Source of the DNA: a bacterium
GTDB taxonomy: Bacteria; RBG-13-61-14; DATKZS01
Reading direction: 5' to 3'
NCBI GenBank assembly: GCA_963674965.2
Contig: CAXXFL010000001.1
Coordinates: forward strand, 1,056,001-1,120,000
Length of the DNA stretch: 64,000 bases
Below the pieces are notes generated by a model that made no database searches, was not told the DNA's origin, and worked only from the letters and a program-made list of their open reading frames with translations. A program made the translations under genes and the position numbers. Positions 1 through 64,000 of this stretch are shown piece after piece (the stretch's first letter is position 1; each line of letters begins with the position of its first letter).

Positions 1-240
1 CGCCGCCTTCTTGGCCGTTTTTTTAGCGGCCTTTTTTCCGGCGGAGCGGGACGAGCCCTTTTCCACGGCTTGCAGGAATGAAGAGAGTTCCTTGGGCGGC
101 CTTCCCCTTCGGGATGGGAATATCTTATCCACCTTGGCGGCGACCCTTTTCAGCTCGGCCTTCATCTCGTTCAATTCCTCGCTCATCTTTTCGAGGTATT
201 CCTCGAGCCCGGAAAGAACTTCTTTTTTAGTTTTTCTCAT
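1..240 (-). CDS. Small basic protein, runs off the window edge; coiled coil, AT-hook-like RRGRPPK and Lys/Ala-rich histone-H1-like tail
   Basis: Not in the ORF track. Read manually from ATG at 240 with AGGAGG upstream: MRKTKKEVLSGLEEYLEKMSEELNEMKAELKRVAAKVDKIFPSRRGRPPKELSSFLQAVEKGSSRSAGKKAAKKTAKKAA... Confidence 0.7.
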   Translation of the reverse strand, partial: MRKTKKEVLSGLEEYLEKMSEELNEMKAELKRVAAKVDKIFPSRRGRPPKELSSFLQAVEKGSSRSAGKKAAKKTAKKAA

Positions 241-720
241 TTCTTCCGCTTCCCTCCTTTGAAGATAAACCAACGCCAATTCATCCAAAAACCATACAAT
301 TAAAACCGGCAAGGCCGAAACGAATAAATATCGGTTTGCCTCGGCCGGCCTTCCCGCCTCCAGCGGCAAATGCACGCTCCTGATTTTAAATGAGTTTTTT
401 AACGCGCCCTTCCGGACGATGGAATTAAACTTTAATCCGGCTTGGATATACTGACAATGGGCATTAAAAATCTACGGCGTTTTCATAAGGTGATAAAGAA
501 TATATCATATGGGCCGAGTCATTTCAAGGCGGGATATTATTTAACATTTTATTCGCTTTTGACGGCCAATTTAAAACGGCGACGGATATTCAAATTTCAT
601 CTCCTCGCCGCTTCCCGGCGGCCGGGAATAGCGTGAAGCCGGAAAAAGCCGCCTTATAATATCGGGTTAATGCATACGCGAGTGAACGATCGGGTTCAGC
701 CTCTTATCTTTTCTTTCGCC

Positions 721-749
721 TTGACGGGAAACTCGATGGGAAATAAAAT
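721..749 (+). promoter_or_regulatory. Putative sigma-70 promoter for the amphi-Trp gene
   Basis: TTGACG-N17-TAAAAT. Confidence 0.55.
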
Positions 750-829
750 ATAGTAACAAGAGGCATATCGTTATTGAATAATCGATATATGGGAAAGGAC
801 CACTCCGCCGAATAGGGCGTCTTTTTCCG

Positions 830-1117
830 GTGAGGCAAAATAAATTGGTTTATGAAGACGACTTTGAATACGAATCGATCCAGGACCCCGAGACGATAAG
901 AGGACTTTTGGAGTCCCTCATCGAGGGCATTCAAAAGGGGACCATAATACTTTCGTCCAACGGCGACGAGATAGTCCTGCGTCCGGCGCCTCTCATGAAG
1001 TTCTCCATTAAGGCCTCAAGAAAGGGGACCGCCGGCAAGCTCAGCCTCAAGATTTCCTGGAAGGACGACAAGGACGTCGATCCGGGAACCAATGGCGGTC
1101 TGCAAATAACCAGCTAA
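830..1117 (+). CDS. Amphi-Trp domain-containing protein
   Basis: FEYESIQD...LESLIEGIQKGTIILS...IVLRP...KLSLKISWK, typical of the family including the terminal Trp; GTG start uncertain. Confidence 0.75.
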   Translation: MRQNKLVYEDDFEYESIQDPETIRGLLESLIEGIQKGTIILSSNGDEIVLRPAPLMKFSIKASRKGTAGKLSLKISWKDDKDVDPGTNGGLQITS

Positions 1118-1177
1118 TGGCCCCCGTCTTTCTCAGCCGCGCCGGCGGAAATTAAGCGCCCGCCAAGGGACCGTCTC

Positions 1178-1720
1178 ATGAGGACCTATTTGACCTCGGA
1201 CTCGGAGAAAAAAAAGCTCCGGGGCCTAAAGCGCAAGATGAGGCTTATGCGCGCCCTTCCCGGCCTGCTCGAGGACTTTGACCCCTGTCCCATACCCGGG
1301 CTTGGCTATTGGTACATGAAAATTCCCATGCCCTGGGCCGCCCTGGAGGGCCCGAAGGCCAAGCCGGCGGTAAGGCTGGAATGCGTCCGGCTAATGATCG
1401 AGTCGAGTATCGTCCTGGGCCGGTCCCTCTCCGGGGGCCGGGCCGAAGCCAGGTCGTTTTGCGTTATCCGCCTTCCCCGGCTGTTCGACTCCGAGCTTAT
1501 AGTTCATTTCGAAAGGGGTTTCCTCGAGGAGAAAATCCGCCTGGAACTCGAGTCCGACGGTCCCGAGTACTGGTACGAGCCCCTGCCTGAGGAAAGGAGC
1601 CTGATCGAGGAATGGCGTCTCGATACGTTCGAGGGGGTCCGGGAGAGGGGCCTTCTCGAGAGGATCGAGGACGAGAGCGGATCGAGAACGGGTGAGGTCT
1701 GGTACGTGGGAGACGTCTAA
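1178..1720 (+). CDS. DUF3916-like protein
   Basis: KKKLRGLKRK start, YWYMKIP, LPRLFDSELIV and C-terminal GEVWYVGD resemble DUF3916 proteins. Confidence 0.6.
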   Translation: MRTYLTSDSEKKKLRGLKRKMRLMRALPGLLEDFDPCPIPGLGYWYMKIPMPWAALEGPKAKPAVRLECVRLMIESSIVLGRSLSGGRAEARSFCVIRLPRLFDSELIVHFERGFLEEKIRLELESDGPEYWYEPLPEERSLIEEWRLDTFEGVRERGLLERIEDESGSRTGEVWYVGDV

Positions 1721-1726
1721 AGGGAG

Positions 1727-3058
1727 TTATCTTTCCCTGTCGCGATATTTCTTTACCATGGGCGCCACGGCCAGTACCAATCCCTCCAGGGCCAGGGCGG
1801 TCCCCATTATGCCCCATCCCGGCAGGATGCTGGAAGGCAGTGGAAAAACGTTCTCCAGGCCCGTTTTCTGGTAATGCCTTTTATAAAATTCCTGGGTCCT
1901 GGAGGGACCTCGGGTCACGATCTCTTCCCTTTCCTCGTCTGGTTTTACCTTTGACGGGTCCATCCATGGCAGGGCCTCGGCCAGGACCGCGGGGACCTCG
2001 GCCGCCCCCAGCCCTTCAGGGGGCTCGAACATGGTGACCGCCAGCGTGTCCCGCCTTGGCACCCTGGGTCCACGCGCCAGGATCATCAGGTTGGTCCCGC
2101 TCGTCGGGCCCTCCGGGTCTTTTATTAAGATCGACCGGGCGGCCAGCGACTCGGGAATGGTGTCCCGCTCCATCTTGAAGAACCAGGTCGTCCGGCCGGG
2201 TCCGCGGTCCCCGGCCCCGACGGTCTTGCCCGTCAAGGCTGAGACAAGCGTGGTCGGGGCCACCAGTGTCCGGGTGTCGATAATGGAGCCTCCCCTCAGC
2301 CTGAGGCTAATCGCTCGCCTTCCCTCGGTCAGGATGGACTCGGGCCGGGCCTCCATGACCGACCCGCGCCTGGCGATGGACTCGGCCGCCCTTTCCCGAT
2401 AGTCTCCCTCCGGGCCAAGTCCCGGATAGAGCAGGTTCATGGCCCCGAGAAGAAGGGCCACCTGGGCCGCCGGGGCATCGCCGGTCACGGGAAACCCGCC
2501 CAGCCCGGAGGCCGCGGCGAGAAAAAAACCCCGAGCCTCGGAGGGGGCGCCGGCGCACCAGACTTTAAAAGGCTCAGTCTCGGGCGGCCGCCAGCTTCTA
2601 AGCCGGAGCCTTTTCCAGAACGGTCTTTCCCGAGTCTCGGAGGACTCGAGGGGAAAGTCGTTCTCCGCGGCCGACGTCACGATGTCCTCCGCCATCCTTT
2701 TGAGCTGGGAACGATAATCCTCGAAGGCTCCCGCCAACTCGCCCCAATCCCGAGCGGCGAACTCCACGCGGCTCTGTCCGTTGGCGATGACGTCAATGGG
2801 CTTGCCCGCGACAATGACCTGGAAGTCGGGGAGATGGGAGGGGCGGGGAGCGGCGGTCGGCTTCAGGCCCGCGGCCCTCATCAGGTTCGTGACCCGGCCC
2901 GGGTCGATCGGTGAATCGAAGGCCAGGGGCAGGCCCGGGTCGGGCGCGCTCTCGATGAGGAACATGACCCTCAAGTCGGAGGCCGCGAAGGCCGCCGCGG
3001 CGGCCCATGAATCGAGGTCGTCCTTGCCTATCAGCGTAACGTCATAAAGTTTGCTCAT
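1727..3058 (-). CDS. Divergent FAD-dependent oxidoreductase-like protein (phytoene dehydrogenase/GDI-like fold)
   Basis: N-terminal beta-alpha-beta YDVTLIG...AAAAFAASDLRVMFLIE with degenerate GxGxxG; C-terminal TGLENVF...LPGWGIMG. Confidence 0.5.
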   Translation of the reverse strand: MSKLYDVTLIGKDDLDSWAAAAAFAASDLRVMFLIESAPDPGLPLAFDSPIDPGRVTNLMRAAGLKPTAAPRPSHLPDFQVIVAGKPIDVIANGQSRVEFAARDWGELAGAFEDYRSQLKRMAEDIVTSAAENDFPLESSETRERPFWKRLRLRSWRPPETEPFKVWCAGAPSEARGFFLAAASGLGGFPVTGDAPAAQVALLLGAMNLLYPGLGPEGDYRERAAESIARRGSVMEARPESILTEGRRAISLRLRGGSIIDTRTLVAPTTLVSALTGKTVGAGDRGPGRTTWFFKMERDTIPESLAARSILIKDPEGPTSGTNLMILARGPRVPRRDTLAVTMFEPPEGLGAAEVPAVLAEALPWMDPSKVKPDEEREEIVTRGPSRTQEFYKRHYQKTGLENVFPLPSSILPGWGIMGTALALEGLVLAVAPMVKKYRDRER

Positions 3059-3122
3059 GCCGAGGCTTCCGGGATATCGCCGTGAAGGGTTATCTTTTTC
3101 AACGCGGGGTCTCGAGCAACCA

Positions 3123-4172
3123 TCATCCGAGGGGCAGGTCGAAAAGGGTCATGACTTGGGGCCGGTCCTCTTTTGTGAACCTTCGGGCCTCCTCCTCGAT
3201 GATGGCGTTCACCTTGGTCAGCTCGGCCACCCTTTCCCTCGTGTTGCGCTGGGAAATCTCGCGCAGGTCGTCCACGTTGGCCAGGCTTACGTTTTCCACC
3301 TGGGCCACCTCGGGGTCCACGTTCCTCGGTATGGCCAGGTCTATGATAAAGAGTCTTCTTCCCGGCCTTGAGGCCATGACTTTCTCGATGGTTTTTTTCC
3401 TGACGAGCACGTGGGGAGCGCTGGTCGAGGTGACGAGCACGTCGACCTTTCCGATCTGGGACTCGAGCTCGGTGTAGTCCACGGCCCTTCCCCCCAGGTG
3501 ATGGGCCACGTCCTGGGCCCTGCTCAGGGTCCTGTTGACCACCAGGATGGTGGCGACGCCGTGGGCCGACAGGGACCGGGCCGTGAGTATCCCCATTTCA
3601 CCGGCCCCCAGGATCATGGTGGCCTTGTTCTTGAGACCGCCGAGCCGCTCCCTGGCCATCTCGACGGCCACCGAGGCAATGGACACTGGAGACTGTCCGA
3701 AGCCGGTCTCGGCCTTGACCCTTTCGGCCACCAGGGACGCGGCGCGGGCCAGCTTTTCCGTCTCGGGACCGAGAGTGCCCTCCTCCCTGGCCTGGGCGAA
3801 GGAGCGGCAAACCTGCCCGGCCACCTGGCATTCGCCCACCACCATCGAGTCGGCGCCGGCGCTGACCATGAAAAGATGGCCGACCGCGTCCCCGTTCCTT
3901 TTAAAATAAAAGTACCTGTTCACCTGCTCGTCATCGATCTCGTACTCGGCCTTGAGGAAATCCCTCAGGTCCCGTACCACCAAGTCGTCATCTCCCCCGG
4001 CCACGTAAAACTCGACCCGGTTGCAGGTGGTCACCACCACGACTTCATCCACTTGAATCGCCCGCTGTAGGCGCTTCCTGGCGTCGAAAAGCCTCACCCC
4101 GGAAAGAGCGGCTTTCTCCCGCAGCCAAAGCGGCGACGTCTTATGGTTGGTTCCAGCGAGAATTATCGCCAT
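3123..4172 (-). CDS. hemA: Glutamyl-tRNA reductase, short form lacking most of the C-terminal dimerization domain
   Basis: GTNHKT, TTCNRVEFY (catalytic Cys), DSMVVGEcQVAGQV, ILGAGEMG, IDLAIPRNV; 349 aa. Confidence 0.88.
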   Translation of the reverse strand: MAIILAGTNHKTSPLWLREKAALSGVRLFDARKRLQRAIQVDEVVVVTTCNRVEFYVAGGDDDLVVRDLRDFLKAEYEIDDEQVNRYFYFKRNGDAVGHLFMVSAGADSMVVGECQVAGQVCRSFAQAREEGTLGPETEKLARAASLVAERVKAETGFGQSPVSIASVAVEMARERLGGLKNKATMILGAGEMGILTARSLSAHGVATILVVNRTLSRAQDVAHHLGGRAVDYTELESQIGKVDVLVTSTSAPHVLVRKKTIEKVMASRPGRRLFIIDLAIPRNVDPEVAQVENVSLANVDDLREISQRNTRERVAELTKVNAIIEEEARRFTKEDRPQVMTLFDLPLG

Positions 4173-4339
4173 GGAAATCTCTCCCGTCCGCTAAACTTCA
4201 TATCGCGACGACGGTTTCAAATACCGCGATAACTTAATAAAATAACATGGATTCGCGAGAGTGACAAAGACCCGCCAATGAAAATTCCACGCGTCAAGGG
4301 CGCGCCTCGGCGCCGCCTCGCCTCTTTTCGTTTTGTATC

Positions 4340-5092
4340 TTAGTCGCTTTTGCTCTCGTCGTACTCTTTTTTGTCCTCACCGGGCTTTTCCTCCGCCCGT
4401 TCTTCCTCGTCCAAGCCTTCCGGCTCGATTTCCTCGCGGGATTCAGGCTCGACCATCTTGTCCTCGGACAGACTGTACTTGGATTTATCGAACTCGACGT
4501 CCCCATTGACGGAGATGGAATTAATCTTTCCTTTATCCACCGTGATCAGGCAATAGGGATTGGCCGATATGCCCGAAGGCGCCGTCCTCTCGGGAGCGCG
4601 GAACGTCTTGACCTCGAGCAGCAGGGAGCCGGATGACTCGCTCCAGTCGGTCACGGCCATGGACCGTCCGATCCTTCTTTGCTTGCCCCCGTAAATAAGG
4701 ACCACCGAGTTGTCCTCGAAATTCACGTCATAGCGCTCGGGCTTGGCGGATTTGCCCGCGTGTATCAACATATGAATGGACCTGTAAGAATTCTCATCGT
4801 CGGCTATCATGATTTTTGGGTCCTTGCTGAAGGCCGTCCCATAATCGCCGCACTCGAGTATCTTGAGCGGGTCTCCCCAGCCCGTCTTCTTGCTCTGGAG
4901 AATCTCCTTTTCCTTGTCCCTGTCCCGCTTCCTTGAGGACGTCGGCTCGGCCTTTTTCTCTTTTTCTTTTTCCTTTTCCTTTGGAACGGGCTTCTCGCCG
5001 CATGAAGCGATGGAAAATGAAAAAATTAAAACCACGCACGCCGCGACGGCCCTGGCCGACGGCTTTAAACGTCTCGTAATTTCCCTAACCAT
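4340..5092 (-). CDS. Lipoprotein with PrcB C-terminal-like domain
   Basis: Lipobox IASC, KE-repeat linker, VNFEDNSVVLIYGG...NPYCLITV resembling PrcB_C, acidic tail. Confidence 0.6.
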   Translation of the reverse strand: MVREITRRLKPSARAVAACVVLIFSFSIASCGEKPVPKEKEKEKEKKAEPTSSRKRDRDKEKEILQSKKTGWGDPLKILECGDYGTAFSKDPKIMIADDENSYRSIHMLIHAGKSAKPERYDVNFEDNSVVLIYGGKQRRIGRSMAVTDWSESSGSLLLEVKTFRAPERTAPSGISANPYCLITVDKGKINSISVNGDVEFDKSKYSLSEDKMVEPESREEIEPEGLDEEERAEEKPGEDKKEYDESKSD

Positions 5093-5360
5093 ATCGCTAA
5101 CCTCCCGGGCGTATATCCCCTTGATTGTGGCGGCGGTCCTTAATCCATAAGTTTTCCTTTAAAAATCAATACAACCACAATAGTACAATCGCAAGGAGGG
5201 CTTTGCAAGAGCCGGCCGCGTCATCAACCTGGCCCCTCCCCGTCTAAAAAACCAGTGCATAAGCCTTTCCCGGATCGAGCCCGGGCCGGCCAGTTCCCTG
5301 ATTTTGACGCTCGTCCGTAAACTTTAGTTTCGGTCCGCGCGAAAAAAAACAGCAGGGCTA

Positions 5361-5389
5361 TTGATTTAACGCCCCTTAGTTCATATATT
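5361..5389 (+). promoter_or_regulatory. Putative sigma-70 promoter for DUF1844-degQ
   Basis: TTGATT-N17-TATATT. Confidence 0.4.
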
Positions 5390-5561
5390 TTACCTGTTGG
5401 GGTTTTTGTTTTGTGGCCCTTAGCCGGCGTAATAATTTTGTTTTTCGCGCCGGAAGAGGCAAATGATTCATTATACCTGCGGCGAGGTTTTTTAAAGGCG
5501 CCCGGAGGTTTTCAGGAACGCGACCTGAAAATGGCAATCTAATAACGGTGAGGAGAGTGAC

Positions 5562-6044
5562 ATGTCAAGCGAAGATACACCAAAGGGATTCACGGTGGTT
5601 GACAGCCGAGTCAGCCGTGATGACGAAGGGGATCAAGGCCCCGGCGGGGACAAGGAAAATAAAAAGGCCGCGGATAAACCCGGCGGGGAGGGCGCGGTAA
5701 AAAGCGGCGAGACCTCCAAACCGGACGCCGCCGAGGAAAGCTTGGAAACCGGCGCGAGCATGGAAACCGACCATGCCCCCATCACCTTTCCCGGTTTTCT
5801 TCTTTCCCTCCATCATTCCGCGGCCATCTGCCTTGGGCTCGTTCCCGACCCGATACAAAACGAGAGGATTACCCGTCTGGACCTTGCCCGCGAAAACATC
5901 GACCTTCTCGAGATGCTAAAGGAAAAAACCAAGGGCAACCTGGACGCCGATGAGCAAAAGCTAATTGAGAACATACTCTACGACCTGCGCATGGCCTACG
6001 TCCAGGTATGCAAGGCGAGTGGAAAAGGAGATTGCGACTTATGA
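5562..6044 (+). CDS. DUF1844 domain-containing protein
   Basis: KGFTVVDSR start; LGLVPDP...LDLARENIDLLEMLKEKTKGNL...LYDLRMAYV. Confidence 0.85.
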   Translation: MSSEDTPKGFTVVDSRVSRDDEGDQGPGGDKENKKAADKPGGEGAVKSGETSKPDAAEESLETGASMETDHAPITFPGFLLSLHHSAAICLGLVPDPIQNERITRLDLARENIDLLEMLKEKTKGNLDADEQKLIENILYDLRMAYVQVCKASGKGDCDL

Positions 6045-7453
6045 GAAAGAAACTGACTTCGCGGGTCTTTGTCCCGGCGTTGGCGGCGGTTATTTGTCTT
6101 CTGGCCGGCCTTGGACTGGGAGCCAAACAGGGAGCGTTCTGGACCGATGGCTCGGACCTTCCCGCGTCCTCCCGCGTGGACGTGGGTCCCAAAAGCATGG
6201 CCCCCCTGGCCAAGAAGACCATGCCCGGAGTGGTCACGGTCTATACCAAACGAAAAGCGGTGGGCTACTTCTTCTTCGCGCCCGTCCCCTACGTGCAGGA
6301 GGGCTCGGGCAGCGGCTTTATCATCTCTTCCGACGGCTACATAGTGACCAACAACCACGTGGTGGCCGACTCCACCAGCATCAAGGTGGTGGTGGGGGTC
6401 GAGGAAAAGGACGAGTACGACGCCCGCCTGGTGGGCAAGGACCCGGACACGGACGTGGCCCTGATCAAGATCGAGGCGGACAACCTTCCGGTTCTTCCCC
6501 TTGGGGACTCGGAGGCCATCGAGGTGGGCGACTGGGTGGCGGCCATAGGAAGCCCCTTTAACTTCGCCCACACCTTTACCGTGGGCGTGGTCTCGGCCAA
6601 GGGCAGGCGCCTGGGCGTGGGCAACTACGACGACTTCATCCAGACCGACGCCTCCATCAACTCCGGCAACTCCGGCGGCCCCCTCGTCAACATGCGCGGC
6701 GAGGTGGTGGGGGTCAACACCATCATCGTGTCCCCCTCCGGCGGCAACGTGGGCATAGCCTTCGCCATTCCCATCAACCTGGTCAAGGCGGTCCTTCCCC
6801 AGATACGGGAAACGGGCAAGGTCACCCGGAGCTGGCTCGGCGTCTCGGTGGACGACGTTTCCAAGGAACTCGCGGACAGGATCGGTCTCGACTCTCCCAG
6901 CGGGGCCCACGTGGTGAGGCTGGTGGTCGACGGCCCCGCCGACCGGGCCGGCATCGAGGTCAACGACGTGATCGTCGACTTCAACGGCCGCCGCATCGAG
7001 GACTCGGGCGACCTTCCCATGGCCGTGTCGGCCTTCGGAGTGGGCCGCCAGGCGGAGATCACCTGGATAAGGGACGGCAAGAAGATGACCAGGACCATCG
7101 AGCTCGAGGCCATGCCCAGCGGGCGGGAGATGGCCTCCTATGAAGTGAAGGGGCAGGCTTCGACCGACAATATCCTCGGCCTTGGCGTCACGGACCTCTC
7201 GGAGGACGAGGTAAGAGGCTCGGGCGGAATATACGGCGGCGGCGTGAAGGTGGCCGAGGTCAAGCCCGGGAGCCTGGGCCAGCGCTACGGCCTGTCGCCT
7301 GGTGACGTGATCCTCAAGATCAACCGCTACGAGATAAACGACGTGGACGACTTCGAGAAGGCCGTGAGCAAGATCGATCCCGGCTCATTCGTCAAGATAA
7401 CCGCCAGGCGAGGCGGCATGATAATGAAGAAATCCTTCAGCGTGCCCCGCTGA
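6041..7453 (+). CDS. HtrA/DegP-DegQ family periplasmic serine protease with two PDZ domains
   Basis: TNNHVV, DTDVAL, QTDASINSGNSGGPL; start at 6041 (AAGGAG RBS, ATGA overlap with upstream gene). Confidence 0.93.
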   Translation: MRKKLTSRVFVPALAAVICLLAGLGLGAKQGAFWTDGSDLPASSRVDVGPKSMAPLAKKTMPGVVTVYTKRKAVGYFFFAPVPYVQEGSGSGFIISSDGYIVTNNHVVADSTSIKVVVGVEEKDEYDARLVGKDPDTDVALIKIEADNLPVLPLGDSEAIEVGDWVAAIGSPFNFAHTFTVGVVSAKGRRLGVGNYDDFIQTDASINSGNSGGPLVNMRGEVVGVNTIIVSPSGGNVGIAFAIPINLVKAVLPQIRETGKVTRSWLGVSVDDVSKELADRIGLDSPSGAHVVRLVVDGPADRAGIEVNDVIVDFNGRRIEDSGDLPMAVSAFGVGRQAEITWIRDGKKMTRTIELEAMPSGREMASYEVKGQASTDNILGLGVTDLSEDEVRGSGGIYGGGVKVAEVKPGSLGQRYGLSPGDVILKINRYEINDVDDFEKAVSKIDPGSFVKITARRGGMIMKKSFSVPR

Positions 7454-7471
7454 AAACCGGAGAATCCGGTA

Positions 7472-9037
7472 TTAATGCGCCCCGGGGGGCGGGCCGCCCT
7501 TGGCGGGACGGAAGAGGAGGACGAGGGGAACGACGAGAAGGGTGAACAGGAACATGACGAAGAAGACGTCGTTAAAGGCCATCATCATGGACTGCCGTAC
7601 GATCTGTCCGTAAAGTCCGCCGGTGGCGGCGGCCTCGGAGAAGGCGGGGGGCACGCCTCGGGAGAAGAGGTAATGGGAGTAGGTCGAGAGGGCTTGGCCG
7701 ATCTGGGGGTCGGCCAAGTCCAGGCGCTCGACCATCCGGAACTGGTGATGCTGGGCGCGCTGGGACAGAAGCGTCGAGCTCACGGCCACGCCGATGCTGG
7801 CGCCCACGTTGCGAAGGAGGTTGAAGATGCCCGTGGCGTTGCCCATCTGCTCCTTGGGAATCCCGGCCACGGTCAGGGTGGTAAGGGGCACGAAAAAGAA
7901 GGCCATGCCTATGCCCTGAATGACGCGGGGTAAAATGACGGAATGGAAATCGGCGGACAGGTTGAAGTGGGCCATAAGGAAAATCGAGCCCGCGGAGATG
8001 GAAAGCCCGGTCATGAGGATCGGGCGGGCAAAGCCTCGCTGGGAGAGCATGCCGGAAAGGGGCAGGAACAAGAGGGTGGCCGCTCCACCCGGTCCCAGTA
8101 CCAGCCCCGCCTGCACGGCGGTGTAGCCCATTAGCTTCTGAAGATAAAGGGGCAAAAGAACGATGCTGGAGAAGAAGGCCAGGAAGGTAAGGAACATGAG
8201 CGAGTTGCCCACCGCGAAGGACCGGTCCTTGAATGCCCGCAGGTTGACGATGGGCTCGTCCGTCATGTAAAGCTCCCACCAGATCAGGAAAAGGATTCCC
8301 GCGGCGGCCAGCACGGCAAAGAAGATAATGAACCGCGAGGCGAACCAGTCCTCCTGGTTGCCCTTGTCCAGGATGAGCTGGAGGGAACCGATGCCCACGG
8401 CCAGAAGGCCCATGCCCACGGCGTCGATCTTGGAGCGGGCCACCTTCAAATAGGGCGGGTCCGTGACCACCGCCGCGATGGCCAGGACCGAGACGATTCC
8501 AACCGGCACGTTGACGTAGAAAATCCAGCGCCAGCTAAGGTGGTCCGTGATATACCCTCCCAACAGCGGCCCGAAGATGGGGGCCGTCACCACCCCCATG
8601 CCATAGAAGGCCATGGCCGTGCCTCGCTGTTCCATGGGAAAGCTCTCGAGGAGTATGGCCTGGCTCATGGGCTGCATGGCACCCCCCATGAACCCCTGCA
8701 TTATCCGGCAGAAGATGAGGAAATACAGGGAGGGCGCGGACCCGCAAAGGAAGCTGAAAAAGGTGAACCCCGCCACGCAGGCCATGAGGAACCTCTTGCG
8801 CCCGAAGGTCTGGGCCAGCCATCCGGTCATGGGCAGGATGATGGCGTTGGCCACCAGGTATGAGGTCAGGACCCAGGTGACTTCCTCGAGCCCGGCGGAC
8901 AGGCTTCCCTGAATGTGGGTAAGGGAGACGTTGGCCACCGAGGTGTCGAGAATCTCCATGAAGGTGGGCGTCATCACGGTGACGGCGACGAGCCACTTGT
9001 TGGACGCCACGTATTCCTGGCCGGGGGGAGCGCTCAT
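7472..9037 (-). CDS. emrB: DHA2 (EmrB/QacA) MFS efflux permease
   Basis: MEILDTSVANVSL, WVLTSYLVANAI, WRWIFYVNVPVG; multi-TM protein. Confidence 0.9.
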   Translation of the reverse strand: MSAPPGQEYVASNKWLVAVTVMTPTFMEILDTSVANVSLTHIQGSLSAGLEEVTWVLTSYLVANAIILPMTGWLAQTFGRKRFLMACVAGFTFFSFLCGSAPSLYFLIFCRIMQGFMGGAMQPMSQAILLESFPMEQRGTAMAFYGMGVVTAPIFGPLLGGYITDHLSWRWIFYVNVPVGIVSVLAIAAVVTDPPYLKVARSKIDAVGMGLLAVGIGSLQLILDKGNQEDWFASRFIIFFAVLAAAGILFLIWWELYMTDEPIVNLRAFKDRSFAVGNSLMFLTFLAFFSSIVLLPLYLQKLMGYTAVQAGLVLGPGGAATLLFLPLSGMLSQRGFARPILMTGLSISAGSIFLMAHFNLSADFHSVILPRVIQGIGMAFFFVPLTTLTVAGIPKEQMGNATGIFNLLRNVGASIGVAVSSTLLSQRAQHHQFRMVERLDLADPQIGQALSTYSHYLFSRGVPPAFSEAAATGGLYGQIVRQSMMMAFNDVFFVMFLFTLLVVPLVLLFRPAKGGPPPGAH

Positions 9038-10065
9038 TTGCCGGTTGCTTCCTCGCCTTCCTCCACCAGTATGACGGGGACCACGCTCATGCCGATCCGG
9101 AGCGGATGGGCCTCGAGGTCCGCGTCGACGACCTTGATCCGCACGGGCACGCGCTGGACCACCTTGATGTAGTTGCCGGTGGCGTTCTCCGGAGGCAGCA
9201 GGCTGAAGGCCGCGCCGGTGCCGGCCATGATGCTCTCGACCTCGCCCTTGAACTTCACTCCCGGGTAGGCGTCCACCTTGAATTCGACTTTTTGGCCCGG
9301 CCGAACGTCGGTCAGGTCCGTCTCCTTGTAGTTGGCCGTGACGTGAACGCCCTCCAGCGGAACGATCGACATGATCGGCTGGCCCGCGGCCACCACCTGG
9401 CCAACGTAAACGTTCTTGCGCGTAACGTAGCCGGACGCGGGCGACGCGACCGACGTATACTCGAGCCGCAGGGCTATGCGGTCCACCTGCGCCCGCGCCA
9501 GCTGCACGGCGGACTCGTCTCCCTCCTCGTCCGGCAGCCCCAGCGTGGTCTCGACCTGCTTGCGCTGGTTATTCGCCGCCTCGATCTGGGCGTTGATCGC
9601 GTCCACCTGCGTCTTCACCCGGTCGTAGTCGTCCTCCGACACGTGCCGGCCGTTAAGCAGGCGGGACAGCCTTCCTTTCTCCTTTTCCAGGAGCGCCTTT
9701 TGCGCCTCGAGGGCCTCCGTCTGCGACCTGATTACCTCGATGGCCGCCCGCTGGCCAGCCACCTGGTTCTTCACCACCTCGAGGTTCTTTTGCGCCACCG
9801 CGAGCTCCGCCTCCAGGTCCTTGGGCTCGAGACGGGAAAGGACCTCCCCCGCCTGGACCAGTTGGTTCGAACGGACCGGGACCTCGATGACTCGTCCCGG
9901 AATCTGGAAACTGACAGGATATATGTCGCCCTCGATGAAGGCGTCGTCGGTGATAATGTGGGTCGACCGATAATCCAGATACCACGCGATCCCGCCGATG
10001 ACGGCGAGGAGGAGAAATAAAAGGACAACGCCTATCGCTTTCTTTTTCTTTTTTTCTTCCGCCAT
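9034..10065 (-). CDS. emrA: EmrA/HlyD-family membrane fusion protein
   Basis: TDDAFI, ANYKETDL, GTGAAFSLLPPENATGNYIKVVQRVPVRI; overlaps the emrB start. Confidence 0.9.
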   Translation of the reverse strand: MAEEKKKKKAIGVVLLFLLLAVIGGIAWYLDYRSTHIITDDAFIEGDIYPVSFQIPGRVIEVPVRSNQLVQAGEVLSRLEPKDLEAELAVAQKNLEVVKNQVAGQRAAIEVIRSQTEALEAQKALLEKEKGRLSRLLNGRHVSEDDYDRVKTQVDAINAQIEAANNQRKQVETTLGLPDEEGDESAVQLARAQVDRIALRLEYTSVASPASGYVTRKNVYVGQVVAAGQPIMSIVPLEGVHVTANYKETDLTDVRPGQKVEFKVDAYPGVKFKGEVESIMAGTGAAFSLLPPENATGNYIKVVQRVPVRIKVVDADLEAHPLRIGMSVVPVILVEEGEEATGK

Positions 10066-10334
10066 TATTTATAGCCTCATACGATTTTCGAGTAATCTTT
10101 CCGCCGGCGGGGCGCCCGAAAAAGCCCGCCTGCCGCGTCCGGGCGGCCGGGCGGAATGATTTCCATGGGTGACAGGAAGTTAACACCTTTTCCCATAAGC
10201 TTCAATAGCGGCGTAAGGTCCGCTGAAGGGGCGGATTTGCCCGCCTGGGGCGAGTGGTGACGATACGGGACACAAGCGGGACCTTCATAAGCGTTTCCCG
10301 ATAGTTTCATGGAATGGGCGGGGTAAAAAAATAG

Positions 10335-11069
10335 TCAATCGAGCCTGAACCTGAAGGTCTTGGTCCTGGACTCGGTGACGGGCGCTCCGTTCTCGGTCCC
10401 GGGGAAAAAGGTCCATGACTTGACGGCCGCGATGGCCGCGTCGTCGAGCACGGGAAAGCCCGAGCTTTGCACGACGTAGACGTCGCCCACGCCGCCGTCG
10501 CCGAGTATCTCGTAGCTGACGGTCACGTCGCCGGCGATGTCCCGCCTTTTGGCCATGGCCGGATAGGCCGGACTTGGACAACTGGCGCACTTGGCCTTTA
10601 CCACCGCCGGCTCGGCGGGATAATAGTCCGCGCCCCGGGTGGCGCCGGGTCCGGTCACCGCGTCGTCGGGAGGGTCCGGCTCGAGACCGATGGGGCTCGA
10701 GGCCCCCGAGTCCGCGCGCTCGGGGTTCACTCCCCTTTGCTCGGCGCTCGAGCGCGTGGCGGTGACCGTCTTCTTTTTCGCGGGAAAGGGCTGATCCGCG
10801 TTCTTTCTTTCCGAGGTCAGAGCGGGCATGGGCTCGGGTTCCTTCTCCGGCTCGGCCTTCTCGTCCATCTGGGGAAAAGGGGTCGGTTTTTCGGCCATGC
10901 CGGCCTCGGCCCCCCTAGCGCTCAGGTGGATGAGCTCGACCAGGAGAAGGCCAGGCATCTTCAGGGGGCCCGACGTCCCCCCCAGCGCCCCCGCGAAGGT
11001 AATCAGGGCCAGAAGGTGAAGGCATATGGAAATAGTAAGCGCGTATATAAAGCGCGTCCTCGGCGACAT
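10335..11069 (-). CDS. tonB: Energy transducer TonB
   Basis: TM with SxxxH (SICLHLL), EP-rich linker, YPAMAKRRDIAGDV, SSGFPVLDDAA; start at 11069 preferred over 11126. Confidence 0.85.
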   Translation of the reverse strand: MSPRTRFIYALTISICLHLLALITFAGALGGTSGPLKMPGLLLVELIHLSARGAEAGMAEKPTPFPQMDEKAEPEKEPEPMPALTSERKNADQPFPAKKKTVTATRSSAEQRGVNPERADSGASSPIGLEPDPPDDAVTGPGATRGADYYPAEPAVVKAKCASCPSPAYPAMAKRRDIAGDVTVSYEILGDGGVGDVYVVQSSGFPVLDDAAIAAVKSWTFFPGTENGAPVTESRTKTFRFRLD

Positions 11070-11263
11070 CTTCAATCCTCTCAGATCGAGTATAGATTCC
11101 CCGGCTCCGATAGTAAAGACGACCACGGGTCAAGCTCGGTTTCAAAGGCCGCGTCGCGTCCCGCCGGCTCCCTGTCTTTAATGGCCGGTATAAGTCTGGT
11201 ATCATAAATGATTTATGATACTCCGACGACTCTGACCGGCCGTCGGGGGAATCTCGCGGACCC

Positions 11264-13075
11264 ATGGAAGAAAAGGGATTAGTCAAGCGCCTTCCCGACT
11301 GGTTTCGGAAAGGCAAGATGTCCAGGTGGATCGTGCTGGGCGTGATCGTGGGAGTGATCAGCGGCCTGGGGGCGGCGGGTTTCTTTTTTCTGCTCGAGCT
11401 TTCCAAGGAGTTCACCTTCGGCCGGCTGGCCGGATATTACATGGCGACGCCCACCGGCGAAAAGCTCTTTCCCGCGCCCCAGGACATGGTCTTCAGGCGA
11501 TGGGTGTTTTTTATTCTTCCCGCGGTGGGCGGCCTCATCTCGGGGCTGATCGTTTACCGCTTCGCTCCCGAGGCCGAGGGACACGGCACGGACGCCATGA
11601 TCGACGCCTTCCATAACAACGAGGGCTCGATACGGGGCCGGGTGCCCTTCGTCAAGGCCGTCGCCACCATTTTCACTCTCGCCACCGGGGGCAGCGCGGG
11701 CCGGGAGGGACCCATAGCCCAGATAGGGGGAGGGATCGGCTCTTGGATCGCCAAGGCCCTCAAGCTTCCGGCCCAGGACAGGCGGATTCTGCTGCTGGCG
11801 GGGACCGGCGGCGGACTGGGCGCCATATTCCGCGCTCCCCTCGGGGGCGCCATCACGGCCATCGAGGTCATCTACAAGGAGGACCTCGAGACGGACGCCC
11901 TTATACCTACCGTCATATCCTCGATCACGGCCTATACCATCTACTCCCTCATCTTCAAGCACGTGTTCGACTTCAGTCCCATTTTCGAGATCAGCAAAAG
12001 CATCACCTTCAACGACCCGCGCGAGCTGATTTTCTACGTGATCCTGGGTCTGGTGTGCGTGCCGGTGGGCGTGGTTTACATCAGGGTTTTCTACGGGCTT
12101 CGCGATAAGGTCTTCCGGCCCATGCCCATACCCAATTATCTTAAGCCCATGATCGGCGGCCTGATGGTGGGAGTCATCGGCCTTTACGTTCCCGAGATAT
12201 ACAGCGGGGGGTGGGGACAGCTTCAGCTCGCCATTAACGGCCAACTGGCGCTCAAGCTGATGCTGATGATCGTGGTCTTCAAGATACTGGCCACCAGCCT
12301 GACCATCAGCTCGGGCGGGTCGGGCGGGGTGTTCGGCCCAACCCTCATGATCGGCGGCATGCTGGGAGGGGCCATCGGCGTCATCTCGATGAAGTACTCC
12401 GGCGGGATCATCGACCACGTGGACGCCCGCGCCTTCGTGCTGGTGGGAATGGCCGCCTTTTTCGCGGGCGTGGCCAACGCGCCCCTCGGGGCACTCCTCA
12501 TGGTCACGGAGATGACCGCCGGCTACCGGTTGGTGGCCCCCCTCCTCATGGTCTCCATGATCGCCATGATCTTCACCCGCCGTTACTCGATTTACGAAAA
12601 ACAGGTTAAGAACAAGTTCTCCAGCCCGGCCCACGCGGGAGAGTTCACGATCAACGTCCTCGAGGAGATGCGGGTCAAGGACGTGTACAAGCCCAAAGAG
12701 GGGATTTTCACCATCCCCGCCTCGGCCCGGTTCGCCGAGGTCCAAAGGTGCCTGGCCAACGAGGAGATCGAGGTCTGGCCCGTGGTCAGGGAAGACGGGA
12801 CCATCGTCGGCGTGCTCAGCCTGGACACGACCAAGCCCATCCTCTTCGAGGACGGCATGGACCAGATACTTAACGCCGCCGACCTCGCCATACCAGCGGC
12901 CCACGTCCATCCCACCGACTCCCTGTACCAGGCCCTCATCGAGTTTCTTAAGTACCCCATCTCGGAAATACTCGTGGTCGACAACGACGATGAAAACGAG
13001 ATACTCGGGGCCCTCGCCCACCGCGACCTAATCCGCGCTTATAACAAGGAAATCATCGCCCGGAAAGGAAAATAG
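11264..13075 (+). CDS. ClC-family chloride channel/antiporter with C-terminal CBS domains
   Basis: EAEGHGTD, GSAGREGP, GGSGGVFGP, SIYEKQ, CBS pair. Confidence 0.92.
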   Translation: MEEKGLVKRLPDWFRKGKMSRWIVLGVIVGVISGLGAAGFFFLLELSKEFTFGRLAGYYMATPTGEKLFPAPQDMVFRRWVFFILPAVGGLISGLIVYRFAPEAEGHGTDAMIDAFHNNEGSIRGRVPFVKAVATIFTLATGGSAGREGPIAQIGGGIGSWIAKALKLPAQDRRILLLAGTGGGLGAIFRAPLGGAITAIEVIYKEDLETDALIPTVISSITAYTIYSLIFKHVFDFSPIFEISKSITFNDPRELIFYVILGLVCVPVGVVYIRVFYGLRDKVFRPMPIPNYLKPMIGGLMVGVIGLYVPEIYSGGWGQLQLAINGQLALKLMLMIVVFKILATSLTISSGGSGGVFGPTLMIGGMLGGAIGVISMKYSGGIIDHVDARAFVLVGMAAFFAGVANAPLGALLMVTEMTAGYRLVAPLLMVSMIAMIFTRRYSIYEKQVKNKFSSPAHAGEFTINVLEEMRVKDVYKPKEGIFTIPASARFAEVQRCLANEEIEVWPVVREDGTIVGVLSLDTTKPILFEDGMDQILNAADLAIPAAHVHPTDSLYQALIEFLKYPISEILVVDNDDENEILGALAHRDLIRAYNKEIIARKGK

Positions 13076-13111
13076 GGGACCGGTCGCGCCGCTCGCTCGA
13101 TCGATTTTTTC

Positions 13112-13140
13112 TTGACAAGACGTCTGAAAACCGTTAAGCT
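13112..13140 (+). promoter_or_regulatory. Sigma-70 promoter upstream of the cobalamin riboswitch
   Basis: TTGACA-N17-TAAGCT. Confidence 0.65.
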
Positions 13141-13166
13141 GATTTTACTGAAAATATAAAATACAT

Positions 13167-13319
13167 CGTTTCGGTGCCTTCGTGTTAAAAGGGAAGATGG
13201 TGAAATTCCATCACGGACGCGCCACTGTAATCGGTTTTACGCTCTCGAAAAAGCCACTGGGAAAAAACCCCGGGAAGGCCGAAGAGATACAGCCGTAAGT
13301 CAGGAAACCTGCCGGAACG
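13167..13319 (+). promoter_or_regulatory. Cobalamin (B12) riboswitch
   Basis: Closing helix cgtttcgg/ccggaacg; GGTGC...AAAAGGGAA; GGTGAAATTCC; GCCACTGTAA; AGCCACTGG...GGGAAGG; B12-box AGTCAGGAAACCTGCC. Confidence 0.93.
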
Positions 13320-13371
13320 TTCTTCACGCCGCTTCCTCGCGACAGGGAAGGTGAAGGGAAACCAGGAATTT

Positions 13372-13404
13372 CCCCGACGCTTCAAGGCGGTCGGGGTTTT
13401 TTTT
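13372..13404 (+). terminator. Intrinsic terminator forming the riboswitch expression platform
   Basis: CCCCGAC...GTCGGGG stem followed by T8. Confidence 0.8.
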
Positions 13405-13680
13405 CGCCGGCGAAAAGCCGGAAACGGCGAGCGTCACGGCCTTGACGGGAGGCCGTCCGTTATATTCCTCCCACGGGAATATCGGGCTTGAAATATAGGC
13501 GCGAAGGACAGGGGGGCCGGGTTTCGGCCTCGATGATCCCGACGCTTTTTCATGGTCCCTCCCGAGGAGTGGAAAAAAATGCATGAAAGGTTCGAATCCG
13601 GCGGGGCCGGCGGTGAGATTCAGCGCATGATCGAATATAATCGATATTTTACTCAAGACGATCACGTAAAGGGGGCCGTT

Positions 13681-15804
13681 ATGCCTTTGAATCTTTCCGC
13701 GTCTCTCGGGTTTAGAAGTTTTTCCCGGGCCCGCCGTCCTCTAGTTCTGGCGGCGTGTCTTTTACTTTTCCCCAGCCTTCGGACCCTGGCCCAGACGGGC
13801 GGGCCTTATCCCATGCCCGCGCCGATCGCCTCCCCCTCGGAGGACGGCGCCCAGGGGGATGACGATTCCGAGACGATCGCGCCCTCGGAAGACGATACCG
13901 TCATTTCTCCCTCCGAGGGCGTGGCCGAGGTGACGGGGGAGTCGGGCGTGGACCTTGGCCAGCGCCTGGACGAGACCGCCGCCCCCATGGTGGTGGACAT
14001 GAACGACCATCCCCTCACGGGCGCCCGCCTGGCCGAGGCCCTGGAGGGCGTCCCCGGCGTTCAAGTGCTCGAGAGCGGGGGGGAGGAAGGCCCTTGGCAG
14101 ATCATGATCCGGGGCGGCGACCCCCGCGGCGTGGCCGTGTACTTCGACGGAGTGCTCATCTCCGACCCGGTGGGACGGCGGGTGGACGTCTCCCACGCCC
14201 CCGTGTTCCTGATCGACAGCGTGCGTATCTATAAGAACACCGCCCCCGAGGGATACCCGGTCTCGGGCGGGTACGGCGTTATCGACTTCAGGACCAAGGC
14301 CGCCTCGAGTTCCCCCTCTTTGGAGGCGAGACTCGAGGCCGACGACCTCTCGACGCTCGAGGTTTCGGCCTCGGTGAGCGACGCGGCCATGGGAGGATCG
14401 GCCCTTCTTGGGCTCTCGGAGAAAAACGGGCCCGGCCGCTTCGATTACGAGAGCGACGCGGACGAGGACCGGACCCGCTCGAACAACGCCTTCGAGCAAC
14501 ACGACGTGCTTATTAAATACGACAGGAGAGTGGGCGGCTTCAGGCTGTACGCGGCGACCCTGTATCAAAGGACGTCCCACCAGCTTCCCGGACCCGACGG
14601 GGCCGAGGCCGACAAGGCGGAGGAGGGAGGGGAGTTCCTCATTTCCTACGCCGGCTTGAGGCGTCCCGGCGTCCTGGACCCGAACCTGGACGCCGAGATC
14701 AGGGTCCATTACCTGCTCGATCAGTCATGGTTCGACGACTCGAGGGGGGAGCTTGGTCCCGCCCGGGACGAGCAGTACGGAAGATACCGGCTGGGCACGG
14801 AATTGTTCTTCGATTATTACGGGCTACCGGGCAACTGGCTGTCGTGGCGGCTGGCGCTTTTCGAGGACTGGTACGAGCCCTTCAGCAAGCTCGACTCCCG
14901 GGTCAACGACCTGGAATATCAAAGGTCCAGCGTCTATTTCACCGTGGCCGACGAGCTTTCGCTCTTTGACGACGCCATCCTGATCAAGCCGAGGGTGAGG
15001 TACGCCTATGAGGCCAACTCCTATGGAGGGCCCTCCCTCCTGGAGCAAAGCGGGGAGGAATTCAACTCCACCAGCTTCTCGAACGTCACCGTCGAGGTCA
15101 ACGTGGCCTACCAGTTCCTCGAGGACCTCACCATCAGCGGCCACGTGGGCCAGTTTTTCCGCTCGCCCAACATGCTCGAGGAGTACGGCGACGCGACCGA
15201 GATAATGGGCAATCCTTACCTTAGCCCGGAAAGGACCCTGTCCCAGGAGATCACCGCGGCCTACGATCCTGGCGTCGTCTGGCTGCTGGACAAGTTCGAC
15301 GCTCGGGTGACGGTGTTCGAGAACAAGACCTATAACCGGATCGGCTGGACGGCCCTTCCCGGAGGAATAGTACAGGCCACGAACCTGGGGGAGGCCCGTG
15401 TCTCCGGCGTCGAGGCCTACGCCCGGTTCAACATGCAGGACATACTGGCCGTCAAGGCCTCATACACGTACCAGGACAGCAGGATGATGTCGGACGATCC
15501 CGAAATCGACCGCGGCCGCGTGCCCGGCGTTCCCCTTTCCCAGGGCGGGATCACGGCCATGCTGTTCCAGCCTTACGGGAAGGTTTACTACGAGGGTTTT
15601 TATCAGGGAGAGCGCTGGCTTGACGAGGCCAACGACGTCAAGGCCGATCCCCGCCTGATCCATAACGCGGGCGTGGTTTACTACTGGGGACGGGGAAGCG
15701 TTGGGTTCAAGGCCGTGAACATAGGGGACGAGCGGTCGAGGGAGGTCCTCGACTATCCGCTGCCCGGAACGCGGTACATAGTTTCAGTGGAGGTAATCGA
15801 ATGA
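13681..15804 (+). CDS. TonB-dependent outer-membrane receptor, BtuB-like cobalamin importer
   Basis: Signal peptide, plug ([13 protein letters not shown]...IMIRG...[10 protein letters not shown]), [11 protein letters not shown]...GNPYLSPE, C-terminal YPLPGTRY; downstream of a B12 riboswitch; start at 13681 preferred over 13552. Confidence 0.85.
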
Positions 15805-17420
15805 AAGGGTTTGGATCGAGGGTGGTTTTCTTTATTTGTCTGATCGCGGCTTGGGGACTTGCGGGCGCGGCCCCGGCGGCCCCCGAGCTTATCAACTATC
15901 AGGGACGCTTAACGGACGCCTCGGGAGTTCCGCTCGACGGCGTGACGGTCGACTTGAGCTTTACCTTCTACGGCGCCGAGACGGGAGGGACGGCCTACCT
16001 GACGGTCATCCAGGAGGACGTCCTGGTCGGAGGCGGCATCTACTCGGTGCTGATCGGCTCCGGCTCGATCGTGCCCGGAACCAGGTCCAGCCTGTCCGAC
16101 CTTTTCCTGTCCTATGACCGGCTCTACATGGGAGTTAGCGTGGACGACGACCCCGAGATGGTCCCCCGCCAAAGGATCACCAGCGCGCCCTATTCCCTCA
16201 GCGTGGACCCCAGCTTTATCGACCGGTTCATTAACGACGCCGACTTCGACGGCGACGGCTACGACAAGCTCTCGCAAGGCGGCTCGGACTGCGACGACGG
16301 CTCGGCCTCGGTGTATCCCGGCGCTCCCGAGGTCCCCTGCGACGGCGTGGACCAAGACTGCGACGGGGAGGACTCGTGCAGGCTCTTCGTCGCGTCCACC
16401 GACTACATGGGCAATAACGTCGTATACCACGGGACCCTCGACCCCGCGGGACTGGACCCCGCCTTTCTGGACCAGACCACCCTGGGCGCGGACCCTTCCC
16501 TCGACCCGGTCCTCACCTACCGGGAAAACACGGGCGGCGGCTGGCCCAACGTGATCCAGAGAGAGGGGTGGAGCGGATCGGGACTGGGAACCATCGACAG
16601 GCTCGACCCCTCGAGCGGCTTCACCGTTGGCTTGTCGTTTATCGTGAACGACGGGACCAACTCGGCCAACCCCCAGGACATGCTGGTCATATCCTCTTCC
16701 AAGGCCTACGTCACGCGCTTCGAGGGACCTTATAACGACGCGCTTATAGTGGACCCCTCCAGCGGGACGACCCTGGGAAGCATTGACTTGAGCTCCCTGG
16801 CCACCAACTCCGACGGCCTGCCCCGAGCCGCCAGGATGCTCATGGTTGGAAGCACGGTCTACGCGCTCATCCAGGATATCAACAACTATTTCAGCGAGTA
16901 CGGAAAGGGAAAGATCGCCGTGATCGACCCGGCCTCGGACTCCCTCTCCGGCTCCATAGAACTGACCCTGAAGAACCCGACCAACTTTTTTTACCAGGCC
17001 CCGCAAAACCGGCTGGTGGTCGCCTGCGCCGGCGACTGGGCCGACTCGAGCCTCAGCGGCATCGAGCTGGTCGACCTCGCGACCCTGTCATCCGACACCG
17101 TGCTCGTGAGAGGAAACGACCCGGCGGTAAGCGGCTTTATCACCGACGTGGTCGACGTGGGGGGGGGCAAGGCCATGATGCTTATGACGACCTTGTCTTA
17201 TACCAACGAGATACGTCCATTGAGCCTGGGCACGGGGGCCGTGGGCGCGTCGGTCTACGCCTCGAGCTACGTGGCGGACATAGACAAGGACGGGTTTGGA
17301 CGCCTGCTGATAGCGGACAACTCCGGGTCCTCGATAGTGATCATGGAAACGGCCAGGTACACCGTGGTGGACGCCGCGGCGCTCGTCACGCCGCCCCAGT
17401 CGGTGATGAACTGGTACTAG
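15801..17420 (+). CDS. Secreted modular protein: 'YQGRL' N-terminal domain, Asp/Cys metal-binding motif and YncE/BtuG-like beta-propeller
   Basis: Signal peptide; [10 protein letters not shown]...[51 protein letters not shown] propeller; ATGA-coupled to the receptor. Confidence 0.75.
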
Positions 17421-17547
17421 GGCTCGGGCCGGGGAAGGCGTCCGCGTAGGGCATCCCTGTAAAGGTTTGGCGGACCGTCTTCCCCGGACCATGGCTTCTT
17501 TTTCACGGCCCTCTCCAAGAGCGGCGCGGACCCTGATAAAGGAAAGA

Positions 17548-20500
17548 ATGGTCATGCTGACAAGGAACAAATGGGCGCTTTGCACGTCCCTCTCGGTCGT
17601 GGTTATCTGGTTGTGCCTCTCGGAAAGGGCGCTGGCCTGGCCCGACTGCAACGCCGACGTGGTGGCCGGCTTCACCCCCTCCGCCGCCGCGACCTTCGGG
17701 CACGCGAACATGCCCGACGTGGTCCTGGGCTGGCCCGGCTCCTCGAGCATCGGAAACGGCTCCATGGACGTGGTCTCCCTCGGGTCAGGAGGAGTCATCA
17801 TCCTCGAGTTCACCGACAATGTCATCGTGGACGGACCCGGCCCCGACTTCATCGTGTTCGAGAACTCCTTTTACGTGACTCCCTATCCCGCCTCCTGCTA
17901 TGACGATTACTACTCCTTCGTCGAGCCCTTTTTCGTCGAGGCGAGCGATGACGGGGTAACCTGGAAGCGGTTTCCCTACGAGGGAACCACCATCGAGCCG
18001 GTTCCGGGCGACAGTTGCTTCAACCTGTTCCCGAGGGACTGGGGATCCATGAGTTCAAAGCCGGTGATCGAAAGGTGCGCCGGACTGGGTGGACTTGGCC
18101 CCTCTTACGACTCTCCGAGGAACCGCATCATCGCCGACGACCTCTCGAGGTGGGACCGGCGCGGCGAGCTGGGGGTTTCCGGCTGGGGCGGAGACGCCTT
18201 CGACCTGGCCGCGGTGGGCCTGTCCCAGGCAAGGTACGTCAGGCTCGAGGCCTTCGAGGTGGCCGTCGACTCCAGCATGGCCAGCTCGGACATAGACGCG
18301 GTGATAGCTCTTCACGCCGCTCCCGCCCCTGGTTCGACCGCGGACTCGGACGGCGACGGGCTGTCCGACGATGAGGAGTCGGCCATGGGCACCGACCCGG
18401 GATCTCCGGACACTGACGGCGACGGCGTCGGCGACGGCGTCGAGGCCGCCTCCTGCCTTTGCCCGCTTATTTACGGCGACACTCTTCTCGGGATCGACGT
18501 GGACGTTCTTACGGGCGACACGGACGCGGACGCCTTCGTGGACTGCTACGACAATTGCCCGGACGTGTCCAACGCCGGGCAGGAGGACGCCGACGCCGAC
18601 TTTTTAGGCGACGCCTGCGAGGCGGCTTACGGCGCGAGCGTCTCGAACCCCGACACCGACGGAGGGGGCATGCTCGACGGGCTCGAGGTCAAGGCCGGCC
18701 TGGACCCGACCAATCCAAATGACGACGTGGTCCCCGGATCGGACTCGGACGGGGACGGGCTGACCGACTACGCCGAGATCAACGTCTACTTCACCGATCC
18801 GTTGGAAAAGGACACGGACGGCGACGGCTTCACCGACTACGAGGAGGAGATACTCTATCCCTGCCTGGACGCGATCGACCCCGACACCGACGGCGATGGA
18901 TTGTGCGACGGCGACGCGGCGGTTTACGACGGCGCGACCCTATTATGCGCCGCGGGCGAGGACTACGACCTGGACGGACAACTCGCGTGCGGGCTCGAGA
19001 CCGATCCCTGCGAAGTCGACACGGACGGCGACGGTCTGGGCGACGGCGACGAGGCCCTTCTCATAGGCACGGACCCCGCCCTTTCCGACACCGACCTTGA
19101 CGGAGTGAAGGACGGCGACGAACACGGCGCCGGCTCGAACCCCATTGACCCGGTCATAACGCCGAGCGTCGAGAAGGTCTCCGGCGAGGCCAGGCTTACT
19201 TACGCGACCGGTTATTCCCGCTATTCGGCGGCGGCCTGGACCGGCTCGGAGTTCGGCGTGACCTGGGAGGACAACCGGGACGGCAACTACGAGATTTACT
19301 TCGCGAGGCTTGACGCTGACGGCGACACCCTTGGCCTCGAGACCAGGCTGACCTTCGACGCCAACTACTCGTACAGGTCCGACGTCGTCTGGACCGGCTC
19401 CGAGTACGGCGTGGCCTGGTACGACCGGCGGGACTCGAGCAATTATGAAATCTACTTCCTCCGGGTCTCGGAGGCCGGGGCCAAGATCGGCTCCGACGTC
19501 AGGTTGACCTTCGACGCCAACTATTCCTATAACCCCTCCCTGGCCTGGACCGGCTCCGAGTACGGCGTGAGCTGGCACGACCGGAGGGACCTGGACTACG
19601 AGATTTACATGGCCCGCATCGGACCGGACGGGGTAAAGATCGGCTCCGACCTGCGCGTCACGGACGACGACGATTATTCGTCCCGCTACTCCTCGCTGGT
19701 CTGGACCGGCTCCGAGTACGGGCTGGCCTGGGAGGATACCAGGTCGGACGGCGACTACGAGATTTATTTCACGCGGGTAACCGCCGAGTTGACCAAGCCC
19801 GGCCCCGACCTTCGCGTCTCCTTCACCGAGGATACCTCGACTTATCCGTCACTTACATGGACGGGAAGCCGGTACGGCGTGGCCTGGCACGACAACCGGG
19901 ACGGCAACTACGAGATTTATTTCGCGTCGGTCGAGGCGGGAGGTCTCACCGCCGGTCCCGAGACTCGGGTCACGCGGGACGGCCAGTCGTCCATGTATCC
20001 GTCCCTGGTCTGGACCGGAAGCGAGTACGGCGTCAGTTGGGACGACAAGCGCGTGGACGGCAAGGACAAGGTCTTTTTCGCCCTGCTCGATGAGGACGGC
20101 GAAAAGATCGGAGCGGCCCACCGCGTGTCCTCCGGCTCGGAGTACGCCAAGCAGTCCGACCTGGTATGGGCCGACGGCAAGTTCGGCGTGGCCTGGGAGG
20201 ACAGCTCCTCGGGCAATTACGAGGTAACCTTCGCCGTCTTCGAGACCGACTCCGACGGCGACGGCCTCCTGGACCTTTCCGGGGAGCCGGTTTACTCGAC
20301 GGACCGCCTGGACTGGGACACGGACGACGACGGCTCGAGGGACGGCGTGGACTGCGACGGAAACAACTCTAATACCTGGGACACCTGCGCCACCTGCGTT
20401 GACGGAGACTCGGACGGATACCTCGAGCTTTGCAACCTTTACGAGGGCATAAACGGTCCCGACTGCGACGACGAGGATATAGACAACTGGGTCACCTGCG

Positions 20501-21525
20501 CCGCGGCCGACGCGGACGGCGACGGATGGTTCGTGGGATGCGACGCCTATGCCACGCGAAACGGTCCCGACTGCGAGGACGGCGACTCGGCCGTCAACCC
20601 GGGCCTTCCCGAGAGCATGTGCGACGGCAAGGACAACGACTGTAGCGCCGGCACGCCGGACGACCTGGACGCCGACTCCGACTCGCTTAACTACTGTACT
20701 GAGCAAGTCCTGGGCACGAGCGACGACGACTGGGACTCGGATGACGACTCCCTGCCCGACGCCTTCGAGGCCGCCAACATGACGGGGCACGGCGAAAACC
20801 TCGACCCGACCTCGTCGGCCGACGGCTGCTCGGCGGACTTTGACGGCGACGGCAACTCCAATTGCCACGAGTATTACAACGGGGCCGACCTATGGGCCGA
20901 GAACGTCCTCGGCGGCGCGGGATGCCGCTGCTGGGCCGACTCCGGCAGCACGGTGGGGGCCGACGGAGTGGTCTCGCCCCTGGACCTCTCGGCCCTGCAA
21001 TCGGTAGTCTCTCTCAAGACGGCCGTCTACACGGGAGTGCTGCCGCCCAACGGCGACACCCAGGAGCTCGACATGGACGAGTTGCCTTCACCCCTGGACG
21101 CCTCCATATTAAAGCAGATGGTGGTGCTGGCCAATACCTCCTCGAACCCGAGCATGCCTGCGGCCCTCTCCCTCGAGGGGGCAACCGTCGTCTCGGCCGC
21201 GGCGGGCGAGACCGTCCGGATTACGGTCCACGTCGTCAACCAGGGAGGAAAGAACACCGCCGGCATCGGCGTGGTCTTCGAGATCGACCCGGCCTCGACT
21301 GGCTCGGGCTTCCTGCTGGGCGGGGAGGGAAACGCGGGAGGCGCTACGCGCTATGACGTTTCCGGACCCATCGCCGAGGGAGGCAAGTCCTCGATCGTGG
21401 TCATGGCCGAGTCGGCCGGCGATATCGTCGTCAACGCGAGCGTGCCCGAGTGCGGCTCGGGGGGCGTGGGAAGATGGGCGCCCTCCATCGAGGTCCAGCC
21501 GCTCCTTACCATACAGGTCCAATAA
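17548..21525 (+). CDS. Large secreted multidomain surface protein: BtuH-like domain, TSP3-like Ca-binding repeats, 7-repeat propeller, dockerin-like and Ig-like C-terminus
   Basis: ATG at 17548 after AAGGA; signal ERALA|W; VSLGSGGVIILEF..IVDGPGPDFIVFEN..GGDAFDL; many DxDGDG repeats; seven WTGSEYGVxW-type repeats; paired SPLD motifs. Confidence 0.8.
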   Translation: MVMLTRNKWALCTSLSVVVIWLCLSERALAWPDCNADVVAGFTPSAAATFGHANMPDVVLGWPGSSSIGNGSMDVVSLGSGGVIILEFTDNVIVDGPGPDFIVFENSFYVTPYPASCYDDYYSFVEPFFVEASDDGVTWKRFPYEGTTIEPVPGDSCFNLFPRDWGSMSSKPVIERCAGLGGLGPSYDSPRNRIIADDLSRWDRRGELGVSGWGGDAFDLAAVGLSQARYVRLEAFEVAVDSSMASSDIDAVIALHAAPAPGSTADSDGDGLSDDEESAMGTDPGSPDTDGDGVGDGVEAASCLCPLIYGDTLLGIDVDVLTGDTDADAFVDCYDNCPDVSNAGQEDADADFLGDACEAAYGASVSNPDTDGGGMLDGLEVKAGLDPTNPNDDVVPGSDSDGDGLTDYAEINVYFTDPLEKDTDGDGFTDYEEEILYPCLDAIDPDTDGDGLCDGDAAVYDGATLLCAAGEDYDLDGQLACGLETDPCEVDTDGDGLGDGDEALLIGTDPALSDTDLDGVKDGDEHGAGSNPIDPVITPSVEKVSGEARLTYATGYSRYSAAAWTGSEFGVTWEDNRDGNYEIYFARLDADGDTLGLETRLTFDANYSYRSDVVWTGSEYGVAWYDRRDSSNYEIYFLRVSEAGAKIGSDVRLTFDANYSYNPSLAWTGSEYGVSWHDRRDLDYEIYMARIGPDGVKIGSDLRVTDDDDYSSRYSSLVWTGSEYGLAWEDTRSDGDYEIYFTRVTAELTKPGPDLRVSFTEDTSTYPSLTWTGSRYGVAWHDNRDGNYEIYFASVEAGGLTAGPETRVTRDGQSSMYPSLVWTGSEYGVSWDDKRVDGKDKVFFALLDEDGEKIGAAHRVSSGSEYAKQSDLVWADGKFGVAWEDSSSGNYEVTFAVFETDSDGDGLLDLSGEPVYSTDRLDWDTDDDGSRDGVDCDGNNSNTWDTCATCVDGDSDGYLELCNLYEGINGPDCDDEDIDNWVTCAAADADGDGWFVGCDAYATRNGPDCEDGDSAVNPGLPESMCDGKDNDCSAGTPDDLDADSDSLNYCTEQVLGTSDDDWDSDDDSLPDAFEAANMTGHGENLDPTSSADGCSADFDGDGNSNCHEYYNGADLWAENVLGGAGCRCWADSGSTVGADGVVSPLDLSALQSVVSLKTAVYTGVLPPNGDTQELDMDELPSPLDASILKQMVVLANTSSNPSMPAALSLEGATVVSAAAGETVRITVHVVNQGGKNTAGIGVVFEIDPASTGSGFLLGGEGNAGGATRYDVSGPIAEGGKSSIVVMAESAGDIVVNASVPECGSGGVGRWAPSIEVQPLLTIQVQ
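19180..20250 (+). repeat. Seven ~51-aa coding repeats (WTGSEYGVxWxDxRDGNYEIYF)
   Basis: Visible in protein and in DNA (TGGACCGGCTCCGAGTACGG recurs); boundaries approximate. Confidence 0.85.
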
Positions 21526-21557
21526 TCGGCGAGCGTTACCATGCCAAACCTTCGCCG

Positions 21558-21591
21558 GAGGGCGCGGCGGCTTCACGGCCGTCGCGCCCTC
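21558..21591 (+). terminator. GC-rich hairpin closing the B12 operon
   Basis: GAGGGCGCGGCGGC/GCCGTCGCGCCCTC stem; weak U-tract. Confidence 0.45.
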
Positions 21592-21641
21592 GACTTTCGG
21601 TCCCTTGACCGCCGCCGGGGCTTCGCGTAAGCTCGGGGACC

Positions 21642-22706
21642 ATGCGGGACGATACTCATGGAGACAAAAACCCCTCGGGCCCTTTGGCGGCCGAGGATGA
21701 GGTACTGTCCGAGCTCGAGCGGGAGGGCGTCAAAAAGCCCCGGACGTGGCAATGGATTCTGCCCTGGCCCATAACGGCGGCCATATTGTGGTGGGTTTTC
21801 CGGGACGTGACCTTCTCGGAGTTCTTTCATGCCTTCCAGAACGCCAGGATCATTCCCATGCTGGCGGCCCTTCTCGGTTTTACCGTCCTGTTCTCCATCC
21901 TCGACGCCGCGAGCTACGGGCTCAGCTTCAAATGGTTCGTGGCCCCCGACTTCACCCGCCGCGAGATGCTGAACATGAGGCTGGGAAGCTATCTTTTAAA
22001 CGTCCTTTACCCGCCCATCATCACCGTGACCAACGTCATATACATGCGGCGTCACAAGGGCGCGCCCGTTACCTGGACCCTGTCGGGGAGCTGGTTCACC
22101 ACCTTCACCGATATCTTCGTCATCATATCCGCGCTCAGCCTGGGCCTTTCCATAAACGCGTTCTGCAAGGCGGCGCCCGAGCTCGATCCCGTCTGGCTCA
22201 TCCCTCTTTGCATACCCTGGCTCATGGCCTACGTCCATTTTAGATACTGGTTTACCGACTCGCGCCATAAGTACCTCACCCGCGTCACCAAAAATCCCCT
22301 GTTTCGCTTCGCCCATCACGCCCAGCCGAGGCAGCATTATATTATCTACGCCATCAGGGCGGCCATGACCGCCGCCGGCATCACGGCCCACTGGATCGCG
22401 CTTTACAGCTTCGGGATCGAGGTCCCCGCGCCGGTCATGATGGTGGCCGCGCCCCTCATCGTGGGCGGTTCCTTTTTGCCCATTTCCGGCGGCGGGTTCG
22501 GCGGCCCCCAACTGCTCGCCTTGATCCTGCTTCCCTACGCCGGGAACGACGAGGCGGTCCTGGCCGCTTACAGCATGTCCTTTTCCGCCTGTTTCACCGC
22601 GGGAAGAGTCATCCTGGGCGCCATTTTCCTGCCGGGATTTCTATCCGACCTTCGCGACCCCCGGCCCCGCCTCACCGTCGATCCCCTCACGGGGGAGGAC
22701 ATATAA
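21642..22706 (+). CDS. Lysylphosphatidylglycerol-synthase TM domain (UPF0104 flippase-like) membrane protein
   Basis: Multi-TM; ILWWVFRDV at the N-terminus, FLPISGGGFGGPQ motif. Confidence 0.7.
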   Translation: MRDDTHGDKNPSGPLAAEDEVLSELEREGVKKPRTWQWILPWPITAAILWWVFRDVTFSEFFHAFQNARIIPMLAALLGFTVLFSILDAASYGLSFKWFVAPDFTRREMLNMRLGSYLLNVLYPPIITVTNVIYMRRHKGAPVTWTLSGSWFTTFTDIFVIISALSLGLSINAFCKAAPELDPVWLIPLCIPWLMAYVHFRYWFTDSRHKYLTRVTKNPLFRFAHHAQPRQHYIIYAIRAAMTAAGITAHWIALYSFGIEVPAPVMMVAAPLIVGGSFLPISGGGFGGPQLLALILLPYAGNDEAVLAAYSMSFSACFTAGRVILGAIFLPGFLSDLRDPRPRLTVDPLTGEDI

Positions 22707-23273
22707 ATAACCTCCCCCTTTCCGGGAGATATCTTCCATTCATAAAGACAAAGGTTTACTGGCCATGCTCATTTTCAATCCCGCGACTTACGCCGCGCGG
22801 TTAGTCGCTATCCGCGCTACCCATGATCCAAGTCAGGCCCCGGCGGCTCGGCCCGCCTAGCTCTTTGAAAATCGAATACCGAGGGCGTCCCTCGACCCAT
22901 CCCGCTACGCGGGACCCGCGCGGTTTCTATCAAACCGGACGGGACATCCCTCCGTATACGAGAATGCGGAGAAAATTATGGCGATGGATTACAATATTTC
23001 ATCAAGTGTATGTTCCGTAAAAGACCGGGAGCTTCCCGCGGAACTGAATTCATTCAAAACAATGATCGGCAAGGATAAATATGGATTGACCTTTGATGGG
23101 TAGAGTTGCCTTAGTTTGTTAATACAATTTGAAAGAGGCTCCACTTTTATTAATATTTTCGTAATCGCGGGAGAATGTATTAGGGACTTTGGTTATTTAA
23201 ACTGTCTTGGCCTTATTTTCGTAATAAATTGTTGAGGTATTTAATGAACAGGCCCTTACGGGCTTACTCGCCG

Positions 23274-23603
23274 TCAACCCATATTTTTCCAGGCCTTGGC
23301 CTCCTCGGCGTAAAGGAAAATGTAACGCTCGGAGTTGACGCTGACGGCAACGTCCGCTCCTCTTGACTTGGCGTATATCAGCCATCCGGGCTCGTTCTCG
23401 GAGCAGCAGGTAACGTGGGGGGAGAACTTGCCGCTGTCGCCGTCGTACCAGGCCATGAGCATGGGCTTTTCAAGTACCTTCCCTATCTCGGCCTTGGCCG
23501 CGGCCGAGGCCTTGGCGAAATCCGCCTCATCCTCGGGCAGCGTTATATCCAGGGGATCAGGAAGCATTTCCCTGGTCGGCAGAGCGCAAACGTCGTTTTC
23601 CAT
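23274..23603 (-). CDS. AF1514-family protein
   Basis: PMLMAWYD..FSP..CC..PGWLIYAKSRGA..VSVN..YIFLY; AGGAG RBS. Confidence 0.75.
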   Translation of the reverse strand: MENDVCALPTREMLPDPLDITLPEDEADFAKASAAAKAEIGKVLEKPMLMAWYDGDSGKFSPHVTCCSENEPGWLIYAKSRGADVAVSVNSERYIFLYAEEAKAWKNMG

Positions 23604-23730
23604 GTCTTACTCCTCTTACAATAATGTAACCATTCAAAACGGCCCTGGCAACGTCCGGGGGCCTTTTCCTATCTGATGGCGAAAGCGTTTAGCGCGTGTA
23701 TGTTCCTCCAGTATAAGAGCGCTCCGACTC

Positions 23731-23758
23731 TTGACTTTCCCGATAAGGCTGATATAGT
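23731..23758 (+). promoter_or_regulatory. Sigma-70 promoter of the tRNA pair
   Basis: TTGACT-N16-TATAGT with extended -10 TG. Confidence 0.6.
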
Positions 23759-23791
23759 AATGTTTCTGGACTTAATGGTCCTTGCTGGAGG

Positions 23792-23867
23792 GCAGGAGTA
23801 GCTCAGTTGGTAGAGCCCCACGTTGCCAACGTGGTTGTCGCGGGTTCGAATCCCGTCTCCTGCTCCA
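23792..23867 (+). tRNA. tRNA-Gly (GCC)
   Basis: GCAGGAG/CTCCTGC acceptor stem, anticodon arm CCACG-TTGCCAA-CGTGG, GGTTCGAATCC, encoded CCA. Confidence 0.97.
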
Positions 23868-23874
23868 TTTTCTT

Positions 23875-23949
23875 GGCGGCATAGCCAAGTGGTAAGGCGA
23901 TGGTCTGCAAAACCATTATTCACCGGTTCGAATCCGGTTGCCGCCTCCA
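23875..23949 (+). tRNA. tRNA-Cys (GCA)
   Basis: GGCGGCA/TGCCGCC acceptor stem, anticodon loop CTGCAAA, GGTTCGAATCC, encoded CCA. Confidence 0.97.
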
Positions 23950-23992
23950 GAAATAGGAAACAAGCCGCGTGCCCCCCTCATTTATCGCGGTT

Positions 23993-24026
23993 AAAAATCC
24001 GGAAGCTTTCAAGTTTCCGGATTTTT
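23993..24026 (+). terminator. Intrinsic terminator after the tRNAs
   Basis: AAAAATCCGGAA...TTCCGGATTTTT. Confidence 0.7.
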
Positions 24027-24209
24027 CTATGCCCATTTTCATAACCGCTTTCCCAAAGCCCGCCTTTTTCTCCCGAGCTATCGATTACGCCTGACCCGCC
24101 CGCTTTTAATAATCTTCAAAAACGACAGGAAAACCGGTTATCTGCGCCTCGAACCGATTTCATCCGGTACCGGGGGCAAGGCTCGTTACTAAAGTTACGA
24201 AAAGCCTTA

Positions 24210-24238
24210 TTGACATTCCGGCCCCCCGACTCTACCAT
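24210..24238 (+). promoter_or_regulatory. Sigma-70 promoter for the L,D-transpeptidase gene
   Basis: TTGACA-N17-TACCAT. Confidence 0.6.
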
Positions 24239-24302
24239 ATTTATCATGACCTGACGGCTGAGTTCAGCGAAAAACAATCAGGGCTCCAGGAGATTTTTTA
24301 AG

Positions 24303-25208
24303 ATGAAACGGATTTTGGCTTTAATATTCGTAGCGTTCGCCCTGTCTTTAACCATGGGCGCGGCCTGTCCCACCGGCAAGCCTCCCCAGGTTTCGAACAC
24401 GGGCCTGGGCGAAGGCCGCGAGATTTACCAAACGGCGGAAGATTTTTTCGAGCAGGGCAATTACGAGGCCGCCATCCAGACCTACCAGGAAGTCCTGGAT
24501 AAATACCCCGGATCGGGATACGCCGACAAGTCCCTTTTCCGTCTCGGCCAGTGCTACTACAAGACCGGAGACTCGGACAAGGCCCTCGAGCAGTTCAAGA
24601 AATACGTGGATCAGCACCGAGACGACTCTCAATTGACCGTGGCTCAGGACTACGTAATAAGCATTACGGAAAAGAAATACCAGGACCTGGCCAGGGACTA
24701 CGAGAAAAACATAAACGGCCTCGAGAGCCAGAATTTCCGCATGGAAATGCTCAACCGGTACCTTCGCCGGTCGGTCGAGGCCGAGACCGTCTACATCGAG
24801 ATCGACCGGGACGCCACCCGGCTCTACGTGAAGCTGGGTTCTCAGACCCTTTACGATTATCCGGTGGTGGTGGGCAAAGGCAAGACCTGGGTCCAGGACT
24901 TTTCCACGCCCAAGGGCATACGGCAGGTCGAGAGCATCATTCCCAAGCCCAAGTGGTACCGTCCCAACTGGTACTGGAAGGAAAAGGGCCTCGAGGTCCC
25001 CGAGGACATCACCATGGAAGAAAGGGCCGTCGAGGGAGCCTTGGGACCGTTCAAGATAGTGCTGGGCGAAGGCTACGCCATCCACGGCACCAGGGCCGGC
25101 AAGATAAGGCCGGGCAAGCTCTCCCACGGATGCATCAGGATGAACAACGCCGAACTCAAGCAACTGGTCAAGATGATCGAGGTGGGAACGCTGGTTTATA
25201 TTTATTAG
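24303..25208 (+). CDS. Lipoprotein: TPR (BamD/CpoB-like), coiled coil and L,D-transpeptidase (YkuD) domain
   Basis: Lipobox GAAC; TPRs (YEAAIQTYQEVLDKYPGS); YAIHGT...SHGCIRM. Confidence 0.88.
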   Translation: MKRILALIFVAFALSLTMGAACPTGKPPQVSNTGLGEGREIYQTAEDFFEQGNYEAAIQTYQEVLDKYPGSGYADKSLFRLGQCYYKTGDSDKALEQFKKYVDQHRDDSQLTVAQDYVISITEKKYQDLARDYEKNINGLESQNFRMEMLNRYLRRSVEAETVYIEIDRDATRLYVKLGSQTLYDYPVVVGKGKTWVQDFSTPKGIRQVESIIPKPKWYRPNWYWKEKGLEVPEDITMEERAVEGALGPFKIVLGEGYAIHGTRAGKIRPGKLSHGCIRMNNAELKQLVKMIEVGTLVYIY

Positions 25209-25225
25209 CGGCCGTTAAAGCCGTC

Positions 25226-25816
25226 TTAGCCCGTTCGCCTTTTCAGTTCTTCTTCCAGTAGCCATATCCTGTCCTGGCCCCAGTAGGTTTTATCCTCGAG
25301 GCGGAAGGTGGGCACGCCCCAGTGGCCTATTGCCTCGAGCCTTTGGTTATTTTCCTCGATCTTTTGGTGGATGGCCTCGTTGGAGACGGCCTCGAGGCAT
25401 TTATCCCAATCGAGTCCCACCGAGTCGGCCACCCTTTTAAGGCCGCGATCACCCGCCACTTTTACGCCCTCGGCCCAGATGGCCCGGCTGGCGGCAAGGA
25501 CGAACTCCTTTTGCTTTCCCTCCCTCGAGGCGTACTCGGCCACGTACAAGCACCTTATAGCCCCCTCTCCCAGGGGGTCGTAAATCCCGCCAAAGGGCAT
25601 GCCGAGTCTCCTGGCCTCACGGGCCGCGTCTCGAAGTATGTAGAGCTTCTTGGCCATGGGAAGGGGCACGCCCCTGGTGACCATGGGTCTTATGCCCCGG
25701 TAAATAAGCTCGATACCGTATTTCTCGGGAAGGGCGAAGGCGCGGGGTCCGGCCAGGTAGGAGTAGGGACTCCTGAAGCTGAAAAAGAACTCGACCGTCA
25801 GAGCTTTGTCCGTCAT
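25226..25816 (-). CDS. DsbA-like 2-hydroxychromene-2-carboxylate isomerase / kappa-GST family protein
   Basis: FFFSFRSPYSYL, WGVPTF, YWGQDRI; ATGA-coupled to the upstream paralog. Confidence 0.85.
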   Translation of the reverse strand: MTDKALTVEFFFSFRSPYSYLAGPRAFALPEKYGIELIYRGIRPMVTRGVPLPMAKKLYILRDAAREARRLGMPFGGIYDPLGEGAIRCLYVAEYASREGKQKEFVLAASRAIWAEGVKVAGDRGLKRVADSVGLDWDKCLEAVSNEAIHQKIEENNQRLEAIGHWGVPTFRLEDKTYWGQDRIWLLEEELKRRTG

Positions 25817-26508
25817 TTCCACGCCCTCCTGCCCAGGTAATCAAGACGCTCGGCGATCTGGTCCAGGCGCTCGTGGGCGAAGTACCACTGGCCGTAGACC
25901 AGGGCGGCCGGAGATTCCCAATGGCCTTTTTTCACGAGTCTTTTTTCGTTCTTTCTCACCCTGGCCTCGTAAACGGAAAAATCATCGGGCGGGTCCTGGT
26001 CGAAAGCGTCAAGATATACTTCCGTTATGTTTTCGCGGTTGATGGCGTCATTGCTTTTCCAAATGTAGGACAGGGCCTTCTCGATGAAAAAATATTCGTC
26101 CCCGTCTTCCCGGCCCGCCTCGGCCCAGGCGGCGACAAAGGCCGTCTCCTCACTGGTGGGGGCTTCCTTGCGGATGATCTCCATGCCCAGGCTCGCGGCG
26201 AGACGTCTGGCGTCCTCCATGGCGTAGGCCCGGCGCTTATCCAGGTCGGGGTCGTTCTCGATTCCCCGCCGTACGATGGGATAAAAAGCCGGCTCCACGT
26301 CGCGGTTGGTCAGCATCTTGAATATTTTGGGAACGGCGATGGCGGCGTAAGGGTCGTCGAAGGCAAAGTAGAGCTCGACTTTGCCCACCAGTCCAAGGGC
26401 GCGCTCGAGGGTTGGAACCATTCTGTTTTTCATTTTGATATGGTCGATCTTCAAGATGGTTCTTGGCAGGAGCGCCTTCCCCACGTAGTCGGTAATGGGG
26501 TTTGTCAT
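25813..26508 (-). CDS. Second, divergent kappa-GST/HCCA-isomerase-like protein
   Basis: VELYFAFDDPYA, GHWESPA, WYFAHERL: same fold with degenerate motifs. Confidence 0.7.
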   Translation of the reverse strand: MTNPITDYVGKALLPRTILKIDHIKMKNRMVPTLERALGLVGKVELYFAFDDPYAAIAVPKIFKMLTNRDVEPAFYPIVRRGIENDPDLDKRRAYAMEDARRLAASLGMEIIRKEAPTSEETAFVAAWAEAGREDGDEYFFIEKALSYIWKSNDAINRENITEVYLDAFDQDPPDDFSVYEARVRKNEKRLVKKGHWESPAALVYGQWYFAHERLDQIAERLDYLGRRAWK

Positions 26509-26521
26509 GTGAGGTACTTCT

Positions 26522-27304
26522 CTATTTCGGCTTTTGGGCCGTCAGTATTAACCTGTTGTTCATAAAACCGTAGTCGCCTGCTTTATGGTGAAAGGACTTG
26601 CCGCCCAGCGTGACGGCGTCCTCGAATCCAGCGGACCGGGCCAGGGCGCGAAGGCCGTCCGCGTCATATGTCCTGATCGCGTAGGTGGCGTCTCGAATGA
26701 TTCCATTCGTCTTACTCATAACCATCTCGCGGGCCTTGATCCGGCCTCTTCCAAGCTCCCGTTTTCTGCACACTACGAGGTCGTCTCCTATCTCGTGCCA
26801 GGAGTCGGGAATAAAACGGTCGCGCACCGCTGACCCGTCGGCCACGTCCAGCACCAGCCATCCGCCGGGCCGGAGCAGCCGGAAGGCCTCCCGGCAAATG
26901 TCCGCGTCCGCCTCGAGCTCGGTCTGGTAGCCCAGGGAGTTGCCGAGAACGAAAACGTGGTCGGCAAAGCCGGACTCGAGGCTCGTGTCCCTGGCGTCGG
27001 CCCGCAAAAACCTTACCCGGCGCCCGCGCTTTTCAGCCTCCCTGGCCCCGCGTTTGATGAGACGGCCCGAGTAGTCAACCACCGTGCATCCCGTGAAGCC
27101 CCTCTCGCAAAGCTCGAGGCTGTGTCTTCCATGGCCTCCGCAGAGGTCAACTATATTATGCTCTTTTTCGGCGGGTACAACCTCGAGAAAAAAATCTACC
27201 TCCCGCCGGGTAACCTCGCGGTCGCATACCGACCGGGCGTCAGTCAGAAGGTACACCTCATCGAAGAGATGCTTCCACCAGTTCGGGTCGACCTCGATCG
27301 CCAT
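26522..27304 (-). CDS. Class I SAM-dependent methyltransferase
   Basis: VDLCGGHGRH, VVDYS, ADAR, GNSLGY, LLRPGGWLVLD; start at 27304 (or GTG at 27310). Confidence 0.88.
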   Translation of the reverse strand: MAIEVDPNWWKHLFDEVYLLTDARSVCDREVTRREVDFFLEVVPAEKEHNIVDLCGGHGRHSLELCERGFTGCTVVDYSGRLIKRGAREAEKRGRRVRFLRADARDTSLESGFADHVFVLGNSLGYQTELEADADICREAFRLLRPGGWLVLDVADGSAVRDRFIPDSWHEIGDDLVVCRKRELGRGRIKAREMVMSKTNGIIRDATYAIRTYDADGLRALARSAGFEDAVTLGGKSFHHKAGDYGFMNNRLILTAQKPK

Positions 27305-27306
27305 CG

Positions 27307-28692
27307 TCACTCCGGTCCGGCCCCAAACCCGAAAAGACCGTCGCCGGCGATGATCGCGGCCGAGCCTTGCCAGGGCTGGCTCCGGGCTATCTCCAGCTCT
27401 TCCTCCTCGATGGCCACCAGCTCGTCAAGCTCCCCCGACTTCCACATCTTCTCCAGGGTCAGGCAGTCGTTCCATAAGCGGCCGCCGTACCTGGCCAGGG
27501 CCTCGAGGTGGCCGGGCGTGAGCAGCCTCGGCCGAAGGGCCGTTTTAATGGGCCCGAGAAGGTAAGTGAATTTCCTCTCCATGGCCATCTTGTTCTGCAT
27601 ATCGAGAATATCCGCCAGGTCTCCCGCCTCCATGGAAAGGATGGCGTCATTTATTCTTTTCGAGGCCTGCCCCGCGGACTCATTGCTTTTGATCACGGCG
27701 ATGGGCTGCATGCCGCCGCCGCTGCCCACGTTGGTGGGCACGTCGCCGAAGCGGCCCAGGAAACCCATCAGCCCCTCCTGCCCGATAAAACAACGAAAGT
27801 CAGTCTGGTAGCGTCTGATCCGGATTTTCGACTTGTCCTCCGTCAGCTCGGGAAGGTCCTCGGCCCACTTATCGAGGGGTACCTTGGACTGCACGATATA
27901 GTCGCCCTTCTCGAGCGCCAGCTTGACCGCCTCGTCCGCGTCCGGGTTTACGCCCCCCACCTTGACGCCCATGCCCGAGTAGCCGCGCTCGGGCTTTAAG
28001 ACCAGGTCGTCCCAGTTGGCGCGGGTCCACTCGATAAGGTCCTTTATCTCCTCGCCGGCGGGACCGTCGGTCGAGCGCGCAAAAAACCGCCTGGTCCAGG
28101 GCGTCCGCCTTACGATCTCCTCGCTGAAGCGGCCCTTTAACGGACCGGTCAGGACCTCGAACATGCTCTTCACGTTAATGGGCTCGGTCCCCCTCGGATT
28201 GATTACCCTGCCCTCACGGACGGCTTGAAGGAGTGGGGAAAGATTCATTTTACGATGGAGCCGGAGAAGGACGTCAGTGTTGAAATCCATGAATATCACC
28301 GACACGGGTTGTCCCTTATAGCTGACCCGCCCATTATCCAACTCGAGCCAGTGAGGCGCCATGAGCGCGCCCGAGACTCCGTCCATATTGTCGAGCCTGG
28401 CCGCCAGGTTGGCGTTCTCGGTCACGTCCTCGAGGGTCTCCTCCTCCGCCACCACCGCGATCAGGCCAGGGTTCGAGCCGGACCTCTCGCGATGGGCCGC
28501 CAGAAGACGCTCGGAAAACTCGATCACCGGCGACATGTAGGGATGGTCGAAATCCAGCTCAACGCCGACGGGCCTCACCTCGTTTACCCTTTTCCACACC
28601 GCCTTGCCCAACTCCTGCGTAACCCGCTGGTAGTCCCAACCACCCGGGCTGCCCAGGTTCCACTCCGAATGATATCCCGTGAAATCTTCCAT
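27307..28692 (-). CDS. Circularly permuted ATP-grasp amide ligase (glutathionylspermidine-synthase / CP-ATP-grasp-like)
   Basis: SEWNLGSPGG, VINP, LVLKPERGYSGMGV, YIVQSKV, TNVGSGGG, LRPRLL, C-terminal AGDGLF; start at 28692 after GGAG. Confidence 0.75.
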   Translation of the reverse strand: MEDFTGYHSEWNLGSPGGWDYQRVTQELGKAVWKRVNEVRPVGVELDFDHPYMSPVIEFSERLLAAHRERSGSNPGLIAVVAEEETLEDVTENANLAARLDNMDGVSGALMAPHWLELDNGRVSYKGQPVSVIFMDFNTDVLLRLHRKMNLSPLLQAVREGRVINPRGTEPINVKSMFEVLTGPLKGRFSEEIVRRTPWTRRFFARSTDGPAGEEIKDLIEWTRANWDDLVLKPERGYSGMGVKVGGVNPDADEAVKLALEKGDYIVQSKVPLDKWAEDLPELTEDKSKIRIRRYQTDFRCFIGQEGLMGFLGRFGDVPTNVGSGGGMQPIAVIKSNESAGQASKRINDAILSMEAGDLADILDMQNKMAMERKFTYLLGPIKTALRPRLLTPGHLEALARYGGRLWNDCLTLEKMWKSGELDELVAIEEEELEIARSQPWQGSAAIIAGDGLFGFGAGPE

Positions 28693-28771
28693 TCTTTTAC
28701 TCCGACTTAATATCAATATTCACTTACTATTACTACTTCCCAATTGTCTGGAAAGACGCCGAGTTTATTAT

Positions 28772-29734
28772 TCACCAAATAGATGGCTGCAATTCCTCTT
28801 GGACATTACCTGGAAGACCATTAATATTCATGTCCAGTGCTTTCAAAATATCGATGAAATAATCGGGATAAAAACATCTTACTGCTTTTGTATCCACGGT
28901 ATTGATGTTTTTTTCGATAATCTTTTTGCCTTTGGATTGTTCTTTTAATTTTTCCCATTCCATTTTTCTTATGTTATCATTCATGATCAGCGTGGTCTCG
29001 CATTTCGCGTTTTCCTTGTCCAAATAATTACCAGTAAGGCATCTGATATTTATCTCATTACCGCACTGTATAATCATGGCGCTATATTCACAGCCCTTAT
29101 CACATTTGCTTCTTTCAGATTGTCTGTCTTTTTCAAGATCATCTATCATGTCAAACGATTTAAGTATATCTTTTGTGTATAATTCCTGAGTGGTAAAATC
29201 CGAAGATTTAAATCTTGTAGTGGAGGGGTATTCCTCTAGGTAATCCTTTAACAACTTATCTGGCAATTTAACTCCAGATGACGTGATATGTATTCGATGA
29301 ACGCCGGAAATCCAGTAAATCTCTTCCAGTGAACCTTGGGTGTGATACAAGCAATCATTGTTTTGTATTGTCTTTGGTTCCCAAGAATCACGACACCAGT
29401 AAAGCTCAAATAGTATATCATGTTTAATGTAATCATCGCAAGAATACTTTCTAATCTCAATTTTAATGTATCGAATTTTTTGGTCGATATTTTTTTCGTA
29501 CATAACGTTGCATTGCAAGTCAACGTTATAATTTGAATATTTGTGATAATAATCGTCGCCAATCGTGTTGCATTTTGCCGGGTTGATGTTTTCATAATCA
29601 CCGTATTTCTTATCGATAATATATTTTTCTACTTCATTCTCGGCAAACATCTTTATTGGCCAGCAATATAAGAGAAAGATAATAAAAGGCAGAATGATGG
29701 CCGCCAATTTGGTCATTTTGACATTCATGTTCAT
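28772..29734 (-). CDS. AT-rich hypothetical exported Cys-rich protein
   Basis: 320-aa ORF, AAGGAG RBS, N-terminal hydrophobic segment, 12 Cys, GC far below flanking genes. Confidence 0.7.
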   Translation of the reverse strand: MNMNVKMTKLAAIILPFIIFLLYCWPIKMFAENEVEKYIIDKKYGDYENINPAKCNTIGDDYYHKYSNYNVDLQCNVMYEKNIDQKIRYIKIEIRKYSCDDYIKHDILFELYWCRDSWEPKTIQNNDCLYHTQGSLEEIYWISGVHRIHITSSGVKLPDKLLKDYLEEYPSTTRFKSSDFTTQELYTKDILKSFDMIDDLEKDRQSERSKCDKGCEYSAMIIQCGNEINIRCLTGNYLDKENAKCETTLIMNDNIRKMEWEKLKEQSKGKKIIEKNINTVDTKAVRCFYPDYFIDILKALDMNINGLPGNVQEELQPSIW

Positions 29735-29758
29735 TGAACTCCTTCTTTTGCCGCTATT

Positions 29759-31330
29759 TCAAGTCTCATCTTCCGAAAATTTACCCAACAATTCCGCAAA
29801 GTCCGGCTCTCCCATGGTCATGACCTCTTTGGTAAATCCGGCCAGGTCCATTCCGCTTTTGGCGAATATGTCCTCGAACCTTCGGAGGCCCAAAGTGTAA
29901 CATACCTGGTAAGCCGGTTTCAACGCGTACCTCCTGGCCGAGGCCATGGCCCGGGCGGGCGTCATGCCCATGGAAAGGAGCATCCCGGCCGCCGCGTCCA
30001 TTTCCATTTTTCGGCACTGGAGGCCGACGTCGATCCTTCCCCTTACCGCCCGCCACAGGTGTCTTTTATTGAGCAAAAGCGAGTCGCCCGGCGCGTCGTA
30101 ATAACCCGCCATATCCATGATCGTCTCGGCGAAACAGGCCCATCCCTCGTAGAACATGGGATGCTCGATATGGCGTCGGACCTCTCGGGGGTTGTTCCAT
30201 CTATGAAGGTCTAAAAGATGGTGGCCGGGCCAGGTCTCGTGCGCCGCCAGCATCCTATAATCCTTTTGAATCAGATTCTTAGCCTCGCCGAGCGACTCGG
30301 AGGCCAAAACGTAAAAAGTTCCCCCCGAGGCCGGATGACCCGGCGGCATGCCGTAAGCCGCCGCGCTCCTTATCGCCGACAAAAAAGAAGGGACAGGAGC
30401 TACGGTTACGGGATTGGCCAGATGATCCTCTTTGGACACAAGGCCAAGATCGAGGCATTTTATTCCTAAGCGCCTGACTTCCTTACCGAAATGCCCCATC
30501 ATCCCATCTCGGGGCAAAGATGGGCCGGGAAGCGACTCGATGGCTTCCTTCCATCCATGGCCTGGGAAATTCTTTTGGGAAGCGGAAGATAGTACCTCGG
30601 ATATCCTCGCGATCTCCGAGTCGAAATAATCCTCAAGTTCACCCACGCCCATATGACAACGCATGTGGTTTTTGTAAACCCGGTCAGGCACTTCCTCATC
30701 CAGCCTGAAGCTCGGAACAACCTCGAGCTTTGCAAGGCCCCGCCTGAAATCCTCCAAGGCCGCGCCCGCTTCCTTTACTTCCGGCCGAGCCTTGGCTAAT
30801 GAGACAAGCCACTCGATAACGTCATCGGCCATGTCAAGGCCCAGCTCGAGAAACATCCTCGGGACCGGCCCCAGGCAATCGATGGCCCTCTCCAGGAAAG
30901 CCGGCGCTCCCATAAGGCGGCGCGAGAAAGCCTCCGGGTCGTTCGCCTCGATGGCCTCGGCCAGGCCCAGACTGAGGACGGTCAAATGAAAAGTGGGCTG
31001 GGACTTATGTGGCCCCACGAGGGTAAGCTGCTCCCGAAGAGTCGAGAAACATTCGGCTACGAGCCTTATATCCGCCCGGTCTTCAAGTGAGGCATGAGGG
31101 AAGGAAGCCTGGATGGCGGCCTCCCACTCCTTCAACTTAGCGGCAGTCTCCGCAATGGAGCCGGAAGAGAAATCGTCCCACTTTGACCAGTCGGCGTCAA
31201 TCAGTTTTAATTGAGGGAAATAATTGAACTCGTCCGATTGGCAGCAAACGGGAAAGCGCCTTGCCAATTCGCTCGTGGCCTTGCCCGCTATCCTTTCGAA
31301 ATCACTGCCTATTTTATCTTGATCCGACAT
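29759..31330 (-). CDS. DUF885-family protein (metallopeptidase-like), no signal peptide
   Basis: AHETWPGHH, FYEGWACFAE, LWRAVR..IDVGL, YQVCYTLG. Confidence 0.85.
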   Translation of the reverse strand: MSDQDKIGSDFERIAGKATSELARRFPVCCQSDEFNYFPQLKLIDADWSKWDDFSSGSIAETAAKLKEWEAAIQASFPHASLEDRADIRLVAECFSTLREQLTLVGPHKSQPTFHLTVLSLGLAEAIEANDPEAFSRRLMGAPAFLERAIDCLGPVPRMFLELGLDMADDVIEWLVSLAKARPEVKEAGAALEDFRRGLAKLEVVPSFRLDEEVPDRVYKNHMRCHMGVGELEDYFDSEIARISEVLSSASQKNFPGHGWKEAIESLPGPSLPRDGMMGHFGKEVRRLGIKCLDLGLVSKEDHLANPVTVAPVPSFLSAIRSAAAYGMPPGHPASGGTFYVLASESLGEAKNLIQKDYRMLAAHETWPGHHLLDLHRWNNPREVRRHIEHPMFYEGWACFAETIMDMAGYYDAPGDSLLLNKRHLWRAVRGRIDVGLQCRKMEMDAAAGMLLSMGMTPARAMASARRYALKPAYQVCYTLGLRRFEDIFAKSGMDLAGFTKEVMTMGEPDFAELLGKFSEDET

Positions 31331-31354
31331 TAAAGGATCGGCCGGCCGGGCGCC

Positions 31355-32032
31355 CTATTCCGCCTTTGCCAGGTCGGAGACTATTGCAACCAGCGGCTCG
31401 GCGCCGGTCCTTTCAAGGGTCTTGCCCAAGCGCTCGCCCCGTTTCGAGTTCTCCTTGTAAAACTCGACAACTCTGCGGACGGCCTCGATGGCCTCCTCAT
31501 CGCCCAGCCCCTTGATTATCTCGCTCGCGTGGCGAGGACGGGAACCGGCGTTGCCGCCGGCCGTGAGTATCCATTTGGATTTGCCCTGGGCGAAAAGCCC
31601 GATGTCGCGGGACCAGCCCTCCGGGCAGTTTATAGGACATCCGGCCACGGCTATCTTCATCTTGTTGGTAAGCTGCATGCCGTGATAAATGGCGTCCAGC
31701 TTCAGCCCGAGGGCCAGGGAGTCCCGCTGCCCCAGCTTGCACCAGTTATTGCCCGGACAGGCCCGGACGCTTCTGACGCACAGGCCGGTGAGGTTTCCCG
31801 GGTTCATCCCCAAATCTTGCCAGATCGAGTCCAGGTCCTCCTCCTTCACGCCGTAAAGCGCTATACGATAGGCGCTGGTTATCTTGATCAGCTTGACGTC
31901 GTATTTTTCCGCCGCGTCGGCTATTTTCCGGAGCAGGTCCGGCGTGATTATTCCCACGGGGGTATGGGGAGCGATGGCGTAGGTCGTTTTATCTATCTGT
32001 ATAACGGCCCCTTTTTCTCCGTCGTTCAGCAT
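31355..32032 (-). CDS. Small siroheme/[4Fe-4S] sulfite/nitrite reductase-like protein
   Basis: TYAIAPH, LRKIADAAEKY, RSVRACPGNNWC, KMKIAVAGCPINC. Confidence 0.85.
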   Translation of the reverse strand: MLNDGEKGAVIQIDKTTYAIAPHTPVGIITPDLLRKIADAAEKYDVKLIKITSAYRIALYGVKEEDLDSIWQDLGMNPGNLTGLCVRSVRACPGNNWCKLGQRDSLALGLKLDAIYHGMQLTNKMKIAVAGCPINCPEGWSRDIGLFAQGKSKWILTAGGNAGSRPRHASEIIKGLGDEEAIEAVRRVVEFYKENSKRGERLGKTLERTGAEPLVAIVSDLAKAE

Positions 32033-32076
32033 TTATTCTCCTCGAAAGCGCGCGCGGATGTTTACCGCTTGCATCT

Positions 32077-32775
32077 TCAATCCCGGAAAACCAGCTTGCC
32101 GCCAAGATGGCCCGCGTACGCGGCCGCGCCCAGCATGGCAAGATGGATAATTACATAGACGTACCTTACTCCGCCGGCGTCCGCCACCAGGGGATCGATA
32201 AGACGCCATACGACCAGTAGCCAGCTAAGTCCGGTCACCACTATCCCCATTATAATCTTGGTCTTGAAGACCTTGGTCATGTATCCTTTGAATTTGATCC
32301 GCCAGTCGATCCATCCGGAAAGCAAAACCAAAGGCATGGAAAGGGCCACCACGCCCAGGTTGAAAAAAGCCGCCAGGGACAGGGCGCTCGAGCTCGCGCC
32401 CAGGAACGCGAGGCTCAGGTTGGCTAAATTTAAAACCACGGAGCCCAGCAGAAAAAAGACTATGACGGGAATAAGTCCGTTGGGAAAATGCACGGCTATG
32501 GGATGGGCCTTGTTCTTGTGCATCAACTCTCCCAGCGCGCCCAGGGGAGGGGAAGGGGTCTCCGACTTCTCTTGCGCCTTCGCTTCTTCCTTTTTAGCCC
32601 GTGCCTTGGCCTTGGCCCCGGCCATGCGGGCGTCGTATTCATCCTTGGCTTTTTTGCCCTCCTCGCCGGGCAGGCGCTCGAACTTGTCGCTCGAGGCCCC
32701 GCAAACCGGGCATTTTTCCGGAGGTCCCTCTCCCTCGTGGATGTATCCGCAGACGGTGCATTTCCAGTAACTCAT
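32077..32775 (-). CDS. Rubredoxin-like domain fused to a DUF2231-like membrane domain
   Basis: WKCTVCGY...[13 protein letters not shown]...GHLGGKLVF with about 4 TM helices. Confidence 0.82.
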
Positions 32776-32971
32776 TTAATCCTCCGCGCCGTTTCCGGCC
32801 CCCGCGACAGGCGCCGGTAAGTTTAAGACGAATCCATTGGACCATAAATCTTTCATCATGAATTTATTTCATCCTTGCCCGCTTTGCAATAAAAAGAAGG
32901 CGGAAAAATCCCGATGGGTGGTGACAATAAGGACATGGCATAGACCCTTGGCCCTCGTTTTGGAAAAAAAC

Positions 32972-32998
32972 TAAAGGAATCGGAAATGGAAACGATAA
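32972..32998 (+). promoter_or_regulatory. Sigma-28 (FliA) promoter of flagellin
   Basis: TAAA-N15-AACGATAA versus consensus TAAA-N15-GCCGATAA. Confidence 0.7.
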
Positions 32999-33076
32999 GA
33001 AGGTTAAGTGACTGGAGAAAAGACAGTTCAAAGATAAAAAAAGGTTAATCACCTACGACGCAAGGAGGAATAGAAA

Positions 33077-33913
33077 ATGGGATTAGTAATCAATAACAAC
33101 CCGGCATCGGTCAACGCGCAGCGCAACCTCAACTCGGCCAACATGAACCTCAACAAATCTCTGTCGAGGTTAAGCTCGGGCCTTCGGATCGTCACCGCCG
33201 GCGACGACGCCGCTGGACTCGCGATTTCGGAGAGCCTTCGTTCACAGGTGGCCAGCTTGGAGCAGGCCTCCCGCAACTCGATGGACGGCATCTCGATGCT
33301 GCAGATCGCGGAGGGCGCCCTCAATGAGGTCAGCTCGAAGCTGATCCGTCTTCGCGAGCTCACCATGCAGAGCGCCAACGGGACCGTCAGCGACGATCAG
33401 AAAGACATGCTCGACAGCGAGTTCCAGGCCCTGACCGACGAGATCGACCGTATCGCCAAGGCGACCAACTTCAACGGCAAGAAGCTCCTGGACGGCTCGA
33501 CCACCTCCGTGACCTTCCAGGTGGACGTGGGCACCACGGCCGACGTCGATACCTTCGCCGTCACCCTGACCTCGGCCCTGGCCTCCGACCTCGGGATCGA
33601 CACGCTCGACATCAGCTCCTCGGCCAGCGCCGACACCAACACGGCCCTTACCGCCATCGACGCCGCCATATCCTCGATCGTCGATATTCGGAGCGACCTC
33701 GGCGCCGCCCAGAACAGGCTCCAGACCACCATCAACAACCTGGGTATCGCCATCGAGAACAGCATCGCCGCCGAGTCCCGCATAAGAGACGTGGACGTGG
33801 CCAAGGAAACCTCGCAAATGGTCAAATACCAGATCATACAACAGGCGGGCGTCAGCGTCCTCAGTCAGGCCAACATGAACCCGCAGATCGCGCTCTCGCT
33901 CCTGCAAGGGTAA
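33077..33913 (+). CDS. fliC: Flagellin (short, D0/D1 only)
   Basis: RLSSGLRI..AGDDAAGLAISE, FNGKKLLDG, LGAAQNRL, SRIRDVDVAKE, ALSLLQG. Confidence 0.96.
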   Translation: MGLVINNNPASVNAQRNLNSANMNLNKSLSRLSSGLRIVTAGDDAAGLAISESLRSQVASLEQASRNSMDGISMLQIAEGALNEVSSKLIRLRELTMQSANGTVSDDQKDMLDSEFQALTDEIDRIAKATNFNGKKLLDGSTTSVTFQVDVGTTADVDTFAVTLTSALASDLGIDTLDISSSASADTNTALTAIDAAISSIVDIRSDLGAAQNRLQTTINNLGIAIENSIAAESRIRDVDVAKETSQMVKYQIIQQAGVSVLSQANMNPQIALSLLQG

Positions 33914-33953
33914 ATGGGAGCTTGATATAAAACGGCGAAAGCCGCTACCCGGC

Positions 33954-33998
33954 CGGCCCGCGAGAAAAAAATCCTCGCGGGCCGCTCCTTTCTCTTTC
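33954..33998 (+). terminator. Terminator after flagellin
   Basis: CGGCCCGCGAG/CTCGCGGGCCG 11-bp stem with pyrimidine tail. Confidence 0.6.
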
Positions 33999-34006
33999 CG
34001 TGCAAC

Positions 34007-34873
34007 CTAGGAATCCAGGAAGAACATGGCTTCCTCGTAATGGAATAAGATTTCCTCGCGGGAAGGACCATCGGGCGTGTTTTCGAGGGCGTCGCTGAAA
34101 TACTCGAGCGCCGACTCGGCGTCTCCGAGCTTATATAAAACCCAGCCCATTGTATCCATAAAGGCCGGGTTGGACGGCTGACCGTCGAGGGCCGAGTTCG
34201 CCAGCTCGAGAGCCTCGTCAAGGTCCACCGCCTCCTCGGCCAGGCTATAGGCAAGATTGTTTTGCAGCTCCGGTGAAGCGGGATTTATTAGATATGCGTC
34301 GAGGGCAAGGTCCGTCGCCAGCTCCAGGTCGCCCTCACCGTTCGCCGCCAGGGTGGCCATGCTCAGCAAATGAACGTCATCCGGAGAACTCTCCAAGAGC
34401 TCGTCCAAAAGAGCCTGGGCGTCAGCGTAGGCCCCCTCCCACAATAGCTTCGCCGCCAGTATGCGCTCCCGGTCGAAGGCTCCGAAATCATCGTAAAAGC
34501 CCCCCTCCTCCTCGGTATCCTCGAACCACGAGGCCTCGCTCGTGTCCCCCGAGTCCATTGCCGCTTCTTCATTCTTGGCGACCGTGTCTATGCCGTTACC
34601 GGCTCCCCGGTCTTCACCGATAAGCTGCTCGATCCAGCTCATGGCGTTGGTCGCCTCCAGGTGTCCGGGCGACAGGGCCAGGGCGGCCGCCAGGTCTTCA
34701 CGCGCGCCAAGGTAGTCCTTTCTATCGGCCTTTTCCATGGCCAGGGATACCTTGTCGTCCGCCAGATAGGAATTTTCCTGGGCCGGGCTTATATCGCCGC
34801 AACCGCCCTGAAAGATAAAGATTAAAAACATAAGCGGCCAGATCATCGCAAACGGTCGTTTTTTCATGTCCAT
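34007..34873 (-). CDS. TPR-repeat lipoprotein
   Basis: Signal ending QGGC; NNLAYSLAE..LDEALELA..DTMGWVLYKLG TPRs. Confidence 0.8.
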   Translation of the reverse strand: MDMKKRPFAMIWPLMFLIFIFQGGCGDISPAQENSYLADDKVSLAMEKADRKDYLGAREDLAAALALSPGHLEATNAMSWIEQLIGEDRGAGNGIDTVAKNEEAAMDSGDTSEASWFEDTEEEGGFYDDFGAFDRERILAAKLLWEGAYADAQALLDELLESSPDDVHLLSMATLAANGEGDLELATDLALDAYLINPASPELQNNLAYSLAEEAVDLDEALELANSALDGQPSNPAFMDTMGWVLYKLGDAESALEYFSDALENTPDGPSREEILFHYEEAMFFLDS

Positions 34874-35079
34874 GCCTCCGTGAGGGTTACATTCCTTTGG
34901 ACGCGAAATTTCTCATCCAGGTTCCAAACGCCCGGGTCAGGGAAAAGTTTTCCCTCAAAAAGCCCCAACCCTTCCTTTTCATGGACACGAAAAGGGCGCC
35001 TTTTTGCCTTCTTGGCTTTCTTGCGTGAAAATGACCAGGAATCGATCTCGCCGCCTCAAACTGCGGCCCAGGATTTTAT

Positions 35080-36498
35080 ATGAAGGAAAATGGACCTTTA
35101 ATCATTCTCACGGCCCAGCGGGTCTGGATGTACCGCAAGTTCCCGCCCTACGGCATTATGTACGTGGCCCGGGGGCTTCGGGAAGCCGGGTTCAGGGTCA
35201 GGATAATCCATCCCGAAACCGGCCGCGCCGGCGCCGTGGCTGAGGCCGTTAAAAAGGAGCGGCCCCTTTTCGTCGGCTTCAGCGTCATGCAGGGACCGCT
35301 TCTACTCGAGGACGTCGAGATATCTCGCGCCTTGCAAAAAGAAGGCATCCCCGTGGTATGGGGCGGCATCTTTCCCTCCATGCTGCCCGAGCTGGTCCTT
35401 TCCGCCGACTACGTCGATTACATCGTGACCGGCGAGGCCGAGTTGACCTCCGTCCAGTTCGCCCACGCCCTCGCCTCCGGCAAAAAGCCGGAGAACGTGG
35501 CGGGAGTCGGATACAGGGAAGACGGCGGCGTACGTCTCAATCCACCGGACCCGTTCCATAAGGACATCGACTCCTTTCGTCCGGACTGGGACCTCATCCG
35601 GATGAAAACATACCTCGAGGTATACCCCAAGTCCCAAAGCGTGCTCCTGCGCGTGCCCCTCTCGAGGGGATGCCCTTTCCCCTGCTCCTTTTGCTACAAC
35701 CAGGTGCAAAAAGACCGCAAGCTCTTCCGCATCCACGGCCACGAATGGGTAAGGCGCGAACTGGACTTCTTAAAGGACAAGTGGGGCGTCAACATGGTCC
35801 ACTGGGTGGGCGACAACCCCTTCTCGAAGCCCGAGGTGGGAAAAGAAATCATCGGCGCCGCCAAAACCCCCTGGATAAGCGCCACTCGAATCAACCTGGT
35901 GGACGAGGAATTCACGAGCTGGATGAAGGAAACCCAATGCCAATACCTCGGCTTCGGCATCGAAAGCGGCTCGGACCGGGTGCTCGAGATACTGAAGAAG
36001 GGCTTCACCGTCGACACCATAATAAAGGGCATCGGACACCTCGACAAGGCGGGCGTCTTCGGCGTGCTCAGCTGGATGCACCTTATCCCCGGCGAGACCA
36101 ACGAGGACAGGAAGATGACGCGAAAGCTCATGGACGAACTTTACCGCATGACCCCCCGGATATATCATAGCGGCGTCCATGGCCTGCGCCCGTGGCCGGG
36201 AACGATCTTTTGGGACGAGGCGGTCAAGATGGGTCTCGAGCCGCCCCGGACCCTCGAGGACTGGGCCCATTACCAGTACGTCAGCCCGCCCCTGTTTGGA
36301 TGGACCAAGGAGAGGCTCTACCGTTTGACGGTCATGAACCGCGTGCTTTACGGCCGGGCCAGGACCGCTCCACGCCTCGTGCCCGACTGGCAATACGAAA
36401 TCTTCCGGAGAAGATTCCTCCGCGGAAAATTCCCCGGCGCCCTCGAGGAAAAACTGGCCGCAAGTCCGCGCCTGAAAAAACACCTCGAGGATTTATAA
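35080..36498 (+). CDS. B12-binding-domain radical SAM protein (class B methylase-like)
   Basis: PPYGIMYVA, VVWGGIFPS, GEAE, SRGCPFPCSFC, GIESGSDRVL. Confidence 0.9.
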   Translation: MKENGPLIILTAQRVWMYRKFPPYGIMYVARGLREAGFRVRIIHPETGRAGAVAEAVKKERPLFVGFSVMQGPLLLEDVEISRALQKEGIPVVWGGIFPSMLPELVLSADYVDYIVTGEAELTSVQFAHALASGKKPENVAGVGYREDGGVRLNPPDPFHKDIDSFRPDWDLIRMKTYLEVYPKSQSVLLRVPLSRGCPFPCSFCYNQVQKDRKLFRIHGHEWVRRELDFLKDKWGVNMVHWVGDNPFSKPEVGKEIIGAAKTPWISATRINLVDEEFTSWMKETQCQYLGFGIESGSDRVLEILKKGFTVDTIIKGIGHLDKAGVFGVLSWMHLIPGETNEDRKMTRKLMDELYRMTPRIYHSGVHGLRPWPGTIFWDEAVKMGLEPPRTLEDWAHYQYVSPPLFGWTKERLYRLTVMNRVLYGRARTAPRLVPDWQYEIFRRRFLRGKFPGALEEKLAASPRLKKHLEDL

Positions 36499-36552
36499 TT
36501 TAGACTCCGGCCCCTCCGCTTTATTATCTTTCCTTTTCAGCGCGCCCCCGCC

Positions 36553-36579
36553 TAAAGACTCGGGTTTTCGAGCCGATAA
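36553..36579 (+). promoter_or_regulatory. Sigma-28 (FliA) promoter, perfect consensus
   Basis: TAAA-N15-GCCGATAA. Confidence 0.8.
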
Positions 36580-36607
36580 GATAGACGGTAACTATCAGGG
36601 GGTCTTA

Positions 36608-37297
36608 TTGAAAGTCAACCTTCGTCCAGCCGATCTTTACTGGCTTCCGCCTTCCCGGGAGGGAGCGGCGCGGGAAGTAGAGGAAAAAACCTTGCCCCAG
36701 GCCCGGACCGGGCCCACCCTGGTGCTTCTAAGCCGGGAAGCCGGAAAAGGGCGGGCCACGCGGCTGTTCGTCCATCGCTTTATGAAGGGTTTGGAGGAGT
36801 TTTGCCCGCGTCCCCTTTTCCCGCCCCTTCCCCCTTTCCGGCCGGAAGCCTCGGCCGAAGCCGTCGCCAGGGTCGTCTTCGACGCCACGCTCGAGATCTT
36901 CAGGGAATGGGCCCGGGCCCAGCCCCGGACGCCGGAGGCAAAACTGATCGCCAGGTTCCAGGCCCTTATCGAGAAGGAAATAATAACGAGCGCTAAAAGC
37001 TCCATCAAAGAGTTAAATCGAGAAGACGAGGATTTCCGGATATCCCGACTCGAGATCGAGGCCGTTAGCGCGTCCCTCTCGAGAAAGGCCGGGCTGTATT
37101 TCCGTACCCGCGCGGCCATGGCCCTGGAGGGACTTCACCGCCAATCGGAAACCAAATCCACACCTCCCGAGTACCGGCCACGAAACGCCGCCTTCCCCGG
37201 CTGGGCCGAAGTCGTATCCGGCTCCCCCTCCCGGGCGGCCCTGCTGGTGGGGACCGCTATCCTGTGCGCCATGCTGGTCATCTTCAAGATGATGTGA
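36608..37297 (+). CDS. Hypothetical helical protein (DUF5610-like core) with a C-terminal TM helix
   Basis: TTG start after GGGGG; PEASAEAVARVVFDA..IFREWA..FQALIE; hydrophobic C-terminus. Confidence 0.55.
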   Translation: MKVNLRPADLYWLPPSREGAAREVEEKTLPQARTGPTLVLLSREAGKGRATRLFVHRFMKGLEEFCPRPLFPPLPPFRPEASAEAVARVVFDATLEIFREWARAQPRTPEAKLIARFQALIEKEIITSAKSSIKELNREDEDFRISRLEIEAVSASLSRKAGLYFRTRAAMALEGLHRQSETKSTPPEYRPRNAAFPGWAEVVSGSPSRAALLVGTAILCAMLVIFKMM

Positions 37298-37551
37298 GCT
37301 ATTGAATGAAAAAAAGTCCGCGCCTTTCCGATTTGCCGCAGAATAGGTCACCATGCCCGAGCCTGGCCTGACATGCATAAGGATATCCCGTTATAACGCT
37401 TGATAACCCGTCCCCAATGCGCGAGAAAATAATTGTAATTGCGGTCCATCTCGGCCTAGAATATTAACGATGAAAAAAAAATTTCGCGCGACCGGATAAA
37501 GGCGCGTCCCGGGCCACGATGAGAACATGGAGAAACTCCAGGGAGTCCCAA

Positions 37552-37662
37552 ATGAATACATCGAAGGGGAAGACGGGAATAATACTGACGGGGATCGTTC
37601 TTGTTCTGGTAACGATGGTCATGGCTTGCGATCGCCAGCATTTTTTCACCCCGCCAAGGTGA
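37552..37662 (+). CDS. Putative 36-aa small lipoprotein
   Basis: Below the ORF-track cutoff: MNTSKGKTGIILTGIVLVLVTMVMACDRQHFFTPPR, with GGAG RBS and lipobox VMAC. Confidence 0.45.
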   Translation: MNTSKGKTGIILTGIVLVLVTMVMACDRQHFFTPPR

Positions 37663-37693
37663 GGGTTATAAAATCCATCCCATATTATAATTG

Positions 37694-39127
37694 CTGAACT
37701 TTAGAACTTTTTAGTCTGGTTTGCACGTATCGACATTAAGCAGCCTCCTTGAGGGGCGTAATTTCCTCTGGTTTGGGGTCGGAATGGAAAGCGGGAGAAA
37801 TTCGCAAAGCCTTGTAGAAAGCGCGTCGGAGCCGACCGACGCTTGGGGGGCCGCTCGGGTCCCACCACGGTTCGGCCTCGATCTTTTCCGCCTCCGGGAC
37901 GCAAAGGGCAAGCAGGCCCAAAAGGCCGTAGGCGACCAGGCAGAGGTTGGCGTGGCGCTTGATGGCCGTGAACGACCTCTGGCGATAGTCGCCGAAACCG
38001 CCCGCCGTCTTCACCTCCCGGAACAACTCCTCGATCTTCCAGCGGCCCGAATACGTTTCCAGCGCCCGCTCCGGCTTCATCTCGACGTCGGTGGTGAAAA
38101 ACACGTTCATTTTTTTGCCGGAGCGCCGGGGGAAAATGATGACGAGTATCGGCTTGTCGCCGAGGGTGGCGCTGGGGACCATCACCCCGACGAAGGCCTC
38201 GATGGTAACGGTCTTGCCGTAAATCCTGGCCTTGATTTTTTCGCGCTTCGATCTTTTCAACCACAGTTGTTGGGGGCTGAACTTCTTGCCGCGCTTGGGC
38301 GGCCTTCCCGGACCATTCTTCCTTTTGGGGAGTTCGTAGAGCGCCGCGTTCGAGCGGAGGCGGCTGATCAGGACCACCTCTTTGCCGTCGAACTCGAGAC
38401 CGGCCAACTTGGCCTTGGCGTAGAGGTTGTCCACCACCAGGACCAGTCTCCGAGCGGGCCAGGAGAACCTTTTTATCATCATGGCGGCCAACTCGATCTT
38501 GGTTTTGAACTCCCATCCCTTGGGGCAAAACTTTTCCTGGACGAAGAGCAGCGCCGAGAGGGGGAAGGCGAACCACTTGCCCCCGCGCTCCCATAGAAGC
38601 GCCATCACCACCCAGCAGTGGCCGAGCACCCGGCGCTTTTGATGGCCGGGGTTTTTGTCCGTCGGGTCCGGGTAATAGCCCAGACCGAAGAACTTCTTGC
38701 CCCATTTCTTGACCAGGGTGTCGTCGACGGCGACGACGATCTCGTCCATGATCTTGAGTCGTTGGGCCACCAGGTCGAGCAGGCATTGACTCACCTTTTG
38801 GCAGGACCACCGGCCCTTGCGCATGAAAGCGTAGGGCGTGGTCCAGTGCATGACCCGGTGGACTTGGGTGAGGCGCATGACCTCGGTCACGCAGTGCTGG
38901 AGACCGAACAGCGCCGCGTGGGCGATAATGAAGGTCTGGAAGTGCTCGAACCCGGGCTTGGAGAAGCAGTTGACAAATACAAGCATCAGCGGCAACATAA
39001 GAGCTTGAGCGTTCATCAGCGTTCACTCCCGCGTTATGAGGGCCGATCACACCTCTCATTATACGGGAAAAACTGGTGAACGCTATTTTTACATGGTGGA
39101 ACATGGCTAAAAAGTTCTAAAGTTCAG
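37694..39127 (-). mobile_element. Insertion sequence, 1434 bp, IS4-type (ISPepr1-like; IS701-related DDE)
   Basis: Perfect 21-bp terminal IRs CTGAACTTTAGAACTTTTTAG (37694-37714 and 39107-39127); 8-bp direct repeat TATAATTG (37686-37693 and 39128-39135). Confidence 0.93.
37736..39016 (-). CDS. DDE transposase
   Basis: VAVDDT, VVDNLY, YSGRWKIEELFREVK (Y-2-R-3-E-6-K signature). Confidence 0.92.
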   Translation of the reverse strand: MNAQALMLPLMLVFVNCFSKPGFEHFQTFIIAHAALFGLQHCVTEVMRLTQVHRVMHWTTPYAFMRKGRWSCQKVSQCLLDLVAQRLKIMDEIVVAVDDTLVKKWGKKFFGLGYYPDPTDKNPGHQKRRVLGHCWVVMALLWERGGKWFAFPLSALLFVQEKFCPKGWEFKTKIELAAMMIKRFSWPARRLVLVVDNLYAKAKLAGLEFDGKEVVLISRLRSNAALYELPKRKNGPGRPPKRGKKFSPQQLWLKRSKREKIKARIYGKTVTIEAFVGVMVPSATLGDKPILVIIFPRRSGKKMNVFFTTDVEMKPERALETYSGRWKIEELFREVKTAGGFGDYRQRSFTAIKRHANLCLVAYGLLGLLALCVPEAEKIEAEPWWDPSGPPSVGRLRRAFYKALRISPAFHSDPKPEEITPLKEAA

Positions 39128-39475
39128 TATAATTGACACCGCATATCCATTCCCTTGCCGATTCGCCGACTTCCGCTTTGCTCAATTCTAAATAATCTGG
39201 ATGAATTTTTTGCCACCGCTTCAACCGCCGCGGCCAGGAGGAGCAACTCTTCGACCGACTGATCCTGGCCTGCGCCAGATCGACAGGGGTGATATTTTCG
39301 GAGTTAACCGCATAGCCACATAAAAGAATTGTAATCCCGATCCATCTCGTCATAGAATAATAACATGGATGTAGATGAAGCACGCCTTGATATTGGCGCG
39401 TCAAGTGAAGACGTGTTTACTTATATCAATAACGAGACGGCAAATGAGCCGCCATTATAATAGAGAGAAAGAAGA

Positions 39476-40462
39476 ATGATTAAAAAGATTTTTACGGCAG
39501 CGTTGGCATTGTTTATATTTGGGGCCTTCGGATGCAGGCCGAAGGAGGAGAAAAAGCCCGAGACCGGGGAGGGTCTTTCCATCTTGTGCTCTTTTCTTCC
39601 CTTGTGGGTGTTTACGGTTAACGTGGTGGGCGGCCGTCCCGGCGTCGAGGTGGACGTTTTAATCCCGGGCCATCAGGGGCCGCACGACTATCAGCTTACG
39701 CCGGCCGACATGCAGAAGATCGAGGGGGCCAACCTTTTCATCGCCAACGGCTATCACTTGGAGGAGTTTCTGACCGACTCCCTTCGCGAGGCCCGTCCCG
39801 ATATGCGCGTATTGATGGCGGCCGAGACCGTGAAGCCGATCATGATCGGGGATGACGGCGCGGCCGTCATCCATCTCGAGGCGGAAGAAGGGCATGATGA
39901 GGACGAAGCTTCTGGCCACCATCATGACCATGGCGTGGGCGGCGTGGACCCCCACGTTTTCGCCAGTCCACGCGACGCGGCCAAGATGGTGAACGCCATC
40001 GCCCTCGAGCTTATCCGTCTCGATCCAGAGGGGGAGCCGACCTACCGGGCCAACGCCGAGGCCTACATGAAAAAGCTGGAGGCCCTGGCCGACGAGTTCA
40101 AGGCCGTCGTGTCCGGCGCGAAGAGCGCCAAGGTGGTCACCTTCCACAACTCCCTCAACTACCTGGCCCGCGACTGCGGCCTCGAGGTAGTGGGAGTAAT
40201 CGAGAGCTCGCCCGGACAGCAGCCCTCCGCCGGAGAACTGGCCGCCCTGGCCCGGACCATCCGGGAGCAGGGGGCGGTCGCCGTCCTGGGGGAGCCCCAG
40301 TTCTCGGACGCTTTGGCTCGGGTGCTGGCCGAGGAATCCGGCGCCCGCCTCTCGAGCCTGGACCCGGGGGCCACCGGCGACATGACGCCCGAGGCCTATG
40401 AAAAGACCATGAAGGCCAACCTGGCCACTCTGCGCAAGATACTGCCGCCTGAAAGCCCTTAG
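39476..40462 (+). CDS. znuA: Zn/Mn ABC transporter substrate-binding lipoprotein
   Basis: Lipobox AFGC, GPHDYQLTP, His-rich loop, DPHVF, FHNSLNY. Confidence 0.88.
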   Translation: MIKKIFTAALALFIFGAFGCRPKEEKKPETGEGLSILCSFLPLWVFTVNVVGGRPGVEVDVLIPGHQGPHDYQLTPADMQKIEGANLFIANGYHLEEFLTDSLREARPDMRVLMAAETVKPIMIGDDGAAVIHLEAEEGHDEDEASGHHHDHGVGGVDPHVFASPRDAAKMVNAIALELIRLDPEGEPTYRANAEAYMKKLEALADEFKAVVSGAKSAKVVTFHNSLNYLARDCGLEVVGVIESSPGQQPSAGELAALARTIREQGAVAVLGEPQFSDALARVLAEESGARLSSLDPGATGDMTPEAYEKTMKANLATLRKILPPESP

Positions 40463-40560
40463 ACTCAGGCTGGAAACGATCGGCCGTCAGGGCCGGTTTC
40501 ACGAATCGCGTCGCCAAGGTTATAATTCTTATTGCCCGGACGCGAGGCCAAGACCCATAC

Positions 40561-41379
40561 ATGACGGAAGAAATAACCACAACCTCCGGAGGCGAGGCAG
40601 CCATCCGGATAAGAAACCTCGAGGTCGAACTGGGAGGAACGCGGGTCCTGACCGGCGTCAACGCGGCCATCATGAAGGGCGAGATCACCGCCCTCATCGG
40701 ACCCAACGGAGCGGGCAAAACCACGCTCCTTCTCGCCATGCTCGGCCTCATCCATTACAAGGGCAAGATAGATTACCTCACCTCGAACGGGCGGCCCATG
40801 ATCGGCTACGTGCCGCAATACCTCGACTTCGACAGGGGCATCCCCATTACGGTGATGGATTTCCTCTGCATGTGGCGCCAGCGCCTGCCCGTCTGGATTT
40901 CCCACTCCCGCGTTCAGAGACGGCGGGCCCTCGAGGCCCTCGAGTGGGTCGAGGCCGCCCACGTGTCCGGCCGCGTTCTCGGGGCCCTCTCGGGAGGAGA
41001 GCTTCAACGCGTTCTCCTGGCCATGGCCCTTCTCGACGAGCCGGAGATCATCTTCCTGGACGAGCCGGCCAGCGCGGTCGACCGTCACGGCGAGGAAATA
41101 TTCATGCGACTCATCGGGCGCATCAACCGGGAGCGGGGAATTACCATCCTGATCGTCAGTCACGACATCTCGATGGTGACCCGCATAGCCCGCCAGGTCA
41201 TCTGCCTCAACCGGCAGGTCCTTTCGGAGGGCAAGACCGCCGAGATTCTTAACGAGAACACTCTCGCCGCCTGTTTCGGTCCTGATAAGGGCCTTCTTCT
41301 TCACGACCACCACTGGGACGGCGAGGTCCATTGCGCCCAATCACCGGACTCGAGTCCGGAAGGCCGGGAGACCGACTGA
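40561..41379 (+). CDS. znuC: Metal ABC transporter ATP-binding protein
   Basis: GPNGAGKTT, GYVPQ, LSGGELQRV, LDEP, His-containing tail. Confidence 0.9.
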   Translation: MTEEITTTSGGEAAIRIRNLEVELGGTRVLTGVNAAIMKGEITALIGPNGAGKTTLLLAMLGLIHYKGKIDYLTSNGRPMIGYVPQYLDFDRGIPITVMDFLCMWRQRLPVWISHSRVQRRRALEALEWVEAAHVSGRVLGALSGGELQRVLLAMALLDEPEIIFLDEPASAVDRHGEEIFMRLIGRINRERGITILIVSHDISMVTRIARQVICLNRQVLSEGKTAEILNENTLAACFGPDKGLLLHDHHWDGEVHCAQSPDSSPEGRETD

Positions 41380-41381
41380 AT

Positions 41382-42224
41382 ATGGAACATGTCTATTCGG
41401 TCATGGACCTTCTGCTTCCCTTCGCCTGGGCCGAGCCTTTCTTCATGAAGAGGGCGCTTTTGGCCGTGCTCCTTGTCGCTCCCGTCTGCGCGGCCATGGG
41501 AGTCATGGTGGTCAACTTCCGCATGGCCTTTTTTTCCGACGCCATCAGCCACTCCGCCTTTACGGGCGTGGCCCTGGGGATTCTTCTGGGAGTCGATCCC
41601 CGGTTTACTCTCATCATCTTCGGCGCCCTGGTCGGCCTCGGAATCATGGCCATCAGGGGCCGGAGCAGCCTGTCCGTTGACACCATAATAGGCGTGTTCC
41701 TGAGTTTTTCCGTCGCCCTGGGCATAGTGGTGGTCAGCGCCAAGAAGGGCCTTACCCGCGATCTTCACGCCTATCTTTTCGGCGACGTCTTCGCCGTCAG
41801 CCCTTCCGAGCTGGGACTCATGCTTATCCTGGCCGTGGTATGCGCGGCTTTCCTGGTGGTGTTTTTTAACGACCTTTTCCTTATCGGCGTGAACGAGCGA
41901 GTGGCCAAGGCCCATGGTGTCAACGTCAAGGCCCTGCAATATTTTTACGCTTTGCTTCTGGCTCTGGTGGTTACCTTTACCATCCGCGTGATCGGCCTTT
42001 TGCTGGTAACGGCCATGCTGGTGGTACCCGCGGCAACGGGCCGGAACCTGGCGCGGTCGGTAAGGACCATGTTCTGGAGCGCCATCCTGGTGGGTTCCCT
42101 TAGCGGAATCGCGGGTTTGGTGACGTCCTTTTACGTAAAGGGGGCCGTGGGAGGCGGGACCATTATCCTGATAGCCTGTCTCCTTTTCATGATAAGCCAA
42201 CTATACGCCACGGTGAGAAACTGA
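41382..42224 (+). CDS. znuB: Metal ABC transporter permease
   Basis: RMAFFSDAISHSAFTG, YLFGD; start at 41382. Confidence 0.9.
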   Translation: MEHVYSVMDLLLPFAWAEPFFMKRALLAVLLVAPVCAAMGVMVVNFRMAFFSDAISHSAFTGVALGILLGVDPRFTLIIFGALVGLGIMAIRGRSSLSVDTIIGVFLSFSVALGIVVVSAKKGLTRDLHAYLFGDVFAVSPSELGLMLILAVVCAAFLVVFFNDLFLIGVNERVAKAHGVNVKALQYFYALLLALVVTFTIRVIGLLLVTAMLVVPAATGRNLARSVRTMFWSAILVGSLSGIAGLVTSFYVKGAVGGGTIILIACLLFMISQLYATVRN

Positions 42225-42254
42225 GCGCCTCCGGGCCGCTTGCCCCGATACGTC

Positions 42255-44483
42255 ATGCCTGATTTAAAAGACTCGGTTAAAACCTCGATCCTGGCGGCGG
42301 TCTTTTTCTTTTCCGGCTTCGCCGCCCTCATGTACCAGGTGGCCTGGCAAAGGCTTCTTACCATACATTACGGAGTGGGCGCCGTCTCCATTACCATTAT
42401 CGTAACCGTCTACATGTTCGGCCTCGGGATCGGCGCCCTCGCTGGCGGGGCTATCTCCGAGAGGACCCAAAGTCGAGTGCGGCTTTACTTCGCCATCGAG
42501 CTGTTAATCGGGCTGTTCGGTCTTCTAAGCCTTTCTTTTTTGAACGCCCTGGGCAAGGCCACCGCCGGGGAAAGCGCGGCCCTTTCCCTATTATACGTAG
42601 CCCTGTTCCTGGCCGTGCCCACCTTCCTTATGGGATCGACCCTCCCCATCCTGGTCAAGATTTACAACGGCTACAAGCGAAACGTGCTGGGCTCGGTGAG
42701 CTTCCTATATTTCATCAACACCATGGGCGCGGCCGCCGGGTCGGCCTTCACGGCCTACGTCGTGGTTGGCTTTTGGGGACTGGACGCGGCCGTATATCTG
42801 GCGGCCCTTATCAACCTCATATTGTCGGGCATGATCTTTTACATCGGCAAGGAGGACAAAACCTTTGGCGCAAAGGCGCCCGGAAAGGACGAGCCTCTTG
42901 ATGACATGCTCGGCCGTCTGGCCTATCCCCTGGTGCTGGTGACGGGGTTCGTGGCCATCGGCTACGAGATCGTCTGGTTCCGGGTAATAGGGACCCTGGT
43001 GAAGGCTTCGCCCTACTCCTTTGCCACCGTGCTTTCCGTTTATCTTGTAGGCATAGCCCTTGGCAGTTTCATCATGGAAAGACGAGCTCGCGGGCTTTGT
43101 GGCGCCGACAAGAAAAGTCTTTTTTTTATCATCCAGTTTTTTATCGGGGTCTCGGCCCTTCTGTCCATCGTCATTTATTATCGGCTTACCGAGCACACGC
43201 CTTTCAGCGCGGTGACCAGGGCGTCCTTTATGGTCGAGATCCATCCGTCATTGCCGGACGGACCCGGGCTGACCCGGTTCATGGCGGCGACTGACGTCCT
43301 TTTCTGGCCCCTGTTTATCGAGCTTGTACCCGCTCTCTTCATCGGCGCCGGCTTTCCCTTGGTGGCTTACCTAGCCCAGACCCGGAGCGGCCGGGAGGGA
43401 GGGGCCGTCGGCTGGGTGTATTTCTTCAACGCCGCGGGAAACGTTCTTGGCGCGGCGGTAACGGGCTTCGTGCTTCTCAAATACCTGGGCTCCGAGATCA
43501 CGCTGTTAGTCTTCGGCTTCGTGAACGTCTTTATGCTGGTTTTCGCCGCAAGGGGCCTGGGGCGGAAGTTTCCCATTAAATTCCGCGTCCCGGCGGCGGC
43601 TTTGACTTTTACTGTCTTGGCGCTTTTTTTCCCCACTGGCGGCGAACTTTATAAAGCCATACACCAAAGCCCCGGCGAGGGTTTCACGGAGTTTTTTAAA
43701 GAAGGAGTCGATACGGTGGTGATGACCTACCGCAAGGCGCCTTACCTGACCAATTACATTGGGGGCATGGGCCACGGCGGCCGGCCGGGATGGTTTTTTA
43801 TCGCCGAGACGTCCGAGGCCCTGACCCATCTCTCGAGCACCGGCGACGTCCTGGTCATAGGCTTCGGCACGGGCACGCTTACGGAGACGGTCCTGTTGAT
43901 GCAGGATTTAAAAAGCGTTACCGTCGTCGAGTTGAGCGAGACGCTCATGACCAACCTTTTAAAGATGGACCTTTTCCGAGACGTTCTTTCGGACAGCAGG
44001 ATTAATCTGGTTATCGACGACGGCCGAAGGTATCTTCAAGCTAGCGACAAGCAATACGACCTGGTCCTGATGGACCCGCTTCGAGTGACCACTTCATACG
44101 CCAACAACCTTTACTCGAGGGAGTTCTTCGAGCTGGTTAAATCGCGCATGAAGCCAGGGGGCGTCTTCATGATCTGGATGGACGACGACCGGACCGTCCC
44201 CAAAACCGCCGCCACCGCGTTCGAGCGCGTTAAGTTCTATCGGCTGGGACTGGTGCAGTATTTCGCCCTCGCCTCGGACCAGCCTCTTATTAAGCGGGAC
44301 ACAAGGCAACGTTATATCGAGTCCCGGATGAACCCTCAAGTCCTCGAGCGGGTCAACGCCGTCTGGGCCAGGTCGCTTTATCTGGGAGACGAGGAATACG
44401 TGAAGCGGACATACGCGGAAGGGCCCATCAATGAGGACATGAAGCCGCGGGGAGAATATTACCTGGGACTGAAATCGGACTGA
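42255..44483 (+). CDS. Fused MFS-like membrane domain / spermidine-synthase-like methyltransferase fold
   Basis: SGFAALMYQVAWQR, VLVIGFGTG, VVELS, DDGRRYL, YDLVLMDP, NLYSREFF. Confidence 0.85.
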   Translation: MPDLKDSVKTSILAAVFFFSGFAALMYQVAWQRLLTIHYGVGAVSITIIVTVYMFGLGIGALAGGAISERTQSRVRLYFAIELLIGLFGLLSLSFLNALGKATAGESAALSLLYVALFLAVPTFLMGSTLPILVKIYNGYKRNVLGSVSFLYFINTMGAAAGSAFTAYVVVGFWGLDAAVYLAALINLILSGMIFYIGKEDKTFGAKAPGKDEPLDDMLGRLAYPLVLVTGFVAIGYEIVWFRVIGTLVKASPYSFATVLSVYLVGIALGSFIMERRARGLCGADKKSLFFIIQFFIGVSALLSIVIYYRLTEHTPFSAVTRASFMVEIHPSLPDGPGLTRFMAATDVLFWPLFIELVPALFIGAGFPLVAYLAQTRSGREGGAVGWVYFFNAAGNVLGAAVTGFVLLKYLGSEITLLVFGFVNVFMLVFAARGLGRKFPIKFRVPAAALTFTVLALFFPTGGELYKAIHQSPGEGFTEFFKEGVDTVVMTYRKAPYLTNYIGGMGHGGRPGWFFIAETSEALTHLSSTGDVLVIGFGTGTLTETVLLMQDLKSVTVVELSETLMTNLLKMDLFRDVLSDSRINLVIDDGRRYLQASDKQYDLVLMDPLRVTTSYANNLYSREFFELVKSRMKPGGVFMIWMDDDRTVPKTAATAFERVKFYRLGLVQYFALASDQPLIKRDTRQRYIESRMNPQVLERVNAVWARSLYLGDEEYVKRTYAEGPINEDMKPRGEYYLGLKSD

Positions 44484-44489
44484 CCCTGC

Positions 44490-45293
44490 TTATTGCTTGC
44501 CGGGCCAGTCGGCGTGAATCTTGACCAGCTCGTGGGCCTGTTCCGGCGTTCCCATTGGTGGGCCGAATTTTCCCTGCAGCTTGACCATGCCGTGAGGATA
44601 CTCCTTCTCGACCCATATGTAATAGGCGGGCATGAAGGCCTTCATCAGCCGCGAGCCGCCGATCCATTTTCCCGCGAACTGCTCGAGGTCGTATTCCATC
44701 CTGATCTTGAGGCACTCGAACTCGCCGGCGGGGACTTTGATTTTTTCCACGGCCTCCACGGTGAGGGTCACTTTCCACGGCTTCATTTCCGGACTGAATA
44801 AAAGATAACAGTCCGTGCTCTGCCCTACTCCCATGTTTATCACCATGGGGGCCAGGGCCAGGACGTTGACGTGAAAGGTGTTGGGAGGAAAATCGTAGAC
44901 CTCATCCCTGTAGTCGTGCTCGTAGCGCGCCACGACTTTTCCGCTGCGGCTGGTGATTTTTTTCTCGGCCTTGATAAGTGAGTAGTTGTCGGGATCGAGA
45001 ATAAACTCCCACAGCACCGAGTCGCCCTCGGGGGTCCTCTCCTCGCGCTTGAAGGCCAGGACCTTCTTGCCCTCCCAGGTGGTCGAGCAAAGCCAGACGG
45101 AAAACTCGGTGGCGTCGAAATAGCGCTTTTCGTCGCCGCCCGGCTCGCCGCCGTCCACGTTGATCACGCGGTAGTCGCGGCGGCACTGGTCTTTTACGTC
45201 AAGTTCTCCCCGGACCCCGGCGGCCAGTATCAGGGCAAAGATTAATACCATGCATATAATCAGCGCTTTAAAAAAGTTATTATGCTTCATCAT
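44490..45293 (-). CDS. Exported DUF3108-like protein
   Basis: Signal peptide; EKIKVPAGEFECLKI motif. Confidence 0.6.
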   Translation of the reverse strand: MMKHNNFFKALIICMVLIFALILAAGVRGELDVKDQCRRDYRVINVDGGEPGGDEKRYFDATEFSVWLCSTTWEGKKVLAFKREERTPEGDSVLWEFILDPDNYSLIKAEKKITSRSGKVVARYEHDYRDEVYDFPPNTFHVNVLALAPMVINMGVGQSTDCYLLFSPEMKPWKVTLTVEAVEKIKVPAGEFECLKIRMEYDLEQFAGKWIGGSRLMKAFMPAYYIWVEKEYPHGMVKLQGKFGPPMGTPEQAHELVKIHADWPGKQ

Positions 45294-45549
45294 GACCTCT
45301 CAGAGATGGCGATAATACAGAATATACTTACTTTTCCGGCCCGCCGCCAGAGCCGGGCGGGCAATGGTCCAAAGCCCTCTCCCGGTTTCCTCGTCGCTTG
45401 CGTATCGAGCGTTATTTTCACTTGCGCCGAGGACGGACAAAGTACTATACTGCCTATTGCTGTATGACTTGCTTTATCCGGCCGGCCGTATTTGCCGGAC
45501 CCTTGATTTACCGAATGGCACGTAAAGTTTTCGCGACTGGGAGGTCAAC

Positions 45550-46629
45550 ATGAAGGTAATGGTTAACGGCGCCACGGGTCTGGTGGGCATGGCCATAATG
45601 GACGCCTTTCTCGAGGCGGGTCACGACGTTCGGGCCAGCGATCATCCGCGCTGCGATTTCCGGGAGGTCGAATCGAAAGGGGTTGAGGTTGTTCCCGCCG
45701 ACCTGGACGACGCGGACGCCCTGGATAAATCCGTCGAGGGCATGGACGTTGTCGTCCACGTGGCGGGCATCTTCGATCTTGGCGCCTCGCCCAAGCTCCT
45801 TGAACGCGTCAACCACCAGGGCACGCGCGACGTGCTCGAGGCCGTGCTTCGCAAGGCGCCCAACTTGCACCGCTTCGTTCAGATCGCCACGGTGGGCGTT
45901 TACGGCGAGCCCGTCCGCTGCCCCTGCAAGGAGGACGACCCCAAACGGCCCAGGAACGCCTATGAAAAAAGCAAGTTTAAAGGCGAGCTTGCCGCCTTCG
46001 AGTACCACAAGAAACACGGCCTGCCCGTGACCTCGATCCGTCCCACCCTGGTATACGGGCCCAGGGCCAAGTACGGACACGCCATGTTCATCGCCGGCCT
46101 TTGCCTTTTGAAGCACAAGACCGAGCGCGACTGGATGGTCGGTCTGACCTCGGGGCCCAAGACCAGCCACGTGCACGTTGACGACGTGGGCCGGGCCGCG
46201 GTGCTGGTGGCCGAAAAAGACGGCGCCATCGGCAAACCCCACAATATAGCCGACCCCAACCCGGTTGACGGGCTGACCTTCTCCAAGGCCCTGGCCGAGC
46301 CGATCGGTTTCGAGCTACGGCCCTACGTCCCCTACGTGAAGCCCCTCATGTCGCTGGTGGGCGCGGCCTTGCCCTACGTGCCGCAAAGGCCCATCGACTG
46401 GTTCAACGGCTACGTGGCCAAGTGGTGGGACGAGCTTTGCGACGAGAAGGGCCTGTCAAAGGAACTCAACCTGAAGGCGGACAAGGACTGGATAGGCTAC
46501 TGCACGGGCGACAATTTCTACGACGTGAGCAGGATCAAGGAATTGGGCATGCAGTGGAAATACCCCGACTGCGTGGAGGGACTCAAGGAAACCATCCAGT
46601 GGTATCGGGACCGGGAATGGATTCCATGA
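45550..46629 (+). CDS. NAD-dependent epimerase/dehydratase (extended SDR)
   Basis: NGATGLVG, YEKSK, RPTLVYGP, HVDDVG. Confidence 0.9.
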   Translation: MKVMVNGATGLVGMAIMDAFLEAGHDVRASDHPRCDFREVESKGVEVVPADLDDADALDKSVEGMDVVVHVAGIFDLGASPKLLERVNHQGTRDVLEAVLRKAPNLHRFVQIATVGVYGEPVRCPCKEDDPKRPRNAYEKSKFKGELAAFEYHKKHGLPVTSIRPTLVYGPRAKYGHAMFIAGLCLLKHKTERDWMVGLTSGPKTSHVHVDDVGRAAVLVAEKDGAIGKPHNIADPNPVDGLTFSKALAEPIGFELRPYVPYVKPLMSLVGAALPYVPQRPIDWFNGYVAKWWDELCDEKGLSKELNLKADKDWIGYCTGDNFYDVSRIKELGMQWKYPDCVEGLKETIQWYRDREWIP

Positions 46630-46664
46630 TAGAATAACAATCCTTGGCATATCAGGCCGCTCGA

Positions 46665-46697
46665 GGCCCCCGTCTTTGTCGAGACCGGGGGCTTTTT
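46665..46697 (+). terminator. Intrinsic terminator
   Basis: GCCCCCG...CGGGGGC followed by TTTTT. Confidence 0.6.
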
Positions 46698-46730
46698 GCG
46701 GCGGGCGGCTTTATAAGAGGACTTGGTTTG

Positions 46731-47612
46731 GTGGAGAAGATTAAGGGCGATATATATCTGGTTCCGGGCAGGAGGGGAGGACATTACCCTCACTGCAACT
46801 CTATTTTCATCGATTCGGACGGCCGCGCCGTGATCGATCCCGGCTCTCACCGCAAGGCCCTTCGCGAACTGGGGGAGAGGGGAGTCGAGACGGCCCTTTT
46901 ATCGCACTTCCACAGCGACCATATCCGGGACCTTCGCGAGCTCCCCGAGGCCCGGATTTTCATCCACTCCAGCGAACAAGACGCCCTGGCCGGCTGGGAA
47001 AAAATGTCCCCCTTTATCTGGTTCCCCGAGGAAACGCCCGACCAAATCTGGATCGGACGCAAGGACCGGGAGGTCGGGGGATGGGGATGGGACGTGTCCG
47101 GGACCTTCACGGGCGGCGACGAAATTATTATCGGCGACGTTCGAGTCGTCGTTATTCATGCTCCCGGCCATACCGTGGGCCACTGCTGTTTCTGGTTTCC
47201 CGAGGAGAAGATACTTTTCTCGGCCGACGTGGATTTCACGGACTTCGGCCCGTGGTACGGCAACGCCTGCTCGGGCGTTAAGTCATTTAAAGAGTCGATC
47301 GAGCTTCTTAAGAACTACCGCCCGGAGGTCACCGTTACTGGCCACGAGGCCGGCCTTATCGAGGGAGACCTCGAGCGGCGCCTCGATATCTACGGACGCG
47401 TAATAGACCTTCGTCACGAGCGCATTCTCGAGTTTATCAGGGAGCCCAGGACCTTGAACGAGGTGACGGCCCAGGCTTTCGTTTACGGCGAGTTCTATTC
47501 CAAGGACAATACCCTTCACGATCCCGAGTGGCGCATGGTCCGCCACCATCTCGAGTGGGCCGTCGAGCGGGGCGAGGCGGTCCTCGACGGCGGCGCGTAT
47601 CGCGCCTTGTAA
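46731..47612 (+). CDS. MBL-fold metallo-hydrolase
   Basis: SHFHSDH, PGHTVGH, ADVDF, TGH; start moved downstream of the terminator (GTG at 46731 or TTG at 46728). Confidence 0.85.
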   Translation: MEKIKGDIYLVPGRRGGHYPHCNSIFIDSDGRAVIDPGSHRKALRELGERGVETALLSHFHSDHIRDLRELPEARIFIHSSEQDALAGWEKMSPFIWFPEETPDQIWIGRKDREVGGWGWDVSGTFTGGDEIIIGDVRVVVIHAPGHTVGHCCFWFPEEKILFSADVDFTDFGPWYGNACSGVKSFKESIELLKNYRPEVTVTGHEAGLIEGDLERRLDIYGRVIDLRHERILEFIREPRTLNEVTAQAFVYGEFYSKDNTLHDPEWRMVRHHLEWAVERGEAVLDGGAYRAL

Positions 47613-47682
47613 TCCTCGTCAAAAAGGGCGCCCTGTTGGACGCCCTTTCCCGATCGCTCGATCACGTTAATACTTTTATGGA

Positions 47683-50600
47683 TCAGCTTTTGTTTTCTCC
47701 CGTCTTGCCGGTCGGGATGGGAGGCGGGGTTTCGGTTTTCGTTTTACGCCGGAAGAGCTTTTTCATATCCAGGGCGAAATCGTCGAAAATCTGGTAAAAA
47801 ACCGGAATGACGATAAGGGTAAGGGCGGTCGAGGAAATCAGTCCTCCCACCACCACTATGCCCAGGGGCTTTTGAAGCTCGAGTCCCTCGGCGCGGCCCA
47901 TGGCGATGGGTAAAACGCCGAACAGGGTTGTAAAGGCCGTCATTAAAATAGGACGGAGCCTGGTCTTGCCCGCCTCGATGATCGCCTCGCGCCTGTCCAT
48001 GCCCTGTCGGTGGAACTCGATGATAAAGTCCATGAGCACGATCGAGTTGGTAGCCACGATGCCCACCAGCATGATAAGGCCGATAAAGGCGGTGACGCCG
48101 AAGGCGGTGTCGGTAATGTAAAGTCCGGCCACGGCCCCGGTGAAGGCCAGCGGAATGGCGACCATGATGGTAATGGGATGGATGACCGACTCGTAAAGGC
48201 TGGCCAGGATAAGGTACACGAGCAAAATGGAGGCCGCGAACATCATGGCCAGATCGATAAAGGCGTCCTTTAAGTCCTCGATCTCGCCGCCGAACTCGAC
48301 CAGGTATCCCTCGGGAAGGGTCGGCCGGATTTCCTCATCCAGTATCTTTCTTATGTCCTCGACGATCTGGCCCAGGTCACGGTCGTCCGTCTTGTTCGAG
48401 GCCACCTTGACCAGACGCGCCGAGTTCTCGCGCTCGATCTTGGACGGTCCCTCCGAGTACTCGAAATTGGCCACGTCGCGAAGCTTGACCGGGAAACCCA
48501 TGGCGCTCATGACGGTGATTTCCTCGATCTCATCGAAGGTGTCCCGCTGGTCCTCCCGAAGCTGGATGGTGATGTCGTGCTCGTCTCCGGCCTCGCGGTA
48601 GAGGCTGGCAAGCTCGCCGTCAACCGCGGCCTTGACCTCGGTCAGCACCTGGCCCGTGGCCAGGCCGAAGGCCGAGAGACGGTCCCGGTCGAAGCTGTAT
48701 CTGAACTCGGGAACGCCCTCCTCCATGGTCGTGGTCACGTCGCGGGTGCCGGGTACCGTTTTGACCCGGGCGGCGATGCGGTCGGAAATCTGCTTCAATA
48801 TCTTGAAGTCGTCGCCGTAGATTTTAACCTGGATGGGCTTCTCGGAACTGAAGTCCAGGGACCCCGCCTGCTGGAAACTCATCTCGACGTTGGGGTTTTC
48901 CTTGCCGAACCTGTCCCACATATCTCTTAACTCTTTGTCCGAGGTCTTTCTTCCCTCGGCCTCCTTGAGCATCTTGATGTTCATCTCCGCCCGGTTGGTT
49001 CCCTGCTCGCCCCCCATGAAGGCCGCCCGCTCCCGGTCTCCGCTCTCGCCCACCACCACGAAGAAATGGTGGTAGTCGGGCAGCTTTTGCAGATCGGACT
49101 CGATTTTTTTCATGACCGCGTCGGTCTCGGCCAAAACCACCCCGGGCGGCAGCTTGATGGTCGCCCTGTATAGTCCTCCCACCAGGCGGGGAATGAACTC
49201 GTACTTACCCAGGGCCACCATATGGAAGGTCATGGCGCCAGTAAGCGCCAGCACCACGGCGGCGAGCACGAGGGTCAGGTACCAATGGTCGATGGCCCAG
49301 GCCACGACCGCGCCGTAACCGTTGCTGATGGGCCCGAAGAACCTTCCGCTCTTGGCCCTTTTCTCCTCCGGCTCGGGCTTCAATAGCCGCGAGCTGAGCA
49401 TGGGCACCACCGTGAAGGCCACGACCAGGGACCCCATGAGAGCGAAGAAGATGGTGCCGGCGAAGGTCTTGAAAAGCTGGGCCGAGAGCCCCTCCGTAAA
49501 GGCCACGGGCAGGAAGATGATAACGGCCACCAGGGTCGCGCTGACCACGGCCGTGGCCACCTCCCTAAAGCCCTTCTCCGCCGCGGTAAAGGGGTCCTCA
49601 CCCTGGCTCAAGTGCCGGTAGATGTTCTCGAGCACAACGATCGAGTCGTCAACCAGCTTGCCCACCGCGATGACCATGCCGCCAAGGGTCATGATGTTGA
49701 GAGTGTAGTCCGAGAAATACATGGCGATAAAAGCCGTAAGCAGGGATAGAGGAATCGAGGTGATAATGATGATCGACGGCCTTACGCGCCAAAGGAAAAC
49801 GAAAATGACCACGGCGGCCATGATGCCGCCCTCGATGGCCGAACCGCGCAGGGCGGTGATGGAGTCGGTGATGATCTCGGAAAGATCGAAGCTGACGGCG
49901 ACCTTGACTCCCGCGGGCAGGGTCGCCTCGATATCGTCGAGTTGGGCAATGACCTTCCTGGCCACCTGCACCATGTTGGCGTCGGTCTCTTTAAGGACCG
50001 CCATGCCGATGCCCTCGCTGGGCCCGTCGTGGAAATCGACGATCCGGACGATGCCGCGTTTTTCCTTGAAGGTGTCGACTATATCGGCCACGTCCTTCAG
50101 CTTGATGGGGGAGATGGCCCCCTGGCCCGCGAGGTTGTCCCTCGATCCGGTCAGGGCCTGGACCAGCTTTCCGGACTGCATGGCCTGCATATCCATCTGG
50201 GTCATGCCGTTGCCGACCACTATCTCGCCCAGTTCCTCGAGGCTCTCGAACTCGCTCATGCCCCTGATCCGGAAGTTATAGGCGCTGAAATCGACGTCGC
50301 CGGTGGTCAGGTTCAGGTTCTGGTAACGGATGGCGTTCATCACGTTGAGATAGTCCAGCCCGTACCTTTCCATTTTTTCCTTGTCCAGGTTCACCTGGAT
50401 TTCCCTTGTGAGTCCGCCCAGGGTCGCGGCCGAGGCCACGCCGGGCAGGCGCTCGAGCTGGGGAGCGATCACGTCCTTGCTGAGGTCGGCCAGGTCGGCC
50501 AGGTTTCTTTTTCCCGTGGGATCGTGGATGTTAAGGAAGAGGACGGGGAAGTCCTGGAGGTCGATGCGGAGCACCACCGGCTCGTCAATGTCCTCGGGCA

Positions 50601-50955
50601 GGACCTCGCGGACCATGGCTATCTTCTCGCGGATGTCGGCGCTGGCCGAGTCCAGGTCCGTGCCCCAGTTGAACTCGGCGTTGATAAAGCACATCTCCTC
50701 CTGGGCCGTGACCTTGACGTTCTTCACGTTCGAGACCGCCTTGATCACCGCCTCGACCGGCTTGCCCACGCGCTCCTCGACCTGCTCCGGGCCGGCGCCG
50801 TCGTACCCGATGTAAACCACCAGGTTGGGAAAGCTGATCTCGGGCATAAGGTCGAGAGGCATCCGGGAAAGGGAAAGAAGCCCGAGAACGACCATCATGA
50901 TCATGCCCATCGCGATGGTGACGGGCCTCTTTATGGGGAATTGAAATAGGTTCAT
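47683..50955 (-). CDS. RND efflux permease (AcrB/SwrC-like)
   Basis: IKRPV, LVDDSIVVLENI, RLRPILMT; 1090 aa. Confidence 0.93.
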   Translation of the reverse strand: MNLFQFPIKRPVTIAMGMIMMVVLGLLSLSRMPLDLMPEISFPNLVVYIGYDGAGPEQVEERVGKPVEAVIKAVSNVKNVKVTAQEEMCFINAEFNWGTDLDSASADIREKIAMVREVLPEDIDEPVVLRIDLQDFPVLFLNIHDPTGKRNLADLADLSKDVIAPQLERLPGVASAATLGGLTREIQVNLDKEKMERYGLDYLNVMNAIRYQNLNLTTGDVDFSAYNFRIRGMSEFESLEELGEIVVGNGMTQMDMQAMQSGKLVQALTGSRDNLAGQGAISPIKLKDVADIVDTFKEKRGIVRIVDFHDGPSEGIGMAVLKETDANMVQVARKVIAQLDDIEATLPAGVKVAVSFDLSEIITDSITALRGSAIEGGIMAAVVIFVFLWRVRPSIIIITSIPLSLLTAFIAMYFSDYTLNIMTLGGMVIAVGKLVDDSIVVLENIYRHLSQGEDPFTAAEKGFREVATAVVSATLVAVIIFLPVAFTEGLSAQLFKTFAGTIFFALMGSLVVAFTVVPMLSSRLLKPEPEEKRAKSGRFFGPISNGYGAVVAWAIDHWYLTLVLAAVVLALTGAMTFHMVALGKYEFIPRLVGGLYRATIKLPPGVVLAETDAVMKKIESDLQKLPDYHHFFVVVGESGDRERAAFMGGEQGTNRAEMNIKMLKEAEGRKTSDKELRDMWDRFGKENPNVEMSFQQAGSLDFSSEKPIQVKIYGDDFKILKQISDRIAARVKTVPGTRDVTTTMEEGVPEFRYSFDRDRLSAFGLATGQVLTEVKAAVDGELASLYREAGDEHDITIQLREDQRDTFDEIEEITVMSAMGFPVKLRDVANFEYSEGPSKIERENSARLVKVASNKTDDRDLGQIVEDIRKILDEEIRPTLPEGYLVEFGGEIEDLKDAFIDLAMMFAASILLVYLILASLYESVIHPITIMVAIPLAFTGAVAGLYITDTAFGVTAFIGLIMLVGIVATNSIVLMDFIIEFHRQGMDRREAIIEAGKTRLRPILMTAFTTLFGVLPIAMGRAEGLELQKPLGIVVVGGLISSTALTLIVIPVFYQIFDDFALDMKKLFRRKTKTETPPPIPTGKTGENKS

Positions 50956-51002
50956 GACTGCTCTTTCATGCCGCGGACTTATGGGTTAGCCAAGGAATCG
51001 AC

Positions 51003-51998
51003 TTATTCCGCGCCCTCGTCCGGGGAGTTTCCTTCCGTTTCATCCCCGGACGCTTTTTCCTCCTGGCCGGTTTCAATGGTCACCAGGGTCTGGTCCTTGA
51101 ATACCACCAGGTCCCGGTCCACCACCCGGTCGCCCTCCACCGCGCCGCCAACGACCTCGTAATTTTCGAGGTCATAGTAACCCAGCTTGAGCTCGGTCAG
51201 CTCGATCCTCGTTTCATCCTTGTTTTTTTCGCTGGTCTTGACAAGGAAGGCCAGGTCCCTTCCCTGCTTTCTCATGATGGCCACCTTGGGCACGAGAGGA
51301 ACGCCGGTCTTCTTGTCGGCCACTATCTCGAGGCGGGCGAACATGCCCGGCTTGAGGGCCCGGTCCGAGTTGGAGATGGATATTTCCGCCACGGCCGTAT
51401 GGGAAAGCTCGTCCAGGACGGGCTCGATTTTGGTAATGGAACCTTTAAAAACCCTGTCCGGGTAAGCGGCGGTCTGGATACGGACCGGGTCTCCCACCTG
51501 CACCCGGCCCAGGTCGCTCTCGATGACGCTGGTTTTTATCTTGACCACGCTTAGGTTCAGTATGGTGGCAACCGGCTGCTGGGCCGAGACGATCGATCCC
51601 TTGTCGTCCTGTATGTAGGCTATCGTTCCCTTCATGGGGGCCTTCACGCCGTAGGCCAGGTACTGGGCGCCGACCTCGTCCCGGTTGACCGTAAGCAGTA
51701 CCTGGTCCAGGCTCACGTCGTCTCCCTTCTTGACCCGGGCCTCGATCAGCTTGCCCGGAAAGGGTATCTTGGCCAGAACGTCGGCGCGCTCGCCCGCCTC
51801 GATCTTGCCCGTGGCTTTGATCAAGTCCTCCACGTCGCCGGTCCCGATGGTCGCCACGTGAACGGGAATGGCCTGGGCCACGTACTCCTCTTCCTTTTGG
51901 GAAGCCTGATAAGCAACATAGCCCTTGGTACCTATATAGCCGGTCAGGACTACCAGCAATAACAGAACGATGAGAAACAATACGGTGCTTGGTTTCAT
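51003..51998 (-). CDS. RND periplasmic adaptor (MFP)
   Basis: N-terminal TM, lipoyl halves (VKKGDDV...VKAPMKG) with almost no alpha-hairpin, LKPGMFA. Confidence 0.88.
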   Translation of the reverse strand: MKPSTVLFLIVLLLLVVLTGYIGTKGYVAYQASQKEEEYVAQAIPVHVATIGTGDVEDLIKATGKIEAGERADVLAKIPFPGKLIEARVKKGDDVSLDQVLLTVNRDEVGAQYLAYGVKAPMKGTIAYIQDDKGSIVSAQQPVATILNLSVVKIKTSVIESDLGRVQVGDPVRIQTAAYPDRVFKGSITKIEPVLDELSHTAVAEISISNSDRALKPGMFARLEIVADKKTGVPLVPKVAIMRKQGRDLAFLVKTSEKNKDETRIELTELKLGYYDLENYEVVGGAVEGDRVVDRDLVVFKDQTLVTIETGQEEKASGDETEGNSPDEGAE

Positions 51999-53446
51999 GG
52001 TCTGACGTCCTTTTCCTCCGGCATGCCCAGCGCGGCCTGGAGCTTGTAGTACGCGACGACGTAGTCTTTGACCGCGGTCAGGTAGTCGCCCTTTGCCTGG
52101 GTCACCCTCGTCTGGGCGTCCATTACGTCAAGGTTGCTGGCAAGGCCAACCGAGTAGCGGGCCTTGGCCGCCTCATGGTTCTTCTCGGCGGCGGCCACGT
52201 TTTCCTCCTGCGCCTCGATGGCCTCGCGCGCGGCCTTGAGGTCTAAAAGCGCCATCTGCACCTGGGTCTTGATCCCAAGCTCGAGCGCCCTTTTACCCTT
52301 CTCCGCCTGCTGGAGCATTCCGTAAGCCTCGGCCACCTTTCCCTCCGTCTCACGGCCGTCGTAAAGGGGCATGGTGGCCACTATGCCCGCCTGATAGCCG
52401 TCCATCCACTGCTTGTCGTTGGGGGGCATGTCCTGGCCCCGGTCCCAGGAATAATTGCCGAACAGGGCCAGGGTCGGATAAGCGTTGGCCCTGGCTATCT
52501 CGTGAAGCTTCCTGGCCATCTCGATGCGAAGCTCCATGATCAGGGCCTCGGGCCGGGCGGTAAGGGCCCTTGTATAAAGGTCCTCGGGCACGGGCAGGAC
52601 GTGGGGAGTGTATTTAAGCTCGCCCACCGCCTGGACCGGCGTCTCGAGGTCGATATTGAGGTAATTGTTCAGTCCCAGCCGGGCCATCTTGACCCCGTTT
52701 TTTATTTGTATCTGTCGGGGCCTGATCGAGGCGAGCTGAGCCTTGACCTCGAGAACGTCAAGGTTCGACACCAGGCCCTCCTTGTAGAGGGCCTCGACCT
52801 GACCCAGGTGCGCGGCCACCGTGTCATAGGCCGCGTCCACCACTTTTTGCATTTCCTGGGCCCAAAGAAGATTGTAAAACGCCTGCTCGACGTTGAAGAT
52901 CAACTCGTTCTTGCTCTGCCTGACCTCCTGCTCGGCGGCCTTCTTGTTGAGGTCCGCGGCTTTGACGCCCTTTTTGATTTTTCCGCCCGTGTAAAGCGCG
53001 TATTGGGCCTCGATCTTGACTCCGTAGATGTCGCCTTCCCTGTCGCTTGACATCTCGAAGCTGGGAAAGCCGATGAGGTGGTAATGCTGGGGGGAGGACA
53101 CCGAGGCCGGGTCGTTGGGATCGATGATGCTCACGCCGGTGGGGAAAAGGGTCACGTCATCACCCGTTCCGAAATCGGGAAGCTGATTGGACCTGACGGC
53201 GTTACCGGTCACCTTCAGGGTCGGGTTCCTGGCCGCCTTGGCCTGTATGAGCTGTCCCTGGGCCACGTCGACTCCGGCTTTTTTGACCTCGAGCTCGGGG
53301 TTGTTGTCGAGGGCCATGGAAACGCACTCGTCAAGGGTCAGCCTAACCGGCTCGTTGGCGTCAACGGGTGGTACCACCTGGGACCCGAGAGGGGCCGCCG
53401 CCAGAGCTAAAAAAATTATCGCCATGGCTGAAATCACGGATCTCAT
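51995..53446 (-). CDS. TolC-family outer-membrane efflux protein
   Basis: LTLDECVSMALDNNP, two OEP repeats, RYSVGLASNLDVMDAQ. Confidence 0.9.
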   Translation of the reverse strand: MRSVISAMAIIFLALAAAPLGSQVVPPVDANEPVRLTLDECVSMALDNNPELEVKKAGVDVAQGQLIQAKAARNPTLKVTGNAVRSNQLPDFGTGDDVTLFPTGVSIIDPNDPASVSSPQHYHLIGFPSFEMSSDREGDIYGVKIEAQYALYTGGKIKKGVKAADLNKKAAEQEVRQSKNELIFNVEQAFYNLLWAQEMQKVVDAAYDTVAAHLGQVEALYKEGLVSNLDVLEVKAQLASIRPRQIQIKNGVKMARLGLNNYLNIDLETPVQAVGELKYTPHVLPVPEDLYTRALTARPEALIMELRIEMARKLHEIARANAYPTLALFGNYSWDRGQDMPPNDKQWMDGYQAGIVATMPLYDGRETEGKVAEAYGMLQQAEKGKRALELGIKTQVQMALLDLKAAREAIEAQEENVAAAEKNHEAAKARYSVGLASNLDVMDAQTRVTQAKGDYLTAVKDYVVAYYKLQAALGMPEEKDVRP

Positions 53447-54096
53447 GCCTTGTCCTCCATGTTCGAACGCCTTCGCGTTCCATTAAAAAATATGTCCAGA
53501 GCAAGGGGGGCCTTCTCTTGGAGGGGATAGGGCTGATCGGCGTTGACGTATATGAAAAGAAGAGTGTGCATGATACCGATAAAGGTCATGGCCAACTCGG
53601 CCGGGGCCATCGGTTTGAACAAACCCTCGTCAAGTCCTTGCTGCATTATCTTTACCATCTTAAGAAGGTATTGCTGATATTTCTCCTGAACCACGTCGGC
53701 AAAGAACCCCTTCGAGCTGAAATCGAAGTTCGAGCGCTGCTCGGCGAAAATCTTGAAGAAATAACGCTCCCTCTCGAAAAACCCGAGAATCGTGACGACG
53801 AAATTATTTAGCTTGTCTTCTATTCCGTCCGCCTCTTCCATCGCCTGGTCAACCTGACTTTCAAGAGCGTCGATCTTCTCGGATAAAAGGGAGAAGTATA
53901 GCTCCTCCTTGTTCTTGAAGAAGTTGTAAAGAGAGCCGGTGGAGAACTCGGCCTCCTTGGCTATCTCGCTCATCGCCGCGCCGTGGTAGCCCTTTTCGGC
54001 GAAAACCTTCACCGCCGCGTTGATGATTTCCTTTCTTCGGGCAAGGAATTCACGCTCTTTTCTACTAAGCTTGGCGTCCCCTGAATTATCGTTCAT
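53443..54096 (-). CDS. TetR/AcrR-family regulator
   Basis: IINAAVKVFAEKGY..MSEIAKEA..GSLYNFFKNKEELY. Confidence 0.92.
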   Translation of the reverse strand: MNDNSGDAKLSRKEREFLARRKEIINAAVKVFAEKGYHGAAMSEIAKEAEFSTGSLYNFFKNKEELYFSLLSEKIDALESQVDQAMEEADGIEDKLNNFVVTILGFFERERYFFKIFAEQRSNFDFSSKGFFADVVQEKYQQYLLKMVKIMQQGLDEGLFKPMAPAELAMTFIGIMHTLLFIYVNADQPYPLQEKAPLALDIFFNGTRRRSNMEDKA

Positions 54097-54326
54097 TAAT
54101 TAAATCCACGTTCAGTTTTTGCATGAAGAAAATCACATATTGCCAATAAAGTCAAACTCTTTTCATCTATTACCCTCCTTGACAAGCGACTGAAAGGACG
54201 AAAAACTTTTTCCGTCCGTAAAACTTCGCGCGCCGCGAAAAATAATCGAATATAATTCAAAGCCTTGAGCGTTATACGCGCCGGGAACGGTCCCGGCCTA
54301 TATATACCGCGCGGAAAAACAACGCC

Positions 54327-55745
54327 TCAGTCGAGGTCCACCGGCTCCCCCAACTTCATGATCTCGACCGACTTCACGCCGTCATCCAACAGCACGTCCT
54401 TCAGGTGCCCCTGGGCGTCGGGCTCGCCGTGGACCAGGAAAACCCGCTTGATCGAATCCTTGTCCAGCTTCCTTACCCAGCTTTTGATCTCCTCGTAGTC
54501 CGCGTGGGCGGAAAAGGCGTTGAGTATCTTCACCCGGGCGCGCAGAGGATAGCTCTGCCCGAATATCTTAAGCTCCGACTCGCGGTCGGCGAGTCTTCTT
54601 CCCAGAGTATGCTGGGCCATAAAACCCACGATGAGAATCACGTTTTTCGGATTTGAAACGTTGTTGGCCAGATGGTGGAGTATCCGCCCGCCCTCGCACA
54701 TCCCGCTGGAGGAAATGATCACCATCGGCCCGTCCATGGAGTTGAGCGAGATGCTCTCGCTCGTGCTGGTAACGAACCTCAGCGTCTCGAAGCCAAAGGG
54801 GTTCTTGTGATGATCGATAAAGGCCTGCCGAGTCGCCTCGTCGTAACACTCCGGATGGGTCCTGAAAATGGAGGTCGCGTTCACCGCCATGGGGCTGTCC
54901 ACGAAGATGGGTATCTCCGGTATCTTGTTCTCGTCCCGCAAAATGTGAAGATGATACACGAGTTCCTGGGTGCGGCCGACCGCGAAGGACGGGATGATAA
55001 GCTTGCTCCTGTTCTCCCATACCTGGTTTACAACCTCGGCCAGCTCGACCCTGGTCTTTAAAAGGTCGTCATGCAGACGGTTGCCGTAGGTCGACTCGCA
55101 GATAAGATAGTCTATGGGCGGCAAAACCTCCGGGTCCTGGATGATCGCCTGGTTGTCCCGGCCCAGGTCCCCCGTGAATCCGACGGAGACAGTCTTTCCG
55201 TTGGACTTGATCTCAAGCCTCACCAGGGCCGAGCCTAAAATATGTCCAGCGTCGAAAAACTGGGCCTTGACCCCATCGGCCACGTGGAAAGGCCGGTTGT
55301 AGGATATGCCCACGAAATATGAAAGGCTCTTCAAAACGTCCTGCTCGTTATAGAGCGGCTCGACCGGCGTCTGGTCTTCCTCGTGCCCGCTCTTGGCGCG
55401 CTTTTTCATGATAAACTCGGCGTCCTTGGCCTGAAGATGGGCCGAGTCCATCATTATAAGAGAGCTGATGTCCCGCGTGGCCGGCGTACAGTATACGTTG
55501 CCGGTAAAGCCATGGTTAACCAGGATGGGTATGGCGCCGCTATGGTCGAAATGGCCGTGACTTAAGAGGAGGGCCTCGACGCCTTCTCCGTCAAAGGGAA
55601 AATTCTGATTCTTTTCTCTTGATTTGCGGCGCGAGCCCTGAAACATGCCGCAATCGAGGAGGACCCGGCGCCCGTCAATCTCGATTATATGCTTCGAGCC
55701 GGTAACTTCCTCCGCCGCTCCCCACGAACACAACGTAATTGGCAT
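54327..55745 (-). CDS. MBL-fold beta-CASP ribonuclease
   Basis: GAAEEVTGS, SHGHFDH, AGHILGS, TGDLG, ESTYG, FSAHAD, VHGE. Confidence 0.92.
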   Translation of the reverse strand: MPITLCSWGAAEEVTGSKHIIEIDGRRVLLDCGMFQGSRRKSREKNQNFPFDGEGVEALLLSHGHFDHSGAIPILVNHGFTGNVYCTPATRDISSLIMMDSAHLQAKDAEFIMKKRAKSGHEEDQTPVEPLYNEQDVLKSLSYFVGISYNRPFHVADGVKAQFFDAGHILGSALVRLEIKSNGKTVSVGFTGDLGRDNQAIIQDPEVLPPIDYLICESTYGNRLHDDLLKTRVELAEVVNQVWENRSKLIIPSFAVGRTQELVYHLHILRDENKIPEIPIFVDSPMAVNATSIFRTHPECYDEATRQAFIDHHKNPFGFETLRFVTSTSESISLNSMDGPMVIISSSGMCEGGRILHHLANNVSNPKNVILIVGFMAQHTLGRRLADRESELKIFGQSYPLRARVKILNAFSAHADYEEIKSWVRKLDKDSIKRVFLVHGEPDAQGHLKDVLLDDGVKSVEIMKLGEPVDLD

Positions 55746-55983
55746 AACTTCTCCTTGATCGACTCCAGCATATATCGCCTCCGCAAAGAAATATTTGAGC
55801 TAACTTTATCACGAGAAAATGGCCCTGTCCAACCTTGGCCATCCCCCGAAAAGGCGCGGGAAAAAGGACTGAGCCATTTATTCCAGGCGCGGTGAAAGGG
55901 CGTTTCGCCGCCTCTCTTGATTCTCCGCCTCCGGATTCCCCCGGGTTTGTAAGGCCGACTTAATAATGTAACATGTACTCATC

Positions 55984-57021
55984 GTGGCTGTGAACACCAT
56001 TCGCGTTGGACTTTACGACGGGTCAACCGGACGAGGCACGGGACCCGATACCTACTGCCGCTCCATACGGGCGGCTTCCCTGCCAGGCGTGAGCTTTGCC
56101 GAGGTATCCCCCGATTCCTCGCCTGAGGCCGACCTCATTCACGTAACCGACGCCAAGCGCGTGCCGCTTTCCTCGCTCGAATCCTGGCGAGCGCCGGTTA
56201 TTCTCGATTTTCACGACGATTACTGGACAAAGTTCCGAGCCTTCCCTTCCCCCGACGCGCCCATCCGCTGGATAAGACAAAAACAGCTTTACGGGCGGCA
56301 CTTAACTTCCATCTCGAAAGCGGCCGCCATCGTCGTTCACTCCGAATCGGTCAGGCAATCCATCGAGACCTTTCTCGATGAAACGAAAAGATCGAGAAGT
56401 AATCCCGGGCCTATAACGCGAGTGGTCAGGTACGGCGTCCAGGCTCCCGACTTCGAGGGACCCAGATCGGAAGACGCGGGCGAGCGGTTGATACTTCTCG
56501 TGGGCCGCGACGTCTTCAGGAAGGGCTTCCAGACCATGGCCCGCGCCATGCGTATCGTCGTCTCGAGGCAACCATCGTCAAAACTGGTTGTCATAGGAGA
56601 CGAGTACCCTCACTCGAGGATCGCCGCCCATGTCCTCGCGGCGGGACTGCCCGCCACCTTTCTGCCGGCCGCGCCGGCGAGCGAGATCATCCGGTGGTAT
56701 AAGCGGGCCTCGGTCCTGGCCCTGCCCAGCCGCCTCGAGGCCTTCGGCATCGTGCTTATCGAGGCCATGGCCGCCGGCACGCCGGTGGTGGCCTCGAGGG
56801 TCGGCGGCATACCCGAGGCGGTCGAGGACGAGGTGAGCGGACTTTTACATGAACCGGGAAACCATCGCGACCTGGCGGATAAAATCGTCCGGACCCTGGA
56901 GGACGAGGAATTGCGCTCGCGACTCGTCAGGGGCGGACGGGAGAGGGCGAGGCTGTTTTCCATCGAGAACATGGCCGCCGACCTGGCCAGGGCATATAAG
57001 GAAACAATGGAGACGATATAA
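55984..57021 (+). CDS. Glycosyltransferase family 4
   Basis: RKG, PSRLEAFGIVLIEAMAAGTPVVASRVGGIPE. Confidence 0.88.
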   Translation: MAVNTIRVGLYDGSTGRGTGPDTYCRSIRAASLPGVSFAEVSPDSSPEADLIHVTDAKRVPLSSLESWRAPVILDFHDDYWTKFRAFPSPDAPIRWIRQKQLYGRHLTSISKAAAIVVHSESVRQSIETFLDETKRSRSNPGPITRVVRYGVQAPDFEGPRSEDAGERLILLVGRDVFRKGFQTMARAMRIVVSRQPSSKLVVIGDEYPHSRIAAHVLAAGLPATFLPAAPASEIIRWYKRASVLALPSRLEAFGIVLIEAMAAGTPVVASRVGGIPEAVEDEVSGLLHEPGNHRDLADKIVRTLEDEELRSRLVRGGRERARLFSIENMAADLARAYKETMETI

Positions 57022-58257
57022 ATGGCGAAGCTTACGAAAAAGAAAAGAATCGTCTTCGCCCTTCTTACCCTGTTCATCATTCTTGCCTCGGCGGAAACCA
57101 TTCTTCGCCTGAAAGATTTCAGCTTTTACTTCAATTTCAGCGCCGACCTCCTGGGCATGCCCCTGCTCGACCTGCATAAGCTGCGAAGGGTACAGAACAA
57201 GGCCGTCGATTTCGATCCCTACCTGTTCTGGAAATTCAAGCCCAACCAATACCTGGATAATCGCGAAGCCTACGGAAAACCCGTGACCATCAACTCCCAC
57301 GGATTCAGGGGACCGGACTGGCAAGATCAAAAACCCAAAGGAGTCTATCGGGTCGCCTGCCTTGGCGACTCCACCACCTTCGGCTGGAGCGTGGGAGACG
57401 AGGAGACCTTCCCCGTCAAGCTGCAAAAGGCGCTGGAAGAATCACTCCAGGGGTCCGGCCTCAAGGTCGAGGTCTTAAACCTGGGCGTGACCGGCTATAC
57501 CTCGCGCCAGGGCAGAGAACTCATGGCCAGGTACGCCGCCGATTGGAAGCCCGACCTGGTCATTTTCGCCTTCGGCCCCAACGACAGGCTGCCGGCCTTG
57601 AAAAGCGACCGGGAGCATCTCGAGAACCGGACTTGGGCGCGGGGCAAGGTCAGCGTCTTTTTTCATCGCTTTCAGGTTTACAAGCTTCTCAAGGCGGGCG
57701 TTATCTACCTCGAGAACCGGGCCAGGGGAAGGAGCCTGGACCCCGCCACTTATATTTCCCAGCTCAAGCGAAAGGTCAGTCCCGACGAATATCGGCAAAA
57801 CGCGGCCGAGGTTAAAAAGATTTGCGACCGGATCGGCGCGGACCTCATCATCGTCGACGTGGACTTTCCATCTCTTCCCGAGGACCACGTTTACGAGGAA
57901 GTTAAAAAACAGGCCGATCAAAAAGGCGCCGCGTTTCCCGCCGGCTTCGGCTCATGGGACCCTGAAGCGGTAACCCGGGACGCCTGCTGGGAGCTGTCCG
58001 TAACCTGCGTTCACGCGAGGCCCCTGTTCAAGGAAAAGCTGGCGATTATTGAAAGCGATAAACTCGATCCGGCCCGGGCGGCTGAAATTGCCGAACGCCT
58101 TGGAGACCTGGTGGAGAAGGAGCCATGGCGATATCTTATGGTCGATAACGGCCACCCCAACGGATGGGGACATGAGCTATTGGCCGCCGAGATATTAAAG
58201 GCCATCAAGGCCCTGCCGAGATACGCGGAGCTCCGGGCCGGGACACGGGCGCCATGA
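57022..58257 (+). CDS. Membrane-anchored SGNH/GDSL hydrolase-family protein
   Basis: N-terminal TM, NSHGFR, LGDSTTFG, NLGVTGY, GPND, DNGHPN. Confidence 0.88.
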   Translation: MAKLTKKKRIVFALLTLFIILASAETILRLKDFSFYFNFSADLLGMPLLDLHKLRRVQNKAVDFDPYLFWKFKPNQYLDNREAYGKPVTINSHGFRGPDWQDQKPKGVYRVACLGDSTTFGWSVGDEETFPVKLQKALEESLQGSGLKVEVLNLGVTGYTSRQGRELMARYAADWKPDLVIFAFGPNDRLPALKSDREHLENRTWARGKVSVFFHRFQVYKLLKAGVIYLENRARGRSLDPATYISQLKRKVSPDEYRQNAAEVKKICDRIGADLIIVDVDFPSLPEDHVYEEVKKQADQKGAAFPAGFGSWDPEAVTRDACWELSVTCVHARPLFKEKLAIIESDKLDPARAAEIAERLGDLVEKEPWRYLMVDNGHPNGWGHELLAAEILKAIKALPRYAELRAGTRAP

Positions 58258-59285
58258 AAAAAGCCTCTCCTCTTCGCCGTCTGGCCTTTTCCCTGATACC
58301 GGCGCTGATTTTCTTCGCGCTGCTCGAGGTCTGTCTTCGGGCCACCGGCTTTCATTACCAGCGCTCCCGTTCCTATATGACCTTCAACTTCCCGAACCCG
58401 AACGAGCTGCATAATATCTTCCAGCCCGATCCGGAGCTGCTCTGGAGGCTCCGTCCCGGATACGTTTTAGGTGAGGGTTTCGCGCCGCTCAACTCGAGGG
58501 GCTTTCGAGGCGACGAGTCGTCCCCCAAAAAACCGGGGCTTTTTCGGCTGGCCTGCGTTGGAGACTCCGTCATCTTCGGCCGGCCCGGGGCCGACCTGGC
58601 CGCTCTGATCGAGGAGGCCTCAAGCTCTTCCCTCGAGGCCATGAACTTCGGCGTGCCGGGTTACTCGAGCTGGCAAGGTAAAAAACTCCTGCCCCGGATA
58701 CTGGAGGAATACAAGCCCGACGCCGCGCTGATAATGTTCGGATGGAACGACCACTGGCTGGCCAAGGGGTTCGCGGACAAGGACCAGATCGTGACCGAGT
58801 CCATCGCCGCCGACGCTCTCGACCCGATCCGAGGCCTTCGAGTGTACCAGCTTCTGCACAAGACCTCGGACAAGCTCCGGCAAACCAAGAAAAACGCGCC
58901 CGCCACCCTCCGCGTGTCAAGAGAAGATTATAAGGAGAACCTTGTCGCCATGGCGGACCTCGCCCGCGGCGCCGGCGCTATTCCCATCTTCGCCGTCCCT
59001 CCAAGCGCCATCGGAGTGGACAAAGTCCCCGACTACCTGACCTACCTCGAGTTTATTAAGAAGCAGGAAGACCTCGCCAAAATTCACGGCCAGTACTCCG
59101 AGATCACCCGCCAGACCGCGATGGAGCAAAAGGTGGTCCTCGTTGACCTGGAGAAGACTTTCCAGGGAAGAGACCTTCGCGAGTTGTTCAACGACCCTTC
59201 CCGGGACGTTATTCATCCCAATCCGGAGGGCTACCGGATCATGGCCGAGGAGATAGCCCGGACCTTGGCGCGAATCGATCGCTGA
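58254..59285 (+). CDS. Membrane-anchored SGNH/GDSL hydrolase-family protein
   Basis: N-terminal TM, NSRGFR, VGDSVIFG, NFGVPGY, GWND, DVIHPN. Confidence 0.88.
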   Translation: MKKASPLRRLAFSLIPALIFFALLEVCLRATGFHYQRSRSYMTFNFPNPNELHNIFQPDPELLWRLRPGYVLGEGFAPLNSRGFRGDESSPKKPGLFRLACVGDSVIFGRPGADLAALIEEASSSSLEAMNFGVPGYSSWQGKKLLPRILEEYKPDAALIMFGWNDHWLAKGFADKDQIVTESIAADALDPIRGLRVYQLLHKTSDKLRQTKKNAPATLRVSREDYKENLVAMADLARGAGAIPIFAVPPSAIGVDKVPDYLTYLEFIKKQEDLAKIHGQYSEITRQTAMEQKVVLVDLEKTFQGRDLRELFNDPSRDVIHPNPEGYRIMAEEIARTLARIDR

Positions 59286-59467
59286 TTTTGTTGGCTTCCG
59301 GCTTGCATTCCGGCCCGTTACCGCAATAAGATACGGTTCTCAGGGAGAGGAGCAGGGGAGTACTTCCGCCCGGCCGGACGGGTTCATGGGGAAGCAGGGT
59401 GGAAGCTACTCGTAGTTTTTTTACGATGGCTCATCGAGCCATGTTCAGTAACCATGAGGAGGCTTAA

Positions 59468-60751
<1,284 letters not shown>

Positions 60752-60831
60752 TCAAGACGAAACAAAGTCTCGGGCGGCCGGGCGCGCCCCGGTCGGGACG
60801 GGTTTGCCTACTGAAATTCAAGGAGACGACT

Positions 60832-61884
60832 ATGGGCTTTTTTACGATAGAGTGGCGAGACGGCAAGGTCTTGATGATCGACCAGCGCCGTCTTCCGGTC
60901 GAGGAAATTTACAACGAATATACGAGTTACGAGGAAGTGGCCGAGGCCATCGAGGTCATGGTCATTCGAGGCGCCCCGGCCATAGGCGTGGCCGCGGCCA
61001 TGGGCGTGGCCCTGGCGGCCCGGGAGGGAGCGGCCAAGGACTCGGAAGCCGATTTCAAGGGTACCATGGAGACCGCCTACGCCCGTCTGCTTAGGACCCG
61101 GCCCACGGCGGTCAACCTCTTCTGGGCCATTGACCGCATGAAGAAGCTCGAGAAGAGCATGAACGGCGCCTCCCCCCGCGAGATCGCCGAGGCCATGGAA
61201 AAAGAATCCATCCTGGTCCTCAAGGAGGACGTCGAGATCAACCGTAAAATGGGATTCAAAGGGGCCGAGTATATCGACGACGGTGACGTCGTCCTCACCC
61301 ACTGCAACGCCGGGGCCCTGGCCACGGGCGGATACGGAACGGCCCTGGGCGTCATCAGGGCGGCCGTCGAGCAGGGAAAGAAAATTCAGGTCGTGGCCGA
61401 CGAGACGCGTCCCTTTTTACAGGGCGCCCGCCTCACGGTGTGGGAGCTTATGAAGGACGATATACCGGTTACCCTTATTACCGACAACATGGCCGGGCAC
61501 CTTATGAAGATGGGCAGGATCAACAAGGTCGTCACCGGCGCGGACAGGGTCGCCCATAACGGCGACGCGGCCAATAAGATCGGGACTTACTCGGTGGCCG
61601 TGCTGGCCAACAGACATGAGGTCCCCTTCTTTATCGCGGCGCCCCTCTCGACGGTGGACCGCGATACCCCGACGGGCGACCAGATACCCATCGAGGAAAG
61701 GACCCCCACCGAGATCACTCACGTGCTCGGGACCAGGATAGTGCCGGAGGGGACCAAGGTATTCCATCCGGCTTTCGACGTGACCCCCGCCGAACTGATC
61801 AAGGCCCTTTTTACCGAGGCCGGCGTGGCCGAGCCGCCAAGCGTGAAAAACATCGACGCGCTCTTTCAAAAAGCGGGACGGTAA
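60832..61884 (+). CDS. mtnA: S-methyl-5-thioribose-1-phosphate isomerase
   Basis: [43 protein letters not shown]. Confidence 0.95.
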
Positions 61885-61906
61885 ATTCAAGACACGGAGT
61901 TAATGA

Positions 61907-63001
61907 ATGCGGGACATTATCGGAAAAAGCAAATATGAGATAGACACGCCCGCCTTTCTTGTCGACCTTGACAAGCTCAAAGGCAACGTCCGGAAAATGG
62001 CCGACTTCTTCAAGGACAAGCCATGCGGGCTCCGGCCCCACTGGAAGACGCCCAAGACGGTCGAGATAGCCAAGATGCAGCTCGAGGCCGGCGCCATCGG
62101 CATCACCTGCGCCAAGGTGAGCGAGGCCGAGATACTGGTGGACTCGGGAGTCAAGGACGTTCTCATCGCCAACGAGGTGGTGGGCCCAAGGAAGGTCGAG
62201 AAACTGTCGGCGCTGAACGCTCGGGCGGACGTCAAATGCGCGGCGGACGACCCGGGCCAGGTAAAGGCCCTTTCCGAGGCGGCCATTGCCGCCGGCGTTA
62301 CCATTGGCGTGGTTATAGACGTTTTCGTCGGGCTTCCCCGCTGCGGCGTGAAGCCCGAGGACGCCGCGGCCCTGGCCAAGATCGTGGACCAGGCCGGTGG
62401 ACTAAAGCTTCGGGGCGTGATGGGATACGAGGGCCACGTGGTCAACATCGAGGACGTGGAGCAGCGAAAGGCCGAGGCTCACAAAAGCATGGGCATGCTG
62501 GTCCAGGCGGCCGAGTCCATCCGCGCCTCGGGTCTTCCCTGCGACCTCGTGTCGGGAGGCGGAAGCGGAACGTACAACTTCAGCGGGACCTTTCCCGGCG
62601 TGACCGAAATCCAGGCCGGCTCCTATTGCCTCATGGACGTGAAATACGGAAAGCTGGACATGGGCTTCGAAAAGGCCGTAACCATACTCTCATCCGTCTG
62701 GTCCAAGGCCCCGGCCCTGCCCGGCTGGACCATCATCGACGCGGGCATGAAAACCATGACCTACGAGTTCGGTCTTCCCGAGCTGATCGGCGTTCCCAAC
62801 GCTCGGCTGGCCATGCTCAGCGAGGAGCACGGTCACCTGTTCGCGGAGGGCGCCGACCCGGGCCTCGAGCTGGGGGACAAGGTCGAGCTGTATCCTTCCC
62901 ATATCTGCACCACCATCAACCTGCACGACTGGATGTACGTCATCCAGGACGAGGAGGTTGTTGACGTCTGGGAAATCAAGGGAAGAGGAAAAAGCCGGTA
63001 A
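61907..63001 (+). CDS. DSD1-family fold-type-III PLP enzyme (D-threonine aldolase / D-serine dehydratase-like)
   Basis: LRPHWKT, GITCAK, MGYEGH, EIQAGSY, DAGMK, SEEHG, HIC. Confidence 0.88.
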   Translation: MRDIIGKSKYEIDTPAFLVDLDKLKGNVRKMADFFKDKPCGLRPHWKTPKTVEIAKMQLEAGAIGITCAKVSEAEILVDSGVKDVLIANEVVGPRKVEKLSALNARADVKCAADDPGQVKALSEAAIAAGVTIGVVIDVFVGLPRCGVKPEDAAALAKIVDQAGGLKLRGVMGYEGHVVNIEDVEQRKAEAHKSMGMLVQAAESIRASGLPCDLVSGGGSGTYNFSGTFPGVTEIQAGSYCLMDVKYGKLDMGFEKAVTILSSVWSKAPALPGWTIIDAGMKTMTYEFGLPELIGVPNARLAMLSEEHGHLFAEGADPGLELGDKVELYPSHICTTINLHDWMYVIQDEEVVDVWEIKGRGKSR

Positions 63002-63014
63002 GGGATTTCTCGGG

Positions 63015-64000
63015 CTAGACAATAGTCAACAAGGACGCGATCTCGGCGTGGTCTCCTTCCCTGGCCGCGTCGAGAGGCGTCTTGCCCTTCTCATCCTTGG
63101 CCAAGGGGTCAGCCCCTCGTGAAAGAAGAAACTCGACCAGGTCGGACCTTCCCGACCTCGAGGCCAGGTGAAGCGGCGTCAAACCCGCCGCGTCGCGGGC
63201 GTTAACCTCGGCCTTCCGGGCCAAAAGCAGCTCCGCCGACTTAAGGTCCCCAGCCTGGGCCGCCGCGTGAAGCGGAGTAAAGCCACCCCGCGCCCTGGCG
63301 TTCACGTCCGCGCCCTTCCCGAGAAGCAGCCAGACCATGGCCTGCCGGTCCTGGGAAATGGCCACGTGAAGAGGAGTACGGCCCTGGTCGTCAACGCGGT
63401 TGACCCTGCCCGGGTCCTCGGCCAGAAGCTCCGACACCGCCCGCAGATTGCCCAGCATCACCGCGTCCATGACGTAATAGCGAGCGCCCTTCTCGATCAG
63501 GTGGTCGGCAAGGCCGGAGTGCCCCCTGCCCACCGCGCGGTTAAGGGGCGTGTAGCCCGACTCCGTCTGGTGGTTGACGTTGGCCCCGCTCTCGAGAAGC
63601 AGGTCCACAGCCGCCCGGTTGCCGGTCTCGGCCGCCAGATGAAGGGGGGTCATGCCGAGTTGATCAACCACGTGGACGCCGGCGCCCTTCCCGATTAAAA
63701 GCCTCATGACCTCCACTTGCTCGCGTGAGGCGGCCAGATGCAAGAGGCTTCTTCCCAGGCGGTCGGACGCGTTGGGACCGGCCCCCCTTTCGACGAAAAG
63801 CGCCACCGCGTCCCATTTGCCCGCCGCGGCCGCCAGTATGGAACAGACCACGCCGTCGGCGTCGGCCAGGTTGGGGTCCGCGCCAAAGTCAAGAAGATGG
63901 TTGACGGCCTCGAGGCTTCCCGCCTGGGCCGCGGCGTGCAGGGCGGACCGGAACCTGAGGTCAAGGGCGTCCACGCCGGCCCCGTTTTCCAGAAGCAGCT
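63015..64000 (-). CDS. Ankyrin-repeat protein (5' end outside the window)
   Basis: Multiple TPLHxAA..G..LL..GADVN repeats; frame stays open to the window edge. Confidence 0.9.
   Translation of the reverse strand, partial: LLLENGAGVDALDLRFRSALHAAAQAGSLEAVNHLLDFGADPNLADADGVVCSILAAAAGKWDAVALFVERGAGPNASDRLGRSLLHLAASREQVEVMRLLIGKGAGVHVVDQLGMTPLHLAAETGNRAAVDLLLESGANVNHQTESGYTPLNRAVGRGHSGLADHLIEKGARYYVMDAVMLGNLRAVSELLAEDPGRVNRVDDQGRTPLHVAISQDRQAMVWLLLGKGADVNARARGGFTPLHAAAQAGDLKSAELLLARKAEVNARDAAGLTPLHLASRSGRSDLVEFLLSRGADPLAKDEKGKTPLDAAREGDHAEIASLLTIV

Follow-up and report, generated by a model that had tools for sequence, protein, structure and literature searches.

The locus described here raises the question of whether corrinoid uptake with dedicated capture proteins, of the BtuB-BtuG-BtuH type, extends beyond Bacteroidota. 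To our knowledge, BtuG and BtuH, which capture B12 at the cell surface, have so far been described only or mainly from gut Bacteroides. The stretch analysed, hereafter the window, comprises 64,000 nt (forward strand, positions 1,056,001 to 1,120,000) of contig CAXXFL010000001.1 of assembly GCA_963674965.2, from the GTDB lineage Bacteria; RBG-13-61-14; DATKZS01. The host was taken as not belonging to Bacteroidota because the related loci found are from Acidobacteriota and the window contains a flagellin gene. Sequence comparisons and structure models make it fairly probable that the window encodes an operon for corrinoid uptake across the outer membrane, repressed by B12 and of the same type as BtuB-BtuG-BtuH in Bacteroides; this would place a BtuG/BtuH-like capture operon outside Bacteroidota.

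The operon consists of a cobalamin riboswitch with a terminator platform, followed in a single orientation by genes for a TonB-dependent receptor, a 539-aa protein and a 1325-aa protein, and by a closing hairpin (Table 1). These elements, along with a tonB gene about 2 kb upstream, had been proposed in the original prediction, and each was recovered at about the expected position. The three computational checks suggested along with that prediction, namely Rfam covariance models, AlphaFold with Foldseek, and a survey of homolog neighbourhoods, all gave results in favour of its interpretation. The aptamer covers the full RF00174 model (1-189 of 189), its 110.2 bits exceeding the gathering score of 31.5 (E 9.9e-27), and is the sole riboswitch among the three Rfam matches in the window, the other two being tRNAs. 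In the expression platform, CCCCGAC (13372-13378) pairs with GTCGGGG (13390-13396), followed by T8 at 13397-13404, and this hairpin appears in the predicted MFE fold. Since the 86-nt terminator piece as a whole is no more stable than shuffled sequences (z = -0.9), the terminator was called on its classical shape, a hairpin followed by a U run; a consensus scan passed it over because the loop exceeds 8 nt. The promoter proposed upstream stood only in part: TTGACA occupies 13112-13117, but its -10 partner would be TAAGCT, which agrees at only three of six positions, and the consensus scan made no call at this site, leaving a possible, weak sigma-70-type promoter. High intracellular B12 would cause the riboswitch to terminate transcription, while at low B12 the cell would produce the receptor along with the BtuG-like protein and the large multidomain protein, the latter stabilised by Ca. 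The 100-nt region around the closing hairpin (21526-21625) folds at -55.4 kcal/mol (z = -3.8), with none of 200 shuffles equally stable.

Table 1. Features of the candidate corrinoid uptake operon and its context (positions in the window)
Feature	Position	Strand	Evidence
tonB (context; candidate energiser)	10335..11126	-	Pfam TonB_C 1.2e-21
Possible sigma-70-type promoter (TTGACA, 17 nt, TAAGCT)	13112..13140	+	read from sequence
Cobalamin riboswitch aptamer RF00174	13155..13330	+	Rfam, 110.2 bits
Expression platform: intrinsic terminator, 7-bp GC stem + T8	13372..13404	+	sequence, MFE fold
TonB-dependent receptor, BtuB-like by context	13552..15804	+	Pfam Plug 8e-12, TonB_dep_Rec_b-barrel 4e-27
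539-aa protein, N-terminal part	15801..16376	+	signal peptide 1-23, beta-rich module ~30-126, MopE-type Cys motif 163-191
539-aa protein, residues 193-539: predicted seven-bladed beta-propeller, BtuG homolog	16377..17420	+	AF2, Foldseek, family profile
1325-aa protein, residues 1-262: signal peptide and conserved jelly-roll 'domain X' (BtuH-like by fold)	17548..18333	+	AF2, Foldseek
1325-aa protein, acidic TSP3-type Ca-binding repeat region	18343..19107	+	Pfam TSP3_bac 7e-19, 6 stretches
1325-aa protein, seven ~52-aa repeats (WTGSEYGVAW...YEIYF)	19201..20322	+	regex count of 7
1325-aa protein, Cys-rich TSP3/MopE region and C-terminal CARDB-like Ig domain	20248..21525	+	MopE 3.7e-6, CARDB 1.4e-3
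Closing GC-rich hairpin, 15 perfect pairs, weak T tract behind	21558..21591	+	fold
B12-binding radical SAM enzyme (context)	35080..36498	+	Pfam B12-binding 7e-18, Radical_SAM 4e-21

The receptor probably starts at M44 (13681), which would give it a signal peptide. Its best sequence matches among solved structures are E. coli BtuB (3e-9), CirA (3e-8) and B. thetaiotaomicron BtuB1 (8e-8), and on the NCBIfam BtuB equivalog it reaches 68 bits, far below the cut-off of 600. The E. coli system resembles the window in the B12 riboswitch control of a TonB-dependent receptor, and tonB lies nearby in the window; its product would energise import. Unlike E. coli BtuB, which has no co-encoded capture proteins, the window operon encodes two candidates.

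The first candidate, encoded by the ORF at 15801-17420, is coupled to the receptor gene through an ATGA at 15801-15804, in which the receptor stop overlaps the start codon. It begins with a signal peptide that ends in AGA ahead of AP, and its AF2 model is confident (pLDDT 89.3 overall, mostly above 90 across the propeller) except for a linker of low confidence. In the Foldseek search BtuG1/2/3 or the B. uniformis homolog 3dsm occupy 13 of the first 14 listed rows (E 8e-14 to 5e-12), the top row being an archaeal YVTN propeller. Of these 13 rows, 12 have a target-normalised TM of 0.72-0.78 and an rmsd of about 4 A; the exception, with a TM of 0.41, is 8blw_B, a BtuG1 chain of 626 residues that also contains a BtuH domain. 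Pairwise identity to BtuG is only 11-15% (Foldseek), and phmmer with the 539-aa protein alone matched no BtuG chain; the relationship becomes visible with a family profile of 24 members (A2), whose first matches are nine BtuG-family chains (E 1.1e-11 to 2.8e-9, the next match at 1.1e-5) and whose alignment to BtuG3 covers the whole length. According to the available text of PMC13616437, the corrin-contact residues of BtuG2 include Ser-131 and Gln-219; with a numbering offset deduced in this analysis, which agrees at five of five checkable residues, these two align in A2 with the family-invariant Asn of two N-P motifs, while three of the five mappable contact residues are not conserved in the family. 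By profile, the propeller is distantly homologous to BtuG in sequence, and by model it matches BtuG closely in structure, in line with the equivalence originally proposed.

The similarity extends to the locus: in the BtuB-BtuG systems of B. thetaiotaomicron (PDB 8BLW, 8BMX, 8P97; BtuG2 = BT1954), too, a cobalamin riboswitch lies upstream and a seven-bladed propeller gene directly follows the receptor gene. However, neither the window host nor the related hosts belong to Bacteroidota, and in the window lid function and B12 binding are putative. BtuG is a lipoprotein, as are the stand-alone relatives of the window propeller, nine of ten inspected having a canonical lipobox, as do both Acidobacteriota copies. 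In contrast, no lipobox was found in the N-terminal translation of the window copy, which instead has a 190-residue N-terminal module and a MopE motif (Pfam 1e-10). A propeller gene also adjoins a TonB-dependent receptor gene in YncD-YncE of E. coli and XusA-XusB of Bacteroides, but those systems have iron-related substrates and no B12 riboswitch. YncE (TM 0.68) and XusB (TM 0.60) fit the propeller less well than BtuG by fold and by the 24-member profile, although a narrower 10-sequence profile places YncE (3e-4) slightly above BtuG (5e-4).

By analogy with BtuG, the 539-aa protein would capture corrinoid on one propeller face and then pass it to the receptor. Corrinoid import might also be real with the propeller in the periplasm, as a binding protein or chaperone taking B12 from the receptor in place of BtuF and not as an extracellular lid, and with the lipid anchors of its relatives facing the periplasm, as is usual outside Bacteroidota; this we regard as unlikely. 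YncE and AztD, both among the structural matches, are periplasmic propellers, YncE heads the narrow profile, and the signal peptide of the 539-aa protein is of Sec type only. The absence of btuFCD from the operon, noted originally, holds as well for the remaining 46 window ORFs that were scanned. In the available text of 10.1101/2023.03.17.533168 and PMC10404256, lids of the lipoprotein type occur almost exclusively in Bacteroidota, one paper guessing that other diderms lack the machinery for lipoprotein export to the surface. Against a periplasmic location, BtuG, the closest relative by fold and profile, is described as surface-exposed in the available part of PMC6143338, and some family members carry extracellular features, namely a T9SS sorting domain (PF18962; P0110, P0119) or a FlgD_ig-type C-terminal domain. 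The propeller also rides on an N-terminal module similar to the domain of Bdellovibrio MAT fibres that lies nearest the cell surface, as presented in the accessible text of PMC10769870; the match to Bdello_MAT_N is weak (6e-5, below cut-off; 1.4e-7 for the ortholog P0002), and the module is found elsewhere ahead of different C-terminal domains, such as FGE-sulfatase. Finally, the co-encoded 1325-aa protein contains TSP3 and CARDB-like modules, which are characteristic of extracellular proteins.

This second candidate is encoded by an ORF that is 1352 aa long if translated from a TTG and 1325 aa long if translated from the ATG at 17548, which lies behind AAGGAAAG. Its N-terminal domain X was modelled with pLDDT 78 and pTM 0.77, and Foldseek placed BtuH-domain entries first (8blw_B, E 8e-6) and at ranks 2 and 4 (7biz), these matches being weak (TMq 0.38-0.41, rmsd above 10 A). 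Netrin LamN, CBM32 and F5/8C domains score almost as well (E 4e-4 to 1e-3), and SUN domains are near too. The domain-X family profile matched no BtuH chain even at E 10, and Pfam matched nothing in the family besides TSP3, with no link to DUF4465. The equivalence with BtuH proposed earlier was borne out by the best Foldseek matches, but not by the TM values of about 0.4 or by sequence; the resemblance may go beyond a shared jelly-roll. The family comprises 1112 homologs, mostly stand-alone proteins of about 410 aa and many in Acidobacteriota records, with no published function in the literature searched; the acidic and Asn residues conserved in it would fit a metal site.

Downstream of domain X, the TSP3-type region shows DxDxDG motifs and 21-32 D+E per 100 aa, and the seven repeats, which weakly match the beta_prop_Msarc repeat, probably form a second propeller. 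A dockerin match in the C-terminal part is not significant (0.08). Like the 1325-aa protein, BtuH (BtuH2 = BT1956, PDB 7BIZ; the domain is also fused in BtuG1, 8BLW chain B) is an accessory of a riboswitch-controlled btuB locus and has a globular beta-rich ligand domain on repeated extracellular modules, which are PKD/Ig in BtuH2 and TSP3, propeller and CARDB here. However, the ligand domain is C-terminal in BtuH and N-terminal in the 1325-aa protein, and the latter, having no lipobox, is not a lipoprotein. Its N-terminal domain would provide a BtuH-like additional capture or relay site.

B12 uptake could instead involve the receptor and propeller only, with the 1325-aa protein as a co-transcribed general adhesin or matrix protein whose jelly-roll binds a glycan or other surface ligand, which appears quite improbable. 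The near-equal scores of CBM32, F5/8C, netrin LamN and SUN domains and the missing sequence link to BtuH or DUF4465 fit such a role, as does the 127-nt gap upstream of the gene, and the distantly related Leptospira LIC_13355 (31 bits against an NCBIfam cut-off of 120) was studied, in the accessible text of PMC11891782, as an adhesin binding host components. On the other hand, the consensus scan called no terminator-like site between the 539-aa and 1325-aa genes, and the neighbourhood of homologs points elsewhere. The survey was very small, covering two related loci in one phylum and a single peptide pattern, but the trio was present at both: the receptor, propeller and domain-X genes are adjacent in each, so that this set of genes is found again in an unrelated phylum, Acidobacteriota. 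One locus (L001) has its own cobalamin riboswitch (83.5 bits), followed by an ORF and the genes for a domain-X protein, a receptor and a propeller lipoprotein; the other (L002) starts at a contig end with the same last three genes, and FecCD and ABC ATPase genes lie near both trios. The domain-X gene thus adjoins the receptor gene in a gene order differing from that of the window, which argues for selection on linkage, and in L001 it lies between riboswitch and receptor.

Where the relatives have a lipid anchor, both proteins encoded in the window carry standard signal peptides, protein modules and Ca-binding repeats, the jelly-roll riding on the TSP3/propeller/CARDB scaffold; the original prediction of extra Ca-binding and other modules in place of a lipobox agrees with the translations and with Pfam TSP3_bac. 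Because of this difference, their display or release is expected to be protein-based and not to depend on a lipid anchor. Both proteins may lie outside the outer membrane, released or displayed, and not in the periplasm, and either might bind corrinoids; no export route to the surface was identified for them.

The BtuB-BtuG-BtuH-like reading also has to be weighed against acquisition of cobalt or another metal for B12 synthesis, with MopE-type Cys motifs and acidic repeats as metal-binding parts. Genes for cobalt transporters, too, are among the targets of cobalamin riboswitches in B12 producers. Each of the two accessory proteins contains MopE 'putative metal-binding' motifs, and two heme-type models give the receptor a slightly better score than the B12 model does, all of them far below cut-off. 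Nevertheless, metal acquisition seems very improbable: no cob/cbi genes were found in the scan of the other 46 window ORFs, what is conserved with the Acidobacteriota loci is the propeller and domain X, with no MopE match in their propeller proteins or the L001 domain-X protein, and the propeller shares homology with a protein that binds corrinoids. The window also contains the radical SAM gene noted earlier at about 35 kb, the product of which, from its domains, is a predicted B12 consumer.

The sequence upstream of the TonB-dependent receptor gene contains the cobalamin riboswitch that had been predicted there, an Infernal search matching Rfam family RF00174 over the full length of the model. 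Besides this element, the Rfam scan of the window returned two tRNA matches only. The terminator likewise foreseen was found 42 nt 3' of the aptamer as a GC hairpin followed by a run of eight T, and is also present in the predicted fold; a consensus terminator scan passed over it because its loop exceeds 8 nt. In their apparent design, aptamer, hairpin and T-tract form a switch by which B12 would terminate transcription. The promoter falls short of what the original prediction suggested, for although TTGACA occurs at 13112, the candidate -10 element matches at three of six positions and is not called by a consensus scan.

The three-gene operon, the ATGA coupling of its first two genes and the closing hairpin are all located as described in the original prediction. 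The consensus scan calls no terminator-like site in the gap between the second and third genes. The third gene more probably starts at the ATG, which is preceded by AAGGAAAG, than at the TTG. Two tandem tRNA genes (23792-23946; Rfam scores 69.8 and 72.3 bits) lie 2 kb 3' of the operon.

Features of the operon, its proteins and their surroundings in the window, and of two related Acidobacteriota loci (L001 and L002, each in its own coordinates)
Locus	Feature	Position	Strand	Remarks
Window	tonB	10335-11126	-	
Window	Cobalamin riboswitch RF00174	13155-13330	+	110.2 bits against a gathering threshold of 31.5; E 9.9e-27; model 1-189 of 189
Window	Terminator	CCCCGAC 13372-13378 pairing with GTCGGGG 13390-13396; T8 13397-13404	+	7-bp GC stem; read from sequence
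Window	ORF 1, TonB-dependent receptor	13552-15804		Co-oriented with ORFs 2 and 3
Window	ORF 2, 539-aa protein	15801-17420		Start within receptor stop codon (ATGA overlap)
Window	Beta-rich N-terminal module	Residues about 30-126 of 539-aa protein (15870-16180)		
Window	MopE-type Cys motif	Residues 163-191 of 539-aa protein		
Window	Propeller	Residues 193-539 of 539-aa protein		
Window	ORF 3	17467-21525		1352 aa from TTG; 1325 aa from ATG 17548
Window	Signal peptide of 1325-aa protein			Cleavage between ALA and W
Window	Domain X	Residues about 30-262 of 1325-aa protein		After signal peptide
Window	Acidic TSP3 Ca-binding region	1325-aa protein, C-terminal to domain X		
Window	Seven ~52-aa repeats WTGSEYGVAW...YEIYF	19201-20322		1325-aa protein, after TSP3 region
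Window	Cys-rich TSP3/MopE region, then CARDB-like Ig domain	C-terminal part of 1325-aa protein		Ig domain 1.4e-3
Window	Closing hairpin	21558-21591		Perfect 15-bp, GC-rich; z = -3.8, equalled by 0/200 shuffles
Window	B12-binding radical SAM gene	35080-36498		
L001	Cobalamin riboswitch	4848-5047		Rfam, 83.5 bits
L001	336-aa ORF	5114-6124		Between riboswitch and domain-X gene; no Pfam match
L001	Domain-X protein, 413 aa	6121-7362		46% identical to window domain over 282 aa, E 1e-48
L001	TonB-dependent receptor	About 7359 to 9356		
L001	Propeller lipoprotein, 520 aa	9353-10915		Overlaps receptor gene; 37% identity
L001	FecCD-type permease and ABC ATPase genes	15999-17893	-	
L002	Domain-X gene	Contig ends inside		43% identical, E 1e-40
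L002	TonB-dependent receptor	About 1021-3069		
L002	Propeller lipoprotein, 520 aa	3066-4628		
L002	FecCD-type permease and ABC ATPase genes	6622-8599	-	

An AlphaFold2 model of the 539-aa protein, built on a 35-row alignment, reached a mean pLDDT of 89.3, most of the propeller scoring above 90 and the linker 52-71. The propeller comprises about 28 strands and therefore seven blades. The likeness to BtuG that had been suggested was borne out by Foldseek comparison with the PDB: rank 1 was the archaeal YVTN propeller 1l0q (TM by target 0.60), and 13 of the first 14 listed rows belonged to the BtuG family (E 8e-14 to 5e-12), namely BtuG3 with cyanocobalamin (8okv), BtuG1 (8blw chain B and 8ptd), BtuG2 (8bai, 8bmy, 8bmz, 8ptf, 8bn0 and 8bmx chain D) and a B. 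uniformis homolog (3dsm). TM by target was 0.72-0.78 and rmsd about 4 Å in 12 of these 13 rows; the outlier is 8blw chain B (0.41), whose length of 626 residues reflects an additional BtuH domain. Further matches were YncE (TM 0.68), then AztD and XusB (0.60).

A single-sequence search with the 539-aa protein retrieved no BtuG chain. A narrow profile of its ten closest relatives found YncE at 3e-4 and BtuG2 at 5e-4. With the 24-member family profile, the top nine of 30 matches were BtuG-family chains, of which BtuG3 aligned end to end at 1.1e-11 and the other eight scored 1.8-2.8e-9 (BtuG2 about 2e-9), against 1.1e-5 for the best match outside the family, an NHL repeat. As judged from these searches, the propeller is homologous to BtuG in sequence, at the profile level only. 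Residues of BtuG2 in contact with the corrin were taken from the list in section 3.4 of PMC13616437, with numbering deduced here as chain index plus 31, which gave the right residue at five of five checkable positions. Ser-131 and Gln-219 each align with the family-invariant Asn of an N-P motif (N290-P291 and N392-P393 in the window protein); the other three of the five alignable contacts are unmatched, since the loop holding Ser-195/Tyr-196 differs in length and Tyr-239 corresponds to an Asp beside a Trp. This alignment is a suggestive, not decisive, hint of shared binding residues.

The family to which this propeller belongs is large: it counts 923 representative clusters at E <= 1e-3, or 272 when the threshold is E <= 1e-10. 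A canonical lipobox is present in nine of ten inspected stand-alone members of about 380 aa, the tenth having a Cys in poorer context, and in both Acidobacteriota copies; in the 24-row alignment the lipobox Cys column is more than 90% conserved. A search for a lipobox in the 539-aa protein found none, in agreement with the original prediction: its Sec-type signal peptide ends at about AGA, before AP. Other family members carry a T9SS sorting domain, PF18962 (P0110 and P0119), or end in an FlgD_ig-type domain. A Pfam scan of 26 members, mostly with the propeller well downstream of the N-terminus, detected Lactonase/DUF5074-type propeller, P_proprotein and FlgD_ig domains only, and no known B12 domain fused to the propeller; the match of DUF5074 to the window propeller is weak (E 0.014). 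NCBIfam holds no model for the family, and its generic YVTN repeat is matched by 6 of the 24 members. Where relatives of the modular proteins of the window are named, the records are those of Myxococcota, 'Deltaproteobacteria' and Planctomycetota. Plasmid sequences searched by tblastn with the propeller and with domain X, the N-terminal jelly-roll of the 1325-aa protein, gave no match.

The N-terminal module of the 539-aa protein, which begins with an 11-residue motif, also precedes FGE-sulfatase, LamG-type and other C-terminal domains in the proteins P0003-P0008. It weakly matches the NCBIfam N-terminal domain of the Bdellovibrio mosaic adhesive trimer (MAT) fibre at 6e-5, and that of P0002, a full-length ortholog of the same architecture (52% identity, on a metagenome contig), does so at 1.4e-7, both below the cut-off. 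In a passage of PMC10769870, where the family's authors discuss it, the domain is expected to lie beside the cell surface and to bind a surface element. The module has the look of a general-purpose cassette for display or anchoring.

The main alternative is that the propeller serves as a periplasmic, BtuF-like shuttle. Such a role would fit the usual inward-facing orientation of lipoproteins outside Bacteroidota, as well as the absence of btuF from the window; set beside the BtuG-like fold and profile matches, it appears unlikely. The lack of btuFCD noted for the operon extends further, since neither these nor cob genes were detected among the 46 other window ORFs scanned, and the ABC genes at 39.5-42.2 kb belong to a ZnuA/ABC-3-type system. 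The tonB gene upstream and the B12-binding radical SAM gene were both located as foreseen.

The receptor that would partner the propeller at the surface contains Plug (PF07715, 8e-12) and barrel (PF00593, 4e-27) domains, and among solved structures it is closest in sequence to E. coli BtuB (3e-9), followed by the colicin I receptor (3e-8) and then by B. thetaiotaomicron BtuB1 (8e-8). It falls short of the NCBIfam BtuB equivalog models TIGR01779 and NF007926 (68.3 against 599.7 and 56.4 against 836 bits), which are slightly outscored by two heme-type receptor models. By sequence the protein is a generic TonB-dependent receptor, so its assignment to B12 rests on the riboswitch and the partner proteins. 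It has few close relatives, with eight matches of which five are at 43-44% identity; the orthologs P0396-P0400 sit on metagenome contigs. Both the window receptor and its L001 ortholog lie downstream of a cobalamin riboswitch. Prediction of a complex between receptor residues 97-707 and propeller residues 193-539, using alignments and run without controls, scored 0.00 twice and gives no verdict either way. At 13681-13970 the receptor has an acidic, Pro/Ser-rich stretch of ~60 residues between signal peptide and Plug.

The extra Ca-binding modules attributed to the 1325-aa protein are represented by its TSP3 region. The repeats that follow probably form a second seven-bladed propeller, and a dockerin match (0.08) is not significant. 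No Pfam model covers domain X. Its sole named relative is the NCBIfam Leptospira LIC_13355 lipoprotein family, a weak match at 31 bits against a cut-off of 120; ESM Atlas returned 'LIC_13355 family lipoprotein' and 'cell surface protein' with scores of 0.84 and 0.76, below the level of trust. Domain X has 1112 matches at E <= 1e-3, nearly all stand-alone 'hypothetical proteins' of 360-430 aa with one TSP3 repeat each. Few of them carry a source name, and most of those that do are Polarisedimenticolia or other Acidobacteriota records.

The proposed correspondence of this protein to BtuH was examined by fold and by sequence. An AlphaFold2 model of domain X (36-row alignment; pLDDT 78, pTM 0.77) has as its best Foldseek matches 8blw chain B (rank 1, E 8.2e-6) and 7biz, the BtuH2 'B12 binding lipoprotein' (ranks 2 and 4, 3.5e-4 and 5.3e-4), but TMq is only 0.38-0.41 and generic jelly-rolls come next at 4e-4. 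A passage of PMC10404256 describes 8blw chain B as BtuG1 with a fused BtuH domain, and the match must be to the BtuH part because no pure BtuG chain occurs in the domain-X list. By sequence, a profile of 36 domain-X members retrieved no BtuH chain even with the threshold at E 10, and DUF4465 (BtuJ) matched neither these members nor any window protein, even at E 5-10. The 1325-aa protein might instead be an adhesin unconnected with B12; this is judged rather improbable, given that the linkage of domain X to the receptor is conserved, though in three loci only.

These three loci make up the survey, two having been found through their similarity to the first, that of the window. One peptide pattern derived from a 10-sequence alignment was used to scan genomes, where it matched 45 stretches, two of them confirmed to encode a relative; the scan did not recover the window's own genome. 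By their record titles, L001 belongs to a Candidatus Polarisedimenticolia MAG and L002 to an Acidobacteriota MAG. Receptor, propeller and domain X are adjacent in all three loci, in two gene orders, and each of the two loci that include upstream sequence (the window and L001) has a cobalamin riboswitch, the record of L002 stopping short of the region where it would lie; the outcome of this neighbourhood survey, too, favours the original prediction. The domain-X gene, the candidate counterpart of btuH, is co-encoded with the receptor in the window, L001 and L002, while the BtuG-like gene overlaps the receptor gene in each of them. Within L001 the window receptor has a match in the riboswitch-linked receptor but none in a second receptor gene (12334-15966).

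The FecCD-type permease and ABC ATPase genes of L001 and L002 lie 2-5 kb downstream and are convergent; they may provide the inner-membrane half of the pathway. The FecCD family includes BtuC, and iron-siderophore permeases likewise. Beside these genes L002 has a 447-aa ORF (5279-6622, - strand) with no Pfam match. The 336-aa ORF of L001 resembled neither of the two proteins with which it was compared, the L002 domain-X protein and the 1325-aa protein of the window; it may encode another accessory protein under riboswitch control, or may not be a gene. An apparent fusion of domain X and receptor in L001 was an artefact of ORF listing, the two being separate genes in different frames. The propeller lipoproteins of both loci contain an extra domain of ~180 residues between lipobox and propeller, which has no Pfam match and is unlike the N-terminal module of the window protein. 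The longest contigs for P0400, a 44%-identical receptor ortholog, and P0280, a 48%-identical domain-X homolog, are both exactly 11,886 bases, which hints at a fourth linked locus.

By analogy, the window system would work like the BtuB-BtuG-BtuH set of Bacteroides. Its propeller resembles BtuG in fold, profile-level homology and gene position, but the window copy differs in not being a predicted lipoprotein; domain X differs from BtuH in sequence and is at most a weak match to it in fold. A passage of PMC6143338 states that the BlastP parameters of that study yielded no BtuG homologs beyond the Bacteroidetes, and lipoprotein-capped transporters seem exclusive to Bacteroidetes according to part of PMC10404256. 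An excerpt of 10.1101/2023.03.17.533168 states that, for most putative lid pairs with conserved proximity, virtually all homologs are from Bacteroidota, and section 10.2 of a 2026 review (PMC13616437) gives BtuH as mainly Bacteroidota, with predicted homologs in three Firmicutes species. The literature search found no paper describing such a BtuG-like riboswitch operon outside Bacteroidota. We tentatively suggest, as a real though uncertain possibility, that lid-assisted corrinoid capture by BtuB with BtuG- and BtuH-like partners is an ancient module widespread among environmental diderms rather than a speciality of Bacteroidota, that the propeller and domain-X families are its B12-binding parts, and that display modules replace the lipid anchor here.

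In the mechanism judged most probable here, high B12 would stabilise the aptamer, allowing the terminator to form and the operon to be switched off, and at low B12 all three proteins of the operon would be made. The propeller would bind the corrinoid on one face and pass it to the receptor, as in the solved BtuBG complexes, with TonB powering transport, and domain X could act as a second, BtuH-like capture or relay site. The lipid anchor of the ancestral lipoproteins would have been replaced on the propeller by the MAT-fibre-like module and on domain X by the long Ca-binding multidomain scaffold; with protein modules in place of the anchor, surface display or release would be expected. If so, B12 capture in the window lineage would take place on an extracellular scaffold stabilised by Ca, or would fall to released proteins, and the system would offer a natural test case for attaching a lid protein without a lipid anchor. 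The occurrence of a profile-detectable BtuG homolog and a second conserved partner in riboswitch-controlled receptor operons, both of Acidobacteriota and of the organism of the window, would carry this machinery into further phyla and habitats; two large families of 'hypothetical proteins' would acquire names, and new B12-binding scaffolds would become available.

The window, with a GC content of about 60%, also encodes a flagellin. A hemA gene lies at 3123-4172 (- strand); its product, glutamyl-tRNA reductase, catalyses the first step of tetrapyrrole synthesis, and the gene alone is uninformative on B12 synthesis by the organism. An RND efflux operon (47683-54096, - strand) encodes a TetR regulator, an outer-membrane factor, a membrane-fusion protein and an AcrB-type pump, and, like an HlyD and MFS pair at 7472-10065 (- strand), is unrelated to the B12 finding.
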